A stretch of DNA of 64,000 nt, taken from NCBI GenBank assembly GCA_036679645.1, contig JAZDCY010000076.1, positions 1 to 64,000 on the forward strand, read 5' to 3'. The notes beneath the pieces are model-generated. The model had not been told where the DNA came from. It did no database searches and worked only from the letters and a program-made list of their open reading frames with translations. This DNA is from Gemmatimonadota bacterium. GTDB lineage: Bacteria > Gemmatimonadota > Gemmatimonadetes > Gemmatimonadales > GWC2-71-9. Positions 1-64,000 of the stretch are shown here, one piece after another (positions within the stretch are counted from its first letter, which is position 1; each line of letters opens with the position of its first letter). The translations under genes were made by a program, and so were the position numbers.

Positions 1-1200
1 CTCGGCTTCAGCATCGTGCTGCCGTTCCTGATCTTCCTGGTCACACGACTTGGCGGGAACGCGCTCATCTACGGGGTCATGGGCGCCACGTACTCGGTTT
101 TTCAACTCATCGGCGCGCCTGTCCTTGGACGCTGGTCGGATCGGTTCGGCCGGAAGCGCGTGCTGCTGTTGAGTCAGCTCGGGACGCTCGCGTCCTGGGG
201 CATTTTTCTCATAGCACTCGCGTTGCCCGTGACGCGCATGTTCGACGTGGACTCCACCGTTCTCGGTCAGTTCACGATCACGGTTCCCCTGGTCGTGCTC
301 TTTCTCGCTCGCGCTCTCGACGGGATCACCGGCGGCAACGTGTCGGTGGCCAACGCCTACCTCGCCGATATCACGCCCGAAGAGGACCGCGCCGCGAATT
401 TCGGCAAGATGGCGGTCGCCTCGAATCTCGGATTCATCTTTGGTCCCGCGATTGCCGGGGTGCTTGGTGCCACGGCGCTCGGTGAATTCCCACCGGTCGT
501 GGCGGCGTTCCTGATATCCGTGGTCGCGAGCTTTCTCATCGCGTTCCGACTGCGGGAGCAGCCACGCTGCGTGTTGCGGGCCGATCCGGAGCTTGCGAAT
601 ACGCGGAAGATCATGGGTCAGGAGCACAAGGAATGTTTCCACATGGCGGCGGCCGTCCCGTTGTCCACCGGCCAGATCCTTCGCCTGCCGGGGATCGGCC
701 TGTTGCTCGTCATCTACTTCCTCGTGTTTCTCGCGTTCAACCTCTTCTACATTGCGTTCCCCGTGTACGCGGTGACCGATCTCGGCTGGGAGCTGGTCGA
801 TACTGGTCTCTACTTCTCGTTCATGGGTCTCTTGATGGCGACCGTACAGGGACCCGTCTTGAAGCGCGCCTCAGCCATCTGGTCCGACAGAACGCTGATC
901 CTGTCCGGGAGCCTGCTGCTCGCCGCGAGCTTCGGGTTCTTCACGTCGCAGACGACTTGGGTGATCTACGCCGGCGCGGCGCTGCTCGCGGTGGGGAACG
1001 GGCTCATGTGGCCTGCAGGGCCGGATGTGCAGGGCGCGGTGCAGGGATTCGCCGGGAGTGCGGGAGCCGTGGCGAGTGTCGCCGGGCTGGTGGTCGGCGG
1101 ATTGCTCTTCGGTGTGCTCGGCGGAACGGTCTTTGTGCTGGCTGCCGCGATTACGACGGGCGTGTTCCTGATAGCCTTTGCAATCCGACCCACTCACTGA
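1..1200 (+). CDS. MFS transporter (TetA/DHA1-like), 5'-partial
   Basis: Frame is open from base 1. MFS motif A 'GRWSDRFGRKR', 'RALDGITGGNVSVANAYLAD' and many hydrophobic helices. An apparent short in-frame gap at 'LMWP|AGPD' (~1012). Confidence 0.85.
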   Translation, partial: LGFSIVLPFLIFLVTRLGGNALIYGVMGATYSVFQLIGAPVLGRWSDRFGRKRVLLLSQLGTLASWGIFLIALALPVTRMFDVDSTVLGQFTITVPLVVLFLARALDGITGGNVSVANAYLADITPEEDRAANFGKMAVASNLGFIFGPAIAGVLGATALGEFPPVVAAFLISVVASFLIAFRLREQPRCVLRADPELANTRKIMGQEHKECFHMAAAVPLSTGQILRLPGIGLLLVIYFLVFLAFNLFYIAFPVYAVTDLGWELVDTGLYFSFMGLLMATVQGPVLKRASAIWSDRTLILSGSLLLAASFGFFTSQTTWVIYAGAALLAVGNGLMWPAGPDVQGAVQGFAGSAGAVASVAGLVVGGLLFGVLGGTVFVLAAAITTGVFLIAFAIRPTH

Positions 1201-1242
1201 CCGCCCTTACGCCCTCCCGCCCTCCCGCCCATCTTCACCAGC

Positions 1243-3820
1243 ATGGCTGAGATCGACCACCTCACCGCAGCCGTCGCCGACCGCTACCGCATCGAGCGCG
1301 AGCTGGGCTCGGGCGGCATGGCGACCGTGTATCTGGCGGAAGATCTCAAGCACGAGAGGTTGGTGGCGCTCAAGGTCTTGCGACCCGAGCTGGCCGCGGC
1401 AATCGGCAACCAGCGATTCCTGCGCGAGATCAAGATCACCGCCAAGCTGCATCACCCGCACATTCTCGAGCTGTACGACTCGGGCGATGCCGACGGATTC
1501 CTCTACTACGTCATGCCGTACGTCGAAGGTGAATCTCTCCGCGATCGGCTCGATCGGGAGAAGCAACTCCCGCTGGACGACGCGATGTCCATCGCGCGCG
1601 AAGTTGCCGATGCGCTGAGTTACGCGCACAGTCATGGTGTCATTCATCGGGACATCAAGCCCGAGAACATTCTGTTGCAGTCGGGTCACGCGGTCGTTGC
1701 CGATTTCGGGATCGCGCGTGCCGTGAGCGCGGCGGGCGGCGAGCATCTCACCGAGACGGGCATGTCCATCGGCACACCCGTGTACATGAGCCCGGAGCAG
1801 GCTGCTGGCGAGACCGATCTGGACGGACGCAGCGACCTGTACTCGCTGGGATGCGTTCTCTACGAGATGCTGGCGGGCCAGCCGCCGTTCACTGGGGCCA
1901 CCGTTGAGAGCGTGATCCACCAGCACGTCTCGGCGGAACCCCCGAACATCACGAGCATCCGTCCCGCCGTGCCTGCCGGGATCGCGGGCATCCTCCAGCG
2001 CGCGCTGGCAAAGACGCCGGCCGACCGGTTCAGTCCGGCGGCGCAGTTCGCCGAAGCGCTGCAAGCGCAAAGCGGCACGAGTGGTTTTGTGACGGCTCCG
2101 CCGCCCGGTAGGATGCGCCGTTGGAACGTAGCGATCGCGGGTGCGGCGATCATCGTGCTCGGCGCGGCGGCCGCTGCCCTGTTCCTCCCGCGAGGCAGCG
2201 AGGACGTCCCCGTCGTCGGCCGGTCGACCCAAGTCACCTTCGATCCGGGTCTCGAGCTGGATCCGGTGCTGTCACCCGACGGATCCAGGAGCAGATCTAC
2301 CTGCGTCCGGTCACCGGGGGACGTCCGATCGCGCTGACGGATCCGACACCTGGCGGTCACCGCCGCCCACAATGGATGCCCGACGGCGGGCGCATCAGCT
2401 TCGAGGGGCGTGACGGGGTGTATGCCGTAGCGACACTCGGTGGGGTTGCGAGTCGGCTCTTTGCGCCTGCGGAGGGCGTCTTGTGGAGTCACGCGTGGTC
2501 GCCCGACGGGCGCCACGTCGCGTACGCTGCAAGCGAGGACCGCGTTTTCGTCCGGTCGATGGAGAGCGGTGAGACGCGATTGCTCGCCAACATCTACTTC
2601 CCGTCCTCGATTGCCTGGCATCCCGACGGCAGCCGCATTGCCGTCGTGTCCGGGAATGCGGAGTGGATCTTCGGGGCGCTCGGCCAACGGGCGTTCGCGA
2701 ACGTTGCGCCGAGCGCGCTGCTGGTCGTTCCGATCGACGGGGCACCGCCGGTGCAGGTGACGAGCGGGGAGCACATGGACATGAGTCCGGTGTGGCTTCC
2801 AGACGGCAGGCTCTTGTTCATGTCCAACCGCGACGGCAGCCGCGATCTCTACGTCGTGCGACTGCGTCCCGACGGCACGCTAGCCGGCCCCCCGCGTCGC
2901 GTTACGACCGGTCTCGACATTCACACGATGATGTTGTCCATTCTCGGTTCGAGTCTCGGGCAAACGCCTGGGCAGCTGACATCCCCGCGCACGGGTCGGT
3001 GTCCGTCAGCGAAGCGCGTAAGCTCACGTCGGGAAGCCAGCTGGTCGAGGGACTCGCGGTGTCCTCTGACGGCCGGTGGCTCGCTTTCGATAGCGACCGG
3101 TCGGGCAACCAGGACGTATTCAAGATGGAGTTGCCCGATGGGGAACCGATCCAACTCACGACGCACGCAGCGGACGATTTTGTGTGGGCGTGGACCTGGG
3201 ATGACGCGTTCATCACGGGACACACTTTCCGGCACGGAGCCCGCGATCCATTTGTTCTGGCGGCGGATGGCTCCAGCATCGAAATCATCGCGCGGGACAC
3301 AGTCCAGGCGCGCTACCCTTTCCTGTCACCCGACGGACAGCGCGTCGTGTTGGACCAGGAGGATCATGGAGTGCGCCAGGTGTTCGTGCGCGAGCGACGG
3401 ACGGACGGCTCGTGGGGACTGCCCCGCCAGGTGACCAGGGATGGGGGCGGAGGGGCGAGCTGGTCACCCAACGGCGCACTCATGCTCTTTACGAATCAGC
3501 CCGCCGGTATCGCGACGGTGAGCGATACGACTGGTCGAGAGACGCTTGTGGTGGGAGGGAGTCGTCCGGGCGACGGCGTTGTCAGCGCTCGCTGGTCTCC
3601 GGACGGCCGCAGCATCGTCTACAAGACCTTAAACGACGACGGCGAGCAAGCGCTGTGGTCCGTTCCGACTGGTGGCGGCACTCCTCGTCTCCTCGTCCGG
3701 TTCGACGATCCCTCGCGCCAGTGGCTAAGGAACGAGTTCGCGACCGATGGTCGGCGCATCTACTTCGTGCTGTCGGAGCATCAGAGCGATGTCTGGGTGA
3801 TGGAGCTGTCGTACGACTAG
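1243..3820 (+). pseudogene. eSTK with TM segment and TolB/PD40-like beta-propeller, frameshifted twice (~2283, ~2930)
   Basis: GxGGMA, VALK, HRDIKPEN, DFG and YMSPEQ in ORF 1243-2337. WSPDG repeats continue in the frames of ORFs 2121-3434 and 2663-3820, ending 'SDVWVMELSYD'. Confidence 0.85.
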
Positions 3821-3848
3821 AGGAGCGATTGGGCAGTAAGGAGGCGCC

Positions 3849-4220
3849 ATGCAGGACAAGGAATTCGTCAGTCTCTACCACCAGATCGGTGGCGACGCGG
3901 TTCTCGACAAAGCCATCGAGCGTTTCTACGACCGCGTCCTCGCCGACGATCGGATCCGTCACTTCTTTGACGGAGTCGACATGGACCGGCTGCGCGCAAC
4001 ACAGAAGACCTTCCTCGCGTACTGCTTTGGCGGGCCATACATCTACGACGGCAAGGCGATGCGCGATGCGCACCACCATCTCTCTCTCACCGAAGAGCAT
4101 TTCCAGGCGGTTATGCAACATCTGGAGGACACGCTGCGCGAGCTGGGCGTGCGGGAGGATCTCGTCGAGGCCGCGGTGAGCATTGCCGCCAGTCATCACG
4201 ATGAGGTATTGGGTCTGTGA
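3849..4220 (+). CDS. glbN: Group I truncated haemoglobin
   Basis: 'SLYHQIGG...FYDRVLAD...FF...Q..FL...GGP..Y.G..M..AH'; RBS AAGGAGG upstream. Confidence 0.9.
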   Translation: MQDKEFVSLYHQIGGDAVLDKAIERFYDRVLADDRIRHFFDGVDMDRLRATQKTFLAYCFGGPYIYDGKAMRDAHHHLSLTEEHFQAVMQHLEDTLRELGVREDLVEAAVSIAASHHDEVLGL

Positions 4221-4346
4221 TCGATCGTTGAACGTTGATGGAGCCTCGTCACACGTTCAGGCATGTCGCTCCGGAAGTGCGGTCAACGGTGAACGGTCAA
4301 GCGTCCACGATCAACGTCGACCCCACATGACACGCATCGTCTTCCC

Positions 4347-5490
4347 GTGGAGGAAATAGCCGCGCGTCGTCCTCGTACCGACCCGGAGCGCGCCGACCGG
4401 GCGATCCCCCCTATCGTCAAGGCACTCGGTGCCGTCTCGTTTTTCAACGACATCGCGAGCGAAATGGTGTACCCGCTCCTGCCCGCGTTCTTCACCCAGA
4501 CGATGGGAGTCGGCGCGGTAGCCCTCGGTGCGCTCGACGGCATCTCCGACGCTGTCTCGGCGGGAGTCAAGTTGCTTGCCGGTCGGCTGGGTGACCGACG
4601 TCGGTGGCGCCGCCCGCTCGTGGTTGGGGGGTATGCGCTGGCGAGTGTTGCCCGACCCATGATGGCGCTGAGCGGCGCGGCGTGGCACGTGATCGCGCTG
4701 CGGGCGGTGGATCGGGTGGGGAAGGGCGTGCGCTCGCCCGCGCGTGACGCGGTGATCGCGGACGCGACCCACCCGTCGATTCGCGGGAAAGCTTTTGGAT
4801 TCCACCGAGCGATGGATCATGCGGGTGCCATGATCGGTCCCCTCATCGCGGCGGGGTTGATCTGGCTGGCCGCAGCGAGCCCGCGCGACGTGATACTGTG
4901 GAGTGCTGTGCCGGGCGCGATTGCCATTCCCAGCGTGTGGTTCGCATTACGACGTGAGGCGGCGGTGAGGACGTCGCCGGGCACGGGCGTCCAGCCGGAC
5001 ACGGAGCCGCGATCCGCTGTGCGAGGAGGGCTCGTTGGCCTGGTGGTGCTTTTTGCGTTTGCGCGGTTTCCCGAAGCGTTGTTCCTGCTGCGCCTGCAGG
5101 ATGTCGGCGTGCCGCTCGCCGCGGTACCACTTCTGTGGGCGGCGCTGCACCTTGTTCGCGCCGCGGCGACCTATCCCGGTGGCGTCCTGAGCGATCGCAT
5201 AGGCCCAATGCGCGCCATGGCGGCCGGCTGGATGGTGTACGCGGTCGTGTGCGCTGGGCTCGCTTTCGCAGGCAGCGCACTTTCGGCTGCGGTTTGGTTT
5301 CTGGCTTTCGGTCTGGTCGCGGCGGCGACGGAAGCCCCCGAGCGCGCTCTGGTCGCCGCTTGGGGTGGCACGCTGCTGCGGTCGCGCCGGTACGGGATTT
5401 ACCACGCGGGGACGGGCGCCGCGGCACTGCCTGGCGCGTTGGTCTTTGGCGCGGTCTACGCGACGGCCGGGGGTACGACGGCCCTGTTCG
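4347..5490 (+). pseudogene. MFS transporter, C-terminally truncated and fused to the next gene
   Basis: 'VSFFNDIASEMVYPLLP', 'DRVGKGVRSPARDA' and 'AFGFHRAMDHAGA'. The last TM helix is missing and the ORF runs as non-hydrophobic sequence to 5732. Confidence 0.7.
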
Positions 5491-7068
5491 TGCCTCGCAC
5501 TTCAGGCACCGAACCTCCTCGCGCACACTGTGGATCCCATCCGGACCCATCAGAATATTCTGCGCTACGAGTTCGCCATCTCGATTCCCGATACCGGCAC
5601 CGCCATCTCGGCTGCCGCAACTGTCCATTATCGGGTCGCAGAGGCGGACCGCGCGCTCGTGCTCGATCTGTCCGACAGCCTTCGCGTGTTCCGCGTCTGG
5701 GCAGGACGCACCGAGCCGACGTTCCGCCATGAGGGGGATTCGCTGGTGATCGAGCATTGGGGAGCGGTAGGCGACTCACTGGTTGTGACCGTCGCGTACG
5801 GTGGACATCCGCCGGACGGACTCGCCATCCAGGAAAACGTGTATGGGCATCGAACGGCATTTGCCGACAACTGGCCTAACCGCGCCCACTTCTGGCTACC
5901 TGTCGAGGATCATCCGTCCGACAAGGCGGCCGTGCGGTGGGAGATCGAGGTGCCGGTGTCGTGGCGCGCGGTGGCCAACGGCCGGATGTTAGATGCCACA
6001 CGCTCCGCAAGCGGACGCATCACTTGGCGGTACAGCGAGAGCCGCCGCATTCCGGCGTACACCTTCGTGATCGGCGCGGGCGATCTCACCGTGACGCCGC
6101 TGCGCACGGACGGCGGTGTGCGACAGAGCCTGTGGTCGTACGCGGAAGATTCCACGTTCGCGGTAGATGGTCCGTTCGCGCGCGTGAATCAGATCGTCGA
6201 CGTGCTCGCGGAATACATTGGCCCGTTCCCGTACGACAAGCTGGCGCACGTCGAGTCGAGCACGCGCTTTGGGGGAATGGAAAACGCCGGTGCAATCTTC
6301 TACACGGAACGCGGGTACGCCCAGCGTTCGATGAACGAGCCCCTGGTCATTCACGAGACCGTGCACCAGTGGTTCGGCGACGCGGTGACCGAGTACGATT
6401 GGCATCACCTGTGGCTGTCCGAGGGGTTCGCAACGTATTTCGCCGCGCTGTTCTACGACCTGATTGACGAAGACGAGACGTTCCGGCAGCGTATGGAGGC
6501 GGCCAAACAAAGCTACATCGCGTCAGACGTGGTCGATCTCCCCATCCTGGAGTTTGGCGAGACCAATTACATGCAGCTCCTGAACGCCAATAACTATTCC
6601 AAGGGCGGTTGGGTATTGCACATGCTGCGGCGGGAGATCGGCGATGACGCGTTTCGTCGTGGTATTCGCACGTACTATGCCGAGTACCGGGACTCGACGG
6701 CGCTCTCACGAAATTTCCAGCTGGTGATGGAGCGGGAGACGGGAGAAGACTTGGGCTGGTTTTTCCGGCAGTGGCTGACGCAACCCGGGTACCCTCGAGT
6801 GACGGTTACCGTGCGACGCGAGGTCGGAGCCGACGGAGAAGCCGAGATCGTGGTGCGGCAGACCCAGCCGGAGGCGTGGGGCGCGTTCCGCGTTCCGGTG
6901 CGCGTCGACGTGATCGATAGCTCGAGCGGCGAGCGGGCAAGCGTTACGATCCGGATGGACGGCCGCACCGGTCGTGCCTTTCTGGCGATCCCCGTTGGCG
7001 CTGATACCGTCTTGGCAGACCCGGAGAAGGCTGTCCTGATGACTGCGCAAACCACCTGGGAAGATTAG
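5491..7068 (+). CDS. M1 family Zn aminopeptidase; start codon/signal peptide apparently lost
   Basis: GGMEN, HETVHQWFG...WLSEGFA (HExxH-x18-E) and NYSKG. No in-frame start near the 'CLALQAP' signal remnant. Confidence 0.85.
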   Translation, partial: CLALQAPNLLAHTVDPIRTHQNILRYEFAISIPDTGTAISAAATVHYRVAEADRALVLDLSDSLRVFRVWAGRTEPTFRHEGDSLVIEHWGAVGDSLVVTVAYGGHPPDGLAIQENVYGHRTAFADNWPNRAHFWLPVEDHPSDKAAVRWEIEVPVSWRAVANGRMLDATRSASGRITWRYSESRRIPAYTFVIGAGDLTVTPLRTDGGVRQSLWSYAEDSTFAVDGPFARVNQIVDVLAEYIGPFPYDKLAHVESSTRFGGMENAGAIFYTERGYAQRSMNEPLVIHETVHQWFGDAVTEYDWHHLWLSEGFATYFAALFYDLIDEDETFRQRMEAAKQSYIASDVVDLPILEFGETNYMQLLNANNYSKGGWVLHMLRREIGDDAFRRGIRTYYAEYRDSTALSRNFQLVMERETGEDLGWFFRQWLTQPGYPRVTVTVRREVGADGEAEIVVRQTQPEAWGAFRVPVRVDVIDSSSGERASVTIRMDGRTGRAFLAIPVGADTVLADPEKAVLMTAQTTWED

Positions 7069-7136
7069 CCGTTGGCGCTCGGGCCTCATCCTCCCTGGTA
7101 CGGCTGACCGTGCCTTGCTCATTTGGCACCCCTCGC

Positions 7137-7161
7137 GAAACCATCTACGTCCTGTGCCGTA
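7137..7161 (+). promoter_or_regulatory. ECF sigma (sigmaW-like) promoter
   Basis: GAAAC-N16-CGTA upstream of the efflux operon. Confidence 0.6.
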
Positions 7162-7204
7162 TATAAGAGCAACCCAGTCCACGGCTATGCCGAGGGGCTC
7201 CCAA

Positions 7205-8323
7205 ATGCTACGTGCCGGGCCCGTCCTCGCGAGCGCGGCGGTGCTGTTTGCCGTCGGGCTTTCTGGCTGCTCATCGGCGGAAGGAAACGCCGAAGCTTCC
7301 GAATACGTCTTCCGTGTCGGCGTCGCCGACCGCGGGGCCATAGCGGTGACCATCGAGGAGACCGGTCTCGTGGAGCCGCAGCGGCAGATCGTGGTGAAAT
7401 CCCCAATCTCTGGCGTCGTGAGGACTCTTCATGTCCGGGCCGGCGATGCGGTCCGCCCCGGCCAGCTGCTGGCCACGATCGTGCCGGACATCGCGCAGGC
7501 CAACGCCTTGGCACAGCTCATGAGTGAGCATGCCGGGGCCGATATCTCCGTCCGGAACCTGCGACGCGAGTTCCTCCGCGCGCAGCGGCTCGAGGCCGAT
7601 TCTCTCATCTCCGAGGTCGATGTGGAGGCCGCCCGGGTAGCGCTCGAGCAGGCCGAAAACCGGTACTCGGCTGCGAGCGAGCGGCTCCGGCTGATGGAGG
7701 AGAGCGGCGTCCGCGCGACGGCGGAGTCGCAGTCCGCCGTTATCAGGGCGCCCGCGGCGGGTGTCGTGATACTACGAGGTGTTGAGGAGGGCGAGACCGT
7801 GGTCGGCGGCACGAGTGCGTTCGGGGGCGGCACCGAGATGTTCACGATTGGCGATCTCTCGACGCTGGTGGTCAAGACGGCCGTGAACGAAGTGGACATC
7901 GGGAAGGTCCGACAGGGCGATGTTGTACGCATCACCGTCGATGCGTTCCCGGGTGATACGGCCGAAGGCGTCGTTCGTCTCGTTCCGCCTGCCGCCAGGC
8001 AGCAGGACCGCATTCGCGTCTTCGACGTGGAGGTGGAGGTCACGGACGGTGTGGAATTACTGCGACCTGGGATGACGGCGAACGTCCAGATAGCGGGTCC
8101 CCGGCGCGACGACGTGGTTCGCATACCGGTCGAGGCGGTTTTCTATTCGCAAGGTCGTCCGACAGTATTCAAGATCGGTGCGGGACAAGCGCGGCGGGTG
8201 GCAGTCACGCTTGGACTGAGCGACCTCACGTTCGTCGAGATCATCGACAGCCTAGCAGCGGGAGATTCGATCGCGCTGGAAGACCCGGCGGAAGCGGCTC
8301 GACGTGCCGGAACCGGTCGGTAG
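7205..8323 (+). CDS. Efflux periplasmic adaptor (MacA/HlyD-like), lipoprotein
   Basis: LSGC lipobox, 'VKSPISGVV' lipoyl half, 'VNEVDIGKV' and 'LRPGMTANV'. Start could be 7187. Confidence 0.9.
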   Translation: MLRAGPVLASAAVLFAVGLSGCSSAEGNAEASEYVFRVGVADRGAIAVTIEETGLVEPQRQIVVKSPISGVVRTLHVRAGDAVRPGQLLATIVPDIAQANALAQLMSEHAGADISVRNLRREFLRAQRLEADSLISEVDVEAARVALEQAENRYSAASERLRLMEESGVRATAESQSAVIRAPAAGVVILRGVEEGETVVGGTSAFGGGTEMFTIGDLSTLVVKTAVNEVDIGKVRQGDVVRITVDAFPGDTAEGVVRLVPPAARQQDRIRVFDVEVEVTDGVELLRPGMTANVQIAGPRRDDVVRIPVEAVFYSQGRPTVFKIGAGQARRVAVTLGLSDLTFVEIIDSLAAGDSIALEDPAEAARRAGTGR

Positions 8324-8326
8324 CAC

Positions 8327-8998
8327 ATGGCCCTGATCGCGGCGCACGGTCTCACGAAGATCTATCGGCTGGGACGCGTCGATGTCCCGGCGTTGCGCGG
8401 GGTCGATATCGCGGTGGAGGAAGGCGAGTACGTCGCCATCACGGGACCGTCCGGGTCGGGCAAGAGCACCCTCATGCACATCCTCGGCTGCCTGGATTCG
8501 CCGACGGCCGGCAGCTATCACCTGGCCGGCGAAGACGTGAGCGAGTTGCGAGGCCGTGCACTGGCACGTGTGCGCAATCGCAAGGTCGGATTCGTCTTCC
8601 AGACGTTCAATCTCATGCCGCGCATGTCTATCGATGAGAATGTGGCCCTCCCGCTCCAGTATCGCGGTGGGCAATCCCGTCGTGCGCGACTCGAGAAGGC
8701 ACGAGCGCTGCTCGAGCGGCTCGGTCTTGGGGAACGGATTGGACATCGACCTGAGGAGTTGTCGGGTGGCGAGCGACAGCGCGTGGCAGTGGCGCGATCG
8801 TTGATTGGCGAGCCGGCCATTCTCCTCATCGATGAGCCGACTGGCAATCTCGATTCGAAGGCTGGCGCCGAGGTGCTCGAGACCTTCAGGGAAGTTCACG
8901 ACGCCGGCAACACGATCGTGCTGGTAACGCACGATCCGAACGTCGCGACGGAGGCGGATCGCTCCATCCACATTGCTGACGGGTTGGTTGCCGCTTGA
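8327..8998 (+). CDS. ABC ATP-binding protein (MacB/LolD-like)
   Basis: GPSGSGKST, LSGGERQRVA and DEPTGNLD. Confidence 0.95.
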   Translation: MALIAAHGLTKIYRLGRVDVPALRGVDIAVEEGEYVAITGPSGSGKSTLMHILGCLDSPTAGSYHLAGEDVSELRGRALARVRNRKVGFVFQTFNLMPRMSIDENVALPLQYRGGQSRRARLEKARALLERLGLGERIGHRPEELSGGERQRVAVARSLIGEPAILLIDEPTGNLDSKAGAEVLETFREVHDAGNTIVLVTHDPNVATEADRSIHIADGLVAA

Positions 8999-10221
8999 GT
9001 TTCCTCGAGGCGTTGTGGATTGGCTTCGACGAGGCACGGCGGCACTTGGGCCAGACGTTGCTCTCGCTCCTCGGCTTGGTGCTCGGTACCGGCAGCATCG
9101 TTACGGTGCTCGCGCTCTTTGGTGGCCAGTCGAAGATCACACAGGAATACATCTCTGAAGTAGGCGGCTTCGGAACCGTCATCGTACGGGACCGAGATCA
9201 ATCCGAACAGCCGACCGCCCGCGAGTTGGCCTCGGATCGGCTGACCTACGGCGACGCGCGCTATCTCAAGGACAAGGCGACAATGCTGTCGGCGGTGGCC
9301 CCGGGATACTTCAACCAATTGGAGTACCGGGTAGGTGGCGTCGACTTCCGTGGCACGATCATCGGAACGACGCCCGATTATGCGGTCATCAATGACATTC
9401 GGCCCATGGTTGGCCGGTACCTGAGCGATCTGGACGTGCGGCGGCGATCCCGGGTCATGGTGCTCGGCTGGGCGTACGCAGATTCCCTCTTTGGCGATCC
9501 CCATCGTTCCATAGGGCAGCTCGTCACGCTCGGGGGCAGGAACTACACGGTAGTCGGTGTGATGGAACGGGAAGAGTTCTATTTCGCAGCGTGGAGCGGG
9601 AACTCGCTCGCCTACCGCAACCAGCGCGCGTACGTACCGATCACGACCGCGTTCAGCCAGTACACCGGTGAAGACGAGAGTTTGTCCTTCCTGACGCTCA
9701 AGGCGATAACACCGACTGGCGCGCGCGCGGCTGAGGAACAGGTCAGCGCCATGTTGTTGCTGCGACACGGTGTGGAGGATTTTGATATCACGCCGTCGGG
9801 CGGTGGTGCCAACAGCGACGCCGACTTCTTCATGTTGTTCAACTTCATCTTCCTCGTCGTGGGCGTGATCTCGCTCATCGCCGGCGGAGTGGTGATTGCC
9901 AACATTCTCCTCGCTTCGGTGGTAGAGCGCGTGAGAGAGTTCGGTACGCGTATGGCCATCGGTGCGACCGGGTTCCAGATCTTCAGCCAGGTGCTGGCGC
10001 AGGTGATCGTTGTCGCGGTCATCGGTGGTCTAGGCGGCCTCGGTCTTGGCGCGGCGCTGACCGGCACGGTCGCGCACTTCATGAGCATGCCCGCCGCGGT
10101 CACCCCTCCTATTGCGACAGTCGCCATCGTCACGTCGTTGAGCGTCGGTTTCGTAGCGGGTCTCTACCCCGCGTTCCGCGCCGCCAGACTATCGCCGGTC
10201 GAAGCGCTGCGCTATGGCTGA
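8995..10221 (+). CDS. ABC permease (MacB/FtsX family)
   Basis: 'NILLASVVERVREFGTRMAIGA' and 'PAFRAARLSPVEALRY'. Confidence 0.92.
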   Translation: MSFLEALWIGFDEARRHLGQTLLSLLGLVLGTGSIVTVLALFGGQSKITQEYISEVGGFGTVIVRDRDQSEQPTARELASDRLTYGDARYLKDKATMLSAVAPGYFNQLEYRVGGVDFRGTIIGTTPDYAVINDIRPMVGRYLSDLDVRRRSRVMVLGWAYADSLFGDPHRSIGQLVTLGGRNYTVVGVMEREEFYFAAWSGNSLAYRNQRAYVPITTAFSQYTGEDESLSFLTLKAITPTGARAAEEQVSAMLLLRHGVEDFDITPSGGGANSDADFFMLFNFIFLVVGVISLIAGGVVIANILLASVVERVREFGTRMAIGATGFQIFSQVLAQVIVVAVIGGLGGLGLGAALTGTVAHFMSMPAAVTPPIATVAIVTSLSVGFVAGLYPAFRAARLSPVEALRYG

Positions 10222-11491
10222 CGGTTCACGGGTGTGGAGGGTCATTGCCAAGCCGGGCGAACTGGTGCTCGACGCGCTGCGCGAGATCCTCGGGCACAAG
10301 CTCCGTTCGTTGCTCACGCTGTTCGGGATCGTTTTTGGCGCAGCTGCGGTTGTCGCAATGACGTCGCTAGCCTCGGCACTGAAGGTGATGGCGTACGATG
10401 AGCTGTCGCGCATGGGGATGCCTCGCACCGTGGATTTCGAAGATCGAGGTCCCCGTTCTGACGCGACGCGCGCCGAGGATCTCCGGTATGTGGGAGTGCG
10501 CGCCGCGGACGTCGCCGCGCTCGGACAGATGGGCGGCGTGCGGCGCGCGTACGGGGTTACGAATGCGGGCCGGCAGCTCGCCGCTACGACACAGGACCAG
10601 CGCGTCGTGCCGGTGAACGGTGTCGACGCGGGGTACCTTGAATTTCGAAACTGGCCCGTCGTTCGGGGACGGGAGCTTTCTCAGCTAGAGGTTGCCAGAG
10701 CTGCGCGAGTCGCGGTCTTGGGCGAGCTGCTCGCAGAGCCGCTTTTCGGTGCGGCCGATCCCATTGGACGAAACATCCTCATTGACGGCGTCCGGTTCCG
10801 CGTCGTCGGATTGGTGGCGCCGGTCGAGTTGGAGCTAGTGCCCGCGGACTTTTCCTTTCTAGCGCGGCGGATCTACGTGCCCTACACGTATGTGACGCGC
10901 TACTACCGTGGCGAGCAACGCGTGGACAATATCGTGGTTCGCATCGCCGACACCGCTGACTTTGTAACCACTCTCGACGCGGGTACCACCTTACTCCGGC
11001 GCAGACATCGTGGCGCCGATGATTTCGAGATCAACAACGAAGCCGCCGACGTCGCCGAGGACCTAGCCATGGCAGATACGATCCTCGGCGGGTGGAACAT
11101 CGTATTGTTCACCATCGCCGGGGTGACGCTTTTCGTGGGTGGGGTCGGGTTGCTCTCCGTGCTGATCATCTCGGTGCGGGAGCGCGTGCGGGAGATCGGC
11201 ATCCGCATGGCCCTCGGTGCCGACGACCGGGACATTCGCCGGCTCTTTCTCGTGGAATCGATGACGCTGGCGCTCCTCGGAGCCATCCTCGGTGTTGGGG
11301 GAGGCGCGGGGCTCATTCTCGTCACCGAGAAGATCGCGCAGTCCTTCGGGAAGAACTTCGTGATCCCCGTACATGTACCGGGTGCCGTGGCGGCGGTCGC
11401 CTTTGCCACGCTCGTCGGTTTGCTGTTTGGGTGGTATCCGGCAAGCCGCGCCGCAAGGCTGAATCCTATCGAGGCCATTCGGGAACTCTGA
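10214..11491 (+). CDS. ABC permease (MacB/FtsX family)
   Basis: 'SVRERVREIGIRMALGA' and 'PASRAARLNPIEAIR'. Confidence 0.92.
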   Translation: MADGSRVWRVIAKPGELVLDALREILGHKLRSLLTLFGIVFGAAAVVAMTSLASALKVMAYDELSRMGMPRTVDFEDRGPRSDATRAEDLRYVGVRAADVAALGQMGGVRRAYGVTNAGRQLAATTQDQRVVPVNGVDAGYLEFRNWPVVRGRELSQLEVARAARVAVLGELLAEPLFGAADPIGRNILIDGVRFRVVGLVAPVELELVPADFSFLARRIYVPYTYVTRYYRGEQRVDNIVVRIADTADFVTTLDAGTTLLRRRHRGADDFEINNEAADVAEDLAMADTILGGWNIVLFTIAGVTLFVGGVGLLSVLIISVRERVREIGIRMALGADDRDIRRLFLVESMTLALLGAILGVGGGAGLILVTEKIAQSFGKNFVIPVHVPGAVAAVAFATLVGLLFGWYPASRAARLNPIEAIREL

Positions 11492-11492
11492 A

Positions 11493-12884
11493 CTAGCCTT
11501 CCTCGTCGAGCCCGTACTTCTCGAGGCGGTAGCGCAGCGTGTCGCGGCTGAGCCCAAGCAGCTTTGCCGCTTGCGTAACATTGTGGGTGCTACGAGCGAG
11601 AGCCTGCTGAATGAGATCACGCTCGAGCTCTTCGAGGATCAATCCCTCAGCTGGGAGAACGATTGGCGCGTGCGCTGCACTTCTCTCGCGACCAAAGCCA
11701 CGCATGGCAACCAGTAACTGATCGGCCCGGATACTCGCGCCCTCGTTGAGAATGAGCGTTCGTTCGAGGACGTTTCTGAGCTCACGCACGTTCCCGGGCC
11801 ATCTGTACCTGCGCAGGACGTCGATCGCGTCTCCGAGAAGCTCCGGTGGGTCGCGCCTTAAGTCGCGTGCCAGATTGGAGACAAAGTAGCGCGCCAGCGG
11901 CTCGATATCCTCTGGACGATCACGTAGCGCCGGCAAGTAGATCGGCACGACGTTGAGGCGATAATACAGGTCCCCTCGGAATGCCTTCTCTTCCACTGCA
12001 CGGTCGAGATCGCGATTGGTTGCCGCGATGACCCGAATGTCAACGCTCAAGTCGGTGGTGCCACCCAGTCGCTTGAATGTGGAATCCTCGAGGAATCGAA
12101 GCAGCTTTGCCTGGGCACCCGGTGGCATGTCGCCGATCTCGTCGAGAAAGAGCGTGCCACCGTCAGCCAGTTCGGCCAGACCTTTCTTGCGCTCGCGCGC
12201 ATCGGTGAAGGCTCCTCGCTCGTGACCGAACAGTTCGGATTCCAGCAGCTGCTCCGGCAAGGCGCTGCAGTTGACCTCCAGAAACGGTTGGCCATACCTG
12301 CTGCTGCGTGCGTGGATGGCGCGCGCAAAGAGATCCTTGCCAGTTCCGCTCTCCCCCTGGAGCAATACGGTGGCGGAATCGGTCCGCGCGACTTTCTCCA
12401 CTATGGACACGATTTCTCGCGTCGCCGAAGACTCACCTACGATCTCGATGTTCGCGAACCGCCAGCGGTGGAGTTCTCGGATGTCCTCGATTTTTTGCCG
12501 GAGCTTACGGGCCTCCAAGCCAGCGTTAATCGTGATCAGCAAGTCGTCGAGGTCTATCGGTTTCTGTAGGAAGTGATAGGCTCCTGCTTTGACGGCCTGC
12601 ACGGCAGTTTCGACGTCCCCAAATGCCGTGACGATCACAACGATCAGGTCCGGGTCAATCGTGCGAGCCTTGCTAAGTACGTCGAGTCCGCTGCCGTCCG
12701 GCAGGCGAAGGTCGAGCAACATCAAAGCAGGCCGGCTCTCTCGGATACACTGGATTCCTTCGGCGCATGAAGCCGCCGTGCAGACTCGGTAGCCGGCGGC
12801 GCTGAGGTGGTCGTCGAGCCACGATCGGATCAGATCTTCGTCGTCGACGACCGCGATGATCGGCAGGGGTGGCGCGCGGTTCAT
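11493..12884 (-). CDS. Sigma54-dependent response regulator (NtrC/AtoC family)
   Basis: Receiver domain (VVDDE, LLD), GESGTGKD, GAFTDA, WPGNVRELRN and a Fis HTH. Confidence 0.95.
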   Translation of the reverse strand: MNRAPPLPIIAVVDDEDLIRSWLDDHLSAAGYRVCTAASCAEGIQCIRESRPALMLLDLRLPDGSGLDVLSKARTIDPDLIVVIVTAFGDVETAVQAVKAGAYHFLQKPIDLDDLLITINAGLEARKLRQKIEDIRELHRWRFANIEIVGESSATREIVSIVEKVARTDSATVLLQGESGTGKDLFARAIHARSSRYGQPFLEVNCSALPEQLLESELFGHERGAFTDARERKKGLAELADGGTLFLDEIGDMPPGAQAKLLRFLEDSTFKRLGGTTDLSVDIRVIAATNRDLDRAVEEKAFRGDLYYRLNVVPIYLPALRDRPEDIEPLARYFVSNLARDLRRDPPELLGDAIDVLRRYRWPGNVRELRNVLERTLILNEGASIRADQLLVAMRGFGRERSAAHAPIVLPAEGLILEELERDLIQQALARSTHNVTQAAKLLGLSRDTLRYRLEKYGLDEEG

Positions 12885-14674
12885 GCCGATTCCGGGGCTC
12901 GTGGAAGTACCAAGGTCACGGAAGTTCCCGTTCCGGGAACGCTCTCGATTGCCACGCTTCCGCCGTGCCGTTCGGCAATGCTGCGGGAGATTGCCAATCC
13001 CAGCCCCGTGCCTCGGTGTTTTGTAGTGTAGAACGGCCGGAAGATCTCGGAGAGGTCTTCCGGAGAGATTCCAGAGCCCGTATCAGTGACAGTGGTCGTG
13101 ATCGAGAGCACTCCACCGGCGTCCATTGCCTGAATTCCGTTCAACGCGAAGTTCACGAGCGCCTGGGTCATCTGCTCAGGATCGACCGAGATCGAGACAC
13201 CATCCGCTGCCTGTTCCCGAATCTCCACGCCAGCCGCATCTGCCTGCGCTGTGACGAGCCCCGCGACGCGGGATATGAGTTGACCCGGCTTGACGATCGT
13301 GCGTCGCGGCGCTTTGGGGCGGGCGTAGCTCAGTAGATCCCGGATTGCGGAATCGATGCGGTCGAGTTGCTCGCGCATCTGGCGCAAGAGCCGGTATGTA
13401 GTCTCATGCGGACTGAGCTTGGCACTGAGGAGATCCAACCCGCTCCCGATACCCATGACCGGATTCTTGATCTCGTGGGCGATGCCCGCCGCCAGTTCGC
13501 CTACCGACGCAAGCTGTGCCGCGCGTCGCAACTCCTGGTCGTGCAGTGTACTAATCTGATCCGTAGATGCCTGGAGTTCGGTCGACATCGTATTGAAGGT
13601 GCGTCCCAGTTCGCCTAACTCATCGACGCGATCGATATCGACCGTCACGCCAAGCTCGCCTCCGCGAATGCGTTCGGCCGCCCCGACGAGTTGGCGTAGG
13701 GGCGAGACGATCGATCGCGCGACGATCCAGACCACTGCCACCAGGAGGAGAGCGAACGCTGCCTCCATCACGAGGGCGAGCACTCCCAGCTGTTGCAGCC
13801 TCCCATACGCAGTTGCGACAGGAACCTCGGCGACGTAGGTCCAAGGGAGTCCAGGAATGGGGGCAGCGACGCCTAAGACCGCCTCTCCCTCGAAGTTCTC
13901 GTATCGCTCCATCTCCTCCTCAGTGTGATTGAGGGGAGGCGGGTCAAGACGTGCCTCATAGTCGAACGCTCCGTGTTCATGGGGAACGGCGACCGGCATG
14001 TGCGCGGCGTCGACGATGTAACTGTGCATGTCCTCTGCCAGGTGCGGCGGGATCATCAGAAACGCACGGGCGTTCTCCATTCCGACGGTCGCTGCCAACA
14101 CGGCGAGAACGCGACCTCGATCGTCGGAAATGGGTACCGCGAGCCGGTAGACAGGTCTATTCCCGCGTTCCCCAAGAGGGCGCTCGACGCCGAAGTACGG
14201 ACCACGCAAGGCTTCCTCAAACCAACCTGCCCTAACGGGATCGTGCGGTGCGGGGGCGTTGCCCGTCGCGGCCACCATGCGGCCCACCGTGTCGAGCACG
14301 ACAAGGCCCCTGAAGACGGGTTGTTCGACGTGTTGTTGGCGCAGTAGCGCCTGGAGGTCACTTGTCGCCACCGGCGCCGTCGTCGCTTCGCGAATCGCGC
14401 GCAGAAGAAGCGGGTTTCCGTAGACGAACGTGGTCAGGTGCAGTAGTTGGTAATCCACCGCGCGCCCCACGCGGGCAGCTTCGCGTAGCACCAAGCTGCC
14501 GACGTAACGCTGGATGTGGCTCCGCAGGATACCACGCGATACCAGGTAACCGACGGAGTTGGATACCAGCAACGGAACGAGCGACAGTACCAGAAACCAC
14601 AACAGTATGCGCCGGCGAAGACTCTGGCGGTGATACGGTGATCCGCGCCCGAGGATAGTGCCTCCTTGCGCCAA
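12881..14674 (-). CDS. Sensor histidine kinase (Cache-HAMP-HisKA-HATPase)
   Basis: Two TM helices, HAMP 'DELGELGRTFN', H-box AHEIKNP, N-box and GTGLGL. Start uncertain (TTG 14674). Short gap at 'SITTT|VTDTG'. Confidence 0.9.
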   Translation of the reverse strand: MAQGGTILGRGSPYHRQSLRRRILLWFLVLSLVPLLVSNSVGYLVSRGILRSHIQRYVGSLVLREAARVGRAVDYQLLHLTTFVYGNPLLLRAIREATTAPVATSDLQALLRQQHVEQPVFRGLVVLDTVGRMVAATGNAPAPHDPVRAGWFEEALRGPYFGVERPLGERGNRPVYRLAVPISDDRGRVLAVLAATVGMENARAFLMIPPHLAEDMHSYIVDAAHMPVAVPHEHGAFDYEARLDPPPLNHTEEEMERYENFEGEAVLGVAAPIPGLPWTYVAEVPVATAYGRLQQLGVLALVMEAAFALLLVAVVWIVARSIVSPLRQLVGAAERIRGGELGVTVDIDRVDELGELGRTFNTMSTELQASTDQISTLHDQELRRAAQLASVGELAAGIAHEIKNPVMGIGSGLDLLSAKLSPHETTYRLLRQMREQLDRIDSAIRDLLSYARPKAPRRTIVKPGQLISRVAGLVTAQADAAGVEIREQAADGVSISVDPEQMTQALVNFALNGIQAMDAGGVLSITTTVTDTGSGISPEDLSEIFRPFYTTKHRGTGLGLAISRSIAERHGGSVAIESVPGTGTSVTLVLPRAPESA

Positions 14675-14756
14675 GTGCGCAGACCTTACGCAAGGCGGAG
14701 GCCGTGGCGCAAGTGACCGAAGACTGGGCAGCGGCCCGCCTGAGGCCGCCAGGGGT

Positions 14757-14795
14757 TTGGGGATGCCACCCACCTGGGTGGGTGATATCCCCCAA
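14757..14795. promoter_or_regulatory. Imperfect inverted repeat, candidate enhancer (UAS) for the sigma54 activator
   Basis: TTGGGGAT...CACCCACC / GGTGGGTG...ATCCCCCAA, about 70-110 bp upstream of the -24 box. Confidence 0.45.
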
Positions 14796-14864
14796 CAGAG
14801 CGCCAGGTGATCGTCGATCGGTAGCAAGTCATTCTATCACAATGTCTTACAAAACGAGTTTCCG

Positions 14865-14880
14865 CGGCACGCGGTCTGCT
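14865..14880 (+). promoter_or_regulatory. Sigma54 -24/-12 promoter
   Basis: CGGCACGCGGTCTGCT has exact GG-N10-GC spacing, an AT-rich tract upstream and an adjacent NtrC-type activator gene. Confidence 0.7.
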
Positions 14881-14939
14881 TTAGGAGTCACCGGACCGGC
14901 GTTTTCCGGCCGGGAGACGGCTTCACCTGAGGAGGAGAG

Positions 14940-15980
14940 ATGCGATTGCAGCGGATTGCGGTGGGTGCCTCGGTGCTATTCGCCTTGGCCCTGTGGCCAG
15001 GCGTCGCGAGTGGGCAGGGGCTAAAGCTCACCGGCTACGCAGACTTCGAGGCCATCCTGAGCAACGTCGACTCGGACAACTCAGAGTTGGTGTTTGATAA
15101 TCACCACTTCAACCTCATCGGCATAGGTGCCCTAATCACAAACGTCTTCGCGGCAGTGGAAGTAGAGTACGAACACGCCGGCGAAGAGATAGCGCTCGAA
15201 TACGGGTACATCGCCTACACCGGGCTGAGCAACCTGACGATCGCCGCCGGGAAGTTCATCGTGCCGTTCGGCCGCTTCAACAAGGATCTCCATCCGACCT
15301 GGATCAACAGAATGCCCGACCGGCCGCACGGATTCAGTGACATTCTTCCCCAGACCTACAGCGATGTCGGGTTATGGGTGTCGGGTGGTGCGCCGGTGGG
15401 GACGTCAGGGGCGCGCGTTGTGTACGACGCGTTTGTGGTGAACGGTCTCCTGGGCGCGGACAGTTCGAGTATTCGAGGGATGCGGAATAACGATCGTGAA
15501 AAACTGAGTGGGGGTGGGCGGGACGATAGCAAATCGTTTGGTGGGCGGCTCGGTCTCGAGCTCGGCCCGCAGGGTTTTGACATTGGGGCTTCCGCCTACA
15601 TCGGGAACTACCTCGACGACCCGGATCGCAACCTTACGTTGTCGATCTACGGTGTCGATGCGGCATTCCGTCACCAGGGTCTGGAGCTACGCGCTGAAGG
15701 CGTGTTGGCAACACAGGACGTGACCGGCGGTGATCTCACCAAGAAAGGCGGGTACGCCCAGGCGGCCTACCTGATCCAGTCGCAATTCGAGCCGGTGGTC
15801 CGCTTCAGCCTGAGAGACATGCCGGGCGAGAGCGCCGACGCACAGCGGCTGTCCTTCGGGTTCAACTACTATCTCGCCGCGAACACGGCGGTCCGTATCG
15901 CCTACCATATCAATACGGAAGAAACCGGATTCGAATCTGACAACAACCAGCTCATCGTCCAGTGGACGATGGTGTTCTAG
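14940..15980 (+). CDS. Outer-membrane beta-barrel porin (OprO/P-like)
   Basis: Signal peptide, alternating amphipathic strands, 'GKFIVPFGRFN' and a C-terminal Phe. Confidence 0.75.
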   Translation: MRLQRIAVGASVLFALALWPGVASGQGLKLTGYADFEAILSNVDSDNSELVFDNHHFNLIGIGALITNVFAAVEVEYEHAGEEIALEYGYIAYTGLSNLTIAAGKFIVPFGRFNKDLHPTWINRMPDRPHGFSDILPQTYSDVGLWVSGGAPVGTSGARVVYDAFVVNGLLGADSSSIRGMRNNDREKLSGGGRDDSKSFGGRLGLELGPQGFDIGASAYIGNYLDDPDRNLTLSIYGVDAAFRHQGLELRAEGVLATQDVTGGDLTKKGGYAQAAYLIQSQFEPVVRFSLRDMPGESADAQRLSFGFNYYLAANTAVRIAYHINTEETGFESDNNQLIVQWTMVF

Positions 15981-15989
15981 GAGGTGTCA

Positions 15990-16595
15990 ATGCAGACCAC
16001 CAAGAGGACCTCGGTAGCTTGCGCGGTGTTCGTGGCACTTCTCGCCGCGTCCACCACCGTCAGGGCCCAGCAGTCCGGTGTTGAACTGTGGTCCCAGACA
16101 TGCTCCCGCTGCCACATGATGCAACCGGCAAACCGGTACACCGCGGATCAGTGGGAAACCATCATGGTAGACATGCGCCTTGCGGCTCGCCTCTCGGCTG
16201 ATGAGGCGGAAGCCATCCTGAATTTCCTGAAAGGTGGGGCTAGGCGGGTCGCGGCCTCAGGAGCGTCTCCCGCGCCAGCTGTCCTGGCCCGTTTAGCTTC
16301 CACCGAACTCTTGCTCCCGACAGCGGCGCTGACGGGGGCGGAGGTCTTCGCGCAGCAGTGCGTTGCGTGCCATGGGAAAGAGGGCAAGGGGAATGGTCCG
16401 GCGGCGTCCGCGCTCAATCCTCGTCCCGCTGACCTCACGGATCAGGAGCGCATGAACTCAGTGAACGATGAGGCCCTGTTCGAGCTCATCAGGGATGGAA
16501 AAGGGACGATGCCGGGGTTCGGCAGTCTGCTGGAGCCCGAAGAGCTAGTTGCTGTTAGGGACTACGTCCGGGCGTTGAGTCAGCCCGAGCAGTAA
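15990..16595 (+). CDS. Exported di-haem c-type cytochrome
   Basis: Signal peptide, CSRCH and CVACH, 'NPRPADLT...GTMPGF'. Confidence 0.88.
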   Translation: MQTTKRTSVACAVFVALLAASTTVRAQQSGVELWSQTCSRCHMMQPANRYTADQWETIMVDMRLAARLSADEAEAILNFLKGGARRVAASGASPAPAVLARLASTELLLPTAALTGAEVFAQQCVACHGKEGKGNGPAASALNPRPADLTDQERMNSVNDEALFELIRDGKGTMPGFGSLLEPEELVAVRDYVRALSQPEQ

Positions 16596-16617
16596 CTGCG
16601 ACGAGTTCATCCTTCTC

Positions 16618-16651
16618 GGCCGGTTGCGTTCCACCTCGAGCGCAACCGGCT
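16618..16651. terminator. Hairpin between convergent genes
   Basis: GCCGGTTGCG / CGCAACCGGC 10-bp stem; no clear U tract. Confidence 0.45.
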
Positions 16652-16684
16652 GCTTGGTAGGATGACGCACTGAACGCTGCACGC

Positions 16685-17929
16685 CTATTCGTACCTGAGT
16701 GACTCCACCGGATCCAACGCCGCCGCTTTGCGAGCGGGTAGCAACCCCGCGAGCAGGCCGATCATCACCAAGATGCTCACGCAGATGAGCGCTACGGGCC
16801 AAGAGAGGATGGGGTTGGCCAGAATCTGTAGGGCCAGGTCGTCCTGCGGCAGCCGGCGAAAGAGGGCGACCACGGCGGCTGAGAAGCCCAGCCCGATGAA
16901 CCCACCCGTGAGCGAGATCAGGACCGACTCGAATACGAACTGTCCCATGATGTGCCGTCTGCGCGCGCCCACCGCGAGCTTAATGCCGATCTCGCGCGTG
17001 CGTTCCTTCACGACCACGTACATGATGTTCGCCACACCGACGCCCGCCACCAGCAGGGTGAAGCCGCCGACGATTCCCAAGAAGATCTGGATGCCAAGTC
17101 CGATCTGATTGACGATCTTGGCCTCCTCTACGAAGTCCCACATCGAGAGGGCCCGTTCGTCCGTGGGATCGAACTTGTGGCGCCGGCCCAGGGTCTCGTA
17201 GATCTGCGCCTTCACCTCGCCCGCACGTGTGATGTCGCGCGGGCGCACCAGGATCTGGTTCACGTACCGGTGTCCGAACATCGTCGCGAACGTCGAGGCG
17301 GGAATGATGGCCCGGTCGGCGTCGGGGCCGTTGTTGGATCCCATCTGCAGCTTCTCCTGCATGACGCCAACCACCGTGAACGGCAGGCCATCCACCTCCA
17401 CCTGCTTCCCGACCGGATCTTCGTCTCCGAAGAGCTGCTCGGCAATCTCGTTGCCAAAGAAGATGACGCGTCGTTTCTGGTCGATGTCGGGGCGGTTCAA
17501 GAAACGCCCACCCGGCTGCGGGTACATCGAGCGCAGGCGCTCGAACGCGGGGTGCACGCCTTCCATGTAGGTGTTGGTCCGGTTCTCCCCGTAGGAGAAC
17601 GTGGTGCCCCAACGCCCGTACGATGCGCTCGCGACCTCGACGTTGCCGAGCGTGCGCTCGAGCAGCTCGAGATCGGTCTCCGAGAGGCGAATGCGGCGTC
17701 CCTTTGGAAGGCCCTCGAACCCCTTGCTGGTCTCACCGCCGTAGATCATGAACATGCGGTCGCCGGCGTTGATCGTACCCCGCATGAACGAGTCGTGCAG
17801 TCCGCCGCCGAAGGCGAGCAGCATCACAGTGGCAATCGTACCCCACGTGATCGCGAGCATGGTGAGGAAGGAGCGGGTCTTCTGCTGCTTGAGATCACCG
17901 AGGAACTCTTCGAAGAGGATCTTCCACAT
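16685..17929 (-). CDS. ABC permease (MacB/FtsX family)
   Basis: 'NIMYVVVKERTREIGIKLAVGA' and 'LDPVESLRYE'. Confidence 0.92.
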   Translation of the reverse strand: MWKILFEEFLGDLKQQKTRSFLTMLAITWGTIATVMLLAFGGGLHDSFMRGTINAGDRMFMIYGGETSKGFEGLPKGRRIRLSETDLELLERTLGNVEVASASYGRWGTTFSYGENRTNTYMEGVHPAFERLRSMYPQPGGRFLNRPDIDQKRRVIFFGNEIAEQLFGDEDPVGKQVEVDGLPFTVVGVMQEKLQMGSNNGPDADRAIIPASTFATMFGHRYVNQILVRPRDITRAGEVKAQIYETLGRRHKFDPTDERALSMWDFVEEAKIVNQIGLGIQIFLGIVGGFTLLVAGVGVANIMYVVVKERTREIGIKLAVGARRRHIMGQFVFESVLISLTGGFIGLGFSAAVVALFRRLPQDDLALQILANPILSWPVALICVSILVMIGLLAGLLPARKAAALDPVESLRYE

Positions 17930-17932
17930 GGT

Positions 17933-19165
17933 CTAGAACCTCACCGCCTCGACCGGATCCAGGTTTGCCGCCCGCCGCGCCGGGAACAGGCCCGCCATGA
18001 ACGCGATGACCGCGAGCAATCCGACGGTCACGGCAGAGACCTGCGCCGAGATCGTGGGCCGTCCTACGAACTGCTCCGCCCCGATGGCGCCTACCAGGGC
18101 GACCAGTGCCCACGAAATCACGAAACCGAGCGCCGCGCCCACCCCCACGATCAGGAACGTCTCCATGAAGAACTGGAATAGAATGTCGTGCCGCCTGGCC
18201 CCTACCGATCGTTTGATGCCGATCTCGCGTGTCCGCTCGCGGACGACGATGTACATGATGTTGGCGACGCCGATCCCCCCTACCGTGAGGGTGAAGCTGC
18301 CGACAATGGCCATGAAGATCTTGAACCCCAGAAAGAACGCACCGAGAAACTTCATCATCTCGGCCGTATCCCAGATCATGAGCGCATCTTCGTCACTCGG
18401 GTCGAACCGATACTTGCGCCCCAGCACCTGATACACGCGCTCCTCCACGGCCTCATGCACGAACGGTGTCGTAGTCTTGTACACCATGTTGGAGACATAG
18501 CGGTTTCCGAAGACGGCCTGGTGTGTCGGTGCGGGGATGAACACCCGGTCCGTATCGCGTGAGTTGTAGGACGAGTTCTGGTTCTTCGGGACCATCACGC
18601 CGATCACCGTGAACGGTGTGTTCCCGATGAAGACATCCTGCCCGATGGCGTCCTCGTCGCCGAATAGCGACTCCTTCACGCCATCGCCGAGCACGACGAC
18701 GCGTCTCCGCTGCCTCATGTCGAGTTGATTGATGAAACGGCCCCCCGCCTCCGGGTTGATGTTCCGCATGTCGCCGTACACGGGATAGATCCCGGTGATG
18801 TTGGGGCGGACGATTTCGATGCCGCGGCGGACCGGCGTGTTCCGTTCGCTGTATTCCGGGCTGATCTGCGCAATGTCGGGGATTTCACGCGCCAGCAGTG
18901 CGGCGTCGTCCTCCACGTACCGGATGGGACGACCTTCCGAGAACCCGGCGAATGATTTCGTCGTACGCCCGCCAAACATGATAACGATGCCGTCACCGAG
19001 CGCGACCGACCGCTTGCGGGTCTGGGTCTCGAACCCAACCCCAAAGGCCAGCAGCACGACGACGGCCACCGTTCCCCACGTGATGCCGAGGATCGTCAGC
19101 GTCGTACGCAGCCGTTGCGCGCGCAGATCGTGAAAGAACTCGCGCGCCACCGTGAGGAAACGCAT
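17933..19165 (-). CDS. ABC permease (MacB/FtsX family)
   Basis: 'NIMYIVVRERTREIGIKRSVGA' and 'LDPVEAVRF'. Confidence 0.92.
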   Translation of the reverse strand: MRFLTVAREFFHDLRAQRLRTTLTILGITWGTVAVVVLLAFGVGFETQTRKRSVALGDGIVIMFGGRTTKSFAGFSEGRPIRYVEDDAALLAREIPDIAQISPEYSERNTPVRRGIEIVRPNITGIYPVYGDMRNINPEAGGRFINQLDMRQRRRVVVLGDGVKESLFGDEDAIGQDVFIGNTPFTVIGVMVPKNQNSSYNSRDTDRVFIPAPTHQAVFGNRYVSNMVYKTTTPFVHEAVEERVYQVLGRKYRFDPSDEDALMIWDTAEMMKFLGAFFLGFKIFMAIVGSFTLTVGGIGVANIMYIVVRERTREIGIKRSVGARRHDILFQFFMETFLIVGVGAALGFVISWALVALVGAIGAEQFVGRPTISAQVSAVTVGLLAVIAFMAGLFPARRAANLDPVEAVRF

Positions 19166-19171
19166 TGGCTG

Positions 19172-20269
19172 CTAGCGGATCTCTTTGACGGGTTTCTCCT
19201 GGACGCGCTCGCCCTCGGCGAGACCTTCCAGGATCTCGATCTTGATCGCGTCGGATAGGCCGGGCTCGATGGTACGGACCTCGGTCAGACCCTCACCCAG
19301 GCGCACCGTCACCCACGCGGAGTCACCCTCGAACGTGATCAGGCGCTCGGGAATGACGAGCACGCTGTCGCGGCGATCGATGATCACCTCAGCGTTCGCG
19401 GAATAGCCCGCCCGCAACACCACGTCGTCCGTGGCGACGATGACAATCTCCACCGGGAACACCGTGGCCTGATCCTCGGTGCGTGCCTTGAGCGAGATGC
19501 GGGTGAGCCGGCCCTCGATGGTCGTCCCGGGAAGGGCGCCGACCTGGATCTCAACCCGCATGCCCTCGCGTAGCCGGCCGACATCGATCTCGTCGACGGT
19601 CCCGCGGAAGACCAGATTATCCATCTCGGCCAGCCGCATGAGGGCGGTGCCTTCCTGGAAGCTCGTCAGCGGCACGACCGGATCACCGATCTCGACGGCC
19701 TGCTCCAATACGTATCCGGCGATGGGTGAGCGGATCACTGACTCGACGGTACCGGCCTCAGACGAGATGCGCCCTTCCTCCATGAGTGACCGGCGCTCCG
19801 AGGCGATCTGCACCTGGATGTCTGCCTGCTCGAACAGCTGCTGCGCATCCTGGTAGTGCTGATCGGAGATCAGTCCCTGCTCCAGGAGCGTTTCGTTCCG
19901 GGCCATGTCGCGCCGCAGCTTGTCGCGCTCCGACTCACGCAACTGCACCTGCCGGCGTGCCTCTGCCAGCTCGAGCGGCGTTGGGTTGGGGCGGATCTCG
20001 ATCAGGGGCGCGCCTGCGCGCACGAAATCGCCTTCTTCCGCGAAGAGCCGCTGGACCACCCCGCTGATCTGCGATTTGACTTCGATCTCCACGTCGGGCT
20101 CGATCGTGCCGACGGCGAGCGCCTTGTCGATGATGTTGTCGCGCTCAACCGCAACCCCCTCGTCACCCTGGTCATCGGAGTCGCCGTTGGTGGCACGGAC
20201 GGCCGACGCGCCCCCCACGATCACTGTCAGGCCGATCAGGCCCACGATCACCTTGGTACGCCGCTTCAT
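19172..20269 (-). CDS. Efflux periplasmic adaptor (MacA/YknX-like)
   Basis: 'VKSQISGVV', 'VDEIDVGRL' and 'LRAGYSANA'. Confidence 0.9.
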   Translation of the reverse strand: MKRRTKVIVGLIGLTVIVGGASAVRATNGDSDDQGDEGVAVERDNIIDKALAVGTIEPDVEIEVKSQISGVVQRLFAEEGDFVRAGAPLIEIRPNPTPLELAEARRQVQLRESERDKLRRDMARNETLLEQGLISDQHYQDAQQLFEQADIQVQIASERRSLMEEGRISSEAGTVESVIRSPIAGYVLEQAVEIGDPVVPLTSFQEGTALMRLAEMDNLVFRGTVDEIDVGRLREGMRVEIQVGALPGTTIEGRLTRISLKARTEDQATVFPVEIVIVATDDVVLRAGYSANAEVIIDRRDSVLVIPERLITFEGDSAWVTVRLGEGLTEVRTIEPGLSDAIKIEILEGLAEGERVQEKPVKEIR

Positions 20270-20327
20270 ATCTTCTTGCTCCTCAACGGGATGCGATGTA
20301 TGCGCACTTGGAGTGCTCGCGTATCCG

Positions 20328-20352
20328 TACGCAAGAAGCCCGGTGTAGTTTC
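20328..20352 (-). promoter_or_regulatory. ECF sigma (sigmaW-like) promoter
   Basis: Minus strand reads GAAAC-N16-CGTA upstream of the adaptor gene. Confidence 0.6.
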
Positions 20353-20431
20353 GGGTCGTTTAGGGCGCGCGGTGAGCCGGCGCAACGGTTCCAGTGACTT
20401 GCGCGTCTCACAGGGGTAGGATTCTGGTTGA

Positions 20432-22654
20432 ATGCGGCACCCCAATCACAAGAACCTATCCGAGCGCTCGACGATGAGATCGATGACCATAGGGGCGGCG
20501 GTCTTCATTCCGCTGTCGATTCTCGGGTTCGGCGAAGCTCCCTCCGCCTTTCCGCCCTCCCGCCTTTCCGCTCCCTGTTTCTCCGCAGCCCTCCCGGAGA
20601 TCCAGGCGGCCGTGACACGAGAAGATTCCCTGGCGCTCGCGGCGCAGTATGGGCGCGAGCCGCCGGGTGGTGACGAGGGATGCGGTAGAATGCTGGAAGG
20701 CTACCTCGTAGGGATGACGTCGACCCCTGCCGAAGACGAGTGGCGCGACCGGCAGCGCGCCGTCGGCCTGCTCGAGCGGGCGTTGCGGTACACGAGCGAC
20801 GAGCCGCGCATCTACCTCGCCATGGGGCTGCTGCTCTACCACCGGCAGGCGCGCACCGATGCGGTCCGCAGCCTGGGCCGCGCGCTGGATCGACGGGACC
20901 GCGGTGAGGTCCCCCTTACGGCACGCGAGATCGCGGTCATTCACTACATCCGTGGCCTCATAGCGCAGGACCACTGGCGAGACTGGCGCAGTTTCGGGGC
21001 GCTCGATGCGACCTCGGGTGGCCAATGGCATTGCGGGCGGTACGAGTCGCCCGCGAGTGAGAACTTCACCAGCTCTTCAGACGACCACACGTGGCTTGTC
21101 TTTCTGAACCAGCTGTGCCCCGAGACGTTCTCCCGCAACATGGAGACGTTCTTCGAGCCACGCGCGGACATGAACCTTAGGAATTTCGTCGATCTCCAGG
21201 CCGCCTTTCGCGAGGCGATCGCAACCGACTCTAGTTACATCCTCCCCTACGAGGCGCTGCTGGGCGAGTACGTCTACATGGAGATGTGGGTTGAGGCGGA
21301 GCCGCTTGCGAAGACGCTCTACGAACGCCTGCCCGAGCAGTATCGCTCGTATCTGTATCTGGGTTTGGTGATGCACGAGACGGGACGCGACTCGATTGCC
21401 GCACCTATCTTCGCACGCTCCTTTCTCTACATGCCCGACTCCATGATTGCCGAGTTCGAGAACATCGGCGCGTTGCTCCAGCCGGAGCAACAGGAGTGGT
21501 TTGCCGAGGCGGACGAAAACACCAGGCGCGCGGCCACGACCGCGTACTGGAACTCGCTGGACCCGCTCTACCTCACGACCGAGAACGAGCGAAAACTCGA
21601 GCACTACGCGCGGATGACTGCGGCGGAGCTCGTACTCAGCTCGCGGACATTGCGTGAGCGTGGATGGTCATCCTATGCCGGTGAGATCTGGATTCGCTAC
21701 GGGCGGCCGCTCCACATGTGGGAGCTCAAGATCCCGGCGGGCCGAGTCGTGTTCTGGGATTACGGCGAGGGACCCGATGTCTCCTTTACACGTGGTAGCG
21801 CGTACCGGAGTTACCGAGCCACAGACGAAGCGCGGCAGTATACGAACCGGCTGCAGCGCACGTCACCCCAGGCATATGCCGCCACCGCACTGCTCGATAG
21901 CGTGGAGGCCCTGGGATACCAGGTAGTTCGCCTGCTGGATCCGGACGACCGGCCTCAGTTCCTCATCTATACAGATTGGCCGTCGCGGTATGCACCCGAG
22001 ACGTTGGCGGGTCTAACGCTGTTCGACGCGCAGTTCTTGCCGGTTGCCCAGTGGCGAGGGGGGAAACCCGACCGCCCCGGCCTCCGAGCCGAGCTGAACG
22101 GTCTGTCTCCCGGATCGTACTCCCTTACCGTCGAGATGTGGGACAGGGCTACGCGGCAATTGGGTCGCGTGCGCGATACGTTGTCCACGCTATCGATCGA
22201 GGACTCCGCGTTCACGGTAAGCGACATCCTGTTGGCGACCGAGATCCGGTCCGTGGTGGGCGACGATGCGACGAGCCGACGGGACATCCGCATCGAGCCG
22301 CTCTGGGGAGGGACCCTCGACCGCGGTCAGACGCTCGGTCTGTATTGGGAATCGTACCGGTTGTCCGGTGAACGTGACGGACGCATGCGATACCGTGTGA
22401 GGCTCGAGGTGTTGGACGCTTCCCGTCGTCCCATCATTGCCCGTGTGTTGAGCGGTGTGGGAGTGAGCAGAGACCGGTCGCCAGCCACACGCATCGAGTA
22501 CGATTCGAATCGGCCACTTGCGAACGGGCGGGCGGTAGAGTGGCTCGAACTCACCGGTGAGCTGGCGGCTGGGGAGTACCGAATTGTCTTGACTCTGAAG
22601 GACGAAGACTCCGGGCGGGAAGTGAAGAGGGAGCGAGCGTTGATGGTTAGGTAG
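20432..22654 (+). CDS. GWxTD-domain protein with TPR-like N-terminus, exported; start uncertain
   Basis: 'YWNSLDPLYLTTENERKLEHYAR...GWSSYAGEIWIRYGRP' and C-terminal 'SDILLA...LYWESY...GEYRIVLTLKD'. Confidence 0.75.
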   Translation: MRHPNHKNLSERSTMRSMTIGAAVFIPLSILGFGEAPSAFPPSRLSAPCFSAALPEIQAAVTREDSLALAAQYGREPPGGDEGCGRMLEGYLVGMTSTPAEDEWRDRQRAVGLLERALRYTSDEPRIYLAMGLLLYHRQARTDAVRSLGRALDRRDRGEVPLTAREIAVIHYIRGLIAQDHWRDWRSFGALDATSGGQWHCGRYESPASENFTSSSDDHTWLVFLNQLCPETFSRNMETFFEPRADMNLRNFVDLQAAFREAIATDSSYILPYEALLGEYVYMEMWVEAEPLAKTLYERLPEQYRSYLYLGLVMHETGRDSIAAPIFARSFLYMPDSMIAEFENIGALLQPEQQEWFAEADENTRRAATTAYWNSLDPLYLTTENERKLEHYARMTAAELVLSSRTLRERGWSSYAGEIWIRYGRPLHMWELKIPAGRVVFWDYGEGPDVSFTRGSAYRSYRATDEARQYTNRLQRTSPQAYAATALLDSVEALGYQVVRLLDPDDRPQFLIYTDWPSRYAPETLAGLTLFDAQFLPVAQWRGGKPDRPGLRAELNGLSPGSYSLTVEMWDRATRQLGRVRDTLSTLSIEDSAFTVSDILLATEIRSVVGDDATSRRDIRIEPLWGGTLDRGQTLGLYWESYRLSGERDGRMRYRVRLEVLDASRRPIIARVLSGVGVSRDRSPATRIEYDSNRPLANGRAVEWLELTGELAAGEYRIVLTLKDEDSGREVKRERALMVR

Positions 22655-23669
22655 GCGCCCAGCTTCCTTGCTCGATGAGCTCCTGGCACACGTCGGCGGC
22701 GGAGCGCCCCGCGGCTTCGCCGGCGAAGTTCACCACGACACGGTGGCGCAGGACGGAGAGCGCCATCTTCTTCACGTCATCGAGATCGGCCATGGGCCGG
22801 CCGTCAAGGGCGGCCTGGGCTTTAGCGCCAAGTACCAGGTACTGTGATGCTCGCGGGCCGGCACCCCAACCAACGTATTCGTTGATCAGGGCCGTCGCGT
22901 CGGGCTCGCCGGGTCGCGTCATGCGGGCCAGCATGACGGCCCCGCGCACGACGTTGCGTGGTACGGGAATCCGCCGCACGAGTCGCTGCATCGCGAGCAG
23001 TTCATTTGCCCCGAAGACGGCCTGTACGTCGCGCAGGTCGTCACCAGTGGTTTCCTCGACGATCTGTTCCTCTTCTTCCCGGCTGGGGTAAGGAACGCGC
23101 ACCTCGAGCATGAAGCGGTCGAGCTGGGCTTCCGGCAGGGGATAGGTTCCCTCCTGCTCGATCGGATTCTGCGTAGCCAGAACGAAGAATGGTTCGGGTA
23201 ACGGATAGGTGGTGCCGGCCGTCGTCACCTCGTGTTCCTGCATGGCCTGCAACAAGGCCGCCTGTGTCTTGGGCGGTGTGCGGTTGATCTCGTCAGCCAG
23301 GATTACGTTGGCGAAGACGGGGCCATGAACAAACCGGAACGCGCGCTTTCCGGTGGTCAGATCCTCCTCGATGATCTCCGTCCCGGTGATGTCGCCCGGC
23401 ATGAGGTCCGGCGTGAACTGGATGCGTACGAACTTCAGGTTGAGTGCTTCGGCAACCGTTGACACGATGAGTGTCTTGGCTAGCCCGGGTACCCCCACCA
23501 GCAGGGCGTGACCGCCCGAGAGAATTGCCGTCATGATGCTGTCGATCACGTCGTCCTGGCCGACAATACGGTGCCGGACCTGCTCGATGAGAGAGTCACG
23601 CGCTCCGGTGAGCTGCTCGAGGAGCTGAACGTCGTCGCGGTCTTCGACGGCTGCTGGCTGTGCGTTCAC
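22647..23669 (-). CDS. moxR: MoxR family AAA+ ATPase
   Basis: GVPGLAKT, RIQFTPDLMP, DEINRTPPKTQ and ATQNPIEQEGTYPLPEAQLDRF. Confidence 0.93.
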   Translation of the reverse strand: MNAQPAAVEDRDDVQLLEQLTGARDSLIEQVRHRIVGQDDVIDSIMTAILSGGHALLVGVPGLAKTLIVSTVAEALNLKFVRIQFTPDLMPGDITGTEIIEEDLTTGKRAFRFVHGPVFANVILADEINRTPPKTQAALLQAMQEHEVTTAGTTYPLPEPFFVLATQNPIEQEGTYPLPEAQLDRFMLEVRVPYPSREEEEQIVEETTGDDLRDVQAVFGANELLAMQRLVRRIPVPRNVVRGAVMLARMTRPGEPDATALINEYVGWGAGPRASQYLVLGAKAQAALDGRPMADLDDVKKMALSVLRHRVVVNFAGEAAGRSAADVCQELIEQGSWAPT

Positions 23670-23903
23670 GATATCTCTGGTTCCAAGTGAGGCTGAAGTA
23701 TTCCCGGCATTGGTGACCCCCCGTCTCCTCCGGCTTCCCGCCTTCCCCGCCTCTCCTACGCCCAATCTGCCAAGATGTTGCAGTGGAAGCCTCTATCCTA
23801 ACTCTACTGGCCCTCCGGAGGCCACTGCCTCCATCGCTTGCGAAATTTTTCACAAGCCGATTAACTTTCCTCCGCGATGCCTAGGGGACCCGCTCAACGG
23901 GGT

Positions 23904-24101
23904 GTGCAGGAAGACATATACCGCTACTCGGGCCTTGGCTGTATGTTCGCGGCCGCGGTCCTGATGTTCATGGGACTTGGCTGGCTGCTCGACCGGTGGC
24001 TGGGGGTGTTTCCGGTGCTGATGCTGGTGGGGGCTCTGGTCGGCGCGGCGCTCGCGACCTACAGCATCTACAGGAGGCTGCTGGAGCGGGACAGCGAATG
24101 A
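23904..24101 (+). CDS. atpZ: AtpZ/AtpI-family ATP synthase accessory protein
   Basis: 'GLGWLLDRWLG..P' two-TM pattern at the head of the atp operon. Confidence 0.8.
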   Translation: MQEDIYRYSGLGCMFAAAVLMFMGLGWLLDRWLGVFPVLMLVGALVGAALATYSIYRRLLERDSE

Positions 24102-24457
24102 GGGGAGTCGGGTTGGCCGTTGTGCTGACGGGCCTCGTGACGGCCACCGCGGCGGTGGCGGGCGGTGCAGCCAGCGCGTTTCCGGCTGGCGCGGCGGGAA
24201 TGATGGCCGGCGCGATCCATCTGGTAGCGGTGCGCGTATTGAGACCGTCGCTCGTACCGCCCTTCGACGGGATGGTGGGACGCTGGACCGTTGGTCTGGG
24301 TCTGCGATTCGGTGGAATGGCCGTGGTCGCAGTAGCCCTGCTGGTACTGCCCGATCTCTTTCCGGCACTGCCGACCGCATTTGGGTTCCTGGGCGTCCTG
24401 ATACCGCTGCTGTTCACCGAGATGTGGATGTTGTGGCGCGCGATGAGCCACCGATGA
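24098..24457 (+). CDS. atpI: ATP synthase subunit I-like membrane protein
   Basis: Four-TM protein between atpZ and atpB with an ATGA overlap. Confidence 0.6.
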   Translation: MRGVGLAVVLTGLVTATAAVAGGAASAFPAGAAGMMAGAIHLVAVRVLRPSLVPPFDGMVGRWTVGLGLRFGGMAVVAVALLVLPDLFPALPTAFGFLGVLIPLLFTEMWMLWRAMSHR

Positions 24458-24485
24458 TGGAAAACGCGGGGGATCGGAGCTGAGA

Positions 24486-25340
24486 TTGATTCAAGACGTC
24501 GATATCGGCGAGTTGATGCTGCATCACGTCGCCGATGCCTATGCCATCGACTTTCCATTCTACAAGTGGGAGTATGGGAAGTTCTTGCCCGATTGGCATA
24601 TCGGCCCGCTCACGATCAATCTCACACCCACGAAGCACGTCTTCTTCATCGTGCTCGCAGCGACGCTAGTGTTCCTCTCGATGCGTCTTGCGGGAAGCGC
24701 GCTCAAACGACAACGAGCCTCGGAATCGGCACCGAAGGGTTTTGCCAATCTGATGGAAGCGTTCGTGCTGTGGGTGCGCGACGATATCGCCATCGGGAGC
24801 ATAGGGCCCGCTGGTGCCAGGTTTGCGCCGTACATCATGACGCTGTTCTTCTTCGTGCTCTACGCAAACCTGCTCGGCCTCTTTCCCTGGGGAGCAAGTG
24901 CGACGGGGAACCTCGGGGTCACGGCCGCGCTCGCGGCCATCTCGTTGCTCGTCATCGAGATCAGCGGGATGATGGCACTCGGGTTCAGCGGGTACATGGG
25001 CACGATCTTCATCTCGGTCCCCGGGATGAAAGGGCCGGGTGCGTTGTTCATCTCGGTGGCGATGTCGCCCATTGAGGTCATGGGTAAGGTGGTCAAGCCG
25101 TTCGCGCTCTGCATGCGACTGTTCGGCAACATGACCGCGGGACACTACGTGATCTTGGCGTTATTCGGAATGATCTTCCTCTTCGGCGAGGTCGCGATGT
25201 GGCGCTGGGCCATTGGGTTTGGCGCAGCAACGCTCGTCCTCGGCGTGATGATGCTCGAGATCATCGTGGCGTTCGTGCAGGCCTATGTATTTGCGTTGAT
25301 CACGGCGGTGCTGATTGGGATCAATCAGCATGCGCATTGA
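24486..25340 (+). CDS. atpB: F0 ATP synthase subunit a
   Basis: 'KPFALCMRLFGNMTAGH' and 'LEIIVAFVQAYVF'. Confidence 0.95.
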   Translation: MIQDVDIGELMLHHVADAYAIDFPFYKWEYGKFLPDWHIGPLTINLTPTKHVFFIVLAATLVFLSMRLAGSALKRQRASESAPKGFANLMEAFVLWVRDDIAIGSIGPAGARFAPYIMTLFFFVLYANLLGLFPWGASATGNLGVTAALAAISLLVIEISGMMALGFSGYMGTIFISVPGMKGPGALFISVAMSPIEVMGKVVKPFALCMRLFGNMTAGHYVILALFGMIFLFGEVAMWRWAIGFGAATLVLGVMMLEIIVAFVQAYVFALITAVLIGINQHAH

Positions 25341-25344
25341 AGAC

Positions 25345-25416
25345 AGACGCGTAGACGCGTAGACGCACAGACGCACAGACGCACAGACGCACAGACGCAC
25401 AGACGCACAGACGCAC
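25345..25416. repeat. 8-bp tandem repeat, 9 units
   Basis: (AGACGCGT)x2 followed by (AGACGCAC)x7, immediately after the atpB stop. Confidence 0.95.
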
Positions 25417-25622
25417 AGGTGCTCAGACAATAGATGGAGGTACCTGGGATGCCGTTTGCGCTTTGCCGCATCTCAGTTTCGTACCCGGGAGATTCCCGGG
25501 GAAGCCCGCTGGCCGAGTGGCCGTTGGCGGGTACCGCGGGACAGTCGCTCAGGGAGAGGCGGCTGCGATGCGGGAGGCGCAAAATGATTCTGCATCTCCC
25601 GAACTCAAGAGGGTGAATCCTC

Positions 25623-25904
25623 ATGATCATGAATCTGTTGCTCGCGGCGATCGCACAGGCGGAGCCCGCAGCCGTGGTTGCCGCTGCGGATTATTCTGTG
25701 TTGGGTGTTGGCATCGGTATCGGACTCGCGCTGATCGGTGCCGGTCTGGGATTGGGGAGGATTGGCGGTCAGGCGGCGGAAGCTATTGCGCGCCAGCCGG
25801 AGGCCGTGGCGGATATTCGCGGCACCGCCCTGCTCATCGCGTTTCTGATGGAGGGAGCCACGATCATCGCCGTCATCATGGCGCTGGCCGCGAAGCTCAT
25901 CTGA
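25623..25904 (+). CDS. atpE: F0 ATP synthase subunit c
   Basis: GxGxGxG, ARQPE loop and the conserved Glu in 'MEGA'. Confidence 0.95.
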   Translation: MIMNLLLAAIAQAEPAAVVAAADYSVLGVGIGIGLALIGAGLGLGRIGGQAAEAIARQPEAVADIRGTALLIAFLMEGATIIAVIMALAAKLI

Positions 25905-25905
25905 C

Positions 25906-26451
25906 GTGCTGTTCCTTGCGCTGATTCTTCAAGAAGCCGAACACGCTGAAGGCGGCGGCGGGCCGTTCACGGTCGAGCCGGGCTTGATCGTTTGGACATG
26001 GATCGTTTTCATCGCGCTGTTTTTTGTTCTGCGCCGGTATGCGTGGCCCGCCCTCCTCAGCGCGGCCGAGGAGCGCGAGAAGCGTATCGCGCGGCAGCTC
26101 GAGGAGGCGGAGCGGCAGAGTACCGAATCCAAGAAGTTGCTGGAAGAGCATCGGGCCATGGTCGCGAATGCGCGGCAGGAGGCGCACGAGCTGATTGGCG
26201 AAGCGAGGACCGTCGCGGAAGGAGAGCGGCAGCAGATCCTGGAAAAGGCTCGGGCCGATCAGGAGCAGATGATCGATCGGGCCAAACGCGAGATCGATGC
26301 GGAGAAGGACCGAGCGATCTCGGATCTGCGCCGTGAGGCAGTCGATCTCTCGCTTGCCGCCGCGTCCCGCCTCGTGGGCGAGCGGCTCGACAATGAAGCC
26401 AACCGCAAGCTGGTGCGAGAGTACCTCGGATCGCTCGAGGCAAAGCATTGA
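25906..26451 (+). CDS. atpF: F0 ATP synthase subunit b
   Basis: N-terminal TM 'GLIVWTWIVF..LRRYAWP' followed by a charged coiled coil. Confidence 0.93.
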   Translation: MLFLALILQEAEHAEGGGGPFTVEPGLIVWTWIVFIALFFVLRRYAWPALLSAAEEREKRIARQLEEAERQSTESKKLLEEHRAMVANARQEAHELIGEARTVAEGERQQILEKARADQEQMIDRAKREIDAEKDRAISDLRREAVDLSLAAASRLVGERLDNEANRKLVREYLGSLEAKH

Positions 26452-26984
26452 GAGAAGAGACGATTGCCAGGAACTACGCTGAGGCGTTGTTCCAGGTCGG
26501 TGAACGCAACGAATACACGGAACGGTTTGCAGATTTGCTCGATGCGTTGGGTGGAGCCATCGAGACCGATGAGCAGATTCGCGTCGTGCTCGAGTCTCCA
26601 CGCGTGTCGAAGCGCCAGAAGAGTAAGATTCTGCGCCGCGCTCTCGAGGGCTTCGCACCCGAACCATTCCTGCGGTTTCTCGAAGCGGTCGTGAAACGTG
26701 GCCGGCAGGGAATCCTCCCGGCGATCAGTCGGGAGTTCCAGGGTCTCGTCGACATCAAGTTCAACCGGGTTCATGCCGGCGTCGTGTTAGCACGGGATCC
26801 GGATGCGGCGTTGCGTGACGAGATTCGCGACCGGTTGTCTGAGATCCTTGCCAAGGATGTCGTCACCCACATTCGCACCAACCCAGACATCATTGGTGGG
26901 ATCGTGGTGCGTGTGGGTGATCGGGTAATGGATGGATCGATCCGGCGGAAACTCAAGCGATTGCGCCGGCAGATGCTGGGATAG
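26448..26984 (+). CDS. atpH: F1 ATP synthase subunit delta
   Basis: 'IARNYAEALF' and 'PDIIGGIVVRVGDRVMDGSI'. Confidence 0.95.
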   Translation: MREETIARNYAEALFQVGERNEYTERFADLLDALGGAIETDEQIRVVLESPRVSKRQKSKILRRALEGFAPEPFLRFLEAVVKRGRQGILPAISREFQGLVDIKFNRVHAGVVLARDPDAALRDEIRDRLSEILAKDVVTHIRTNPDIIGGIVVRVGDRVMDGSIRRKLKRLRRQMLG

Positions 26985-27012
26985 GAGAGGTCGGTTGGTT
27001 TGGACCAGGAGG

Positions 27013-27039
27013 AGCCCTCGGCGATGCCGGGGGCTTTTT
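27013..27039 (+). terminator. Rho-independent terminator after atpH
   Basis: AGCCCTCGGC-GAT-GCCGGGGGCT stem-loop followed by a T run. Confidence 0.8.
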
Positions 27040-27040
27040 C

Positions 27041-27404
27041 AACCCCGGGCTGATGCCCGGGGTTGGGGGAAGTGCTGAGTTCGGGGCCCGGGGGCGAGTT
27101 GTTGGAAGGGGTGGATCTCCTTGAACCCCAGGCTTGCGCCTGGGGTGGGGGGAAGTGCTGAGTTCGGGTCCTGGGGGCGAGCTGTTGGAAGGGGTGGATC
27201 TCCTTGAACCCCAGGCTTGCGCCTGGGGTCGGGGGAGCGTGCAGGATTGGGGCTCGGGTTTGAGTCGTGGGGCAGGGAGGATTTCCTAAACCCCAGGCTT
27301 GCGCCTGGGGTCGGGGGAAGTGCTGGGTTCGGGGCCTGGGTGTGAGTGTGGGCGCAGGGGAGCATCTCTTGAACCCCGGGCTGACGCCCGGGGTCGGGGG
27401 AGCG
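27041..27404. repeat. Array of five REP-like hairpins, period ~83 bp
   Basis: ACCCC(A/G)GGC-N4-GCC(T/C)GGGGT at ~27042, 27125, 27208, 27290 and 27373, each followed by a G-rich GGGGGA tract. Confidence 0.9.
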
Positions 27405-27425
27405 AGGTGAACATTGGGAGGGCGG

Positions 27426-28304
27426 ATGGAAGAGCAAGTTGGGTTCATTGGGCTTGGTGCTATTGGGTGGCCGATGGCGGCGCATGTGGCTCGCGCGTGT
27501 GAGACGGTCGTATGGAACCGTACATTCAGCCGCGCACAGGAGTTTGCCGGTCAGCACGGGGCGACGGCGGTGGAGCAGGTCGAGGCCCTGGTAGCTGAAT
27601 GCGAGGTCGTCATCACGTGTCTGCCCACGTCGCGCGAGGTGCGCGAGGTAATCGAGGCGGCGGGCAGTGCCTGGCACGAGGGGCAGCTCGTGATCGATGC
27701 GACGTCGGGTGATCCGGCGGGATCGCGCGACAACGCGCAGTGGCTTGCGGAGCGCGGTGTCGGGTTTGTCGATGCGCCGGTGAGTGGGGGAACGAGTGGG
27801 GCGGAGGCGGGCACGCTCACGGTGATGTTGGGTGGCGACCCGGAGTTGGTGGAACGTGCGCGAGGCTACCTGCCGTATGCGGGGAAGATCGAGCACGTCG
27901 GTCCTGTCGGGGCAGGGCACGGGCTCAAGGCAATCAACAACGCGCTGCTTGCCTTGAATATTGTTGCGGTGGGTGAGGGCCTCGCCGCGCTGGTGAAGCT
28001 CGGTGTCTCGGCACAGCGCGCGGTCGATGTGATCAACGCGTCGAGCGGGCGCTCCAATGTGACGGAGAACCTGATTCCCGAGCGCGTCCTCACGCGTGCG
28101 TGGCCGCGCACGTTCTCGGCGGCGTTGCTGGACAAGGACATAGGTGTTGCGTTGGAGGTGCTGAAGGATACGTCGGTTGCGTCAGAGCTTTATCCGGCGG
28201 TGAAGCGGCACTTCGAGAAGGCGCGGAAGGTGTTGGACGCCGAGGCGGATCATGTGGAGGTGATCAAGCCGATCGAGGAGCAGGCGGGGGTGGAGATCGA
28301 ATGA
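27426..28304 (+). CDS. NAD(P)-dependent beta-hydroxyacid dehydrogenase (3-hydroxyisobutyrate DH family)
   Basis: GFIGLGAIGWPMA, DAPVSGG and 'GAGHGLKAINN'. Confidence 0.92.
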   Translation: MEEQVGFIGLGAIGWPMAAHVARACETVVWNRTFSRAQEFAGQHGATAVEQVEALVAECEVVITCLPTSREVREVIEAAGSAWHEGQLVIDATSGDPAGSRDNAQWLAERGVGFVDAPVSGGTSGAEAGTLTVMLGGDPELVERARGYLPYAGKIEHVGPVGAGHGLKAINNALLALNIVAVGEGLAALVKLGVSAQRAVDVINASSGRSNVTENLIPERVLTRAWPRTFSAALLDKDIGVALEVLKDTSVASELYPAVKRHFEKARKVLDAEADHVEVIKPIEEQAGVEIE

Positions 28305-28396
28305 TTGCAGATTGCGGATTTGCAATTGCGCTGTTTCACCTATGTCTCGGCCGAGCGTATCTTCCGTGATGGGCCGGTTCCCACGAGGAGTACTAG

Positions 28397-28620
28397 GTGC
28401 CGGTCACGGCGAAGTTCTCGAAAGAGTTTTGGGAGTGGACTGGTTCAACGCTGTGGACGCTACTTACCGATCGGACTTCAAGGATCTATTCGACACGAGC
28501 TTCGGGAGGCTCGAAGCCATCCTCGACTCGCGGCTTGTCCAATTCGAGGCCAAGCTCGACCGGCGGTTGGTAGATATCGAGGCCAAGTGGGACAAGCTGT
28601 TCGCGGGCCTCAAGCGGGGA
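28397..28620 (+). pseudogene. Degraded paralog of the coiled-coil gene at 60822-61337
   Basis: RBS GAGGAG, then 'MPVTAKFSKEF' followed by a deletion/frameshift into 'VDWFNAVDATYRSDFKDLF'. Confidence 0.85.
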
Positions 28621-28647
28621 TGCTCGAGGCGCGGGCTCGCTCCTTCA

Positions 28648-28776
28648 TCATTTCCCTTGCAGCAATACCGGGTGGCGCAGGCTGCCGGTGGTCTTGATCT
28701 CCTGGACGAGCCGCGTGTTTGATATGGTATAGCGATCGGCGAGCGCGGTGGGGAGGCGGTCGAGTTGATCGGTCAC
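28648..28776 (-). pseudogene. eSTK 5' remnant with internal deletion
   Basis: MTDQLDRLPTALADRYTI|SNTRLVQEIKTTGSLRHP; its GTG overlaps the TGA of the upstream kinase. Confidence 0.8.
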
Positions 28777-31016
28777 GCGTCGAATTTCTGCCACTGGTGC
28801 TTCACCCGCTCCATGAGTTGCGAGAAACGGGCATCGCCCCGCAGACCGGCCAGGAAAGGGTCGTATTCGGAGAGAAACGGGTAGTTCGTAAACCTCCGGT
28901 TGGTTGCGGTTTCCAGCCAATCCAGAGCTTCGTCGTTCGCCCCCACCAACGCGTGACAGTCTGCCACCCACAACGCCCAAATCCCGAGTCGTCGCGCCAC
29001 CGTCGCAAGTTCGTCTTTGCAAAGCTCCAAGACTTGCGACTTGTCGTCTTTCCAAGCCGCGCTGAAGAGCGAAGCCAGCCACGCCACCAACGGACTGGTT
29101 TCTTGCTCGCGTAGAGTCGCAACAAGTGCATTGCACTCATCGAGGCGGCCAACGAATCGCAATGTGAGGATATAAAACCACGCGGCCACGACGTTTTGCG
29201 GATCTGTCTCATGGCCCTTGCGGATCGGCTCCAATGCATCCTCAAACCGGCCCTCCATCCAGTCTAGTAGCCCGGCGCAAAACCAGGTGACGGCCGTAAG
29301 GGGATCGATTTCCATTGCGTGCCGCATCAACGGGCGAGCAGCATCCACCCACCCGTGATACCCATAAAGCGTAACCAGGGTGAGTAGTATGTCGGGATCG
29401 TTTGGATCCAATCGTAGCCCTTCCTTCAAATGGCGGCTGGGATCGTCGTCTCTTTCTGGATCGAACCATGCCAGCCAGGCGCGGACCAAATGGCCCTTCG
29501 CCGAATCAGGGGTCAGCGCAAAACACTTCTCCGCACACTCATCGGCGTCGCGAAGCAACGACCGATCAAACCGAATGCCAGCGTTGTGGTACATGAGATA
29601 GGTGGTGCCGAGACCGGCGTAGAGCAGCGCATTGTCACCGACCAGCGCCAGCCCGTTCTTCAGGTGGCGCACCGCTCGGTCGAGGGCGTCGGGACTCATA
29701 CGCCAAAACTCGTGTCGCGCACGAAGATAGCACTCATATGCCTGCACGTTCTCGATCGGTCGCTCCTCCAGCTTCTGCTTTTCTTCCGGGCTCAGCTCGA
29801 GCGCAAGCGCGTCCGCGATCGCTCGCGACACGCTCTCCTGAATCTCGAAGACGTCGTCCATCACACCCGTATACTTCTCGGCCCACATGTGGGTGTCACT
29901 CTCGGCATCAATAAGCTGCGCCGTGATGCGGAGGTTTTTGCCAGCCTTTCGTACGCCACCTTCGAGAACGTATTGGCAATCGAGTTCGCGCCCGATGGTC
30001 CGTGTGTCCTTGTCCGTGCCTTTGAGCAACATGGCCGAGTTCCGCGAAATGACGCGCAACGCCGTGAGCTGCGAGAGGTCCGTGATGATCTCCTCGGTCA
30101 GTCCGTCTGCAAAGTATTCGTTGTCGGGATCGGGACTCATGTTGGTGAAAGGCAACACGACGATCGACATTACCCGCGCCGGCGCATCACCGCCGCGCTC
30201 CGACATGGCGGCTGCGAACGCTGATGCGCTCTCGAACCGATCCACCGGTGCCTTGCTGAGCGCCTGTTCTAGAGAAGTTGCAATTCCGGACGGGACACTT
30301 GGTCGCACGGTCGTGATGGGTGGAGGGGTGTCGGTCACGTGTCGCGCCATCACTGCACGGGTACTCGAGGCTACAAAGGGGGGATCGCCGGCAAGCATCT
30401 CGTACAGGACACACGCCAGCGAGTAGATGTCGGAGCGCAGATCGAGTTCCCGGTCACCGCCTACCTGCTCAGGACTCATGTACGCTGGTGTTCCCAAGGA
30501 GAGACCGGTTTCTGTCATGCGCTCGCCGCCCGCCGCGTCGACGGCCAACGCGATCCCGAAGTCGGCCACGATCGCCGCTCCGTCGTGCAGCAGGATGTTC
30601 TCAGGCTTGATGTCGCGGTGAATCACGTTATGGCGGTGCGCGTAGTCCAATGCATCCGCCACGTCGGTTACGATCTTGACGGCCTCTTCGATGCCGAGCT
30701 GCGTCTCACGATTCAGTTTGCCACGCAGCGTCTCGCCCTCGATGTAGGGCATGACGTAGTAAAGGAATGAATCCGCCTCGCCAGAATCGAACAGCGGAAG
30801 TATGTGTGGATGCTGCAAGTTGGCGGTGGTCTTGATCTCCTGCACGAAGCGCTCGGCACCCAGCACGGCGGCCAGTTCGGGGCGGAGCACCTTGATGGCG
30901 ACCTTGCGGTCGTGCTTGATGTCATGCGCGAGATAGACGGTGGCCATGCCGCCGGCGCCGAGTTCGCGCTCGATCGTGTAGCGATCCGCGAGGGCGGAAT
31001 TCAATCGGTCGATCAT
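28773..31016 (-). CDS. eSTK with TolB_N/FlgO-like and TPR domains, no TM segment
   Basis: HRDIKPEN, DFG and YMSPEQ; 'SIVVLPFTNMSPDPDNEYFADGLTEEII'; TPR-like helices. Start is 31016 (ATGA overlap) or 31031. Confidence 0.93.
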   Translation of the reverse strand: MIDRLNSALADRYTIERELGAGGMATVYLAHDIKHDRKVAIKVLRPELAAVLGAERFVQEIKTTANLQHPHILPLFDSGEADSFLYYVMPYIEGETLRGKLNRETQLGIEEAVKIVTDVADALDYAHRHNVIHRDIKPENILLHDGAAIVADFGIALAVDAAGGERMTETGLSLGTPAYMSPEQVGGDRELDLRSDIYSLACVLYEMLAGDPPFVASSTRAVMARHVTDTPPPITTVRPSVPSGIATSLEQALSKAPVDRFESASAFAAAMSERGGDAPARVMSIVVLPFTNMSPDPDNEYFADGLTEEIITDLSQLTALRVISRNSAMLLKGTDKDTRTIGRELDCQYVLEGGVRKAGKNLRITAQLIDAESDTHMWAEKYTGVMDDVFEIQESVSRAIADALALELSPEEKQKLEERPIENVQAYECYLRARHEFWRMSPDALDRAVRHLKNGLALVGDNALLYAGLGTTYLMYHNAGIRFDRSLLRDADECAEKCFALTPDSAKGHLVRAWLAWFDPERDDDPSRHLKEGLRLDPNDPDILLTLVTLYGYHGWVDAARPLMRHAMEIDPLTAVTWFCAGLLDWMEGRFEDALEPIRKGHETDPQNVVAAWFYILTLRFVGRLDECNALVATLREQETSPLVAWLASLFSAAWKDDKSQVLELCKDELATVARRLGIWALWVADCHALVGANDEALDWLETATNRRFTNYPFLSEYDPFLAGLRGDARFSQLMERVKHQWQKFDA

Positions 31017-31555
31017 CTCGCCGGCCCCCATGAAGGAATGCGCGCCGCCACTGCGGATCGAACCCGTTCGTCCAGGGCCTCCACCTCCGCAAGCCGGTCA
31101 CGGAGGGAATCGCCGTCAACCAAGCCGGCTTCGGTAAGGGCCCGACAGAACTCGATGTCTTTCGGACGGCCGGCGATCGCCTTCGAGATCCATAGGTCGT
31201 GGGGTTCCAGACACCACGCGACGACACCGTTGGTACCGGGGGTCTCGAAGCGCACCAGTCGATCGCGCCATCTTGCGGGCAGCACAGGCGTTGTCTCGAC
31301 CACGCCCTGTGCGTAGTACCCAAACGTCGCGTGGAACATCGATGCCTCGCCAATCGAGCCGTCGATCAGATCGGCCATGCTGCCGTCCGGGTCGTGCATC
31401 GCGGCCACGTCCACCTCTACAGAACGGGTGGCCTCGGCCGGCAGTTCGCCCGATACACTACCGTGCAGTGCCTGACTTCCTATCACCAGCACTTCACTCG
31501 CGCCGAGTACCGCTCCGGCCGCCCGGATGGCATGCTCGAACTCTTCTCGTTTCAC
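31013..31555 (-). CDS. Pol-beta-like nucleotidyltransferase (DUF6036-like), putative toxin
   Basis: 'LVIGSQAL...RSVEVDV' and 'DLWISKAIAGRPKDIEF'. Confidence 0.75.
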   Translation of the reverse strand: MKREEFEHAIRAAGAVLGASEVLVIGSQALHGSVSGELPAEATRSVEVDVAAMHDPDGSMADLIDGSIGEASMFHATFGYYAQGVVETTPVLPARWRDRLVRFETPGTNGVVAWCLEPHDLWISKAIAGRPKDIEFCRALTEAGLVDGDSLRDRLAEVEALDERVRSAVAARIPSWGPAR

Positions 31556-32058
31556 GAGGCACGCGTCTCTTCCTGCGTGAATTCACCATAGACCGCCGCC
31601 CGCTCGGCCGCGGACAGCACGCCGGCGAACGGCGTCACCTGACGAAGCTCCCTCGCCCACGGGTCGGGGTCCGTCAGGAGCGGGAGCAAAGCCAATAGAG
31701 GGCGATCGAGGATGGCCCGCCACTCCTCGAGCAACTGTGATGCGCCAGCCTGGCGCGCGGCCATGCGGTCCAGGTTATGCCGGGCCTGGGCCAGCACCCG
31801 TTGGGGCTCGTCAATGAGCCGCCGGGCGATGGCGCGATGCAGCGCGAGGGATCGGCGGTCTTCACGGGTGAGCGGAGGGTGGTATTCCACCCTTGCCTCG
31901 AGGCCCACCGACTCGGCGAGCCGTCGGAGCGTGGACACCGTAGGGCTCTTGCGATCCGCCTCGTACGCCGCGATGGTCGGCTGCGACGTGCCGGCAGCTT
32001 TCGCCAAGACGGTCTGGGTGATTGCAGCCTTGGCTCTCAACTCCCGAATGGCGTTCAT
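31552..32058 (-). CDS. XRE HTH protein, putative antitoxin
   Basis: 'ITQTVLAKAAGTSQPTIAAYEADRKSPTVSTLRRLA'; C-terminal 'LRQVTPFAGVLS'; 4-bp overlap with the NTase. Confidence 0.8.
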   Translation of the reverse strand: MNAIRELRAKAAITQTVLAKAAGTSQPTIAAYEADRKSPTVSTLRRLAESVGLEARVEYHPPLTREDRRSLALHRAIARRLIDEPQRVLAQARHNLDRMAARQAGASQLLEEWRAILDRPLLALLPLLTDPDPWARELRQVTPFAGVLSAAERAAVYGEFTQEETRAS

Positions 32059-32469
32059 GTCCGAAAATATATCCAATAAGATATAATACCGCTAGTCGCC
32101 GTTGGGATCTCGAAACCTCCTCACTGCCCAGCTCCGTCTAACGATCGATCTTGTCTCGCAGGGGGCGGACGACAAGGACTTCCCCACGTCCATCCCGATC
32201 TCGTTGAAGTGGCGGCACATCCCGGGTGCGACGAGAACGGCGCCGGCCTCGCTTGACTAGACGGTCGGTTAGATTGCCCCGTAGCGCGCGAGTCAAATCG
32301 ACGCGGAAACCGAGGGGGCCCCACGGCAGAGTTCCAACTTGAAGTCGATGACGCACTCCGGGCTCGTCTGGCGGCCCTGTGCACCGAAGGCTGGGCCATC
32401 TCGGAGCGGTTCGACCTCGAGGTCCGGGGTCGCGACTTCCACCCGTTCGTCGCGGCGGACTACGACGAC

Positions 32470-32979
32470 GTGTTACGCGCGTTGATCTTCCATCGTGCGC
32501 CGGGGCTCCGATTCCTCGAATGGGGTTCGGCAACGGGGGTCATCACAATCATGGCAGACCTCCTCGGGTTCGACGCGTACGGCATCGAACTGGACGCCGA
32601 CCTCGCGACGACGGCTCGCGGCCTGGCCGCGAGATTCGACTCCGGAGCAACGTTTGTTGAGGGGAGCTTCCTCCCGACCGGATATCGATGGCAGCCGATC
32701 AATGGGGACGGGCGAATCGGCACGCTCGGCACAGGCCCCTCGGGTTATCTCCAGCTCGGCTACGCGCTGGACGAGTTCGACGTGGTCTTCGGATATCCGT
32801 GGAGTGGCGAGGCGCCGGTGATGCTCGACCTGATGAAGCGCTACGGCCGTGCGGACGCACTGCTGCTCCTTCAGGAAGTGAACGACGGGGTCATGTCATA
32901 TCGGAGCGGCCGCAACGTAACCGGCGAGCGGACCTTCGATCCGCCACGAGCACGGTGTTCTAGGAACACACCCAACTGA
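32470..32979 (+). CDS. Class I SAM-dependent methyltransferase-like protein
   Basis: 'FLEWGSATG...AYGIELD...FDVVFGYPW'. The coding-like frame extends to ~32341 without a canonical start. Confidence 0.7.
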   Translation: MLRALIFHRAPGLRFLEWGSATGVITIMADLLGFDAYGIELDADLATTARGLAARFDSGATFVEGSFLPTGYRWQPINGDGRIGTLGTGPSGYLQLGYALDEFDVVFGYPWSGEAPVMLDLMKRYGRADALLLLQEVNDGVMSYRSGRNVTGERTFDPPRARCSRNTPN

Positions 32980-33290
32980 CATCCCGCGAGCGGTCCGCGA
33001 GAGCTGTGCTCGCTGACACGATCGGATCGTGTCGCTAGAGCGACCCGCTCCCCCCAAGGCACCTCAAAGACACCAGCGCGTCGCGACTCGAGTCGCGAAT
33101 GCCATGAGCTGTCAGATCCCCGCAGCGCACACGTCCGTCATGGGCAGATGAGATGTGGCTCGTACGGCGCCCGACGCGATGGTACAGCACCAGCGTCGAG
33201 GCGGACCGGAGGGGGAGCGGTTCGTCTGGGCCACTGCATCGTGGATGTGGGCTTTGGGCGGTAGCGGCAACCCGGTTAGATTGACCCGCC

Positions 33291-35246
33291 GTGATCTCCG
33301 TTTCCAATCTCGCCAAATCGTTCGGCGACCGAACCCTGTTCGCCGGGGCATCGTTCCAGCTCAACCCGGCTGAACGGTACGGACTCGTCGGCGCCAACGG
33401 TTCGGGCAAGACCACCCTGCTCCGGATTCTGAGTGGCGACCTCGTCCCCGACGAGGGCACCGTTTCCGTTGCGAAACGCCTCCGGCTGGGTGTTCTTCGT
33501 CAGGATCAGTTCGTGTACGACGAACAGGAAATTCTTGGCGTCACCCTCCAAGGCAATCCGGAGCTGTGGAATGCGCTGGTCGAGCGGGACGCGCTGCTCG
33601 CGAACGCCGAGGATTCCTTTGACGCCGACCGGTTCTCCGAACTCGAGGAGATCGTGCAGCGGCACGATGGGTACACTGCCGAAGCGCGTGCGGCTACGAT
33701 ACTCGATGGGTTGGGAATTCCATCGGCCGTGCATCGCGACCCGATCTCCTCGCTGTCGGGTGGGTTCCGCCTCCGTGTACTCCTGGCACAGGTGCTCGCG
33801 AGCAATCCGGACGTGCTGCTCCTCGACGAACCGAGTAACCATCTAGACATCCTATCGATACGGTGGCTCGAGAAATTCCTGCGAGATTTCCGCGGGACGG
33901 TCCTGGTCATCTCCCATGACCATCGATTTCTCGATAACGTGGTCACGACAATCCTGGATGTTGACTATGAGACCATCCTGTCGTACGCGGGCACCTACAC
34001 CGATTTTCTCGGGGCCAAGCGGGCCGAACGGGAACGTCGTGTGAGAGACATCGCGGCGCGTGAGCGGGAGATTGCGCACCACCAGAAGTTCGTCGATCGC
34101 TTCCGCGCCAAGGCAAGCAAGGCGCGCCAGGCGCAGAGCAAGATGCGGATGATCGAGAAGAAGGCGGCCACGTTGGGGGAGCTGCCGCAGAGTTCGCGAT
34201 GCTACCCAACATTCCGTTTCGAGCAGCGCCGCGACAGTGGACGCGACGTCATGACCGTGAAAGGGGTGAAAAAGGCGTTCGGTGACAACGAGGTGCTGGA
34301 CGGCGTCGACCTCACGGTCGTTCGCGGCGATCGTCTCGCCATCATGGGACCGAACGGTATTGGCAAGTCGACCCTGCTGAAGATCGTGATGGGCCAACTC
34401 GCGCCCGATGCGGGCCAGGTGGAATGGGGCTACGAGACCCATCCCGGCTACTTCGCGCAGGACCACCAGGAGGAGTTCGACTCGCGCAGCGGCACGGCCG
34501 AGCAGTGGGTCTGGAGTTTCTGTCCCGAGCGCGAATTCGGATACGTGCGCGGTGCCATGGGCTTGATGCTTTTCTCCGGTGACGACGGCAAGAAACCCTT
34601 ACGTGCGCTCTCCGGTGGTGAGATCACCCGCCTCATCTTCACCCGTCTCAGTATCGAGCGCCCCAACGTGCTCATCCTGGACGAGCCGACCAACCACCTC
34701 GATCTCGAGTCGATCGAAGCGTTGGTCGAAGGACTCAGGTCCTACGCCGGCACCATCATTCTCGTTTCACACGACCGATGGTTCGTGAGCCGGTTGGCCA
34801 CCCGGGTTCTCGAGATCAGGACTGACGGCATTACCGACTACCTTGGCACCTACGACGAATACGTCCATGCTTGTGGTGACGACCATCTCGATGTCGACCG
34901 TGTCGTGCTCAGGGCGCGAAAGGAAAGCAAGCGGGCGGGGGCGTCTTCCCAGTCGAAGTCTGCGCAACGATCGTCGAAGAGGGAAAACCCAAGGCGGTCC
35001 CTCGAGAGACTCCGGCGCCGTCTCGAAACGGTCACCGAGCGCGTCCAGGCCACGGAGGTCCGGGTGCACCGGATCGACGAGCTGTTTTGCGGGCCGGCCT
35101 ACTTTGCGCGGACGCCCACCGACGAGGTGCGGGCACGTGAAGCGGAGCGAAAGGGTCTGCAGCATGAACTCGCGGACCTCATGGCCGCGTGGGAGGATAT
35201 CGAGCATGAAGTTGCGGCGCTGGAGAAGTCCCTCGAGGGTGTTTGA
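33291..35246 (+). CDS. ABC-F family ATPase (YbiT-like)
   Basis: Two NBDs (GANGSGKT, GPNGIGKST), LDEPS/TNHLD twice, no TM, C-terminal coiled coil. Confidence 0.93.
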   Translation: MISVSNLAKSFGDRTLFAGASFQLNPAERYGLVGANGSGKTTLLRILSGDLVPDEGTVSVAKRLRLGVLRQDQFVYDEQEILGVTLQGNPELWNALVERDALLANAEDSFDADRFSELEEIVQRHDGYTAEARAATILDGLGIPSAVHRDPISSLSGGFRLRVLLAQVLASNPDVLLLDEPSNHLDILSIRWLEKFLRDFRGTVLVISHDHRFLDNVVTTILDVDYETILSYAGTYTDFLGAKRAERERRVRDIAAREREIAHHQKFVDRFRAKASKARQAQSKMRMIEKKAATLGELPQSSRCYPTFRFEQRRDSGRDVMTVKGVKKAFGDNEVLDGVDLTVVRGDRLAIMGPNGIGKSTLLKIVMGQLAPDAGQVEWGYETHPGYFAQDHQEEFDSRSGTAEQWVWSFCPEREFGYVRGAMGLMLFSGDDGKKPLRALSGGEITRLIFTRLSIERPNVLILDEPTNHLDLESIEALVEGLRSYAGTIILVSHDRWFVSRLATRVLEIRTDGITDYLGTYDEYVHACGDDHLDVDRVVLRARKESKRAGASSQSKSAQRSSKRENPRRSLERLRRRLETVTERVQATEVRVHRIDELFCGPAYFARTPTDEVRAREAERKGLQHELADLMAAWEDIEHEVAALEKSLEGV

Positions 35247-35396
35247 GGTCGGTAATCCGTAACCTTAGTATTGATGGGCTCCGGCCAAAGCGAGGTCCTA
35301 CTGGCGTGCAAAGCCTCAGTTGGCTCATCGAGCGCGTTCAGCCGAAGTAATGCCACCTACGAGTAGCGGGAGCTGACGGGGATCAACGGTCTGCCG

Positions 35397-36026
35397 GTGA
35401 TGGCCCGCGGCGCAGAGAACGGGCACTTCACCATGATGAACGGGATGTCTCCGTTCGGGGACAAGAATGTGGTGATGGGCAATGGGCAACTGCGTCTGCA
35501 TATGGTCGATGCCACCGCCACCGATGCAGCCACCAGCGAAGATCAGGTCCAGATGGAGGCAAGCTGGCATGACCGGGATGGAAACACTTATATGGTCCGG
35601 TGCTGTCGCATGCTGGCCACGCACGGCCTCGAGTTCCCGACGTTCGGCGGCGTGGTTACTAACCACCTACTCCACGGCTTCACCAGGATCGGGACGGCGC
35701 TCATGCCCACCGAGTTTACCTACGCCGGTTTCTGGGGGATGGGTGTCGTGCTGAAGAATGGTGAGGTGCTCGACCAGCCCCGGTTGATCCACGGGATGCT
35801 GACCGAATACGTGCGGGGTGAGGGGTACAGCCTGGATTCGGATGCGGAGGTCACTCCCACGCGACAGCAGTTTCACCTAATGGTGGCTCCGTTCGCTCCG
35901 AACATGGAGAGCGGGCACTTCGAGATGAAGCCGGTTAGCACCGGCCTCCAACTCCCCAATGGCATGGAGCTTCCGTTCTGGCACGTGATGTTCGAGAACC
36001 TGGACATCTCGGCGTCGCGCAATTGA
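35397..36026 (+). CDS. Met/His-rich hypothetical protein, probably 5'-truncated
   Basis: Coding-like ORF with an in-frame TAG at 35364 just upstream; overlaps the cupredoxin gene. Confidence 0.55.
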   Translation: MMARGAENGHFTMMNGMSPFGDKNVVMGNGQLRLHMVDATATDAATSEDQVQMEASWHDRDGNTYMVRCCRMLATHGLEFPTFGGVVTNHLLHGFTRIGTALMPTEFTYAGFWGMGVVLKNGEVLDQPRLIHGMLTEYVRGEGYSLDSDAEVTPTRQQFHLMVAPFAPNMESGHFEMKPVSTGLQLPNGMELPFWHVMFENLDISASRN

Positions 36027-36472
36027 TGTTTGGTGTGAAACACTCGGCGACAATCCGCCTGCGCCGGTGGCGTGTATTGCTGATGGCCGGGCTGGGGGTC
36101 GTCATGACGGCCCCGGCCCGCGCCCCGCGTGTGGAGCCGGCCCGCAGGGCCCAGGCGGCGACGGTGGTCACGATCACGGACCGGCTGACCTTCGAGCCGC
36201 GGCGGGTGACGATTGCGGTGGGGGAGACCGTAGAGTGGAACAACACCTCGTTGCTCGTCCACACCGTGACCGGCGATCCGGACAAGGCCACCCTCCCGAC
36301 CAGTGCCGCCCTACCGGATGGAGCGGCGGCGTTCGACTCGGGATTGCTCGAGCCCGACCAGACGTTCGAGCACACCTTCACCGTGCCGGGTACCTATCGG
36401 TACTTCTGCATTCCGCACGAAGGCGCTTCGATGGTCGGTGAGGTTGTCGTGGAGGCACCGGGATCGGACTGA
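36023..36472 (+). CDS. Plastocyanin/azurin-type blue copper protein
   Basis: Type-1 Cu ligands HTVT ... YFCIPHEGASM; signal peptide. Confidence 0.9.
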   Translation: MMFGVKHSATIRLRRWRVLLMAGLGVVMTAPARAPRVEPARRAQAATVVTITDRLTFEPRRVTIAVGETVEWNNTSLLVHTVTGDPDKATLPTSAALPDGAAAFDSGLLEPDQTFEHTFTVPGTYRYFCIPHEGASMVGEVVVEAPGSD

Positions 36473-36486
36473 CGCCGCTCCCGGAT

Positions 36487-38013
36487 TCAAAATCTGTTCG
36501 CGTCAGCGCGTTCCCAATGGTCAACCCAGTTCTTCGGTACCGAGTCCGCGGACACGAGGCAGCCTGTGGGAAGATATTCGTAGACCTGGTCCAGCGGGCG
36601 AATATTCGTGGCGTCGAGCCGCCGCAAGACGTGTTGCGGGCCGATCTGCTCGGGACTGGCGCAACCGGTGGAGGAGATCAATTCGACAAAGCTCTCGATC
36701 GTGTCGCCATGGTAGCGCGCGACGCGGCGGGCCTTATCCGTGACTACGAGTCCCTGGTTGCGCCAGAGCGCCTGCGTGGTGATCCCCACCGGGCAGGCGT
36801 TCGTGTTGCACCTGCGTGCCTGAATGCACCCCAAGGCAAACATCATCCCGCGTGCCGAGTTGCACAGATCGGCTCCGAGCGCGAGCGCGCGAACCATGTC
36901 AAACCCGGTGACGATCTTGCCCGCTGCGATCGTGCGAATCCGGGAGCGTAGGTCGAATCCCGTCAAGGCGTTGTGAACGAAAAGCACGCCGTCGCGCATC
37001 GGCATGCCCACGGAGTTGGAAAACTCCACCGGTGCGGCGCCCGTCCCGCCTTCGGCCCCATCGACGGTGATGAAGTCGGGCAGGATCCCGCTCTCGACCA
37101 TCGCCTTACAGATGCCCAGGAACTCCGAGCGAAACCCGACGCAGAGCTTGAACCCGATGGGCTTCCCGCCGGTCAACTCGCGCAGCTTGGCCACGAACTC
37201 GAGCAGACCGGCCGGCGTCGAAAAGGCTGAATGCGTGGGCGGTGAGACGACATCGTGGCCCATCGGCACGTGCCTAATCTCCGAGATCTCGTGCGTTACT
37301 TTTGCGGCGGGTAGGATACCGCCATGCCCGGGCTTGGCTCCCTGGAACCGTGCGTCGAAACTGCCATCGTGGTTGCGACAGCCGAAATAGCCCGTACCGA
37401 CCTGCCAGACGAGATCCCCGCCGGCTTCGAGGTGGTACGGGCTGACGCCACCCTCGCCCGTGTTGTGGGCAAATCCGGCGGCCCGCGCTCCGGCATTGAG
37501 CGCGCGCACGGCATTGCGGCCCAACGCACCGTAGCTCATCGCGGAGATGTTCAGGTAGGACGCGGAGTACGGTTTGCGGCAATCGGAGCCGCCGATCGTG
37601 ACCCGCGGTACTGTTTCAGGAACGGCGGCCGGTGCCAGCGAGTGCGTCATCCACTCGTAACCCACACGGTTCACGTCGCGCTGGGTTCCGAACGGAACGG
37701 TGTCGCGGTCTCCCTTGGCCCGCTGGTAAATCAGCGACCGAAATTCCCTGCTGAAGGGCCGGCCGTCGATGTTGGTCTCTACGAAATACTGTTGGATCTC
37801 CGGCCGGATGTCCTCCATCAGATAGCGGCCGTGGCCGATCACCGGGTAGATGCGGTTCAGCGAATGTTTGCGCTGCAGCAGATCGTAAACGCCGAGAGCG
37901 ACGAATGGGCCGACGACGAGCAAGCCCCACAGAGCCTGAATCCAGATGCTCGCCGCGGCTAGCAACAGGAGTGGAAGACCTATGGCGAGTAGAAAAAAGA
38001 TGCGGCGTGCCAT
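36487..38013 (-). CDS. FMN-binding glutamate synthase family protein, with an apparent in-frame deletion
   Basis: NISAMSYG, HNTGEGG, QGAKPGHGG and GCIQA..C..N.CP. The usual 'EIKLS' before QGAKPG is absent. Confidence 0.88.
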   Translation of the reverse strand: MARRIFFLLAIGLPLLLLAAASIWIQALWGLLVVGPFVALGVYDLLQRKHSLNRIYPVIGHGRYLMEDIRPEIQQYFVETNIDGRPFSREFRSLIYQRAKGDRDTVPFGTQRDVNRVGYEWMTHSLAPAAVPETVPRVTIGGSDCRKPYSASYLNISAMSYGALGRNAVRALNAGARAAGFAHNTGEGGVSPYHLEAGGDLVWQVGTGYFGCRNHDGSFDARFQGAKPGHGGILPAAKVTHEISEIRHVPMGHDVVSPPTHSAFSTPAGLLEFVAKLRELTGGKPIGFKLCVGFRSEFLGICKAMVESGILPDFITVDGAEGGTGAAPVEFSNSVGMPMRDGVLFVHNALTGFDLRSRIRTIAAGKIVTGFDMVRALALGADLCNSARGMMFALGCIQARRCNTNACPVGITTQALWRNQGLVVTDKARRVARYHGDTIESFVELISSTGCASPEQIGPQHVLRRLDATNIRPLDQVYEYLPTGCLVSADSVPKNWVDHWERADANRF

Positions 38014-38038
38014 CGTGTTCTCCTAGGCCAGCCTGGAG

Positions 38039-38394
38039 CTAGATACGGTTGACCCAGACCGAGTGAATGTTGACGAACTCTCTGATGCCGCAGGCCGACA
38101 GCTCGCGCCCGTATCCGGAGTCGCGAATGCCGCCGAACGGAAGCCGCGGGTCCGACTTCGACATGTCGTTGACGAACGCCGCGCCACTTTCGATTCCCTC
38201 CGCGGCAATGCGCTCGCCGCGCGCGAGGTCCTCCGTCCACACCGCGCCGCCAAGTCCAAAATCGGTTCCGTTGGCGACCTCGAGCGCCTGCGCCTCATCC
38301 TCGACCCGAATCAACGTGGCTACCGGTCCGAACAACTCCTCGGACCAGGCGGGCATCCCCGGCTTCACATTAGAGAGCACTGTTGGCGGATAAG
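38039..38394 (-). pseudogene. Aldehyde (succinate-semialdehyde) dehydrogenase, C-terminal fragment
   Basis: 'YPPTVL...EELFGPVA...ANGTDFGLG...PFGGIRDSGYGRE'; N-terminal part absent. Confidence 0.85.
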
Positions 38395-38964
38395 GCCACA
38401 GGCGATCCCCGACTTTGCCCAAAACGAGAAGAACTCGTAATCCATTGAGCGGGTCTGCGAGGTGGGGAACCAACCGAGATTGACGGAAAACACGAGCACT
38501 AACATCAACGCCAGCCAAAACCCAGGGATCGCGTAGATGATGAGCGATCCCAATGTCAGGGCCTTATCCCAGAGCGAGTACTGTTTGACCGCGGATATGA
38601 TGCCGAGCGTGATGCCGATCAACGCATCGACCAATACCGCCAGAATCGTTAGTTGCAGCGTGTAGGGAATTGCCTCGGCGAGCAGGTGGCTTACGGGTCG
38701 GCGGTGACGGAACGACTCGCCGAAGTCGCCATGCAGAACGTTGCCCAGCCATCGTACATATTGAACGTGAATCGGCTGATCGAGTCCGTACTTCTGGCGC
38801 AGCAACTCGATGACTTCGGGATCGACCTGCCGCTGGCGCTGCGGCTCGAGATACATGTCGAGTGGATCGCCGGGCGCCAACTGCATCATGAAGAACGTGG
38901 CAGTGACGATCCCTAAGAGGAGTGGGACGGCGTAGAGCAGACGCTTGAGAACGTGTCGGGCCAT
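38395..38964 (-). pseudogene. dppB: Peptide ABC permease DppB/OppB, N-terminal fragment
   Basis: 'KRLLYAVPLL...APGDP...YGLDQP..VQY..WL...GDFGES'; truncated before the EAA motif. Confidence 0.85.
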
Positions 38965-39374
38965 GCCTCAGCTCTCGTCTTCCACGCTGGTCCTCGACGC
39001 GGCCGAGCGCCATGGGGTTGCGGGAACAGTGGCGGGCGAGGCGAACTGGGAACGCGCGATCGTCGGCGGGGACCCAGACCCCGTCACCAGGAGTGCGATC
39101 GCCTACGTAGAGATCCCGTGATTTCCTCGCTGACTCATATCTCACCCCTCGGCGTGGCTCTATATCTCAGAGGTATGGGACATCAAGCTAGTCCAGGTTC
39201 ATTCCCCAGGCCTATCCCAAGTATCGCCCTTCGTACTGGAGGCGTCGAGCCAGTGCGACGAGGTCCGGTAGCTCGCATGCCGGGTACGGGACGATTCGTA
39301 CCGCTGCTCAGCTCTCTGTCAGCTTGCGGACGATGTGCTTGCGCGCGCCGCGCGCGCGCCCAACTTGAGCGGGC

Positions 39375-40706
39375 ATGTGGCTTCTTCCCGTCTTGTCCCT
39401 GGCGAGCCGCGTGGCCGCCCACGTTTACTACCGCCTCACGGTGGTGGGGGAGCGCGTCCCGAAGACCGGTCCCGCGCTGCTCGTCGCCAACCACCCGAAC
39501 TCGCTGCTCGATCCCGTGCTCGTCGCCGCCACCGCCCGACGGCCGGTGCGGTTCCTGGCCAAGGCGCCGCTCTTCTCCGACCGCAAGGTCGGCTGGTTGG
39601 TGCGCGGATCGGGCTCGATTCCCGTGTACCGCAAGATTGACGAGCCGGCGGCGATGGGTCGCAACACCGACATGTTTCGCGCCGTGCACGAGGCGCTCGG
39701 CCGGGGCGACGCGGTAGGGATATTTCCGGAGGGGATCAGTCACAGTGATCCTTCTATCGCACCGTTGAAGACGGGAGCGGCACGAATGGCGCTCGGCGCG
39801 TTCGCCCTGACCAACGAGCCGTTTCCCATCGTGCCGGTCGGCCTCGTGTTCCGGCGCAAGGACACCTTTCGCTCCGCGGCGCACGTCGTCGTCGGGGCCG
39901 AAGTCTCCTGGTCGGACCTGGCATCGCGCCGTGTTGACGATCAGGAAGCGGTGCGCGAACTCACGAGGCGCATCGGCGTCGCGCTCAGGAGCGTCACGGT
40001 GAATCTCGAACAGTGGGCGGATCAACCGATTGCCGAATGCGCGGTCCGGATATGGGAGGCCGAGTTCGAAGCGGACCGCGACTGGGTGGGACGCGTCGCC
40101 CGTCTCGAGATTACCACCAAGCTGCTGGCGCAAGTGCGTGCCGAACGCTCGCAGGCGGGTTTAGTACTGGTGAGCGAGGTGGCGAAACACGCGCGCCGGC
40201 TCGATCGGTTCCGGCTCCGCCCGGCCGACCTTACCGCCAACGTCAGTTTGAAGCGCGCGACACGCTGGACGCTCACACGTATCCCGCTATTCGCCATCCC
40301 GGCGACGCTCGCCGCCGTCGTCGGCTACCTGTTGTTTTGGGTCCCGTTCCAGGCAACCGGCCGCATCGTCGGTCTGTTCCATACCGATCCGGATCAGCTC
40401 TCCACCTATAAGCTGTTGGTGGGGATCGCAACCTACGCGCTCTGGGTGTTGCTGGTCGCCGCGGTTGCCGGGCTGGTCGCGGGCCCGTTGGTGGGGCTCG
40501 TCCTCTTGCCGCTGGTGCCCACGGTCGGTATGGTCGGGCTCGCGATCAGGGAGCGGTGGCGCGGGCTCTGGGCCGATGCCCGCCGGTTCTTCCTCCTGCG
40601 ATCGCGCGGTGAGCAGGTGCGTTCGCTCCACGATCATCAGGCGAAGCTGGCACAACGCCTGAAGGCACTCTACGACGACACGCTCGCGAAAGGGACCTCC
40701 GGATGA
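39375..40706 (+). CDS. Lysophospholipid/glycerol-phosphate acyltransferase
   Basis: NHPNSLLD (NHx4D), FLAK, FPEG and C-terminal TMs. Confidence 0.9.
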   Translation: MWLLPVLSLASRVAAHVYYRLTVVGERVPKTGPALLVANHPNSLLDPVLVAATARRPVRFLAKAPLFSDRKVGWLVRGSGSIPVYRKIDEPAAMGRNTDMFRAVHEALGRGDAVGIFPEGISHSDPSIAPLKTGAARMALGAFALTNEPFPIVPVGLVFRRKDTFRSAAHVVVGAEVSWSDLASRRVDDQEAVRELTRRIGVALRSVTVNLEQWADQPIAECAVRIWEAEFEADRDWVGRVARLEITTKLLAQVRAERSQAGLVLVSEVAKHARRLDRFRLRPADLTANVSLKRATRWTLTRIPLFAIPATLAAVVGYLLFWVPFQATGRIVGLFHTDPDQLSTYKLLVGIATYALWVLLVAAVAGLVAGPLVGLVLLPLVPTVGMVGLAIRERWRGLWADARRFFLLRSRGEQVRSLHDHQAKLAQRLKALYDDTLAKGTSG

Positions 40707-42004
40707 CCGCACCTCCACAGCCGGCTGCGCCTCGCGATCAGCCCAAGGTCATCTTCTCCTGGGCGCTGTACGACTGGGCCAATTCCGCGTTCACGACGCT
40801 CGTCGTGACGTTCGTCTACTCGTATTACTTCACCGAGGCCATTGCGGCCGACGCGGTGACCGGCACGACGCAGTGGTCGTGGGCGATTGCCGCGAGTGCC
40901 ATCCTCATCGCCCTCTTGTCGCCGGTGATGGGGGCCATGGCCGACCGCGGCGGCAAGCGCCGCGTGTACCTCGCTATGACGACCGCGACCTGTGTGATCG
41001 CGACGGCCGCGCTCGCGTTCGTGAAGCCCGGCGTCGAGTCGGCCGTGCTGATCACGCTCACCATCTTCGTGATTGCCAACGTCGCGTTCGAGATGGGCAT
41101 GGTGTTCTACAACGCCTTTTTACCGACGATCGCCTCCCGTGAGAAGATCGGGCGCGTTTCGGGTTACGGGTGGGGATTGGGATATGTAGGCGGGTCGCTG
41201 TGCATGGTCATTGCGCTAGTTGGTTTCGTCCAGCCCGAGGTTCCCTGGTTCGGCATCAGTACCGCAGAGGGGTTCAATGTCCGGGCAACCAACCTGCTGG
41301 TAGCTGTCTGGTTCCTCGTTTTCAGTATCCCGTTATTCCTGTTCGTACCAGAGAAGCCGATGCCCGGTGCGCCGCTGAACTTGACCGGCGCGTTTCGCGA
41401 ATTGGGGCAGACGTTGCGCGCCATACGGCGGTACGGTGAGGTAGCGAGATTCCTGCTCGCGCGGCTGGTCTACAACGATGGGCTCGTAACGGTTTTCGCG
41501 TTCGGTGGGATCTACGCCGGGGGAACGTTCGGCATGCCGCTCTCCGAGGTGATCGTGTTTGGCATTGCGATCAACGTTGCCGCGGGCCTCGGAGCGTTGG
41601 TGTTCGGGTTCGTCGATGACAAGATTGGCGGCAAGAAGACGGTGATGATCACGCTGGTCGCGCTGAGTGGCGCCACCGTCCTCGCGGTGCTCGCACCCAA
41701 CAAGACGTGGTTCTGGGTTGCCGGCATGCTGATCGGGATCTTCGTGGGGCCCAACCAGTCCGCGAGCCGCTCGCTCATGGCTCGCTTCGTCCCGGACAAG
41801 CATCAGGCCGAGTTCTTCGGCTTCTTTGCGTTCTCGGGCAAGGCGACGGCGTTCCTTGGCCCGATCCTGCTGGGAACATTTACAGGCCTGTTCGACAGTC
41901 AGCGTGCCGGAGTTGCGACCGTGCTGATCTTCTTCGTGGTGGGCGGCGCGCTCTTGACCACGGTCAGCGAGGCACGGGGCGTAGCGGCCGGCGGCCAAGC
42001 ATAG
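40703..42004 (+). CDS. MFS transporter (UMF1/ATG22-like)
   Basis: 'SWALYDWANSAF', 'FYNAFLP' and 'QSASRSLM..FVP....EFFGF'. Confidence 0.9.
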   Translation: MTAPPQPAAPRDQPKVIFSWALYDWANSAFTTLVVTFVYSYYFTEAIAADAVTGTTQWSWAIAASAILIALLSPVMGAMADRGGKRRVYLAMTTATCVIATAALAFVKPGVESAVLITLTIFVIANVAFEMGMVFYNAFLPTIASREKIGRVSGYGWGLGYVGGSLCMVIALVGFVQPEVPWFGISTAEGFNVRATNLLVAVWFLVFSIPLFLFVPEKPMPGAPLNLTGAFRELGQTLRAIRRYGEVARFLLARLVYNDGLVTVFAFGGIYAGGTFGMPLSEVIVFGIAINVAAGLGALVFGFVDDKIGGKKTVMITLVALSGATVLAVLAPNKTWFWVAGMLIGIFVGPNQSASRSLMARFVPDKHQAEFFGFFAFSGKATAFLGPILLGTFTGLFDSQRAGVATVLIFFVVGGALLTTVSEARGVAAGGQA

Positions 42005-42005
42005 C

Positions 42006-43508
42006 CTAGTCTACATGTCCCATGATCTTCTTCACACCCGGGCTGACGAGTAGCGCGAACAGGCCGGCACCGCCGACGAGTATCGCAACGGTACGGAACA
42101 GTGCCGTCGGAACAAGTGTTTCGAGCTGACCTGCCACCAGACCTGCGAACAAGTTGCCGAGCGCCGCACCCACGAACCAGATACCCATCATCTGACCGAC
42201 GCGGTGTTTCGGTGCCAGCTTGGTGATAGACGATAGCCCGACCGGCGAGATCGCCAGCTCGCCCACCGTATGCAGGAAGTACATCACGATCAGCCAGGCA
42301 ACAGAAGCGCCGTGCTCCGGCGTCGCGTTGGCAGCACCCCAGGCGATCACGAAGAACCCCGCCGACAGGCCCAGCAACCCGAGTCCGAACTTCACCGGAA
42401 TCGAAGGGTTCGCGTTCCGCTGTGCGAGCCACACCCACATCGTGCCGAACACCGGCGCCAGAAGGATGATGAACGTCGAATTCACCGACTGTAGGAAACC
42501 AGCGGGCATCAGCCACCCAAAGATGCTTCGGTTGGTGAGGTCTTGAGCAAACAGGTTGAGCGATGAGCCGGCCTGCTCGAACCCGGACCAGAAGATCGCG
42601 ATGAGAACGAACAGCCACAGGATCACGAACAGCTTTTTCTTCTCGTCCGTGTTATGACCGCCGAATGCCATGAGGTAGGCGAAGAACAGTCCGACCATGA
42701 TGAGGATTCCCGCCCCGAGTGCACGGGCAATCTGAACCAGCGTAACATTGAGGGTGCCGTTGTAGACGAGGAACACGAAGAGCCCGAGAGCGACCGCAAC
42801 GGCCGCACAGGAGCCGAAGAACTTGCGGCTCAGCGCGGCCAACTGGTTGCTGTCCAGATTGGTGTCGAGGTGGCCGCAATCGCCCAGATAGTGAGCGCCC
42901 ATCCGGTATTGAATCAGGCCTAGCACCATGCCGACGCCCGCTACGCCAAAGCCCCAGTGCCAGTGGTAGCCTTCGCCGAGGAACGAGCAGATGAGCGGGC
43001 CGACGAGCGCGCCGAGATTGATGCCCATGTAGAACACCGAAAAACCGGCGTCACGACGGGCGCCACCCTCTGGGTATAGGTCCGCGACCACCGTGCTCAC
43101 GTTCGGTTTGAGCAGGCCCGTGCCCAGTATGATCAACAAGAGCCCGGCGTAGAAGCTCACCTCGAGCCCGAGAGCCATGCTGAAGTGACCGGCGGCGATG
43201 AAGCAGCCGCCAACGAAGACCGCTTTGCGCTGGCCCCACAGGTTGTCCGCCACCCATCCACCGGGAAGGCCGAGCAGGTACACCAGGCTGGTGTACAGGC
43301 CGTAGATGGCGGCGGCCGTGCCGACATCCAGACCCATCCCCGGGTTGGCACCGGTCGTGGCCGCGGTCATGAAAAGGATGAGCAGCGCGCGCATCCCATA
43401 GTAGGAGAACCGTTCCCACATTTCGGTGAAGAACAGCGTGGCCAAGCCGCGCGGGTGCCCGAAGAACGTCTTCTCTGTAAGCGCTCGACCGCTCGCAGGA
43501 CTCGTCAT
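42006..43508 (-). CDS. dtpT: POT family di/tripeptide:H+ symporter
   Basis: 'FFGHPRGL..LFFTEMWERFSYYGMRA' and 'FYMGINLG'. Confidence 0.93.
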   Translation of the reverse strand: MTSPASGRALTEKTFFGHPRGLATLFFTEMWERFSYYGMRALLILFMTAATTGANPGMGLDVGTAAAIYGLYTSLVYLLGLPGGWVADNLWGQRKAVFVGGCFIAAGHFSMALGLEVSFYAGLLLIILGTGLLKPNVSTVVADLYPEGGARRDAGFSVFYMGINLGALVGPLICSFLGEGYHWHWGFGVAGVGMVLGLIQYRMGAHYLGDCGHLDTNLDSNQLAALSRKFFGSCAAVAVALGLFVFLVYNGTLNVTLVQIARALGAGILIMVGLFFAYLMAFGGHNTDEKKKLFVILWLFVLIAIFWSGFEQAGSSLNLFAQDLTNRSIFGWLMPAGFLQSVNSTFIILLAPVFGTMWVWLAQRNANPSIPVKFGLGLLGLSAGFFVIAWGAANATPEHGASVAWLIVMYFLHTVGELAISPVGLSSITKLAPKHRVGQMMGIWFVGAALGNLFAGLVAGQLETLVPTALFRTVAILVGGAGLFALLVSPGVKKIMGHVD

Positions 43509-43704
43509 ATGCTATGCCCAGTCCAATCCGTTGAGGTGTGTGTGGTCACGTTTCGGCCAGACTGCAATCCGGCATCGCTCGAACGTAGCATTCTGGATAC
43601 TGGATAGGAACTTGCGCCAGCCGCTACACCATCTAGTGCCGGCGTCGTGGCGACCGTGCCGTGCATGCATGGGTTTGGCGGAGGAAGCGCCTCGTCATAG
43701 CGGT

Positions 43705-43837
43705 TAAGCGCTGAATAGACAATGTAAATAGGCGAAACCGCTACTCTAAGCGCTGGGAGCAACCAAAAAGGCTTGACAGTAGCGCTTATGCCAATAATAC
43801 TTAGCTATATTATGCGTAACAGCTACATTAAGCCACT
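43705..43837 (+). promoter_or_regulatory. AT-rich promoter/operator region of the HipA-like gene
   Basis: TTGACA at 43773; TAAGCGCT twice and AGCGCTTA; AGCTA(T/C)ATTA direct repeat; TACATT 8 nt before the ATG. Confidence 0.6.
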
Positions 43838-45748
43838 ATGGCAATTTTCATAGGCCACTCAACAAACGCCAACAGAGCGCTCCGAGTCGCGGCGACACGT
43901 GGGCGCGTGCGTCAGCTTGCCCGCCGCATCTACTCGAGCGACTTCGATCGAGACCCGGAGATCCAGATTCGAGAGAATCTGCTCGGGATCTTGGGGCGAC
44001 TCCTCCCGGACTGGCATCTGTCGTACATCTCCGCCGTCACTTTGGCTCCGGTTGGTGGCCTGGTGTTTGTCTCAGGACCCGTCTCCAATTATCGCCGCAT
44101 CACTCTCCCGGGCGTTACCGTCGTGCGGCAAAAGGACATGCGATATCCGGAGATCGCATGGATTGAGGCACCGACCCTTATCGGAACGACGTTGGAGAAT
44201 GATCCAGAGGTGGTAAGAGTTGGGCTCTCGAGTCCACTCCAAGCTGTGTTCGAATGTCTTCGACCTGCCCGACGGTACAAGGAGAAGCAGCTACCGAATA
44301 CAAAACTCGTAGAGCTTGCCCGAGATCTTAGCGTGGCTGATCGCACCCGCGCAGAATCGTTCGCTACCCGCAACGAACTGAAGACCGAATTGGCACGATT
44401 CACGAGCCTACTTGAAGCGGCTGATGCAGGTGACGCACTGTCAATTCGGCGACCAAATAGACTGCAGGCGTTCTTTTACGGATGGAAGATTGGTAGCCTG
44501 ACCGCGCTGGGGACGCGTGAGTTCCGCTTCGAGTATGCGGCTGATTGGGATGTCGAGCTGTCGCGAGAGCTGCCGCTGAACTCTGATCAACGAGCCAGTT
44601 ATGAGGGACCGCGTCTTCCGTCTTTTTTTGAGAATCTGCTTCCGGAGGGTTGGACCGAGAGTTGGCTCAGCGCTGCGCACAAGATCGCCCGTGACGACGT
44701 GTTTGGAATGCTCACGACTACATCGAAGTACCTGAGCAACATCACGCTGCGCTCTCCCGAATTCACACCGAGCGAACTGGTATTCGACACACACTCAGCA
44801 TTACTCAAAGACGTTGCGCCCCGGCGTGACGTAGTGCTGAGAGTAGGTGATGAGATTAGCGAAGACCCTGAGAGCCGGGATCTGTGGATGGCGCTTCGCA
44901 ATCAGGGTGGCGTGCGACTATCGGGCATCCAACCGAAGCTACCGATATCGATGGTAATCAAGAGGGGACGACCGCTTCTTCGTCTTGGTGGAGTCCGGAC
45001 CGCCTGCGGACACATACTCAAGCTGGAATCGGCAGTATACCCGAACCTGATTGAGAATGAATGGGCGACCATGGACTTGGCTCGGCGTATTGGAATGACC
45101 ACTCCCGACTTCAGACTTGTCGAGTTCGAGTCTAGGAGTCGACTCCGAGGACGCGGATTGTTGATCGAGCGATTCGACATCCCTAAGGAGGAATCGCCTC
45201 TAGCCATTGTCGAGGACGTGTGCTCGCGGATGCTGCTCCAGCGTAGCGAAAAGTACACCGTGTCCCTCGAGCGGGTCACGAGCGCCCTCCAAGACGCCGG
45301 CCTTCCCGCAGAGGCTAACAACACCGGTCTGTGGGGATTCTTCAGGCATGTGTTGTTCTCGTGGATCATCGGGAACGGAGATCTGCACACCAAGAATATC
45401 TCCATAGTCCGTTGGATGAACCCAGGTCAATTGGGATCGAGCCCGACTTCACAAGGGGTCGAGTATTCGCCGGTGTATGATCTGCTCAACACGCGCCTGC
45501 CGTTGCCAGGAGATCAATTTGCGTTGACGATCAACGGACGCCGAGACCGTTTACGGATTCGCGATCTCGAGGTGCTCGCGACTCGTTGGGGCGGTGGGAC
45601 AGATCAGGTGAGAGATGTCGCGGGGACAATGGTCGAGTCTGTGTTCGATCAACTGGATGACGTTCTGGAGGCATCCCTCATGCACGATAGCGAACGTGAT
45701 CGATATCGGCGCGTCGTAGAGGAAAACGTCAGTCAGCTGCGCATCTAA
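43838..45748 (+). CDS. hipA: HipA-family kinase with a long N-terminal extension
   Basis: HipA N-couple 'FFENLLPEG', 'LSGIQPK', 'HILK', 'LLIERFD', 'GNGDLHTKN' and 'SPVYDL'. Confidence 0.88.
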   Translation: MAIFIGHSTNANRALRVAATRGRVRQLARRIYSSDFDRDPEIQIRENLLGILGRLLPDWHLSYISAVTLAPVGGLVFVSGPVSNYRRITLPGVTVVRQKDMRYPEIAWIEAPTLIGTTLENDPEVVRVGLSSPLQAVFECLRPARRYKEKQLPNTKLVELARDLSVADRTRAESFATRNELKTELARFTSLLEAADAGDALSIRRPNRLQAFFYGWKIGSLTALGTREFRFEYAADWDVELSRELPLNSDQRASYEGPRLPSFFENLLPEGWTESWLSAAHKIARDDVFGMLTTTSKYLSNITLRSPEFTPSELVFDTHSALLKDVAPRRDVVLRVGDEISEDPESRDLWMALRNQGGVRLSGIQPKLPISMVIKRGRPLLRLGGVRTACGHILKLESAVYPNLIENEWATMDLARRIGMTTPDFRLVEFESRSRLRGRGLLIERFDIPKEESPLAIVEDVCSRMLLQRSEKYTVSLERVTSALQDAGLPAEANNTGLWGFFRHVLFSWIIGNGDLHTKNISIVRWMNPGQLGSSPTSQGVEYSPVYDLLNTRLPLPGDQFALTINGRRDRLRIRDLEVLATRWGGGTDQVRDVAGTMVESVFDQLDDVLEASLMHDSERDRYRRVVEENVSQLRI

Positions 45749-45838
45749 GGAGCCTGCTTGCTTCCGCATGAGAGACACTTTGCGCGGGCGCCGGGATCCA
45801 ACGTGATCGGCTGTGGGGTGACCTCAGCTCACAACGCA

Positions 45839-46579
45839 TCACTCCCAGCGAAACGCTTTCGTCGACACCGCGCTACACACCACGAAGACGACTACCAGTC
45901 CCAACACGTTCCCCCAATGCGCTCCCCAACCCGCGCCATCCCAGATTCCCTGCATGAGCCCCACGGCGTGTGTAGTGGGGAGCATGTTCGCGACGATCCG
46001 CCAGCCGGTTGGGAGCGACTCGATTGGAAAGAACAGCCCGGACAAGGGGATCATCGGATAGAGCAAGACACTGCCGATTGGTTGTGCGAAGCGAGCGGTC
46101 GGCACGATGCTCGAGATCACGAATCCCACGGATAGGATGCTCAGCGTTCCCAGCAGGAGCGCCAGGGTGAAGCTCCACAGATTCACGTCGATGGCGCCGG
46201 GAAAGAACTGTCGGCCCGCGAAAACCAGCAGGATCAGGCCAACCACCGTGAAGAGCAGTTTCACGAAGACGTGCGCTCCCAAGATCGTCAGCGGCGACAG
46301 CGGCGTAGCCCTGAGCCGCTTCAGGATGCCGCCTTCCCGGTAGATCGTGATGATCGCGACGAGCGAGAGCGCGGCTCCGACGGCGATGAAGAGCGCGGCC
46401 AGGATCGGGAGATTCAAGGTCACCGTCTGCGGGGTGTCCACCCTTGGGCGGTCCCGGAACACTCTTCCGAGCATCACGTAGATCAGGACGGGGATCCCAA
46501 GCGTCCCGATCACACCCATCGGCTCGCGCATGAAGACTTTGATCTCTACCCAGGTCAGCTTCCAGAATCCGGTCATCAT
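45839..46579 (-). CDS. ABC-2 type permease
   Basis: 'YREGGILKRLRATPL' and 'LSGLFFPIESLP'. Confidence 0.92.
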   Translation of the reverse strand: MMTGFWKLTWVEIKVFMREPMGVIGTLGIPVLIYVMLGRVFRDRPRVDTPQTVTLNLPILAALFIAVGAALSLVAIITIYREGGILKRLRATPLSPLTILGAHVFVKLLFTVVGLILLVFAGRQFFPGAIDVNLWSFTLALLLGTLSILSVGFVISSIVPTARFAQPIGSVLLYPMIPLSGLFFPIESLPTGWRIVANMLPTTHAVGLMQGIWDGAGWGAHWGNVLGLVVVFVVCSAVSTKAFRWE

Positions 46580-46584
46580 GGCGA

Positions 46585-47502
46585 TCAGTCCCGAATTCGG
46601 TGGCCGGTGAGCTTCAGAAACACGTCTTCGAGGTTCGGCAGTTCGGTACGGAAGCCGGTTACGTGTATCTCTTCGGTCGCGATGGCGTGGATGACGTTGG
46701 TCACGAAGTCGTCTCCGGTGCCCTGGAGTGTGTAGGTCTTCTCGTCGCAGGTCACGTTGTCGATTCCGAGGATTCTCTCCAGCTTGTCTTGCACTCCTTC
46801 GCCCTCACTGGAGAACACGACACCCCGTTGGGGGCAATGCCGCTGCACCAGCTCCTTGGGCGTCCCCGTCTCGATCAACCTACCGTGCTCGATTATGGCC
46901 ACCCGATCACACAGGCGCTCGGCCTCTTCCATCAGGTGGGTCGTCAAAAAAACGGTCTTGCCACGATCGCGGATGCCGTTGATGAGTTGCCAGATTGCGC
47001 GGCGGGCTTGCGGGTCGAGCCCGGTGGTCAACTCGTCGAGGAAGACGACCTCCGGATCGTGGATCAGCGCGAGCGCGACGAAGAGTCGCTGTTTCTGTCC
47101 ACCCGATAGCGTCATGAACCAGGCGTTGCGCTTCTCGGTGAGGCCGAGTTGGTCCAGCAGGGCCTCCGTGTCCACCACGCCTGGGTAGAGGGCGGACCAG
47201 AGATCGATGGCCTCCCAGACCTTGATACGCTTCTGGAGGTGTGCCTCCTGATGTTGCACACCGATCCGTTCCTGCAGCGCCCGGGCGTCCTTGCGCGGAT
47301 CGAGACCGAGTACCGAAACGTCTCCCTCGTCCCACTTTCTGAGACCCTCCACGCACTCCATCGTCGTGGTCTTGCCGGCACCGTTGGGCCCGATCAGGCC
47401 GAAGATCTCTCCTTGGTGGACAACGAGCGAGACGTCCGCGACGGCGACGGTCGAGCCGTACCGTTTTCTTAAGCGCGAGACTCGGATTACGGGATCGATC
47501 AT
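46585..47502 (-). CDS. ABC ATP-binding protein (DrrA-like)
   Basis: GPNGAGKTT, LSGGQKQR, DELTTGLD and TTHLMEEAE. Confidence 0.94.
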   Translation of the reverse strand: MIDPVIRVSRLRKRYGSTVAVADVSLVVHQGEIFGLIGPNGAGKTTTMECVEGLRKWDEGDVSVLGLDPRKDARALQERIGVQHQEAHLQKRIKVWEAIDLWSALYPGVVDTEALLDQLGLTEKRNAWFMTLSGGQKQRLFVALALIHDPEVVFLDELTTGLDPQARRAIWQLINGIRDRGKTVFLTTHLMEEAERLCDRVAIIEHGRLIETGTPKELVQRHCPQRGVVFSSEGEGVQDKLERILGIDNVTCDEKTYTLQGTGDDFVTNVIHAIATEEIHVTGFRTELPNLEDVFLKLTGHRIRD

Positions 47503-47510
47503 GTCCACCT

Positions 47511-47536
47511 TACGGGCATATGGGCCGGAAGCTTCA
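47511..47536 (-). promoter_or_regulatory. ECF sigma (sigmaW-like) promoter
   Basis: Minus strand reads TGAAGC-N16-CGTA just before the start codon. Confidence 0.5.
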
Positions 47537-47581
47537 GACGCAGTCCACGTCCAACGGGTCAGCTGTCGGACAGCGCTTAGA

Positions 47582-48769
47582 TCACGGGGCTAGCATCACG
47601 CGGACGGGTGTCACGCGGTCTTGCATTTCTCCGTCACCGAGTTGTCCGAACCTGCCAAAGCCCCAGCACCAAATTGCTCCATCCACTGACAGGCCGCACG
47701 TATGGGCGGCTCCAGCGCTGATCTCGACGAATTGCGCTTCGCCCGCCACAGATACCGGACTGTCCGCGTCATCGAGGCTACCGTCCCCGAGCTGCCCCAG
47801 GAAGTTGAGCCCCCAACAGTATGCGACCCCGCCAGCGGTAATCCCGCAGCCGTGTTCGCCACCGAGCGCGAGCGAGACGAACGACAGCGAGTCGGCCACG
47901 GCTACAGGGAGCAGGCGATCGCCCGTCACCCCGAGCCCTAGCTGACCGCGATCGTTGCTACCCCAACACCTCAAGCGGTCGCTGACTGTCAGCGTACAGC
48001 TCCGGCCGCCACCGGCCGCCACGGCGCGCGCTTGCAATGGGTCGGCCACGCGCACGGGCACGTCGCCCGAGCGTGTAGTGCCGTCCCCTAGGGCTCCGTG
48101 ACTGTTGACGCCCCAACAGAGCGCCGTTCCCGAGGCGGTGAGCGCGCAGGCGTGTTGTCTCCCCACGCTCACGCTGATCCACTCGTTGGACTGGAGCGCG
48201 ACAGGCGCTAGCGCATCATCTCCCGATCCTGTCCCGAGCTGTCCCCCGTTGCTGGTACCCCAGCAGTAGAGCCGCCCGTCGCGGCTCACGCCACAGGTTC
48301 CCTCCGTGCTTGCCCGAACATCCTGAAAGGCGATTCCGCCAGTCACCGCCACAGGTACGCTGCTTCCCTCGCGTGTTCCCGTACCGAGTTGCCCCGCAGC
48401 CCCTTCACCCCAGCAGTACGCGGCACCGTCGAGGGCAACCGCGCACGTATGATTGACGCCAGCGGAAACGGATTGATAGGACCGGTCTCCCTCGACCCGG
48501 ACCGGTAGTGCTGTAGTGGTGGTGGTTCCGTCGCCAAGCTGCCCAAAGGTGTTGCGACCCCAACAGCGTGCCGACCCATTCGCTGCAAGTGCACAGGTAT
48601 GCTCAGAGCCGGCGCTCACCGCGAACGGGGCGTCATCTGAAGGAGCCGTTGGATGTTCTCCTCCGCAGGATAGGACCAGACCTCCGAGGAGAGCTCTCAC
48701 CAGGCTGCGCAGCCGACATGTGCGCGTCAACCCACGCCCGAGCGTCGACGTATCTCGAACGTACCTCAT
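47582..48769 (-). CDS. RCC1/BLIP-II repeat lipoprotein
   Basis: VLSC lipobox and seven 'HTC....G...CWG.N..GQLG.G' repeats. Confidence 0.9.
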   Translation of the reverse strand: MRYVRDTSTLGRGLTRTCRLRSLVRALLGGLVLSCGGEHPTAPSDDAPFAVSAGSEHTCALAANGSARCWGRNTFGQLGDGTTTTTALPVRVEGDRSYQSVSAGVNHTCAVALDGAAYCWGEGAAGQLGTGTREGSSVPVAVTGGIAFQDVRASTEGTCGVSRDGRLYCWGTSNGGQLGTGSGDDALAPVALQSNEWISVSVGRQHACALTASGTALCWGVNSHGALGDGTTRSGDVPVRVADPLQARAVAAGGGRSCTLTVSDRLRCWGSNDRGQLGLGVTGDRLLPVAVADSLSFVSLALGGEHGCGITAGGVAYCWGLNFLGQLGDGSLDDADSPVSVAGEAQFVEISAGAAHTCGLSVDGAIWCWGFGRFGQLGDGEMQDRVTPVRVMLAP

Positions 48770-48996
48770 CGTCGGTACCGCCGTTCATAGTACTCGCGTG
48801 CGGCTTCGGCGCACGCCGTGTCCTCGACGAACCAGGCCTCGCCCCTGTCGACGAGCCACTCGCGTTCTGCGGGATCCCGTGCCGGTCTCGTCATTCCGCG
48901 CGTGTCAAACCGGCGCAGGATCTTCCTCAATGCCTCCCGTCGCGCGTCCCACGTTCGCCGAAGTTCCGTGAGGTCCAACAGTTCAGGCTGGCTCAT
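48766..48996 (-). CDS. Small basic hypothetical protein, partner of the upstream NTase
   Basis: 76 aa; 4-bp overlaps with both neighbours. Confidence 0.6.
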   Translation of the reverse strand: MSQPELLDLTELRRTWDARREALRKILRRFDTRGMTRPARDPAEREWLVDRGEAWFVEDTACAEAAREYYERRYRR

Positions 48997-49649
48997 GTGG
49001 CCGTATCCTCCTCACCCGCATCTTGGCCCTGCCTGAGGCGCTCAAGCAAGCGCCGGAGTTCCTCATCGCTCACGACCACGTCCCGCTCAGAGAGCGTGCG
49101 GAGCGCGTCCAGTGCATCCTCGGCGCCTTCCGTTCGCACGCGCTTCCGCAGCATGTGCTCATCCAGTGAGGCACCGAAGAGCGCGAGGAGGGCGATCGCC
49201 TGGGCGCCGTATGCGGTTGCGCCCCAGTGTCTGTAGCCGATAATCCGATCCGCTAGGACGACTTCCCGTCGTACCAGGCGAAGCGTCAGCGAACCCACGC
49301 TTACAACCTCGACCGGATCGGGCATGACATGTCCGGGTACCTCGACGAACACGTCGCCAAGTACCCAGTGACGACCCCGCCGCGAGAAGCCGAAGTCCGT
49401 GAGGGCAACATCGAGATCCTCCCGTGTCCTCCCCTCGACCACGAGATCGATATCGCTGGTGGTGTACACGTCCGATGCGTAAAACTCAATCGCTCCGCCA
49501 CCGACGAGAGTTGCCTGCATTCCGCGCTGTCGCAGCAACTCAGAGATGACGGCGGCGGCTACGGTCAGCTTCTCGACGTGTGGCTGGTCGCTCGCCAATG
49601 TCCGATCGAACAGATCCCGCAGTTCCGCCGCGGTCACGGGCTCTGGCAT
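48993..49649 (-). CDS. Pol-beta-like nucleotidyltransferase (DUF6036-like)
   Basis: '[10 protein letters not shown]....YTTSDIDLV' (GG...DxD). Confidence 0.75.
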
Positions 49650-49906
49650 CCGTCCGTTTCGCCCGAATCGAACAGCGGCAGGATATGCGGGTGCTGGAGA
49701 TTCGCGGTGGTCTTGATCTCCTGCACGAACCGCTCAGCGCCAAGCACGGCGGCGAGTTCAGGGCGCAGCACCTTGATGGCGACCTTGCGGTCGTGTTTGA
49801 TGTCGTGCGCGAGATAGACGGTGGCCATGCCACCGGCGCCGAGTTCGCGCTCGATCGTGTAGCGGCCGGCGAGGGCGGTGGCGAGGCGGGGGGTGATCTC
49901 GGTCAT
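49634..49906 (-). pseudogene. eSTK 5' remnant (subdomains I-IV, 90 aa)
   Basis: RYTIERELG...FDSGE is identical in protein to the 28773 kinase, then breaks into the NTase gene. Confidence 0.92.
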
Positions 49907-50460
49907 GAGTGTGCACCCCCAACTTCATCCCACTGCGCCGTGACGTCGAGCTCGCCGATCCAGTGTTCGAGGTATGTCGAGTCGAGTTGTCCGGCATGGA
50001 CTCGGAGCAGGGCCGCCACGTCCTCGAGCTGGCGCGCCGAGGCTCCGAGCTTCGCCCACTCCAACTTGGCGATGATGATGTCCTCCACCGTGGCCACCCA
50101 CAAGGGACACTCCTCGTACTCGGCCTCCTGGCGCCTCGCGAATTCCGTTTCGCTGAAGGCCCGCGTCTTCCGGACGATCAAGTCGACCTTCCACCCGCTG
50201 TTGGTGTCGATGACATTGAACATCGAGCGTTGCTCAAGAGCTTCCTCAGCCGCTTCGAGAGAGACATAGACACCCGTGTCCGCAAGCGCGCGGACCACGG
50301 CGCGCAGTTGCGCTGCGGTCGGATCGATGACAACGTCGATATCCATCGTCGCCCGCCCGGCCCCGTGGAATGCCGCCGCCAGGGAGCCCGTCAACATGAA
50401 GGGAATGCCGGCAGCGTCAAGCGCCCCGACGAGCGACCGGAGAAGGGCCGCCACGGTCAC
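49903..50460 (-). CDS. Pol-beta-like nucleotidyltransferase, putative TA component
   Basis: '[25 protein letters not shown]' and '[10 protein letters not shown]....S.RQLED'. Confidence 0.8.
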
Positions 50461-50681
50461 GCGGAGGATTCATCCGTTGGTCGCGGAACAAGCGACGCCC
50501 CACGTAGCAACTCCATCAGCTCCAACTCCGTCCGACCTGCGTGCAGTTCCTTGAGACGAGAGATCGCGAGGGCTCGGACCGATTCGCTCAACTCGAGCGC
50601 CCCGACCAAGCGTTGAAGCGGTGCGATCCGCCTGATCGCGTCCAGGCGTACAAGCTCGGCGGCCGGAGCGGTCTCACGCAT
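50457..50681 (-). CDS. Small helical protein, putative antitoxin of the NTase
   Basis: 74 aa directly upstream of the NTase with a GTGA overlap. Confidence 0.65.
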   Translation of the reverse strand: MRETAPAAELVRLDAIRRIAPLQRLVGALELSESVRALAISRLKELHAGRTELELMELLRGASLVPRPTDESSA

Positions 50682-50763
50682 GCATGCCGCCTTCGGCCAG
50701 TTGGCGCTCGATTGTGTAGCGGTCGGCGAGGGCGGTCGAGAGCTTGGACGTGATCTCGGTCAA
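50674..50763 (-). pseudogene. eSTK 5' remnant (29 aa)
   Basis: MTEITSKLSTALADRYTIERQLAEGGMHA*; its TTG overlaps the upstream kinase TGA. Confidence 0.88.
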
Positions 50764-53408
50764 TTCCCCACCTTCGCCTTCAACTCCTCGAACCAGTTGA
50801 GCACCACGTGGATCTCCCTGGCAATAGAAGTCGGATTCTTGACCCGTATCAGAAACCTCTCCCCGTCGTTCGTCACGGCGTAACTACCGGCCTCATCTGG
50901 GTGTTCCGGTACGACGAACAGAGGCCGGATATCGTCGACAGCGAACCTGGGCTCTGTTCGTACGGTCGCCGCAATCAGGATTGTGTCCTGCCAGAAGAAC
51001 AACTCACTCCCTGACGGTGCCCAGCGTGCGGAGCGGCCCTTCACCGTGGAGACCCTGATTGGGTCACTCACGTTTGGAAAGGATACGACGTACACCTGAG
51101 AGGTCCCACCTTCGTTCGACTCATAGGCCAGCCATGCGCCGTCGGGTGAGAACTGCGGATTCCATTCTTCACTGGGGGTCGTGTGGATCGGGATGCGAAT
51201 CGCCGGATCGTCGACGGCCACCACATACACGTCCGTTCCGGTGGCAGCCCATCCTTCCGAGACGGCGAGCCACTGCCCGTCGGGCGACCACGATCTCGGC
51301 CAGATTGCGTTCTCACTCTCGTAAAGGATCTCGGGCTCGGCGTCGCCGTCCACGTCCATCGTAAGCACGCGATGACCGCGCCCGTCCCCCGCATCCGACT
51401 GCCACGCGATACGGGCTCCGTCGGGTGACCAAACCGGCCAGCCTTCTGAACCCGCGCCGAACGTCAGCCGTCTAGGCGTGACCATTCCCTCTTCGAGAAG
51501 GTAGACGTCGTCGTTGAGCTGGTTGGGGAGGGTCATAGCGACGCGGCGTCCTCCGGGCTCGATCTCCAGTCCCCATGCGGCAGCAGCCGGTGGCCCGAAC
51601 TGTGACAGGCGCCGCCCTGTGCGATCGAACCAATAGTGCAGGTGGCGCTCCCAGGTATTCCCCCGCACAAAGGCCATGACTCCGGCGTCCGATACCGCGA
51701 ACGATGCACCGCCGCCCCATTGTCCGACTTGCACCCCCGACTCGACCGGGAACGATTCTCCTGTCTGTGCCTTGGCGCCCAGATCGAAGGGAACCGCCAG
51801 GATGGTGCCGTCTTCGTTCGCGTATACGACATGCCCGGACGGCACGTAATATCCGTATGCGGCATCCTCGACAACGGTCGTGCGCTCACCGGTCCTGAGA
51901 TCCTTCAGCACCACCTTCGAGTCGTGCCACTTCCCGCTGGTGCCGATCACCGAGAACAGCAGGAGCGACCCTCCAGCAAGCGATTGGGGCCACATGTGTT
52001 GGTTCTCGTCGGAGTGCCCAGTCAACGTCGTGATCGGCTCGGGCTCACCTTCCGCAACGGGAAGTCGCCAGATGCCCTGTGCGCCGCGTCCGTAGACCAG
52101 GAAACCATCCTCTCCCCAGTCCGCACCGTAGGTGTCTCCTGGGGCGTTGCCGATCGGAGTGATCACGCCTCCCTCCGACCGCATTCTCTTGAACACACCT
52201 ATCTGGAGGAAGCCTACCGATTCCCCATCCGGCGAAAAGAAGGGATTGTCAGCCCCGTTCGTTCCCGCCAAAGGCTCGGCGGTTTCCTGAGCAAGCTCTC
52301 GTAGGACCAGACCTCCGTTTTCGCCGTAGACGACGAAGCGCCCATCCGGTGATACCGCCAAGGATGACCGTTCGGCCTCTGCCATCTCGTGGCCACCAGG
52401 GACGGGGATCGTGAAGCGCACTGGATGAGTCGACGGCGGTGGACGCAGCCAGCCCCACGCGGTAGTAAGGAGGAGCAGCACGGCGACGACGGCGAGGCCA
52501 ACGCTCAGGCGATTCCACATTCCCGTTGTACGTGAACCCGCTACCGGCGCCGCCTGCATGGTCGGCAGGGTGAACACCGTGTTGGTCAATGCCTCGCCAA
52601 ACTTCGCCGCACTCTCGAAGCGGTCTGCCGCGAGCTTCTCCAACGCCTTTGCCGTCGCCGCTCCCACGTTCGGCGGCACCGACTTCCGTAACGCCGTCAC
52701 CGGCTGCACTTCTTCCGCGACGATCTTCATGATGATCTGCTGCGCCGATGAACCGACGTGCGGTGGGCTCCCGGTCAACATCTCATACAACACGCTGCCC
52801 AACGAGTAGATGTCGGAACGGTTTGTGAGATCCTTTTCGGCGGTCGCTTGCTCAGGACTCATGTAGTGCGGCGTCCCCAGCGAGAGCCCCGTCTCCGTCA
52901 TGCGCCCACCCGCCGCCGCGCTCACCGCCAGCGCAATCCCAAAGTCTGCCACCATCGGCCGGCTGTCATGCATCAGAATGTTCTCGGGCTTGATGTCTCG
53001 ATGGATCACGTTGTTGCGGTGCGCGTAGTCCAAAGCGTCCGCCACATCCGTCGTGATCTTCACCGCTTCCTCGATGCCGAGCTGTGTCTCGCGGTCGAGC
53101 TTGTCGCGCAGCGTCTCGCCCTCTATGTAGGGCATGACGTAATAGAGGAAAGAGTCCGCTTCGCCCGAATCGAACAGCGGCAGGATGTGTGGGTGTTGCA
53201 GATTCGCGGTGGTCGTGATCTCCTGCACGAACCGCTCGGCGCCGAGCACGGCGGCGAGCTCGGGACGGAGCACCTTGATGGCGACCTTGCGGTCGTGTTT
53301 GATGTCGTGCGCGAGGTAGACCGTGGCCATGCCACCGGCGCCGAGTTCGCGCTCGATCGTGTAGCGGTCGGCTAGGGCGGCCGTGAGGCGGGAGGCGTCG
53401 TCGGTCAT
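50760..53408 (-). CDS. eSTK with TM segment and TolB/PD40-like beta-propeller
   Basis: HRDIKPEN, DFG and YMSPEQ; TM segment; SPDG repeats; 'VVLNWFEEL' C-terminus. Confidence 0.95.
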   Translation of the reverse strand: MTDDASRLTAALADRYTIERELGAGGMATVYLAHDIKHDRKVAIKVLRPELAAVLGAERFVQEITTTANLQHPHILPLFDSGEADSFLYYVMPYIEGETLRDKLDRETQLGIEEAVKITTDVADALDYAHRNNVIHRDIKPENILMHDSRPMVADFGIALAVSAAAGGRMTETGLSLGTPHYMSPEQATAEKDLTNRSDIYSLGSVLYEMLTGSPPHVGSSAQQIIMKIVAEEVQPVTALRKSVPPNVGAATAKALEKLAADRFESAAKFGEALTNTVFTLPTMQAAPVAGSRTTGMWNRLSVGLAVVAVLLLLTTAWGWLRPPPSTHPVRFTIPVPGGHEMAEAERSSLAVSPDGRFVVYGENGGLVLRELAQETAEPLAGTNGADNPFFSPDGESVGFLQIGVFKRMRSEGGVITPIGNAPGDTYGADWGEDGFLVYGRGAQGIWRLPVAEGEPEPITTLTGHSDENQHMWPQSLAGGSLLLFSVIGTSGKWHDSKVVLKDLRTGERTTVVEDAAYGYYVPSGHVVYANEDGTILAVPFDLGAKAQTGESFPVESGVQVGQWGGGASFAVSDAGVMAFVRGNTWERHLHYWFDRTGRRLSQFGPPAAAAWGLEIEPGGRRVAMTLPNQLNDDVYLLEEGMVTPRRLTFGAGSEGWPVWSPDGARIAWQSDAGDGRGHRVLTMDVDGDAEPEILYESENAIWPRSWSPDGQWLAVSEGWAATGTDVYVVAVDDPAIRIPIHTTPSEEWNPQFSPDGAWLAYESNEGGTSQVYVVSFPNVSDPIRVSTVKGRSARWAPSGSELFFWQDTILIAATVRTEPRFAVDDIRPLFVVPEHPDEAGSYAVTNDGERFLIRVKNPTSIAREIHVVLNWFEELKAKVGN

Positions 53409-53420
53409 CTCCACTCCGCA

Positions 53421-53500
53421 TTCCGACGTTGAAGCGTCGGCTCGGCGGCGCTTCGCGCTGACACGTGTTGAAAGACCGGGCAGCGTCCTTCAGCCCGGGA
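53421..53500. repeat. REP-like hairpin cluster, copy 1
   Basis: CCGACG-TTGAAG-CGTCGG and related hairpins; aligns with 54408-54520, lacking 33 bp between CTTCAG repeats. Confidence 0.85.
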
Positions 53501-53502
53501 AC

Positions 53503-53581
53503 CGCCACCGGCGCGGAGTTCGTGCCCGATGCGGTAGTGGTCCGCTAGGGCCGCCGATAGCCTCCCAGTGATCTCCGCCAT
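53503..53581 (-). pseudogene. eSTK 5' remnant
   Basis: MAEITGRLSAALADHYRIGHELRAGG; the frame continues through the hairpins to a TGA overlapping the kinase ATG. Confidence 0.85.
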
Positions 53582-53791
53582 TTCCTAAGATGCGCTGCGG
53601 AACCGGCGTCTGCGAGCAGTGGCGACAACGGCAGCTGCGGTGGATGTCCGCGACCCCCTCGTTGATCAGGGGGAATCCATTCGGCGCGCACGGCGCCTGT
53701 TCGCGTGATTTCGGCTATGCCCCGTCGCAAGGCGCTCCCCATCATCTCGCATGCCTTGCACTACTCGGCCGAGGAGGATCAGATTATGGGC

Positions 53792-54337
53792 ATGCCCGCG
53801 TCACAGGCGATCTCTACGATCGCGGAGCTGCTCGCGCTACCGGAGGACGGCTTGCGCCACGAGCTGCTGGATGGTCAGCACGTCGTGACGCCGTCGCCCA
53901 AGCTCGCGCACCAGGGCATCCTGAGTCGCCTGTTCAGTCTCCTGTCCCCGGGTGTGGCAGAACACGCCGATGTGGTGCTGTGCTGGAGTCCGGCGGATGT
54001 CCATCTTGGGCCACGAACCCTCGTGCAGCCAGATCTCTTCATTGTTCGCCTGCCGGTTACCGGGCTTCACGCGTCGTGGCGGGACGTACCGACGCCGCTG
54101 TTGGTAATCGAAGTGCTCTCGCCGTCGACGGCCGCGCGCGACCGCGGTGCGAAGCGACGGATCTACATAGATGCTGGTGTCGAGGAGTACTGGATCATCG
54201 ACGTCGACGCGCGACTGATCGAGCGGTGGCGCCCACGCGACGAGCGGCCCGAGATCATCGATGGAGCGCTACAGTGGGAATTGAGCATCGGGCTGTCGGG
54301 CGTGGTGGACGTTACGAAGCTTTTCGAGGGGCTCTGA
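53792..54337 (+). CDS. Uma2-family (PD-(D/E)xK) endonuclease
   Basis: 'RHELLDG..VVTPSP...HQ', 'VQPDL', 'EVLSPST..RDRG.K...Y...GVEEYWIID'. Confidence 0.9.
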   Translation: MPASQAISTIAELLALPEDGLRHELLDGQHVVTPSPKLAHQGILSRLFSLLSPGVAEHADVVLCWSPADVHLGPRTLVQPDLFIVRLPVTGLHASWRDVPTPLLVIEVLSPSTAARDRGAKRRIYIDAGVEEYWIIDVDARLIERWRPRDERPEIIDGALQWELSIGLSGVVDVTKLFEGL

Positions 54338-54407
54338 AAGCCCGCGAGCAAACTCGTGGCCCTGCACCCTGTCGCTCAAACCGATGTTGGCGGTCGGTGG
54401 TCGCGCA

Positions 54408-54520
54408 CTCTGACGCTGAAGCGTCGGCTCGGTGAGCTTCACGCCGACACGTCTTGAAAGACGGCGCAGCGTCCTTCAGGACGCACCGCATCGCGCCGAG
54501 CCCGGGCTTCAGCCCGGGAA
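54408..54520. repeat. REP-like hairpin cluster, copy 2
   Basis: Four hairpins with TGAA/TTCA loops: GACGC-TGAA-GCGTC, CGTCT-TGAA-AGACG, GCGTCC-TTCA-GGACGC and CCCGGGC-TTCA-GCCCGGG. Confidence 0.88.
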
Positions 54521-54585
54521 CCGCCGCCGCCGCCGAGTTCGCGCTCGACTCGGTAGCGGTCGGCAAGAGCGTCGGCTGTGAGTTG
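54521..54585 (-). pseudogene. eSTK 5' remnant
   Basis: Minus strand reads ALADRYRVERELGGGG. Confidence 0.82.
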
Positions 54586-54617
54586 ACCACTCCTATACAG
54601 CGATGTATATACATCAT

Positions 54618-54875
54618 GTGATCAGGACGCAACTCTATCTCGACGAGAGTGTCCACCAACGGCTTCGCGAGTTGGCCAAGAAGCAGGGACGTACTATTTC
54701 CGATTTGGTGCGCGAAGCGGTCGCACGCGCGTACGGTGGCGGGCAGGTCGATGAGCGCATCACCACGCTTCAAGGGATAACCTCGCTATGGCGCGACCGG
54801 GACGACCTCGGGGCCACCGACGTGTACGTGAGGCGGCTGCGTCGCGATACGCGACGGCGTCGGGGGCGGGACTAG
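54618..54875 (+). CDS. vapB: RHH/CopG antitoxin
   Basis: 'MIRTQLYLD....RLRELAKKQGRTISDLVREAV'. Confidence 0.85.
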   Translation: MIRTQLYLDESVHQRLRELAKKQGRTISDLVREAVARAYGGGQVDERITTLQGITSLWRDRDDLGATDVYVRRLRRDTRRRRGRD

Positions 54876-55252
54876 CAGGGGTCCTCTACGACTCCGACAT
54901 CATCATAGAGATTCTCCGCGGCCGCAAACAGATTGTGCACGCAGCGACCGCGCTCGAGGACAGTGGTGTTCCCACGTACTGTACCGCGATTGCTTGGGCG
55001 GAGATCTACGCGGGGATTAGACCGGGCGAGGAACCGATCACACAGGCGTTTTTCGAGGCCCGGGGAGAGATCGTGTTGGATGGGCTCGTCGGCCGGCGCG
55101 CCGGAGCCTACTTGGCACGCTACTCAGGATCGCACGGCCTCGAGCTCGCCGATGCGTTGGTCGCGGCGGCTGCCGCGGCGTCGGGCGTCTACCTGTGGAC
55201 GCTCGACCGCAAGCACTACCCAATGCCAGACCTGAGGTTTTACGATCGGTGA
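54872..55252 (+). CDS. vapC: PIN-domain toxin; start codon unclear
   Basis: 'LYDSDIII.ILRG', 'WAEIYAG', 'LADALVAA' and 'LWTLDRKHYP'. Confidence 0.85.
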   Translation, partial: LAGVLYDSDIIIEILRGRKQIVHAATALEDSGVPTYCTAIAWAEIYAGIRPGEEPITQAFFEARGEIVLDGLVGRRAGAYLARYSGSHGLELADALVAAAAAASGVYLWTLDRKHYPMPDLRFYDR

Positions 55253-55273
55253 GCGCCCGCCGTCCCGCGCTCA

Positions 55274-55690
55274 TTAGCCAGGCCCCGGCTGCGCCTCGTC
55301 CGTCACGATCTCATGATGATCTGCTGCGCCGACGGTGATCGGGCTCATCGATCCCCCAGCTCCATCACCCACACGTCGCTCTCGTGCGAGCCCATGGTCA
55401 GGTAGAACTTCTGCCCGTCCGTAGCGAGTCGGCTGGCGCGTCGGGTCGTCGAAGCGGACCAGTATACGGCTGGGGCCGCCGCCTCGCGCCACCACCCGGA
55501 TCATCCACCCGGCGGCACCCTTCGCGAGATAGTACAGCAACGCCCCGTCCGGGGACCAAGTGCTGTAGAAAGCTTCGGCACCATCGGCCGCGTTCGACGT
55601 GAGCAGCCGTGGCTCCCCACCCGCCGGATCGAGGACCTCCATCCCGTCGGTGGCGTGATAGGCGATCTGGTCACCGCCAGTTCGTGTATG
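55274..55690 (-). pseudogene. Remnants of two tandem eSTK genes (a beta-propeller C-terminus, then a collapsed kinase)
   Basis: 'WSPDG...LVRFDDP...ESDVWVMELGDR*' resembles the 1243 kinase end. An ATGA overlap leads into 'MSPIT|SAQQIIM..VTDEAQP', matching the 50760 kinase C-lobe. Confidence 0.8.
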
Positions 55691-55767
55691 GGGCCGCTAG
55701 TCCGCTGGTCAACCCGGTCCCGTCCGCCTCTACCGTATAGACGTCACGATTGCCGTTCCGCAACGAG

Positions 55768-55852
55768 TGGGCCGAGTTCGCGCTCGATGGTGTAGCGGTC
55801 GGCGAGGGCGGTGCTTCGCGCCGACCCGTCTTGAAAGACGGCGAGCGCCCTT
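55768..55852 (-). pseudogene. eSTK 5' remnant preceded by a partial hairpin cluster (copy 3)
   Basis: CCGTCT-TGAA-AGACGG hairpin, then [15 protein letters not shown]. Confidence 0.82.
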
Positions 55853-55892
55853 CTCCTCCGACTTTGTCGCTCGTTCCGCCTTCCTATACTGG

Positions 55893-57926
55893 TCACGGCA
55901 CCGGCGTCACGGCCGCGTCGAGATGTGTCTTTATCCACTCGATCCAATTCCGATAGACGTCGAGTCGGCGTACCGGATCGCCGGGGAAATGTGTGCGGCC
56001 GGGATACAGCACAAACCTGGTCTCCACCCCGTTGTCGCGCAGCGCGTGGAACAGCTTGTACGACTGCGTGACCGGCACGCGAAAATCCTGCGTGGACGAC
56101 ATGATGAGCGTCGGTGCGGTAATCTGCGTGGCGTAACTGATGGGAGATTGCTCGCGGTATTCCTCCCGCCGATTGTCGGTCCACGGCGAGCCACCCATGG
56201 CGTAACGCATGTTCACGTTGAAATCGGCCATGTTGTACTGGTCTTCCAAATCGGTTACGGCGGCACCCGCCATTGCCGCGCGCCACGCGTCGGGATAGTT
56301 CCCGGCGAGCCACGATGTCATGTACCCACCGTAGGACCATCCAGTGACCGCCATGCGCGATCCGTCCACATACGGACGATCGTGCAGTTCCGCCACGCCG
56401 GCCATCACGTCACGTCCCGGTCCCGCTCCAGCATCGCCCACGATGGCCCGCTGAAACACCGTGCCGAGGTTGTCGCTGCCGCGGTAATTCGGCTGGAACA
56501 CGACCCACCCCTGGGCCGCCATCACCTGGCCGAGCGTCGAGAACGACGTCTTGGACGCCGACATCGGCCCGCCGTGGATGAGCAGCACTAGTGGATACGA
56601 CCGGTCGGGAGAGAAATCCGGTGGGTGGATGACCACGCCGTCGGGGGTATACGCGTCGCTCGTCCAGGTAATGCGTTCCATCCGGCCGAGCGCGTACTCG
56701 CCAATCCAGTCGTTGTAGTCGGTGAGCCGTCTTGGTTCCGTATGCGGTGACGACAGGTAGTACAGCTCGGCTGGATGGTCTGCCGTCGATGCCGTGAAGG
56801 CAATCGCGCCGTCGGGGCCCACCGTCACGTCGTACCCAAAGGCGCCCGAGATGACGAGGTCGCCCACGTCGATACGGCGCGCCCGGCCCTCGAGCGGATA
56901 CTGCCACAGTCCGACCGTCGTCTCGTGGTTGCCAGCGACCAGGAGGCTGCGGCCGTCGGGCATCCACTCGGACAGAAAGAGATTGTGGTCCAGCGGGCGC
57001 GTGAGCGTCCGTCCCGAGCCACCGTCTGCGGGAGCGAGCCATACCTCGTTGCCGCTCCAATAAGGCGCGGGGTTGTCCGGGTCGGCGACGGGAGACCAAT
57101 AGGCGATCGTGCGACCATCCGGCGAGTAGCTGGGCGTGGTCTCATAGGCTTCCGCCCCGGTGAGTGAGCTGCTCTCGCGTGTCGCGAGGTCGAGGATCTG
57201 GATAGTGGTCGAGTCGCCGTTACCGGTGTAGGTGTTGGGAAGACGCACGTAGGCCAGTGATGTGCCGTCGGGCGACCAGCGGATGGGGGATGGGGGAGAC
57301 CCCGGTGGCAGTACGAACTCCACACTCCACGTGCCCGAGGTGAGCCGTTCGGGCTTGCCGCCGTCTGTTGGCACGAACCACAGATGCGACGGCTGGATCG
57401 GCGCACCGAGAAAGATGTCGTTGTTGCCCGCCTCGAACATGTTCAGATACCGTTGCGCACCCTCCCGTTCAGGTTCGTCGTCCATGGTGACAAAGGCAAT
57501 CGCGGTCCCGTCGGGTCGCCAGGCGAACTGCTGCACACCCTGCTTTGCACTCGTGAGCGCGCGCGCGTCGCCGCCGGCCATCGGCATCAGGAAAAGTTGG
57601 GGTGTCTTGTTCGCGTTCGCCGCCAGAAAGCCGATGTACGCACCATCCGGGGACCAGGCGGGCTGTGAAGCTCCTGGCCGATCGTAGGTCAGCACGCGGC
57701 GCGTGCCGGATGCCACGTCCGCCAGGACCAGTTGCGCATCCAACCGGTTCTCCTCGTAGTTGGGCCGGGATACCACGAATACAATGGACGCGCCGTCTGG
57801 TGAGATAGCCGGACTCGAGACCCTGACAACGTTGCGTAGGGCGTCGAGATCGAGAGGTCGCTGCTGAGCGGTAGCCGGTGCAGCCGCCAGAGGAGCGACC
57901 AGTGCAGCCAGCAGTCCGATACGCAT
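55893..57926 (-). CDS. S9 family (prolyl oligopeptidase-like) peptidase, exported
   Basis: Signal peptide, SPDG propeller repeats, HGGP, GWSYGG, D(FRVP) and H. Confidence 0.93.
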   Translation of the reverse strand: MRIGLLAALVAPLAAAPATAQQRPLDLDALRNVVRVSSPAISPDGASIVFVVSRPNYEENRLDAQLVLADVASGTRRVLTYDRPGASQPAWSPDGAYIGFLAANANKTPQLFLMPMAGGDARALTSAKQGVQQFAWRPDGTAIAFVTMDDEPEREGAQRYLNMFEAGNNDIFLGAPIQPSHLWFVPTDGGKPERLTSGTWSVEFVLPPGSPPSPIRWSPDGTSLAYVRLPNTYTGNGDSTTIQILDLATRESSSLTGAEAYETTPSYSPDGRTIAYWSPVADPDNPAPYWSGNEVWLAPADGGSGRTLTRPLDHNLFLSEWMPDGRSLLVAGNHETTVGLWQYPLEGRARRIDVGDLVISGAFGYDVTVGPDGAIAFTASTADHPAELYYLSSPHTEPRRLTDYNDWIGEYALGRMERITWTSDAYTPDGVVIHPPDFSPDRSYPLVLLIHGGPMSASKTSFSTLGQVMAAQGWVVFQPNYRGSDNLGTVFQRAIVGDAGAGPGRDVMAGVAELHDRPYVDGSRMAVTGWSYGGYMTSWLAGNYPDAWRAAMAGAAVTDLEDQYNMADFNVNMRYAMGGSPWTDNRREEYREQSPISYATQITAPTLIMSSTQDFRVPVTQSYKLFHALRDNGVETRFVLYPGRTHFPGDPVRRLDVYRNWIEWIKTHLDAAVTPVP

Positions 57927-58055
57927 GACGTGCCTCCGGGTGGTGTTGGTGGCGGGAACGCCGAGGTTGGTACCCTGCAAACATGCGCCCGCATCGGGCT
58001 GCGCGCGAGTGCAACTCATGGTGCGGTCACTCGTCCGCGACGTTATTCATTTCCC

Positions 58056-60722
58056 GTGACCCCCGACCCCCACCAACCGCTGCGCGACGACGTCCGCCTG
58101 CTGGGATCCATCCTCGGCGACACGCTGAGGCAGCTCGAGGGCAAGGAGGCCTTTCAGGCGGTCGAGTGCGTGCGCGCGCTCGCGAAGGGCGCCCGTCAGG
58201 GCAGCGTGGAAGATCAAGAGGCCCTCGAGCGCCAGCTGACCGCACTTCCGGTGCCGGCGGCCCGGACAGTCGCCCGCGCGTTCGCCCACTTCCTGACACT
58301 CGCGAATATCGCGGAGCAACACCATCGCGTCCGCCGCCGGCGCGACTACCAGCGGAACCCGGATGCGCCACCCCAACGCGGCTCGTTCGAGGAAACGCTG
58401 GGGCGCCTGCGTGCAGCGGGTGTATCGATCACCGACCTGAACGAGACGGTGCGCCGGCTGGAGGTCGAGTTGGTCCTCACCGCGCACCCAACCGAAGCCG
58501 TGCGGCGCACGCTCCGCCAACAACACCATCGTATCGCTCGACTTCTCGCCCGTGGCGACCGCACCGATCTCACGCCGGCGGAACGCGATGATGTTGTGGA
58601 AGGACTCCGGCGTGAGGTGGCCGTCGGGTGGGAGACGGACGAGGTCCGGCATGAGCGGCCGACGCCCTTGGACGAGGTAAAATGGGGGCTCGTCGCGTTC
58701 GAGCAAACCCTGTGGGACGCCGTGCCGCAGACCCTCCGTACTCTCGACCGGGCGCTCGGCGATGTGGCTGATGACGGATTACCGGTCGAGGCGGCACCTA
58801 TCCGATTCGGTTCCTGGATTGGCGGCGACCGCGACGGCAACCCGTTCGTGACACCCGCGATCACTCGTGAAGCGTGCCTGCTAGCCCGCTGGATGGCCGC
58901 CGATCTGTATCACGAGGAGATCTCGGCTTTGCGCGCCGAACTGTCGATGCGGCACGCCAGCACGGAACTGATGGATCATGTCGGCGGCGCTCCAGAGCCG
59001 TACCGCGCGTTGCTGCGGGGTGTCTGCGAGCGACTGGCGCTGACACGCGAGACAATCGAACGCGAACTCGACGGCGAAGTGCACGACGCACACGCCGACG
59101 CGTATTGGGACCGCGAGGACCTCGCCGAACCGCTGCGGTTGTGTTTCCGCTCACTCGAGGAGATGGGTGCAGGTGTCGTTGCACGCGGTCGACTGCTCGA
59201 TCTGCTGCGCCGCGTCGCGTGTTTTGGGCTCACGCTGGTGCGACTCGATCTCCGTCAAGAAGCGACTCGACACGCCGAGGCGATCGACGCTATCTGTCGC
59301 CGGCTCGAGGGGACATCTGAACCATCGTACGCGGATTGGGATGAGTCCGTGCGGCAGGCCTTCCTGTGCGGGCAGCTCGAGAACGGATGTCGTGACGTGG
59401 CGGTGCTGTTCGCGTCCACGGATGAGTTCGAGGAACCGGTGCGCGACGTGCTCGACACGTTCCGCGTGGCCGCTTCGTTGCCGTCCCGATCCCTCGGCGC
59501 CTACGTGATCTCGATGGCGGCTCAGCCGTCCGACGTGTTGGCGGTGGAGATGCTCCAAATGGCGGCCGGGATCGATCCGCCTCTCCGAGTGGTACCGCTC
59601 TTTGAAACCGTTGATGACCTGCGCGGTGCCGGCGAATCCGTGTCCCGCCTGTTGGCCGTTGCCTGGTACCGCAACCGCATTGCAGGCCGGCAAGAGATCA
59701 TGCTGGGGTATTCTGACTCAGCGAAAGATGGCGGCCGCCTCGCGGCTTCGTGGGAACTGTATCGCGCACAAGAGGCGATCGTCATCGCGTGCCGTGCGGC
59801 TGGCGTGCACCTCACGCTCTTTCATGGACGGGGTGGCTCCGTCGGGCGCGGAGGCGGACCCACGCACCTTGCTGTCAAATCTCAGCCGCCAGGCTCGGTC
59901 GATGCGACGCTCCGCGTGACGGAGCAGGGAGAAATGATCGATGCCAAGTTCGGTCTGCCGGGCATTGCGGTGCGCTCGCTGGAGCTCTACCTGACCGCCA
60001 CGCTCGAGGCGACGTTGCTGCCGGTGACGAGCCCGGAACCGGCGTGGTGCGCGTTGGCCGACGAGATGGCGCAAGCGTCACGCGACGCCTACCGGCACGT
60101 CGTCTACGAGAGCCGTGAGTTTCTGGAGTACTTCCGTGCCGCGACACCGGAACGCGAGCTGGCGCATCTGAACATCGGCAGTCGCCCCGCCCGCCGGGAC
60201 GGTGGTACGGGCGTCGGGTCTCTGCGTGCCATCCCATGGGTGTTTGCATGGACACAAACACGGTTGATGTTGCCGGCATGGCTCGGTGTTGGTGCTGCCC
60301 TTGGCAGCGCTATAGATGCCGGCCAGTTGGCTACGCTGCAGCGCATGTATCGCGAGTGGCCCTTCTTCCAGTCCACGCTCGATCTGATCGAGATGGTGTT
60401 GGCCAAGGCGTCACCCGATATCACCGCACGATACGATGAGCGCCTCGTCCCGCAGGAACTCGCGAGTGTGGGCGTCGAGTTGCGGGAGCGGCTCCGCCAC
60501 ACGACGGAGGCGCTGCTGGCAGTGACGGGGCACACGACGCTCGTGGAACACAATCCCGTATTACGCCGGTCCATCGACGTGCGGAATCCCTATGTCGATC
60601 CCATCAACATCGTGCAGGCTGAGATTCTCTGCCGGCTACGCGCGGGTGAGACGCCCGAGCTGATCGAGGCGCTATCGGTGTGCGTCAACGGCATCGCGGC
60701 GGGCATGCGGAATACGGGGTAG
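58056..60722 (+). CDS. ppc: Phosphoenolpyruvate carboxylase
   Basis: VLTAHPTE, GGDRDGNP, MLGYSDSAKD, FHGRGGSVGRGG, LRAIPW and MRNTG. Confidence 0.97.
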   Translation: MTPDPHQPLRDDVRLLGSILGDTLRQLEGKEAFQAVECVRALAKGARQGSVEDQEALERQLTALPVPAARTVARAFAHFLTLANIAEQHHRVRRRRDYQRNPDAPPQRGSFEETLGRLRAAGVSITDLNETVRRLEVELVLTAHPTEAVRRTLRQQHHRIARLLARGDRTDLTPAERDDVVEGLRREVAVGWETDEVRHERPTPLDEVKWGLVAFEQTLWDAVPQTLRTLDRALGDVADDGLPVEAAPIRFGSWIGGDRDGNPFVTPAITREACLLARWMAADLYHEEISALRAELSMRHASTELMDHVGGAPEPYRALLRGVCERLALTRETIERELDGEVHDAHADAYWDREDLAEPLRLCFRSLEEMGAGVVARGRLLDLLRRVACFGLTLVRLDLRQEATRHAEAIDAICRRLEGTSEPSYADWDESVRQAFLCGQLENGCRDVAVLFASTDEFEEPVRDVLDTFRVAASLPSRSLGAYVISMAAQPSDVLAVEMLQMAAGIDPPLRVVPLFETVDDLRGAGESVSRLLAVAWYRNRIAGRQEIMLGYSDSAKDGGRLAASWELYRAQEAIVIACRAAGVHLTLFHGRGGSVGRGGGPTHLAVKSQPPGSVDATLRVTEQGEMIDAKFGLPGIAVRSLELYLTATLEATLLPVTSPEPAWCALADEMAQASRDAYRHVVYESREFLEYFRAATPERELAHLNIGSRPARRDGGTGVGSLRAIPWVFAWTQTRLMLPAWLGVGAALGSAIDAGQLATLQRMYREWPFFQSTLDLIEMVLAKASPDITARYDERLVPQELASVGVELRERLRHTTEALLAVTGHTTLVEHNPVLRRSIDVRNPYVDPINIVQAEILCRLRAGETPELIEALSVCVNGIAAGMRNTG

Positions 60723-60821
60723 CAGGGATCTTCGTGGATTCGGTGCTCGGACGCGGGGTTTCGCCTATGCGACAGCTGAGCGTACCTTGCATGATAGGCC
60801 GGACGTCGCAAGGAGCGTTGC

Positions 60822-61337
60822 GTGCCGGTCACGGCCAAATTCTCGAAAGAGTTCTACGACAAGCTCGGCCATAAGGTGGCGGACGAGCTGGTGGACTGGT
60901 TCAACACCGTGGACGCGACATACAGATCGGATTTCAAAGACCTTTTTGCCGCCCACTTCGGGCGGCTCGACGCCAAGCTGGAACAGCGGTCGGCGGAGCT
61001 GCGAGCCGAATTCCGCACCACGATGAAGCAGCTCGACGCCAAGTTGGATCAGCGGATTGCTGAACTCCGTTCCTATGTCGATATCCGCTTCGCTGCCATT
61101 GAGAGTAGGCTCGAGCAGCTGGGAATCGAACTCAGGGCCTATGTGGATACGCGTTTCGCGGCACTGGAGAGCAAGATCGAGCAGCAGGTGACGGAACTCA
61201 GGGCCTATGTGGATACGCGTTTCGCCGAGCAGAACAGCAAGATCGAGCAGCGCTTGGGCCAGCTCGAGACCAGGATGATCCGCTGGATGTTCGTGTTCTG
61301 GGCGGGGACGGTTGGAACCCTCGTCGCGTTGCTCTAG
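60822..61337 (+). CDS. Coiled-coil protein with C-terminal anchor (DUF1640/CCDC90-like)
   Basis: Heptad repeats, 66-bp tandem repeats at 61062/61128/61194, and an 'IRWMFVFW' tail. Confidence 0.75.
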   Translation: MPVTAKFSKEFYDKLGHKVADELVDWFNTVDATYRSDFKDLFAAHFGRLDAKLEQRSAELRAEFRTTMKQLDAKLDQRIAELRSYVDIRFAAIESRLEQLGIELRAYVDTRFAALESKIEQQVTELRAYVDTRFAEQNSKIEQRLGQLETRMIRWMFVFWAGTVGTLVALL

Positions 61338-61340
61338 TCG

Positions 61341-61766
61341 CTACCCCGCGCCGGTCTCCCGCCGCCGTTTGAGCCACGCGTCGATACTGAACGACCCCGC
61401 TCCCCACGCGGCAAAGAACAACCACAGGAATGCGTAGACCATCACCAACTCACCGCGGTTGGCCCACCAGAACATCTCGCCCGAGCGCCCCCAATGCATC
61501 CAGAAGTAGGCCACCGCCATCTCGCCCGACGCGATGAAAGCCAGCGGACGCGTGAACAGACCCAGAACGATCGCCAGACCCGCCACCACTTCAATGATTC
61601 CTGCGGCGCCGAACCGTGTCATCAACTCGACCGTCCCGCTCTGGCCAAACCCACCGAACCACCCAAAGAGCTTCTGTGCGCCATGTGAGAGATACGCGAG
61701 TCCCACCGCAATCCGGAGCGCGTTGTGAGCGATCGAGCGGAATCTCTCGTCGATACCGTCAGTCAT
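61341..61766 (-). CDS. DoxX family membrane protein
   Basis: 'LRIAVG...HGAQKLFG' and 'GLFTRP.AFIASGEMAVAYF..H'. Confidence 0.9.
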   Translation of the reverse strand: MTDGIDERFRSIAHNALRIAVGLAYLSHGAQKLFGWFGGFGQSGTVELMTRFGAAGIIEVVAGLAIVLGLFTRPLAFIASGEMAVAYFWMHWGRSGEMFWWANRGELVMVYAFLWLFFAAWGAGSFSIDAWLKRRRETGAG

Positions 61767-61807
61767 CGTGTCTCCTCGAGAGCAAGAAAGGGACACGCCT
61801 TCCCGCC

Positions 61808-62359
61808 CTAGTTGAAATTCACCTGCGGTACAGCCTGCGCCCCCTCTTCCGCCGCGAAGTACTCGCGGGCTGACGCGCCGGTCATCTTTGCCGTGAGCAC
61901 CTGCGGGAACCTCCGGATGTATCCGTTGTACTCCCGGACCGCGGTATTGTAGTCCTGCCGGGCGACGGAGATACGATTCTCCGTTCCCTCGAGTTGATCC
62001 TGCAGCATCCGGAAGTTCTCGTTGGACTGAATCTCGGGGTTGTCCTCGGCGATCGCGATGAGACGACCCAACGCGCCAGACAACGCCACGTTTGCCGTAG
62101 CCATCTGGGCTAGATCGCCGCTCTGCACAGCACCACCCAACGCCGCGCGCGCGTTGGCGAGGGTCTCGAAGATCCCTGTCTCCTGCGCAGCGAATGCCTT
62201 CACCGTCTCGACCAGGTTCGGGACCAAATCCGCGCGGCGCTGTAGCTGCACCTCGATCTGACTCTTGAACCCGTTGACCTGCTCGTCGAGCGTCTGGATG
62301 CGGTTGTATCCGCACCCCGACAACACGAGCGCGATACCGACAAATGCCAACCTCTTCAT
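61808..62359 (-). CDS. lemA: LemA family protein
   Basis: LSGCGYN, QRRADLVPNLV and QLEGTENRISVAR. Confidence 0.95.
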   Translation of the reverse strand: MKRLAFVGIALVLSGCGYNRIQTLDEQVNGFKSQIEVQLQRRADLVPNLVETVKAFAAQETGIFETLANARAALGGAVQSGDLAQMATANVALSGALGRLIAIAEDNPEIQSNENFRMLQDQLEGTENRISVARQDYNTAVREYNGYIRRFPQVLTAKMTGASAREYFAAEEGAQAVPQVNFN

Positions 62360-62480
62360 ACGGTACTCCTTAATTGTAGTCGCTCTACTAGCCTCTCATC
62401 GCGATGCCATTTGGGACGGATCCGATCCGCGCTTGCACGAGACCCGATGACAGCTTTCCCATCGATCGGATCTGCGGCCG

Positions 62481-63191
62481 TCACATCTTGTCTACGTAAT
62501 CGACGAACTGCTCGATCGCTTCCAGGTACCGCGCCCCGAGCGCATCGTGCGCCGCGAGATCGGGCCGCTTCTCCCCTGCCAATCGCGCCAGAATCCAGTC
62601 AAAAACCGCAGCATCAAACCCGACCGTGTCGGCCGTTGTGGCAACGAGGTCACGGTGTTGTTGCACCTCTCCCCCCTTGCGGCGCACGAGGGCTCGGAAC
62701 AGGACAAAAAACGTCTTCGCCGAGCTGAGCAGAAGCCCGCCTAGCCACTTGCCGTTCGAGGCGACGGCGACGTACTCCGCGCGCAATTGCACGAGCTTCC
62801 CGCGTGCCTCGCGCTCCAACTCGTGGCGGATGTGCTCAGGCTTTGTAGCGATACCGTCGAACGGATCGTCGCCGCGCAACAGCAAGTGAGCTTCACGCAT
62901 GTCTTCCAATTCAATCGGGAAGACGTCCGTGGAGTCCCGCCAGCCACGCTCGGAGAAGATCACCGGAGGTGGCTGGCCGGACTTGACCCACTTTGCGACT
63001 ACGTCGCCCAACGGCCGGAGGCTCGTCGCCGACGTATCCTTCAAGATCAGGATCAGGTTGACGTCCGACCGCTTGCCGTCATGGTCGCCGCGCGCTGCGG
63101 AGCCTCGCACCAGGAGCGCGGCGAGGTTGTCGCTGGCTGCGCGCTCGATCTGCACCGCGATCGACTCCATCGTTGCATTGAGTTTTGCCAT
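62481..63191 (-). CDS. Nucleotidyltransferase-domain protein of the LemA/TPM cluster
   Basis: 'GSAARGD....SDVN' and 'DVFPIE..DM'. Confidence 0.8.
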   Translation of the reverse strand: MAKLNATMESIAVQIERAASDNLAALLVRGSAARGDHDGKRSDVNLILILKDTSATSLRPLGDVVAKWVKSGQPPPVIFSERGWRDSTDVFPIELEDMREAHLLLRGDDPFDGIATKPEHIRHELEREARGKLVQLRAEYVAVASNGKWLGGLLLSSAKTFFVLFRALVRRKGGEVQQHRDLVATTADTVGFDAAVFDWILARLAGEKRPDLAAHDALGARYLEAIEQFVDYVDKM

Positions 63192-64000
63192 CTAGAAACT
63201 CCCTCCGGCGCCACCGCCGCCAAAGCCGCCGCCGCCGCCAAAACCGCCGAATCCGCCGCCGCCAAAGCCCCCGCCTCCAAAGCCGCCACCGCCGCGGTGC
63301 CGCCCGCTGCTACTCAGCAGCGCAAGAAGAATCCAGCCCATCCCGCTGGAGCGGTATCCGTGGCGCCCGCGAGACATCGCAGCCCCACGGAGCAACGGCA
63401 TGCCAAAGATGAAAAACAGGACGAACGCCACGCCCAGGAGTGACCCGAATCCCGAACCGCCGCTGCCCCGCGAACGGAGCCGCACGGGTGGTGTGGACTG
63501 ACCCGTGAGCTCAAAACCGAACTCCTCGGCGTACGCAGCCGCGAGGAGCTGCACACCCGCCAGGAGACCCGCGCCGAAGTCGCCTTGATCTACCGCGACA
63601 CGTCCGATGACATCGCGGATCTGACCCGCGCGCGCATCGGTCACGAAACCCTCCGTCCCCGTCCCCGTCGCGATCTGAATATCTGATTTGCCGTCGCCCG
63701 GTCGGTCCCCAGGTATCAGGAGTAGGACCACACCGGTATTGCGTGCGCGATCGCCGGCGGCGCCCTGGGCGCCGACGCGCCACTCCCGTCCGAGTGTCAC
63801 GGCCACCTCGAGCGGGGAGCGCCCCTCCAGATCGTTCAGCGTCACGACCACGATCTCCCCGCGCGACTTCTGCCGCACCTCTTGGATCACGGTGAGCATC
63901 CGGCCCTCGATCGCCGGCTCGATGACCTCGGCGAAATCGTTGACGAACCCCACCGGCTGGGGGACCTGGAACTGGAGCGACGCCAACAGTAAGAGCAGCA
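63192..64000 (-). CDS. TPM-domain (YgcG-like) protein, 5'-partial
   Basis: 'GFVNDFAEVI', 'EIVVVT', a TM segment and a Gly-rich GGGFGG tail. Confidence 0.9.
   Translation of the reverse strand, partial: LLLLLASLQFQVPQPVGFVNDFAEVIEPAIEGRMLTVIQEVRQKSRGEIVVVTLNDLEGRSPLEVAVTLGREWRVGAQGAAGDRARNTGVVLLLIPGDRPGDGKSDIQIATGTGTEGFVTDARAGQIRDVIGRVAVDQGDFGAGLLAGVQLLAAAYAEEFGFELTGQSTPPVRLRSRGSGGSGFGSLLGVAFVLFFIFGMPLLRGAAMSRGRHGYRSSGMGWILLALLSSSGRHRGGGGFGGGGFGGGGFGGFGGGGGFGGGGAGGSF

Follow-up and report, generated by a model that had tools for sequence, protein, structure and literature searches.

We analyzed a 64,000-nucleotide stretch of a Gemmatimonadota genome (the window) and lean toward reading its segment between 48,766 and 55,852 as a tandem array, now decayed, of Ser/Thr kinase paralogues interspersed with toxin-antitoxin (TA)-type genes and REP repeats, in which the truncated kinase starts are probably scars of one-sided homologous recombination.

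Kinase starts and modules in the window

Alignment identified six minus-strand copies of a kinase-start repeat (family D3), i.e., one full gene and five remnants, which alternate with VapBC, Uma2, and two nucleotidyltransferase (NTase) modules. The array of kinase starts between modules seen in a preliminary description is confirmed by the six aligned copies and the matched cargo families, and the propeller remnant and collapsed kinase piece reported there are both real by blastx and nucleotide alignment. Its statement that a kinase start bounds nearly every cargo module holds generally, but the last module is flanked on one side only. The features are as follows.

55,893 to 57,926, minus: S9 peptidase gene, upstream flank (full kinases come after the S9 peptidase in two relatives)
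55,813 to 55,856, minus: REP-like hairpin piece (repeat family D10), leading straight into remnant 1
55,768 to 55,815, minus: kinase-start remnant 1, codons ~9 to 23 (repeat core 55,771 to 55,813)
55,357 to 55,784, minus: frameshifted beta-propeller tail pieces (blastx; residues ~679 to 703 and ~774 to 883 of an 886-aa paralogue)
55,274 to 55,348, minus: collapsed kinase piece, start codon plus residues ~227 to 241 (91% nucleotide identity)
54,875 to 55,252, plus: VapC-type PIN gene (PF01850; start codon approximate)
54,603 to 54,875, plus: RHH antitoxin-type gene (PF01402)
54,523 to 54,575, minus: kinase-start remnant 2, reaching ~codon 26 (repeat core 54,532 to 54,574)
54,400 to 54,522, unstranded: REP array of TTCA/TGAA-loop hairpins
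53,705 to 54,337, plus: solo putative endonuclease, Uma2 (PF05685)
53,504 to 53,581, minus: kinase-start remnant 3, 26 codons (repeat core 53,513 to 53,555)
53,417 to 53,503, unstranded: REP array, 87% identical to the REP array at 54,412 to 54,479
50,760 to 53,408, minus: full Ser/Thr kinase with PD40 beta-propeller tail, 882 aa (repeat core 53,340 to 53,382)
50,683 to 50,763, minus: kinase-start remnant 4, 81 nt (repeat core 50,695 to 50,737)
50,457 to 50,681, minus: 74-aa ORF, likely antitoxin, upstream of the NTase also in relatives (no family match)
49,903 to 50,460, minus: AbiEii-like NTase (PF08843), stop overlapping the next kinase start
49,634 to 49,906, minus: kinase-start remnant 5, 255 nt with 91% identity to the full gene, 90-aa ORF (repeat core 49,838 to 49,880)
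48,993 to 49,649, minus: second NTase-like gene (DUF2204/DUF6036-like)
48,766 to 48,996, minus: 76-aa ORF without family match, sharing bases with the stop of the NTase-like gene and the start of the RCC1 gene
47,582 to 48,769, minus: RCC1-repeat gene, downstream flank

Remnant 1 and the propeller tail pieces represent one kinase with an internal deletion. Remnant 4 overlaps the stop codon of the full kinase, and a CATG microhomology joins it to the start codon that follows; stop and start codons overlap in a chain that runs from this kinase as far as the RCC1 gene. The predicted RHH gene is followed by the PIN gene (both families above cut-off), and this pair matches the type II VapBC layout, while the Uma2 gene has no partner gene. 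The AbiEii-like NTase scores 26.1 bits against PF08843 (cut-off, 22.5). In type IV TA systems an AbiEii NTase is paired with an AbiEi antitoxin; the 74-aa neighbor of this NTase matches no family. For the second NTase, no Pfam model scored above the cut-off, but it resembles DUF2204/DUF6036 clusters in the Atlas, and no relatives of it were found with the query used on contigs of the genomes searched. Because the small partner ORFs both lack a significant family match, their antitoxin role is putative.

Mis-joining at the repeated kinase start of a metagenome assembly is a highly improbable origin of this layout. The assembly is in 100 contigs, and unitigs of the likely source run end at kinase repeats, so that the order across repeats rests on the assembly. 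However, these unitigs show no differences from the window at an even depth of ~100x, and the joints at 49,649, 50,683, 53,504, 54,523, and 55,770 all lie inside them; misassembly, named in the preliminary description as a way in which its reading could fail, is therefore not what the joints between remnants and cargo indicate. Because this run is likely to be that of the source sample, the agreement is not independent (runs X2 to X4 were left out of the joint check owing to small shares and other organisms' kinases). Moreover, the remnants are diverged rather than identical copies, and the layout also occurs in other genomes, e.g., the nine-contig G022.

Kinase starts and TA-type genes across genomes

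Close full kinases number 65 in the genome, and truncated starts number 31. With a nucleotide profile, the five window remnants gave E values of 5e-20 to 8e-7, versus 0.84 for the best match in the reversed genome. All 25 genomes scanned contain kinase profile matches, from 12 to 122 in each. Near-complete relatives have fewer remnants; in five other genomes, frames shorter than 200 aa account for only 5/150 among the matches listed, and of four “truncated” calls in G018, three are full genes with frameshifts and were excluded from remnant counts.

Orphan pieces show a 5' bias, numbering 29, 13, 6, 3, 3, 0, 4, and 4 in successive 28-codon windows; the last 40 kinase residues yielded four orphan pieces with a query that recovered 10 of 12 left-out genes. 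The single conserved boundary at the kinase 5' end proposed in the preliminary description is not supported, and a single recombination site is rejected: remnant breakpoints are spread over nucleotides 48 to 443 (21/31 at or before nucleotide 105), so there is no fixed site, the mosaic signal spans about the first 100 kinase codons, and neither attC cores nor a nearby integrase was found. Folding of the kinase-start core is little better than that of a control stretch (medians of -7.6 and -8.3 versus -6.1 and -6.5 kcal/mol).

Sequence comparison shows past exchange of kinase 5' segments between paralogues. C4_103152 and C4_110215 are 94% identical over codons 1 to 35 and 75 to 58% identical beyond, with unrelated bodies, and have in common upstream DNA that includes a remnant and REP. 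Best partners are discordant in 8/27, 12/31, and 9/28 cases in the first three windows along the kinase and in 1/32 in the last. Identity at four-fold sites has a median of 0.42 to 0.46 among paralogues, with one pair at 0.95 or above. Recent genome-wide gene conversion is not supported by this median, and paralogues this old are ill suited to frequent recombination.

Of the 31 remnants, 16 have a TA-type gene no more than 1.5 kb away, compared with 12/65 full starts, 6/50 non-kinase gene fragments (p=2e-4 versus remnants), and a background of 197/3589 gene starts (5.5%). With the window locus left out, the proportion is 11/26 remnants, or 9/18 per locus. The enrichment of TA genes next to truncated starts expected in the preliminary description is thus borne out; its characterization of the cargo as TA and defense genes holds in part, since non-TA, non-defense genes also occur at the same position. 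In the same-genus genome G001, none of seven remnants has a recognizable TA neighbor, and a PIN-rich cluster on contig C4 of G018 is devoid of kinase starts, so kinases are not needed for TA clustering.

As the preliminary description anticipated, module content varies, the locus differing between relatives. The order of remnant, TA genes, and full kinase recurs in other genera (once in G022 and twice in G247). In an NTase clade with support values of 97/88, a kinase start lies on the right of the module in 5/6 members and is a conserved homologous arm on that side, whereas the left side differs (81 nt with CATG here, ~50 nt in G247, and longer in L041 and L043). A variable microhomology-type left joint would equally be produced by deletion.

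Displacement, deletion, and other explanations

Under the displacement that we favor, ordinary recombination among the many kinase copies would move units of cargo plus kinase start and assemble cassette-like arrays with no need of an integrase. An incoming unit would land in a resident kinase and sever it after the first 15 to 150 codons, presumably with RecA-type pairing along the conserved N-terminal portion as its anchor and microhomology forming the left joint, as in homology-facilitated illegitimate recombination. The left joint would lie mostly inside the resident kinase because the kinase start overlaps an upstream stop codon or carries a promoter. Remnants may now couple translation to the cargo, and addiction may retain TA pairs as kinase bodies vanish. 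Displacement is suggested by the 5' bias of the remnants, the TA enrichment, the constant right and varying left joint of the NTase module, the exchange of upstream DNA with codons 1 to 35, the N-terminal concentration of discordant partners, and the recurrence of the layout in G022 and G247. Against it stand the age of the paralogues, the presence of a kinase start within 4 kb downstream of only 16/31 remnants, the G001 remnants lacking TA genes, the scarcity of remnants in near-complete relatives, and the cases of deletion and precursor layouts described below. A comparison of displacement with deletion in eight remnant-to-full pairs gave remnant-to-body ranks that were not consistent.

It is possible, although less probable, that the remnants are deletion scars only: TA pairs would have been inserted long ago between tandem kinases, whose bodies were then deleted in place while addiction spared the TA pairs. 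The 5' ends would survive because they overlap an upstream stop codon, as 7/31 remnants do, or carry a promoter; a YATCTT motif lies within 50 nt upstream of 11/31 remnants versus 117/3320 genes. The 3' tail kept by remnant 1 and by a remnant in L041 points to in-place deletion, as does the collapsed kinase piece, and frameshifted full-length kinase genes are also present in this genome. In L028, L186, and L190, full kinases flank TA pairs and no remnant is present, a layout from which deletion alone could readily start. TA stabilization has been modeled (PMC2654758), but the same source reports that some chromosomal TA pairs do not prevent deletion. Deletion by itself leaves unexplained the C4_103152/C4_110215 chimera, the N-terminal concentration of mosaics, and the occurrence of one NTase module after different upstream kinases, in each case with its own new short remnant. 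The small number of 3' orphans also speaks against it. Since remnant 1 with its tail indicates that ordinary internal deletion also acted here, deletion and displacement overlap.

We consider it unlikely that REP arrays and TA cargo are delivered by a REP-associated tyrosine transposase (RAYT) acting on single-stranded DNA, with cleavage and joining at REP-like sequence inside the kinase start. Of 89 intergenic REP-like hairpins, 34 are no more than 350 nt from a kinase start, one Y1 transposase gene stops 41 nt upstream of a full kinase, and the REP linker CTCGGC occurs in many kinase starts. However, remnants contain this linker no more often (11/31) than full genes do (23/65), a REP lies just downstream of only 6/31 remnants, the remnants of G001, G022, and G247 have no such hairpin by the loop definition used, breakpoints are spread, and common REP arrays may simply hitchhike with kinase starts. 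The window hairpins are REP-like repeats that also flank another Y1 transposase gene, on contig C50; scattered between genes and beside that gene, they represent a REP/RAYT (REPtron) feature of the hairpins and not of the array. Still less credible is a functional partnership, in which kinases and TA pairs form coregulated stress or defense operons and adjacency is selected for function. NTase-kinase coupling is retained across genomes, all 12 TA neighbors of full starts (12/12) lie upstream, and the kinase domain scores against PD-T4-6 models, the last being a generic kinase match. Nevertheless, toxins of unrelated families and even non-TA genes are found in this position, the neighboring kinase is often dead, and among NTase relatives overall a kinase lies to the right at only 8/98 evaluable loci.

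Relation to known systems and implications

Like integrons and superintegrons, the array is a variable row of small TA-rich modules with a repeat in between, and to this extent the integron analogy of the preliminary description stands; it fails on the absence of attC cores, a nearby integrase, and a fixed crossover. The attC core motif is RYYYAAC...GTTRRRY, and a simple motif scan of both strands between 48.7 and 55.9 kb found no core pairs 30 to 130 nt apart. None of nine PF00589 matches in this genome (assembly 93% complete) is on the array contig, C75, which thus has no tyrosine recombinase match, and the joints fall at no fixed base. A scan for the XerD arm of sites that flank pdif/Xer modules gave no match at up to two mismatches with a motif that may not be the dif of this lineage.

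In Kirchberger et al. (2017, PMC5361080), Vibrio cholerae T6SS effector-immunity arrays arise by sequential displacement, are likened to integrons, and consist of modules with gene remnants, without an integrase, for which a one-sided homology anchor and an illegitimate joint are proposed; there, the anchor precedes the module, the clusters are few and single copy, old immunity genes are pushed downstream, and such recombination is given as orders of magnitude rarer than ordinary recombination. In contrast, the presumed anchor in the kinase array is the downstream kinase start, with ~100 copies, the scar is a 5' one, and the cargo is unrelated to the kinase. Orphan cassettes of polymorphic toxin, Rhs, and CDI systems likewise use coding sequence as the recombination arm and accumulate partial genes in strings, with 3' toxin tips and immunity genes rejoining a constant 5' body (Zhang et al. 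2012, PMC3482391); here, the orphans are 5' starts instead of 3' toxin tips, and the cargo remains a separate gene. Variable intergenic sites at which REP hairpins and TA genes occur together are also a feature of REP/RAYT systems and of REP-associated TA hotspots, e.g., Escherichia coli folA-apaH (Delihas 2011, PMC3184786), whereas kinase remnants occur without REPs too and the recurring boundary is coding DNA. RAYT-type genes occur in this genome. No published description of kinase starts between TA modules was found in a search that covered subscription journals thinly.

More broadly, and only tentatively, an expanded signaling-gene family may serve integrase-free gene capture throughout the order, with ~100 kinase starts per genome acting as interchangeable landing pads for TA, defense, and ordinary genes, the start supplying a promoter and translational coupling, kinase sensor tails being reshuffled in the same events, and a domesticated RAYT perhaps taking part. 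The expanded, mosaic kinase family itself has no description in the literature searched. If true, capture at kinase starts would make a large paralogous family a set of hotspots where TA modules integrate with no recombinase, and it would account for the clustering of TA-type genes at kinase arrays in this lineage, 21/55 lying within 1.5 kb of a kinase start. The arrays also offer many natural replicates for asking whether chromosomal TA pairs enter by homology-assisted capture or last by resisting deletion.

Kinase starts and modules of the array

The studied genome (G000) is assembled in 100 contigs (4.05 Mb, 92.7% complete, 64% GC). As the preliminary description stated, the conserved 5' ends of Ser/Thr kinase genes (kinase starts) alternate with toxin-antitoxin (TA)-type modules in one array on contig C75; a repeat search and alignment located six copies, and a profile search showed that one opens a full kinase gene and five are truncated (remnants). 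Features of the window are as follows.

48766-55852: array, with RHH-PIN (VapBC-like), Uma2 and two NTase modules between the kinase starts
49838-55813, minus strand: the six kinase starts, including that of the full kinase (882 aa, PD40 propeller tail)
Within the array, opposite strand to the kinase starts: RHH-PIN pair and solo Uma2 gene
Within the array: 74-aa ORF with AbiEii-like NTase; second NTase-like gene with 76-aa ORF
28435-32058: another site of this type, its cargo named by inspection (HTH-type gene; full kinase on the minus strand, its start at 31031 overlapped by an NTase-like gene; after that kinase, a remnant (28776) and a short coiled-coil gene in inverted orientation)
1243-3820: broken kinase gene (364-aa front and separate propeller tail)
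43838-45748: HipA-family kinase, 636 aa, with an additional N-terminal region and no obvious HipB neighbor
60822-61337: gene for a coiled-coil protein containing three 66-nt repeats; genes like it adjoin kinase starts at 28435, on contig C4 near 110500, and in genome G015

In the row of genes that begins with the full kinase and ends with the RCC1 gene flanking the array, each stop codon overlaps the next start codon or sits at most 15 nt away. Downstream of the first remnant, frameshifted propeller-tail pieces precede a start codon fused to residues 227 to 241; therefore, two kinases of the array have collapsed in place.

Truncated starts and their neighbors in the genome

With a profile made from the starts of 62 full genes, 65 close full kinases scored E < 1e-10 and 34 truncated matches E < 0.02, the best E value in the reversed genome being 0.84. 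Three of the truncated matches were discarded (a divergent kinase that is split, an unrelated long ORF, and a frameshifted full gene), which left 31 remnants. The TA-type set (55 genes of seven Pfam families, including Uma2, MNT, and GxxExxY genes) is incomplete, and two of the families, PIN and Uma2, were selected for occurring at the window array. The predicted enrichment of TA-type genes beside truncated starts was found: 16/31 remnants have such a gene at a distance of 1.5 kb or less (11/26 with the window array excluded; 9/18 once merged into loci), as do 12/65 full starts, 6/50 nonkinase fragments, and 197/3589 gene starts from our own simple caller. In Fisher tests, in which copies are not fully independent, remnants differ from full starts with P = 0.0015 and from the other gene fragments with P = 2e-4. 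The 12 neighbors of full starts are upstream without exception; the kinase gene itself occupies the downstream side, which in part imposes this outcome.

At C32:55700-57550, a local duplication comprises a PIN gene, a kinase remnant, and a partial second PIN copy, and at C61:68372 and L043:1952-2353 (a locus with an NTase relative) the next reading frame is fused in frame to the kinase start. The motif YATCTT, possibly the -10 box of short-leader promoters, precedes 21/65 full and 11/31 truncated starts at a distance of at most 50 nt, versus 117/3320 genes.

The kinase 5' end had also been proposed as a recurrent recombination or insertion boundary; a single conserved boundary is not borne out. 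Remnants end anywhere from nt 48 to 443 (21/31 at or before nt 105), a falling-off from the start codon rather than a fixed site. Orphan kinase pieces in windows of similar score number 29 (codons 1 to 28), then 13, 6, 3, 3, 0, 4, and 4, those of the last window being mostly contig ends and distant kinases. A test for 3' orphans covered the main tail type, the second being too diverse for it; the last 40 residues gave four orphans, all at tails of broken genes (leave-one-out recovery, 10/12). By the tests applied, the analogy to integron cassettes does not extend to membership: besides the lack of a fixed joint, a motif search found no attC core pairs 30 to 130 nt apart on either strand of 48.7 to 55.9 kb, and no tyrosine recombinase (PF00589) was found on C75. 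Nor was an XerD-like arm found at the array at up to two mismatches, with a motif that may not fit the dif of this lineage.

Distribution among relatives

Variation of the locus between relatives was confirmed: the flanking S9 peptidase gene is followed by one full kinase in G002 (same genus); in G017, a pair of full kinases, a remnant accompanied by hairpins, and one more kinase start come after it. The kinase family is expanded in 25/25 genomes searched (12 to 122 matches each, G000 highest). The order remnant-TA-full kinase is present in G022 and at two places in a single G247 array; inspection also showed it in G013. Among NTase relatives (107 loci), a kinase start comes next in 8 of the 98 with enough flank, the window locus included. 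These eight comprise a 97/88 clade (5/6 members), one pair, and a single additional row; the coupling may thus have arisen only a few times. Their left sides vary: in the window, 81 nt of remnant meet the start codon of the partner ORF at CATG; the G247 module has about 50 nt of remnant, L028 and L030 have none, L029 has an internal kinase piece, and L041 has 88 codons plus tail. In L188:2064-5102 (G310), a three-gene operon unrelated to TA has a kinase remnant on either side.

Twelve chosen stretches of G001 hold seven remnants, none with a recognizable TA neighbor (those checked were acyltransferase, beta-lactamase-family, and ankyrin genes). Kinase starts occur at 5/28 PIN-centered loci of other genomes, all full by the threshold used; two of the 28, both without a kinase start, come from the unpublished G016, which enters no other claim made here. 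The near-complete G027 has remnant-free TA pairs ahead of full kinases. In five genomes, frames shorter than 200 aa account for 5 of the best 150 of 185 kinase matches, one or more of these five being a frameshifted full gene, and the 35 weakest, outside this count, may include short remnants. G000 thus represents an extreme. Eight PIN matches and no kinase start lie within 30 kb at L138-L139 (G018 C4:447-477 kb).

Origin of the arrays

The kinase paralogues are old (median 4-fold-site identity, 0.42 to 0.46). Two of them, C4_103152 and C4_110215, are 94% identical over codons 1 to 35, drop to background identity beyond, and have a remnant and a REP pair in common; their unitigs hold no variants and break at the common stretch, and the chimera stands under either phasing of the pieces. 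Of the 25 genes whose 5' end has a partner at 85% identity or more, 8 find this partner below tenth rank for the body. Best partners are discordant in 8/27, 12/31, and 9/28 cases for 33-codon windows 1 to 3 and in 6/34, 7/30, 5/26, 4/30, and 1/32 for the subsequent ones, synonymous sites alone being too noisy to confirm this. A comparison of remnants with the body of the full kinase that follows (eight pairs) pointed in no consistent direction. On balance we lean, by a little, toward one-sided homologous capture with displacement, in which cargo would be captured by homology at the multicopy kinase start and would displace the resident kinase.

This process would overlap with in-place deletion, which the two collapsed kinases favor; that deletion is the sole cause of remnants is possible but rather doubtful. 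On C50, a Y1 transposase gene has flanks that the array hairpins match. Of 89 intergenic hairpins with the TTCA/TGAA loop, 34, many of them copies of one array, are no more than 350 nt from a kinase start; an origin of the array by RAYT action is nevertheless improbable, and the hairpins are read as cargo more than cause, because remnants also occur without them. A functional partnership of kinases and TA pairs as the reason for their proximity seems more improbable still. Misassembly might be suspected because unitigs stop at the kinase-start repeats of the array, but unitigs of a run that contains 97% of the stretch and is probably the source of the assembly match it at about 100x with no differences, remnant-cargo joints included, and we regard misassembly as most improbable.

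REP hairpins adjoin kinases elsewhere too: a RAYT-type gene flanked by them (C53:97277-97749) has its end 41 nt ahead of a full kinase gene, and a related REP array is found in front of six full kinases (C8:49747, 55362, 118855, and 121733; C68:2369 and 5437), with a 17-nt kinase-start copy before it at C8:118855.

Displacement arrays are proposed for V. cholerae T6SS clusters (PMC5361080); the window array resembles them in its working, as it resembles polymorphic-toxin cassettes (PMC3482391), and it differs from both in its reversed polarity and multicopy anchor. Stabilization by TA modules is taken from PMC2654758, and co-location of REP and TA from PMC3184786. Kinase-start remnants bounding TA modules are not described in the literature searched. 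The class of mechanism is already known; the substrate and scale appear to be new.
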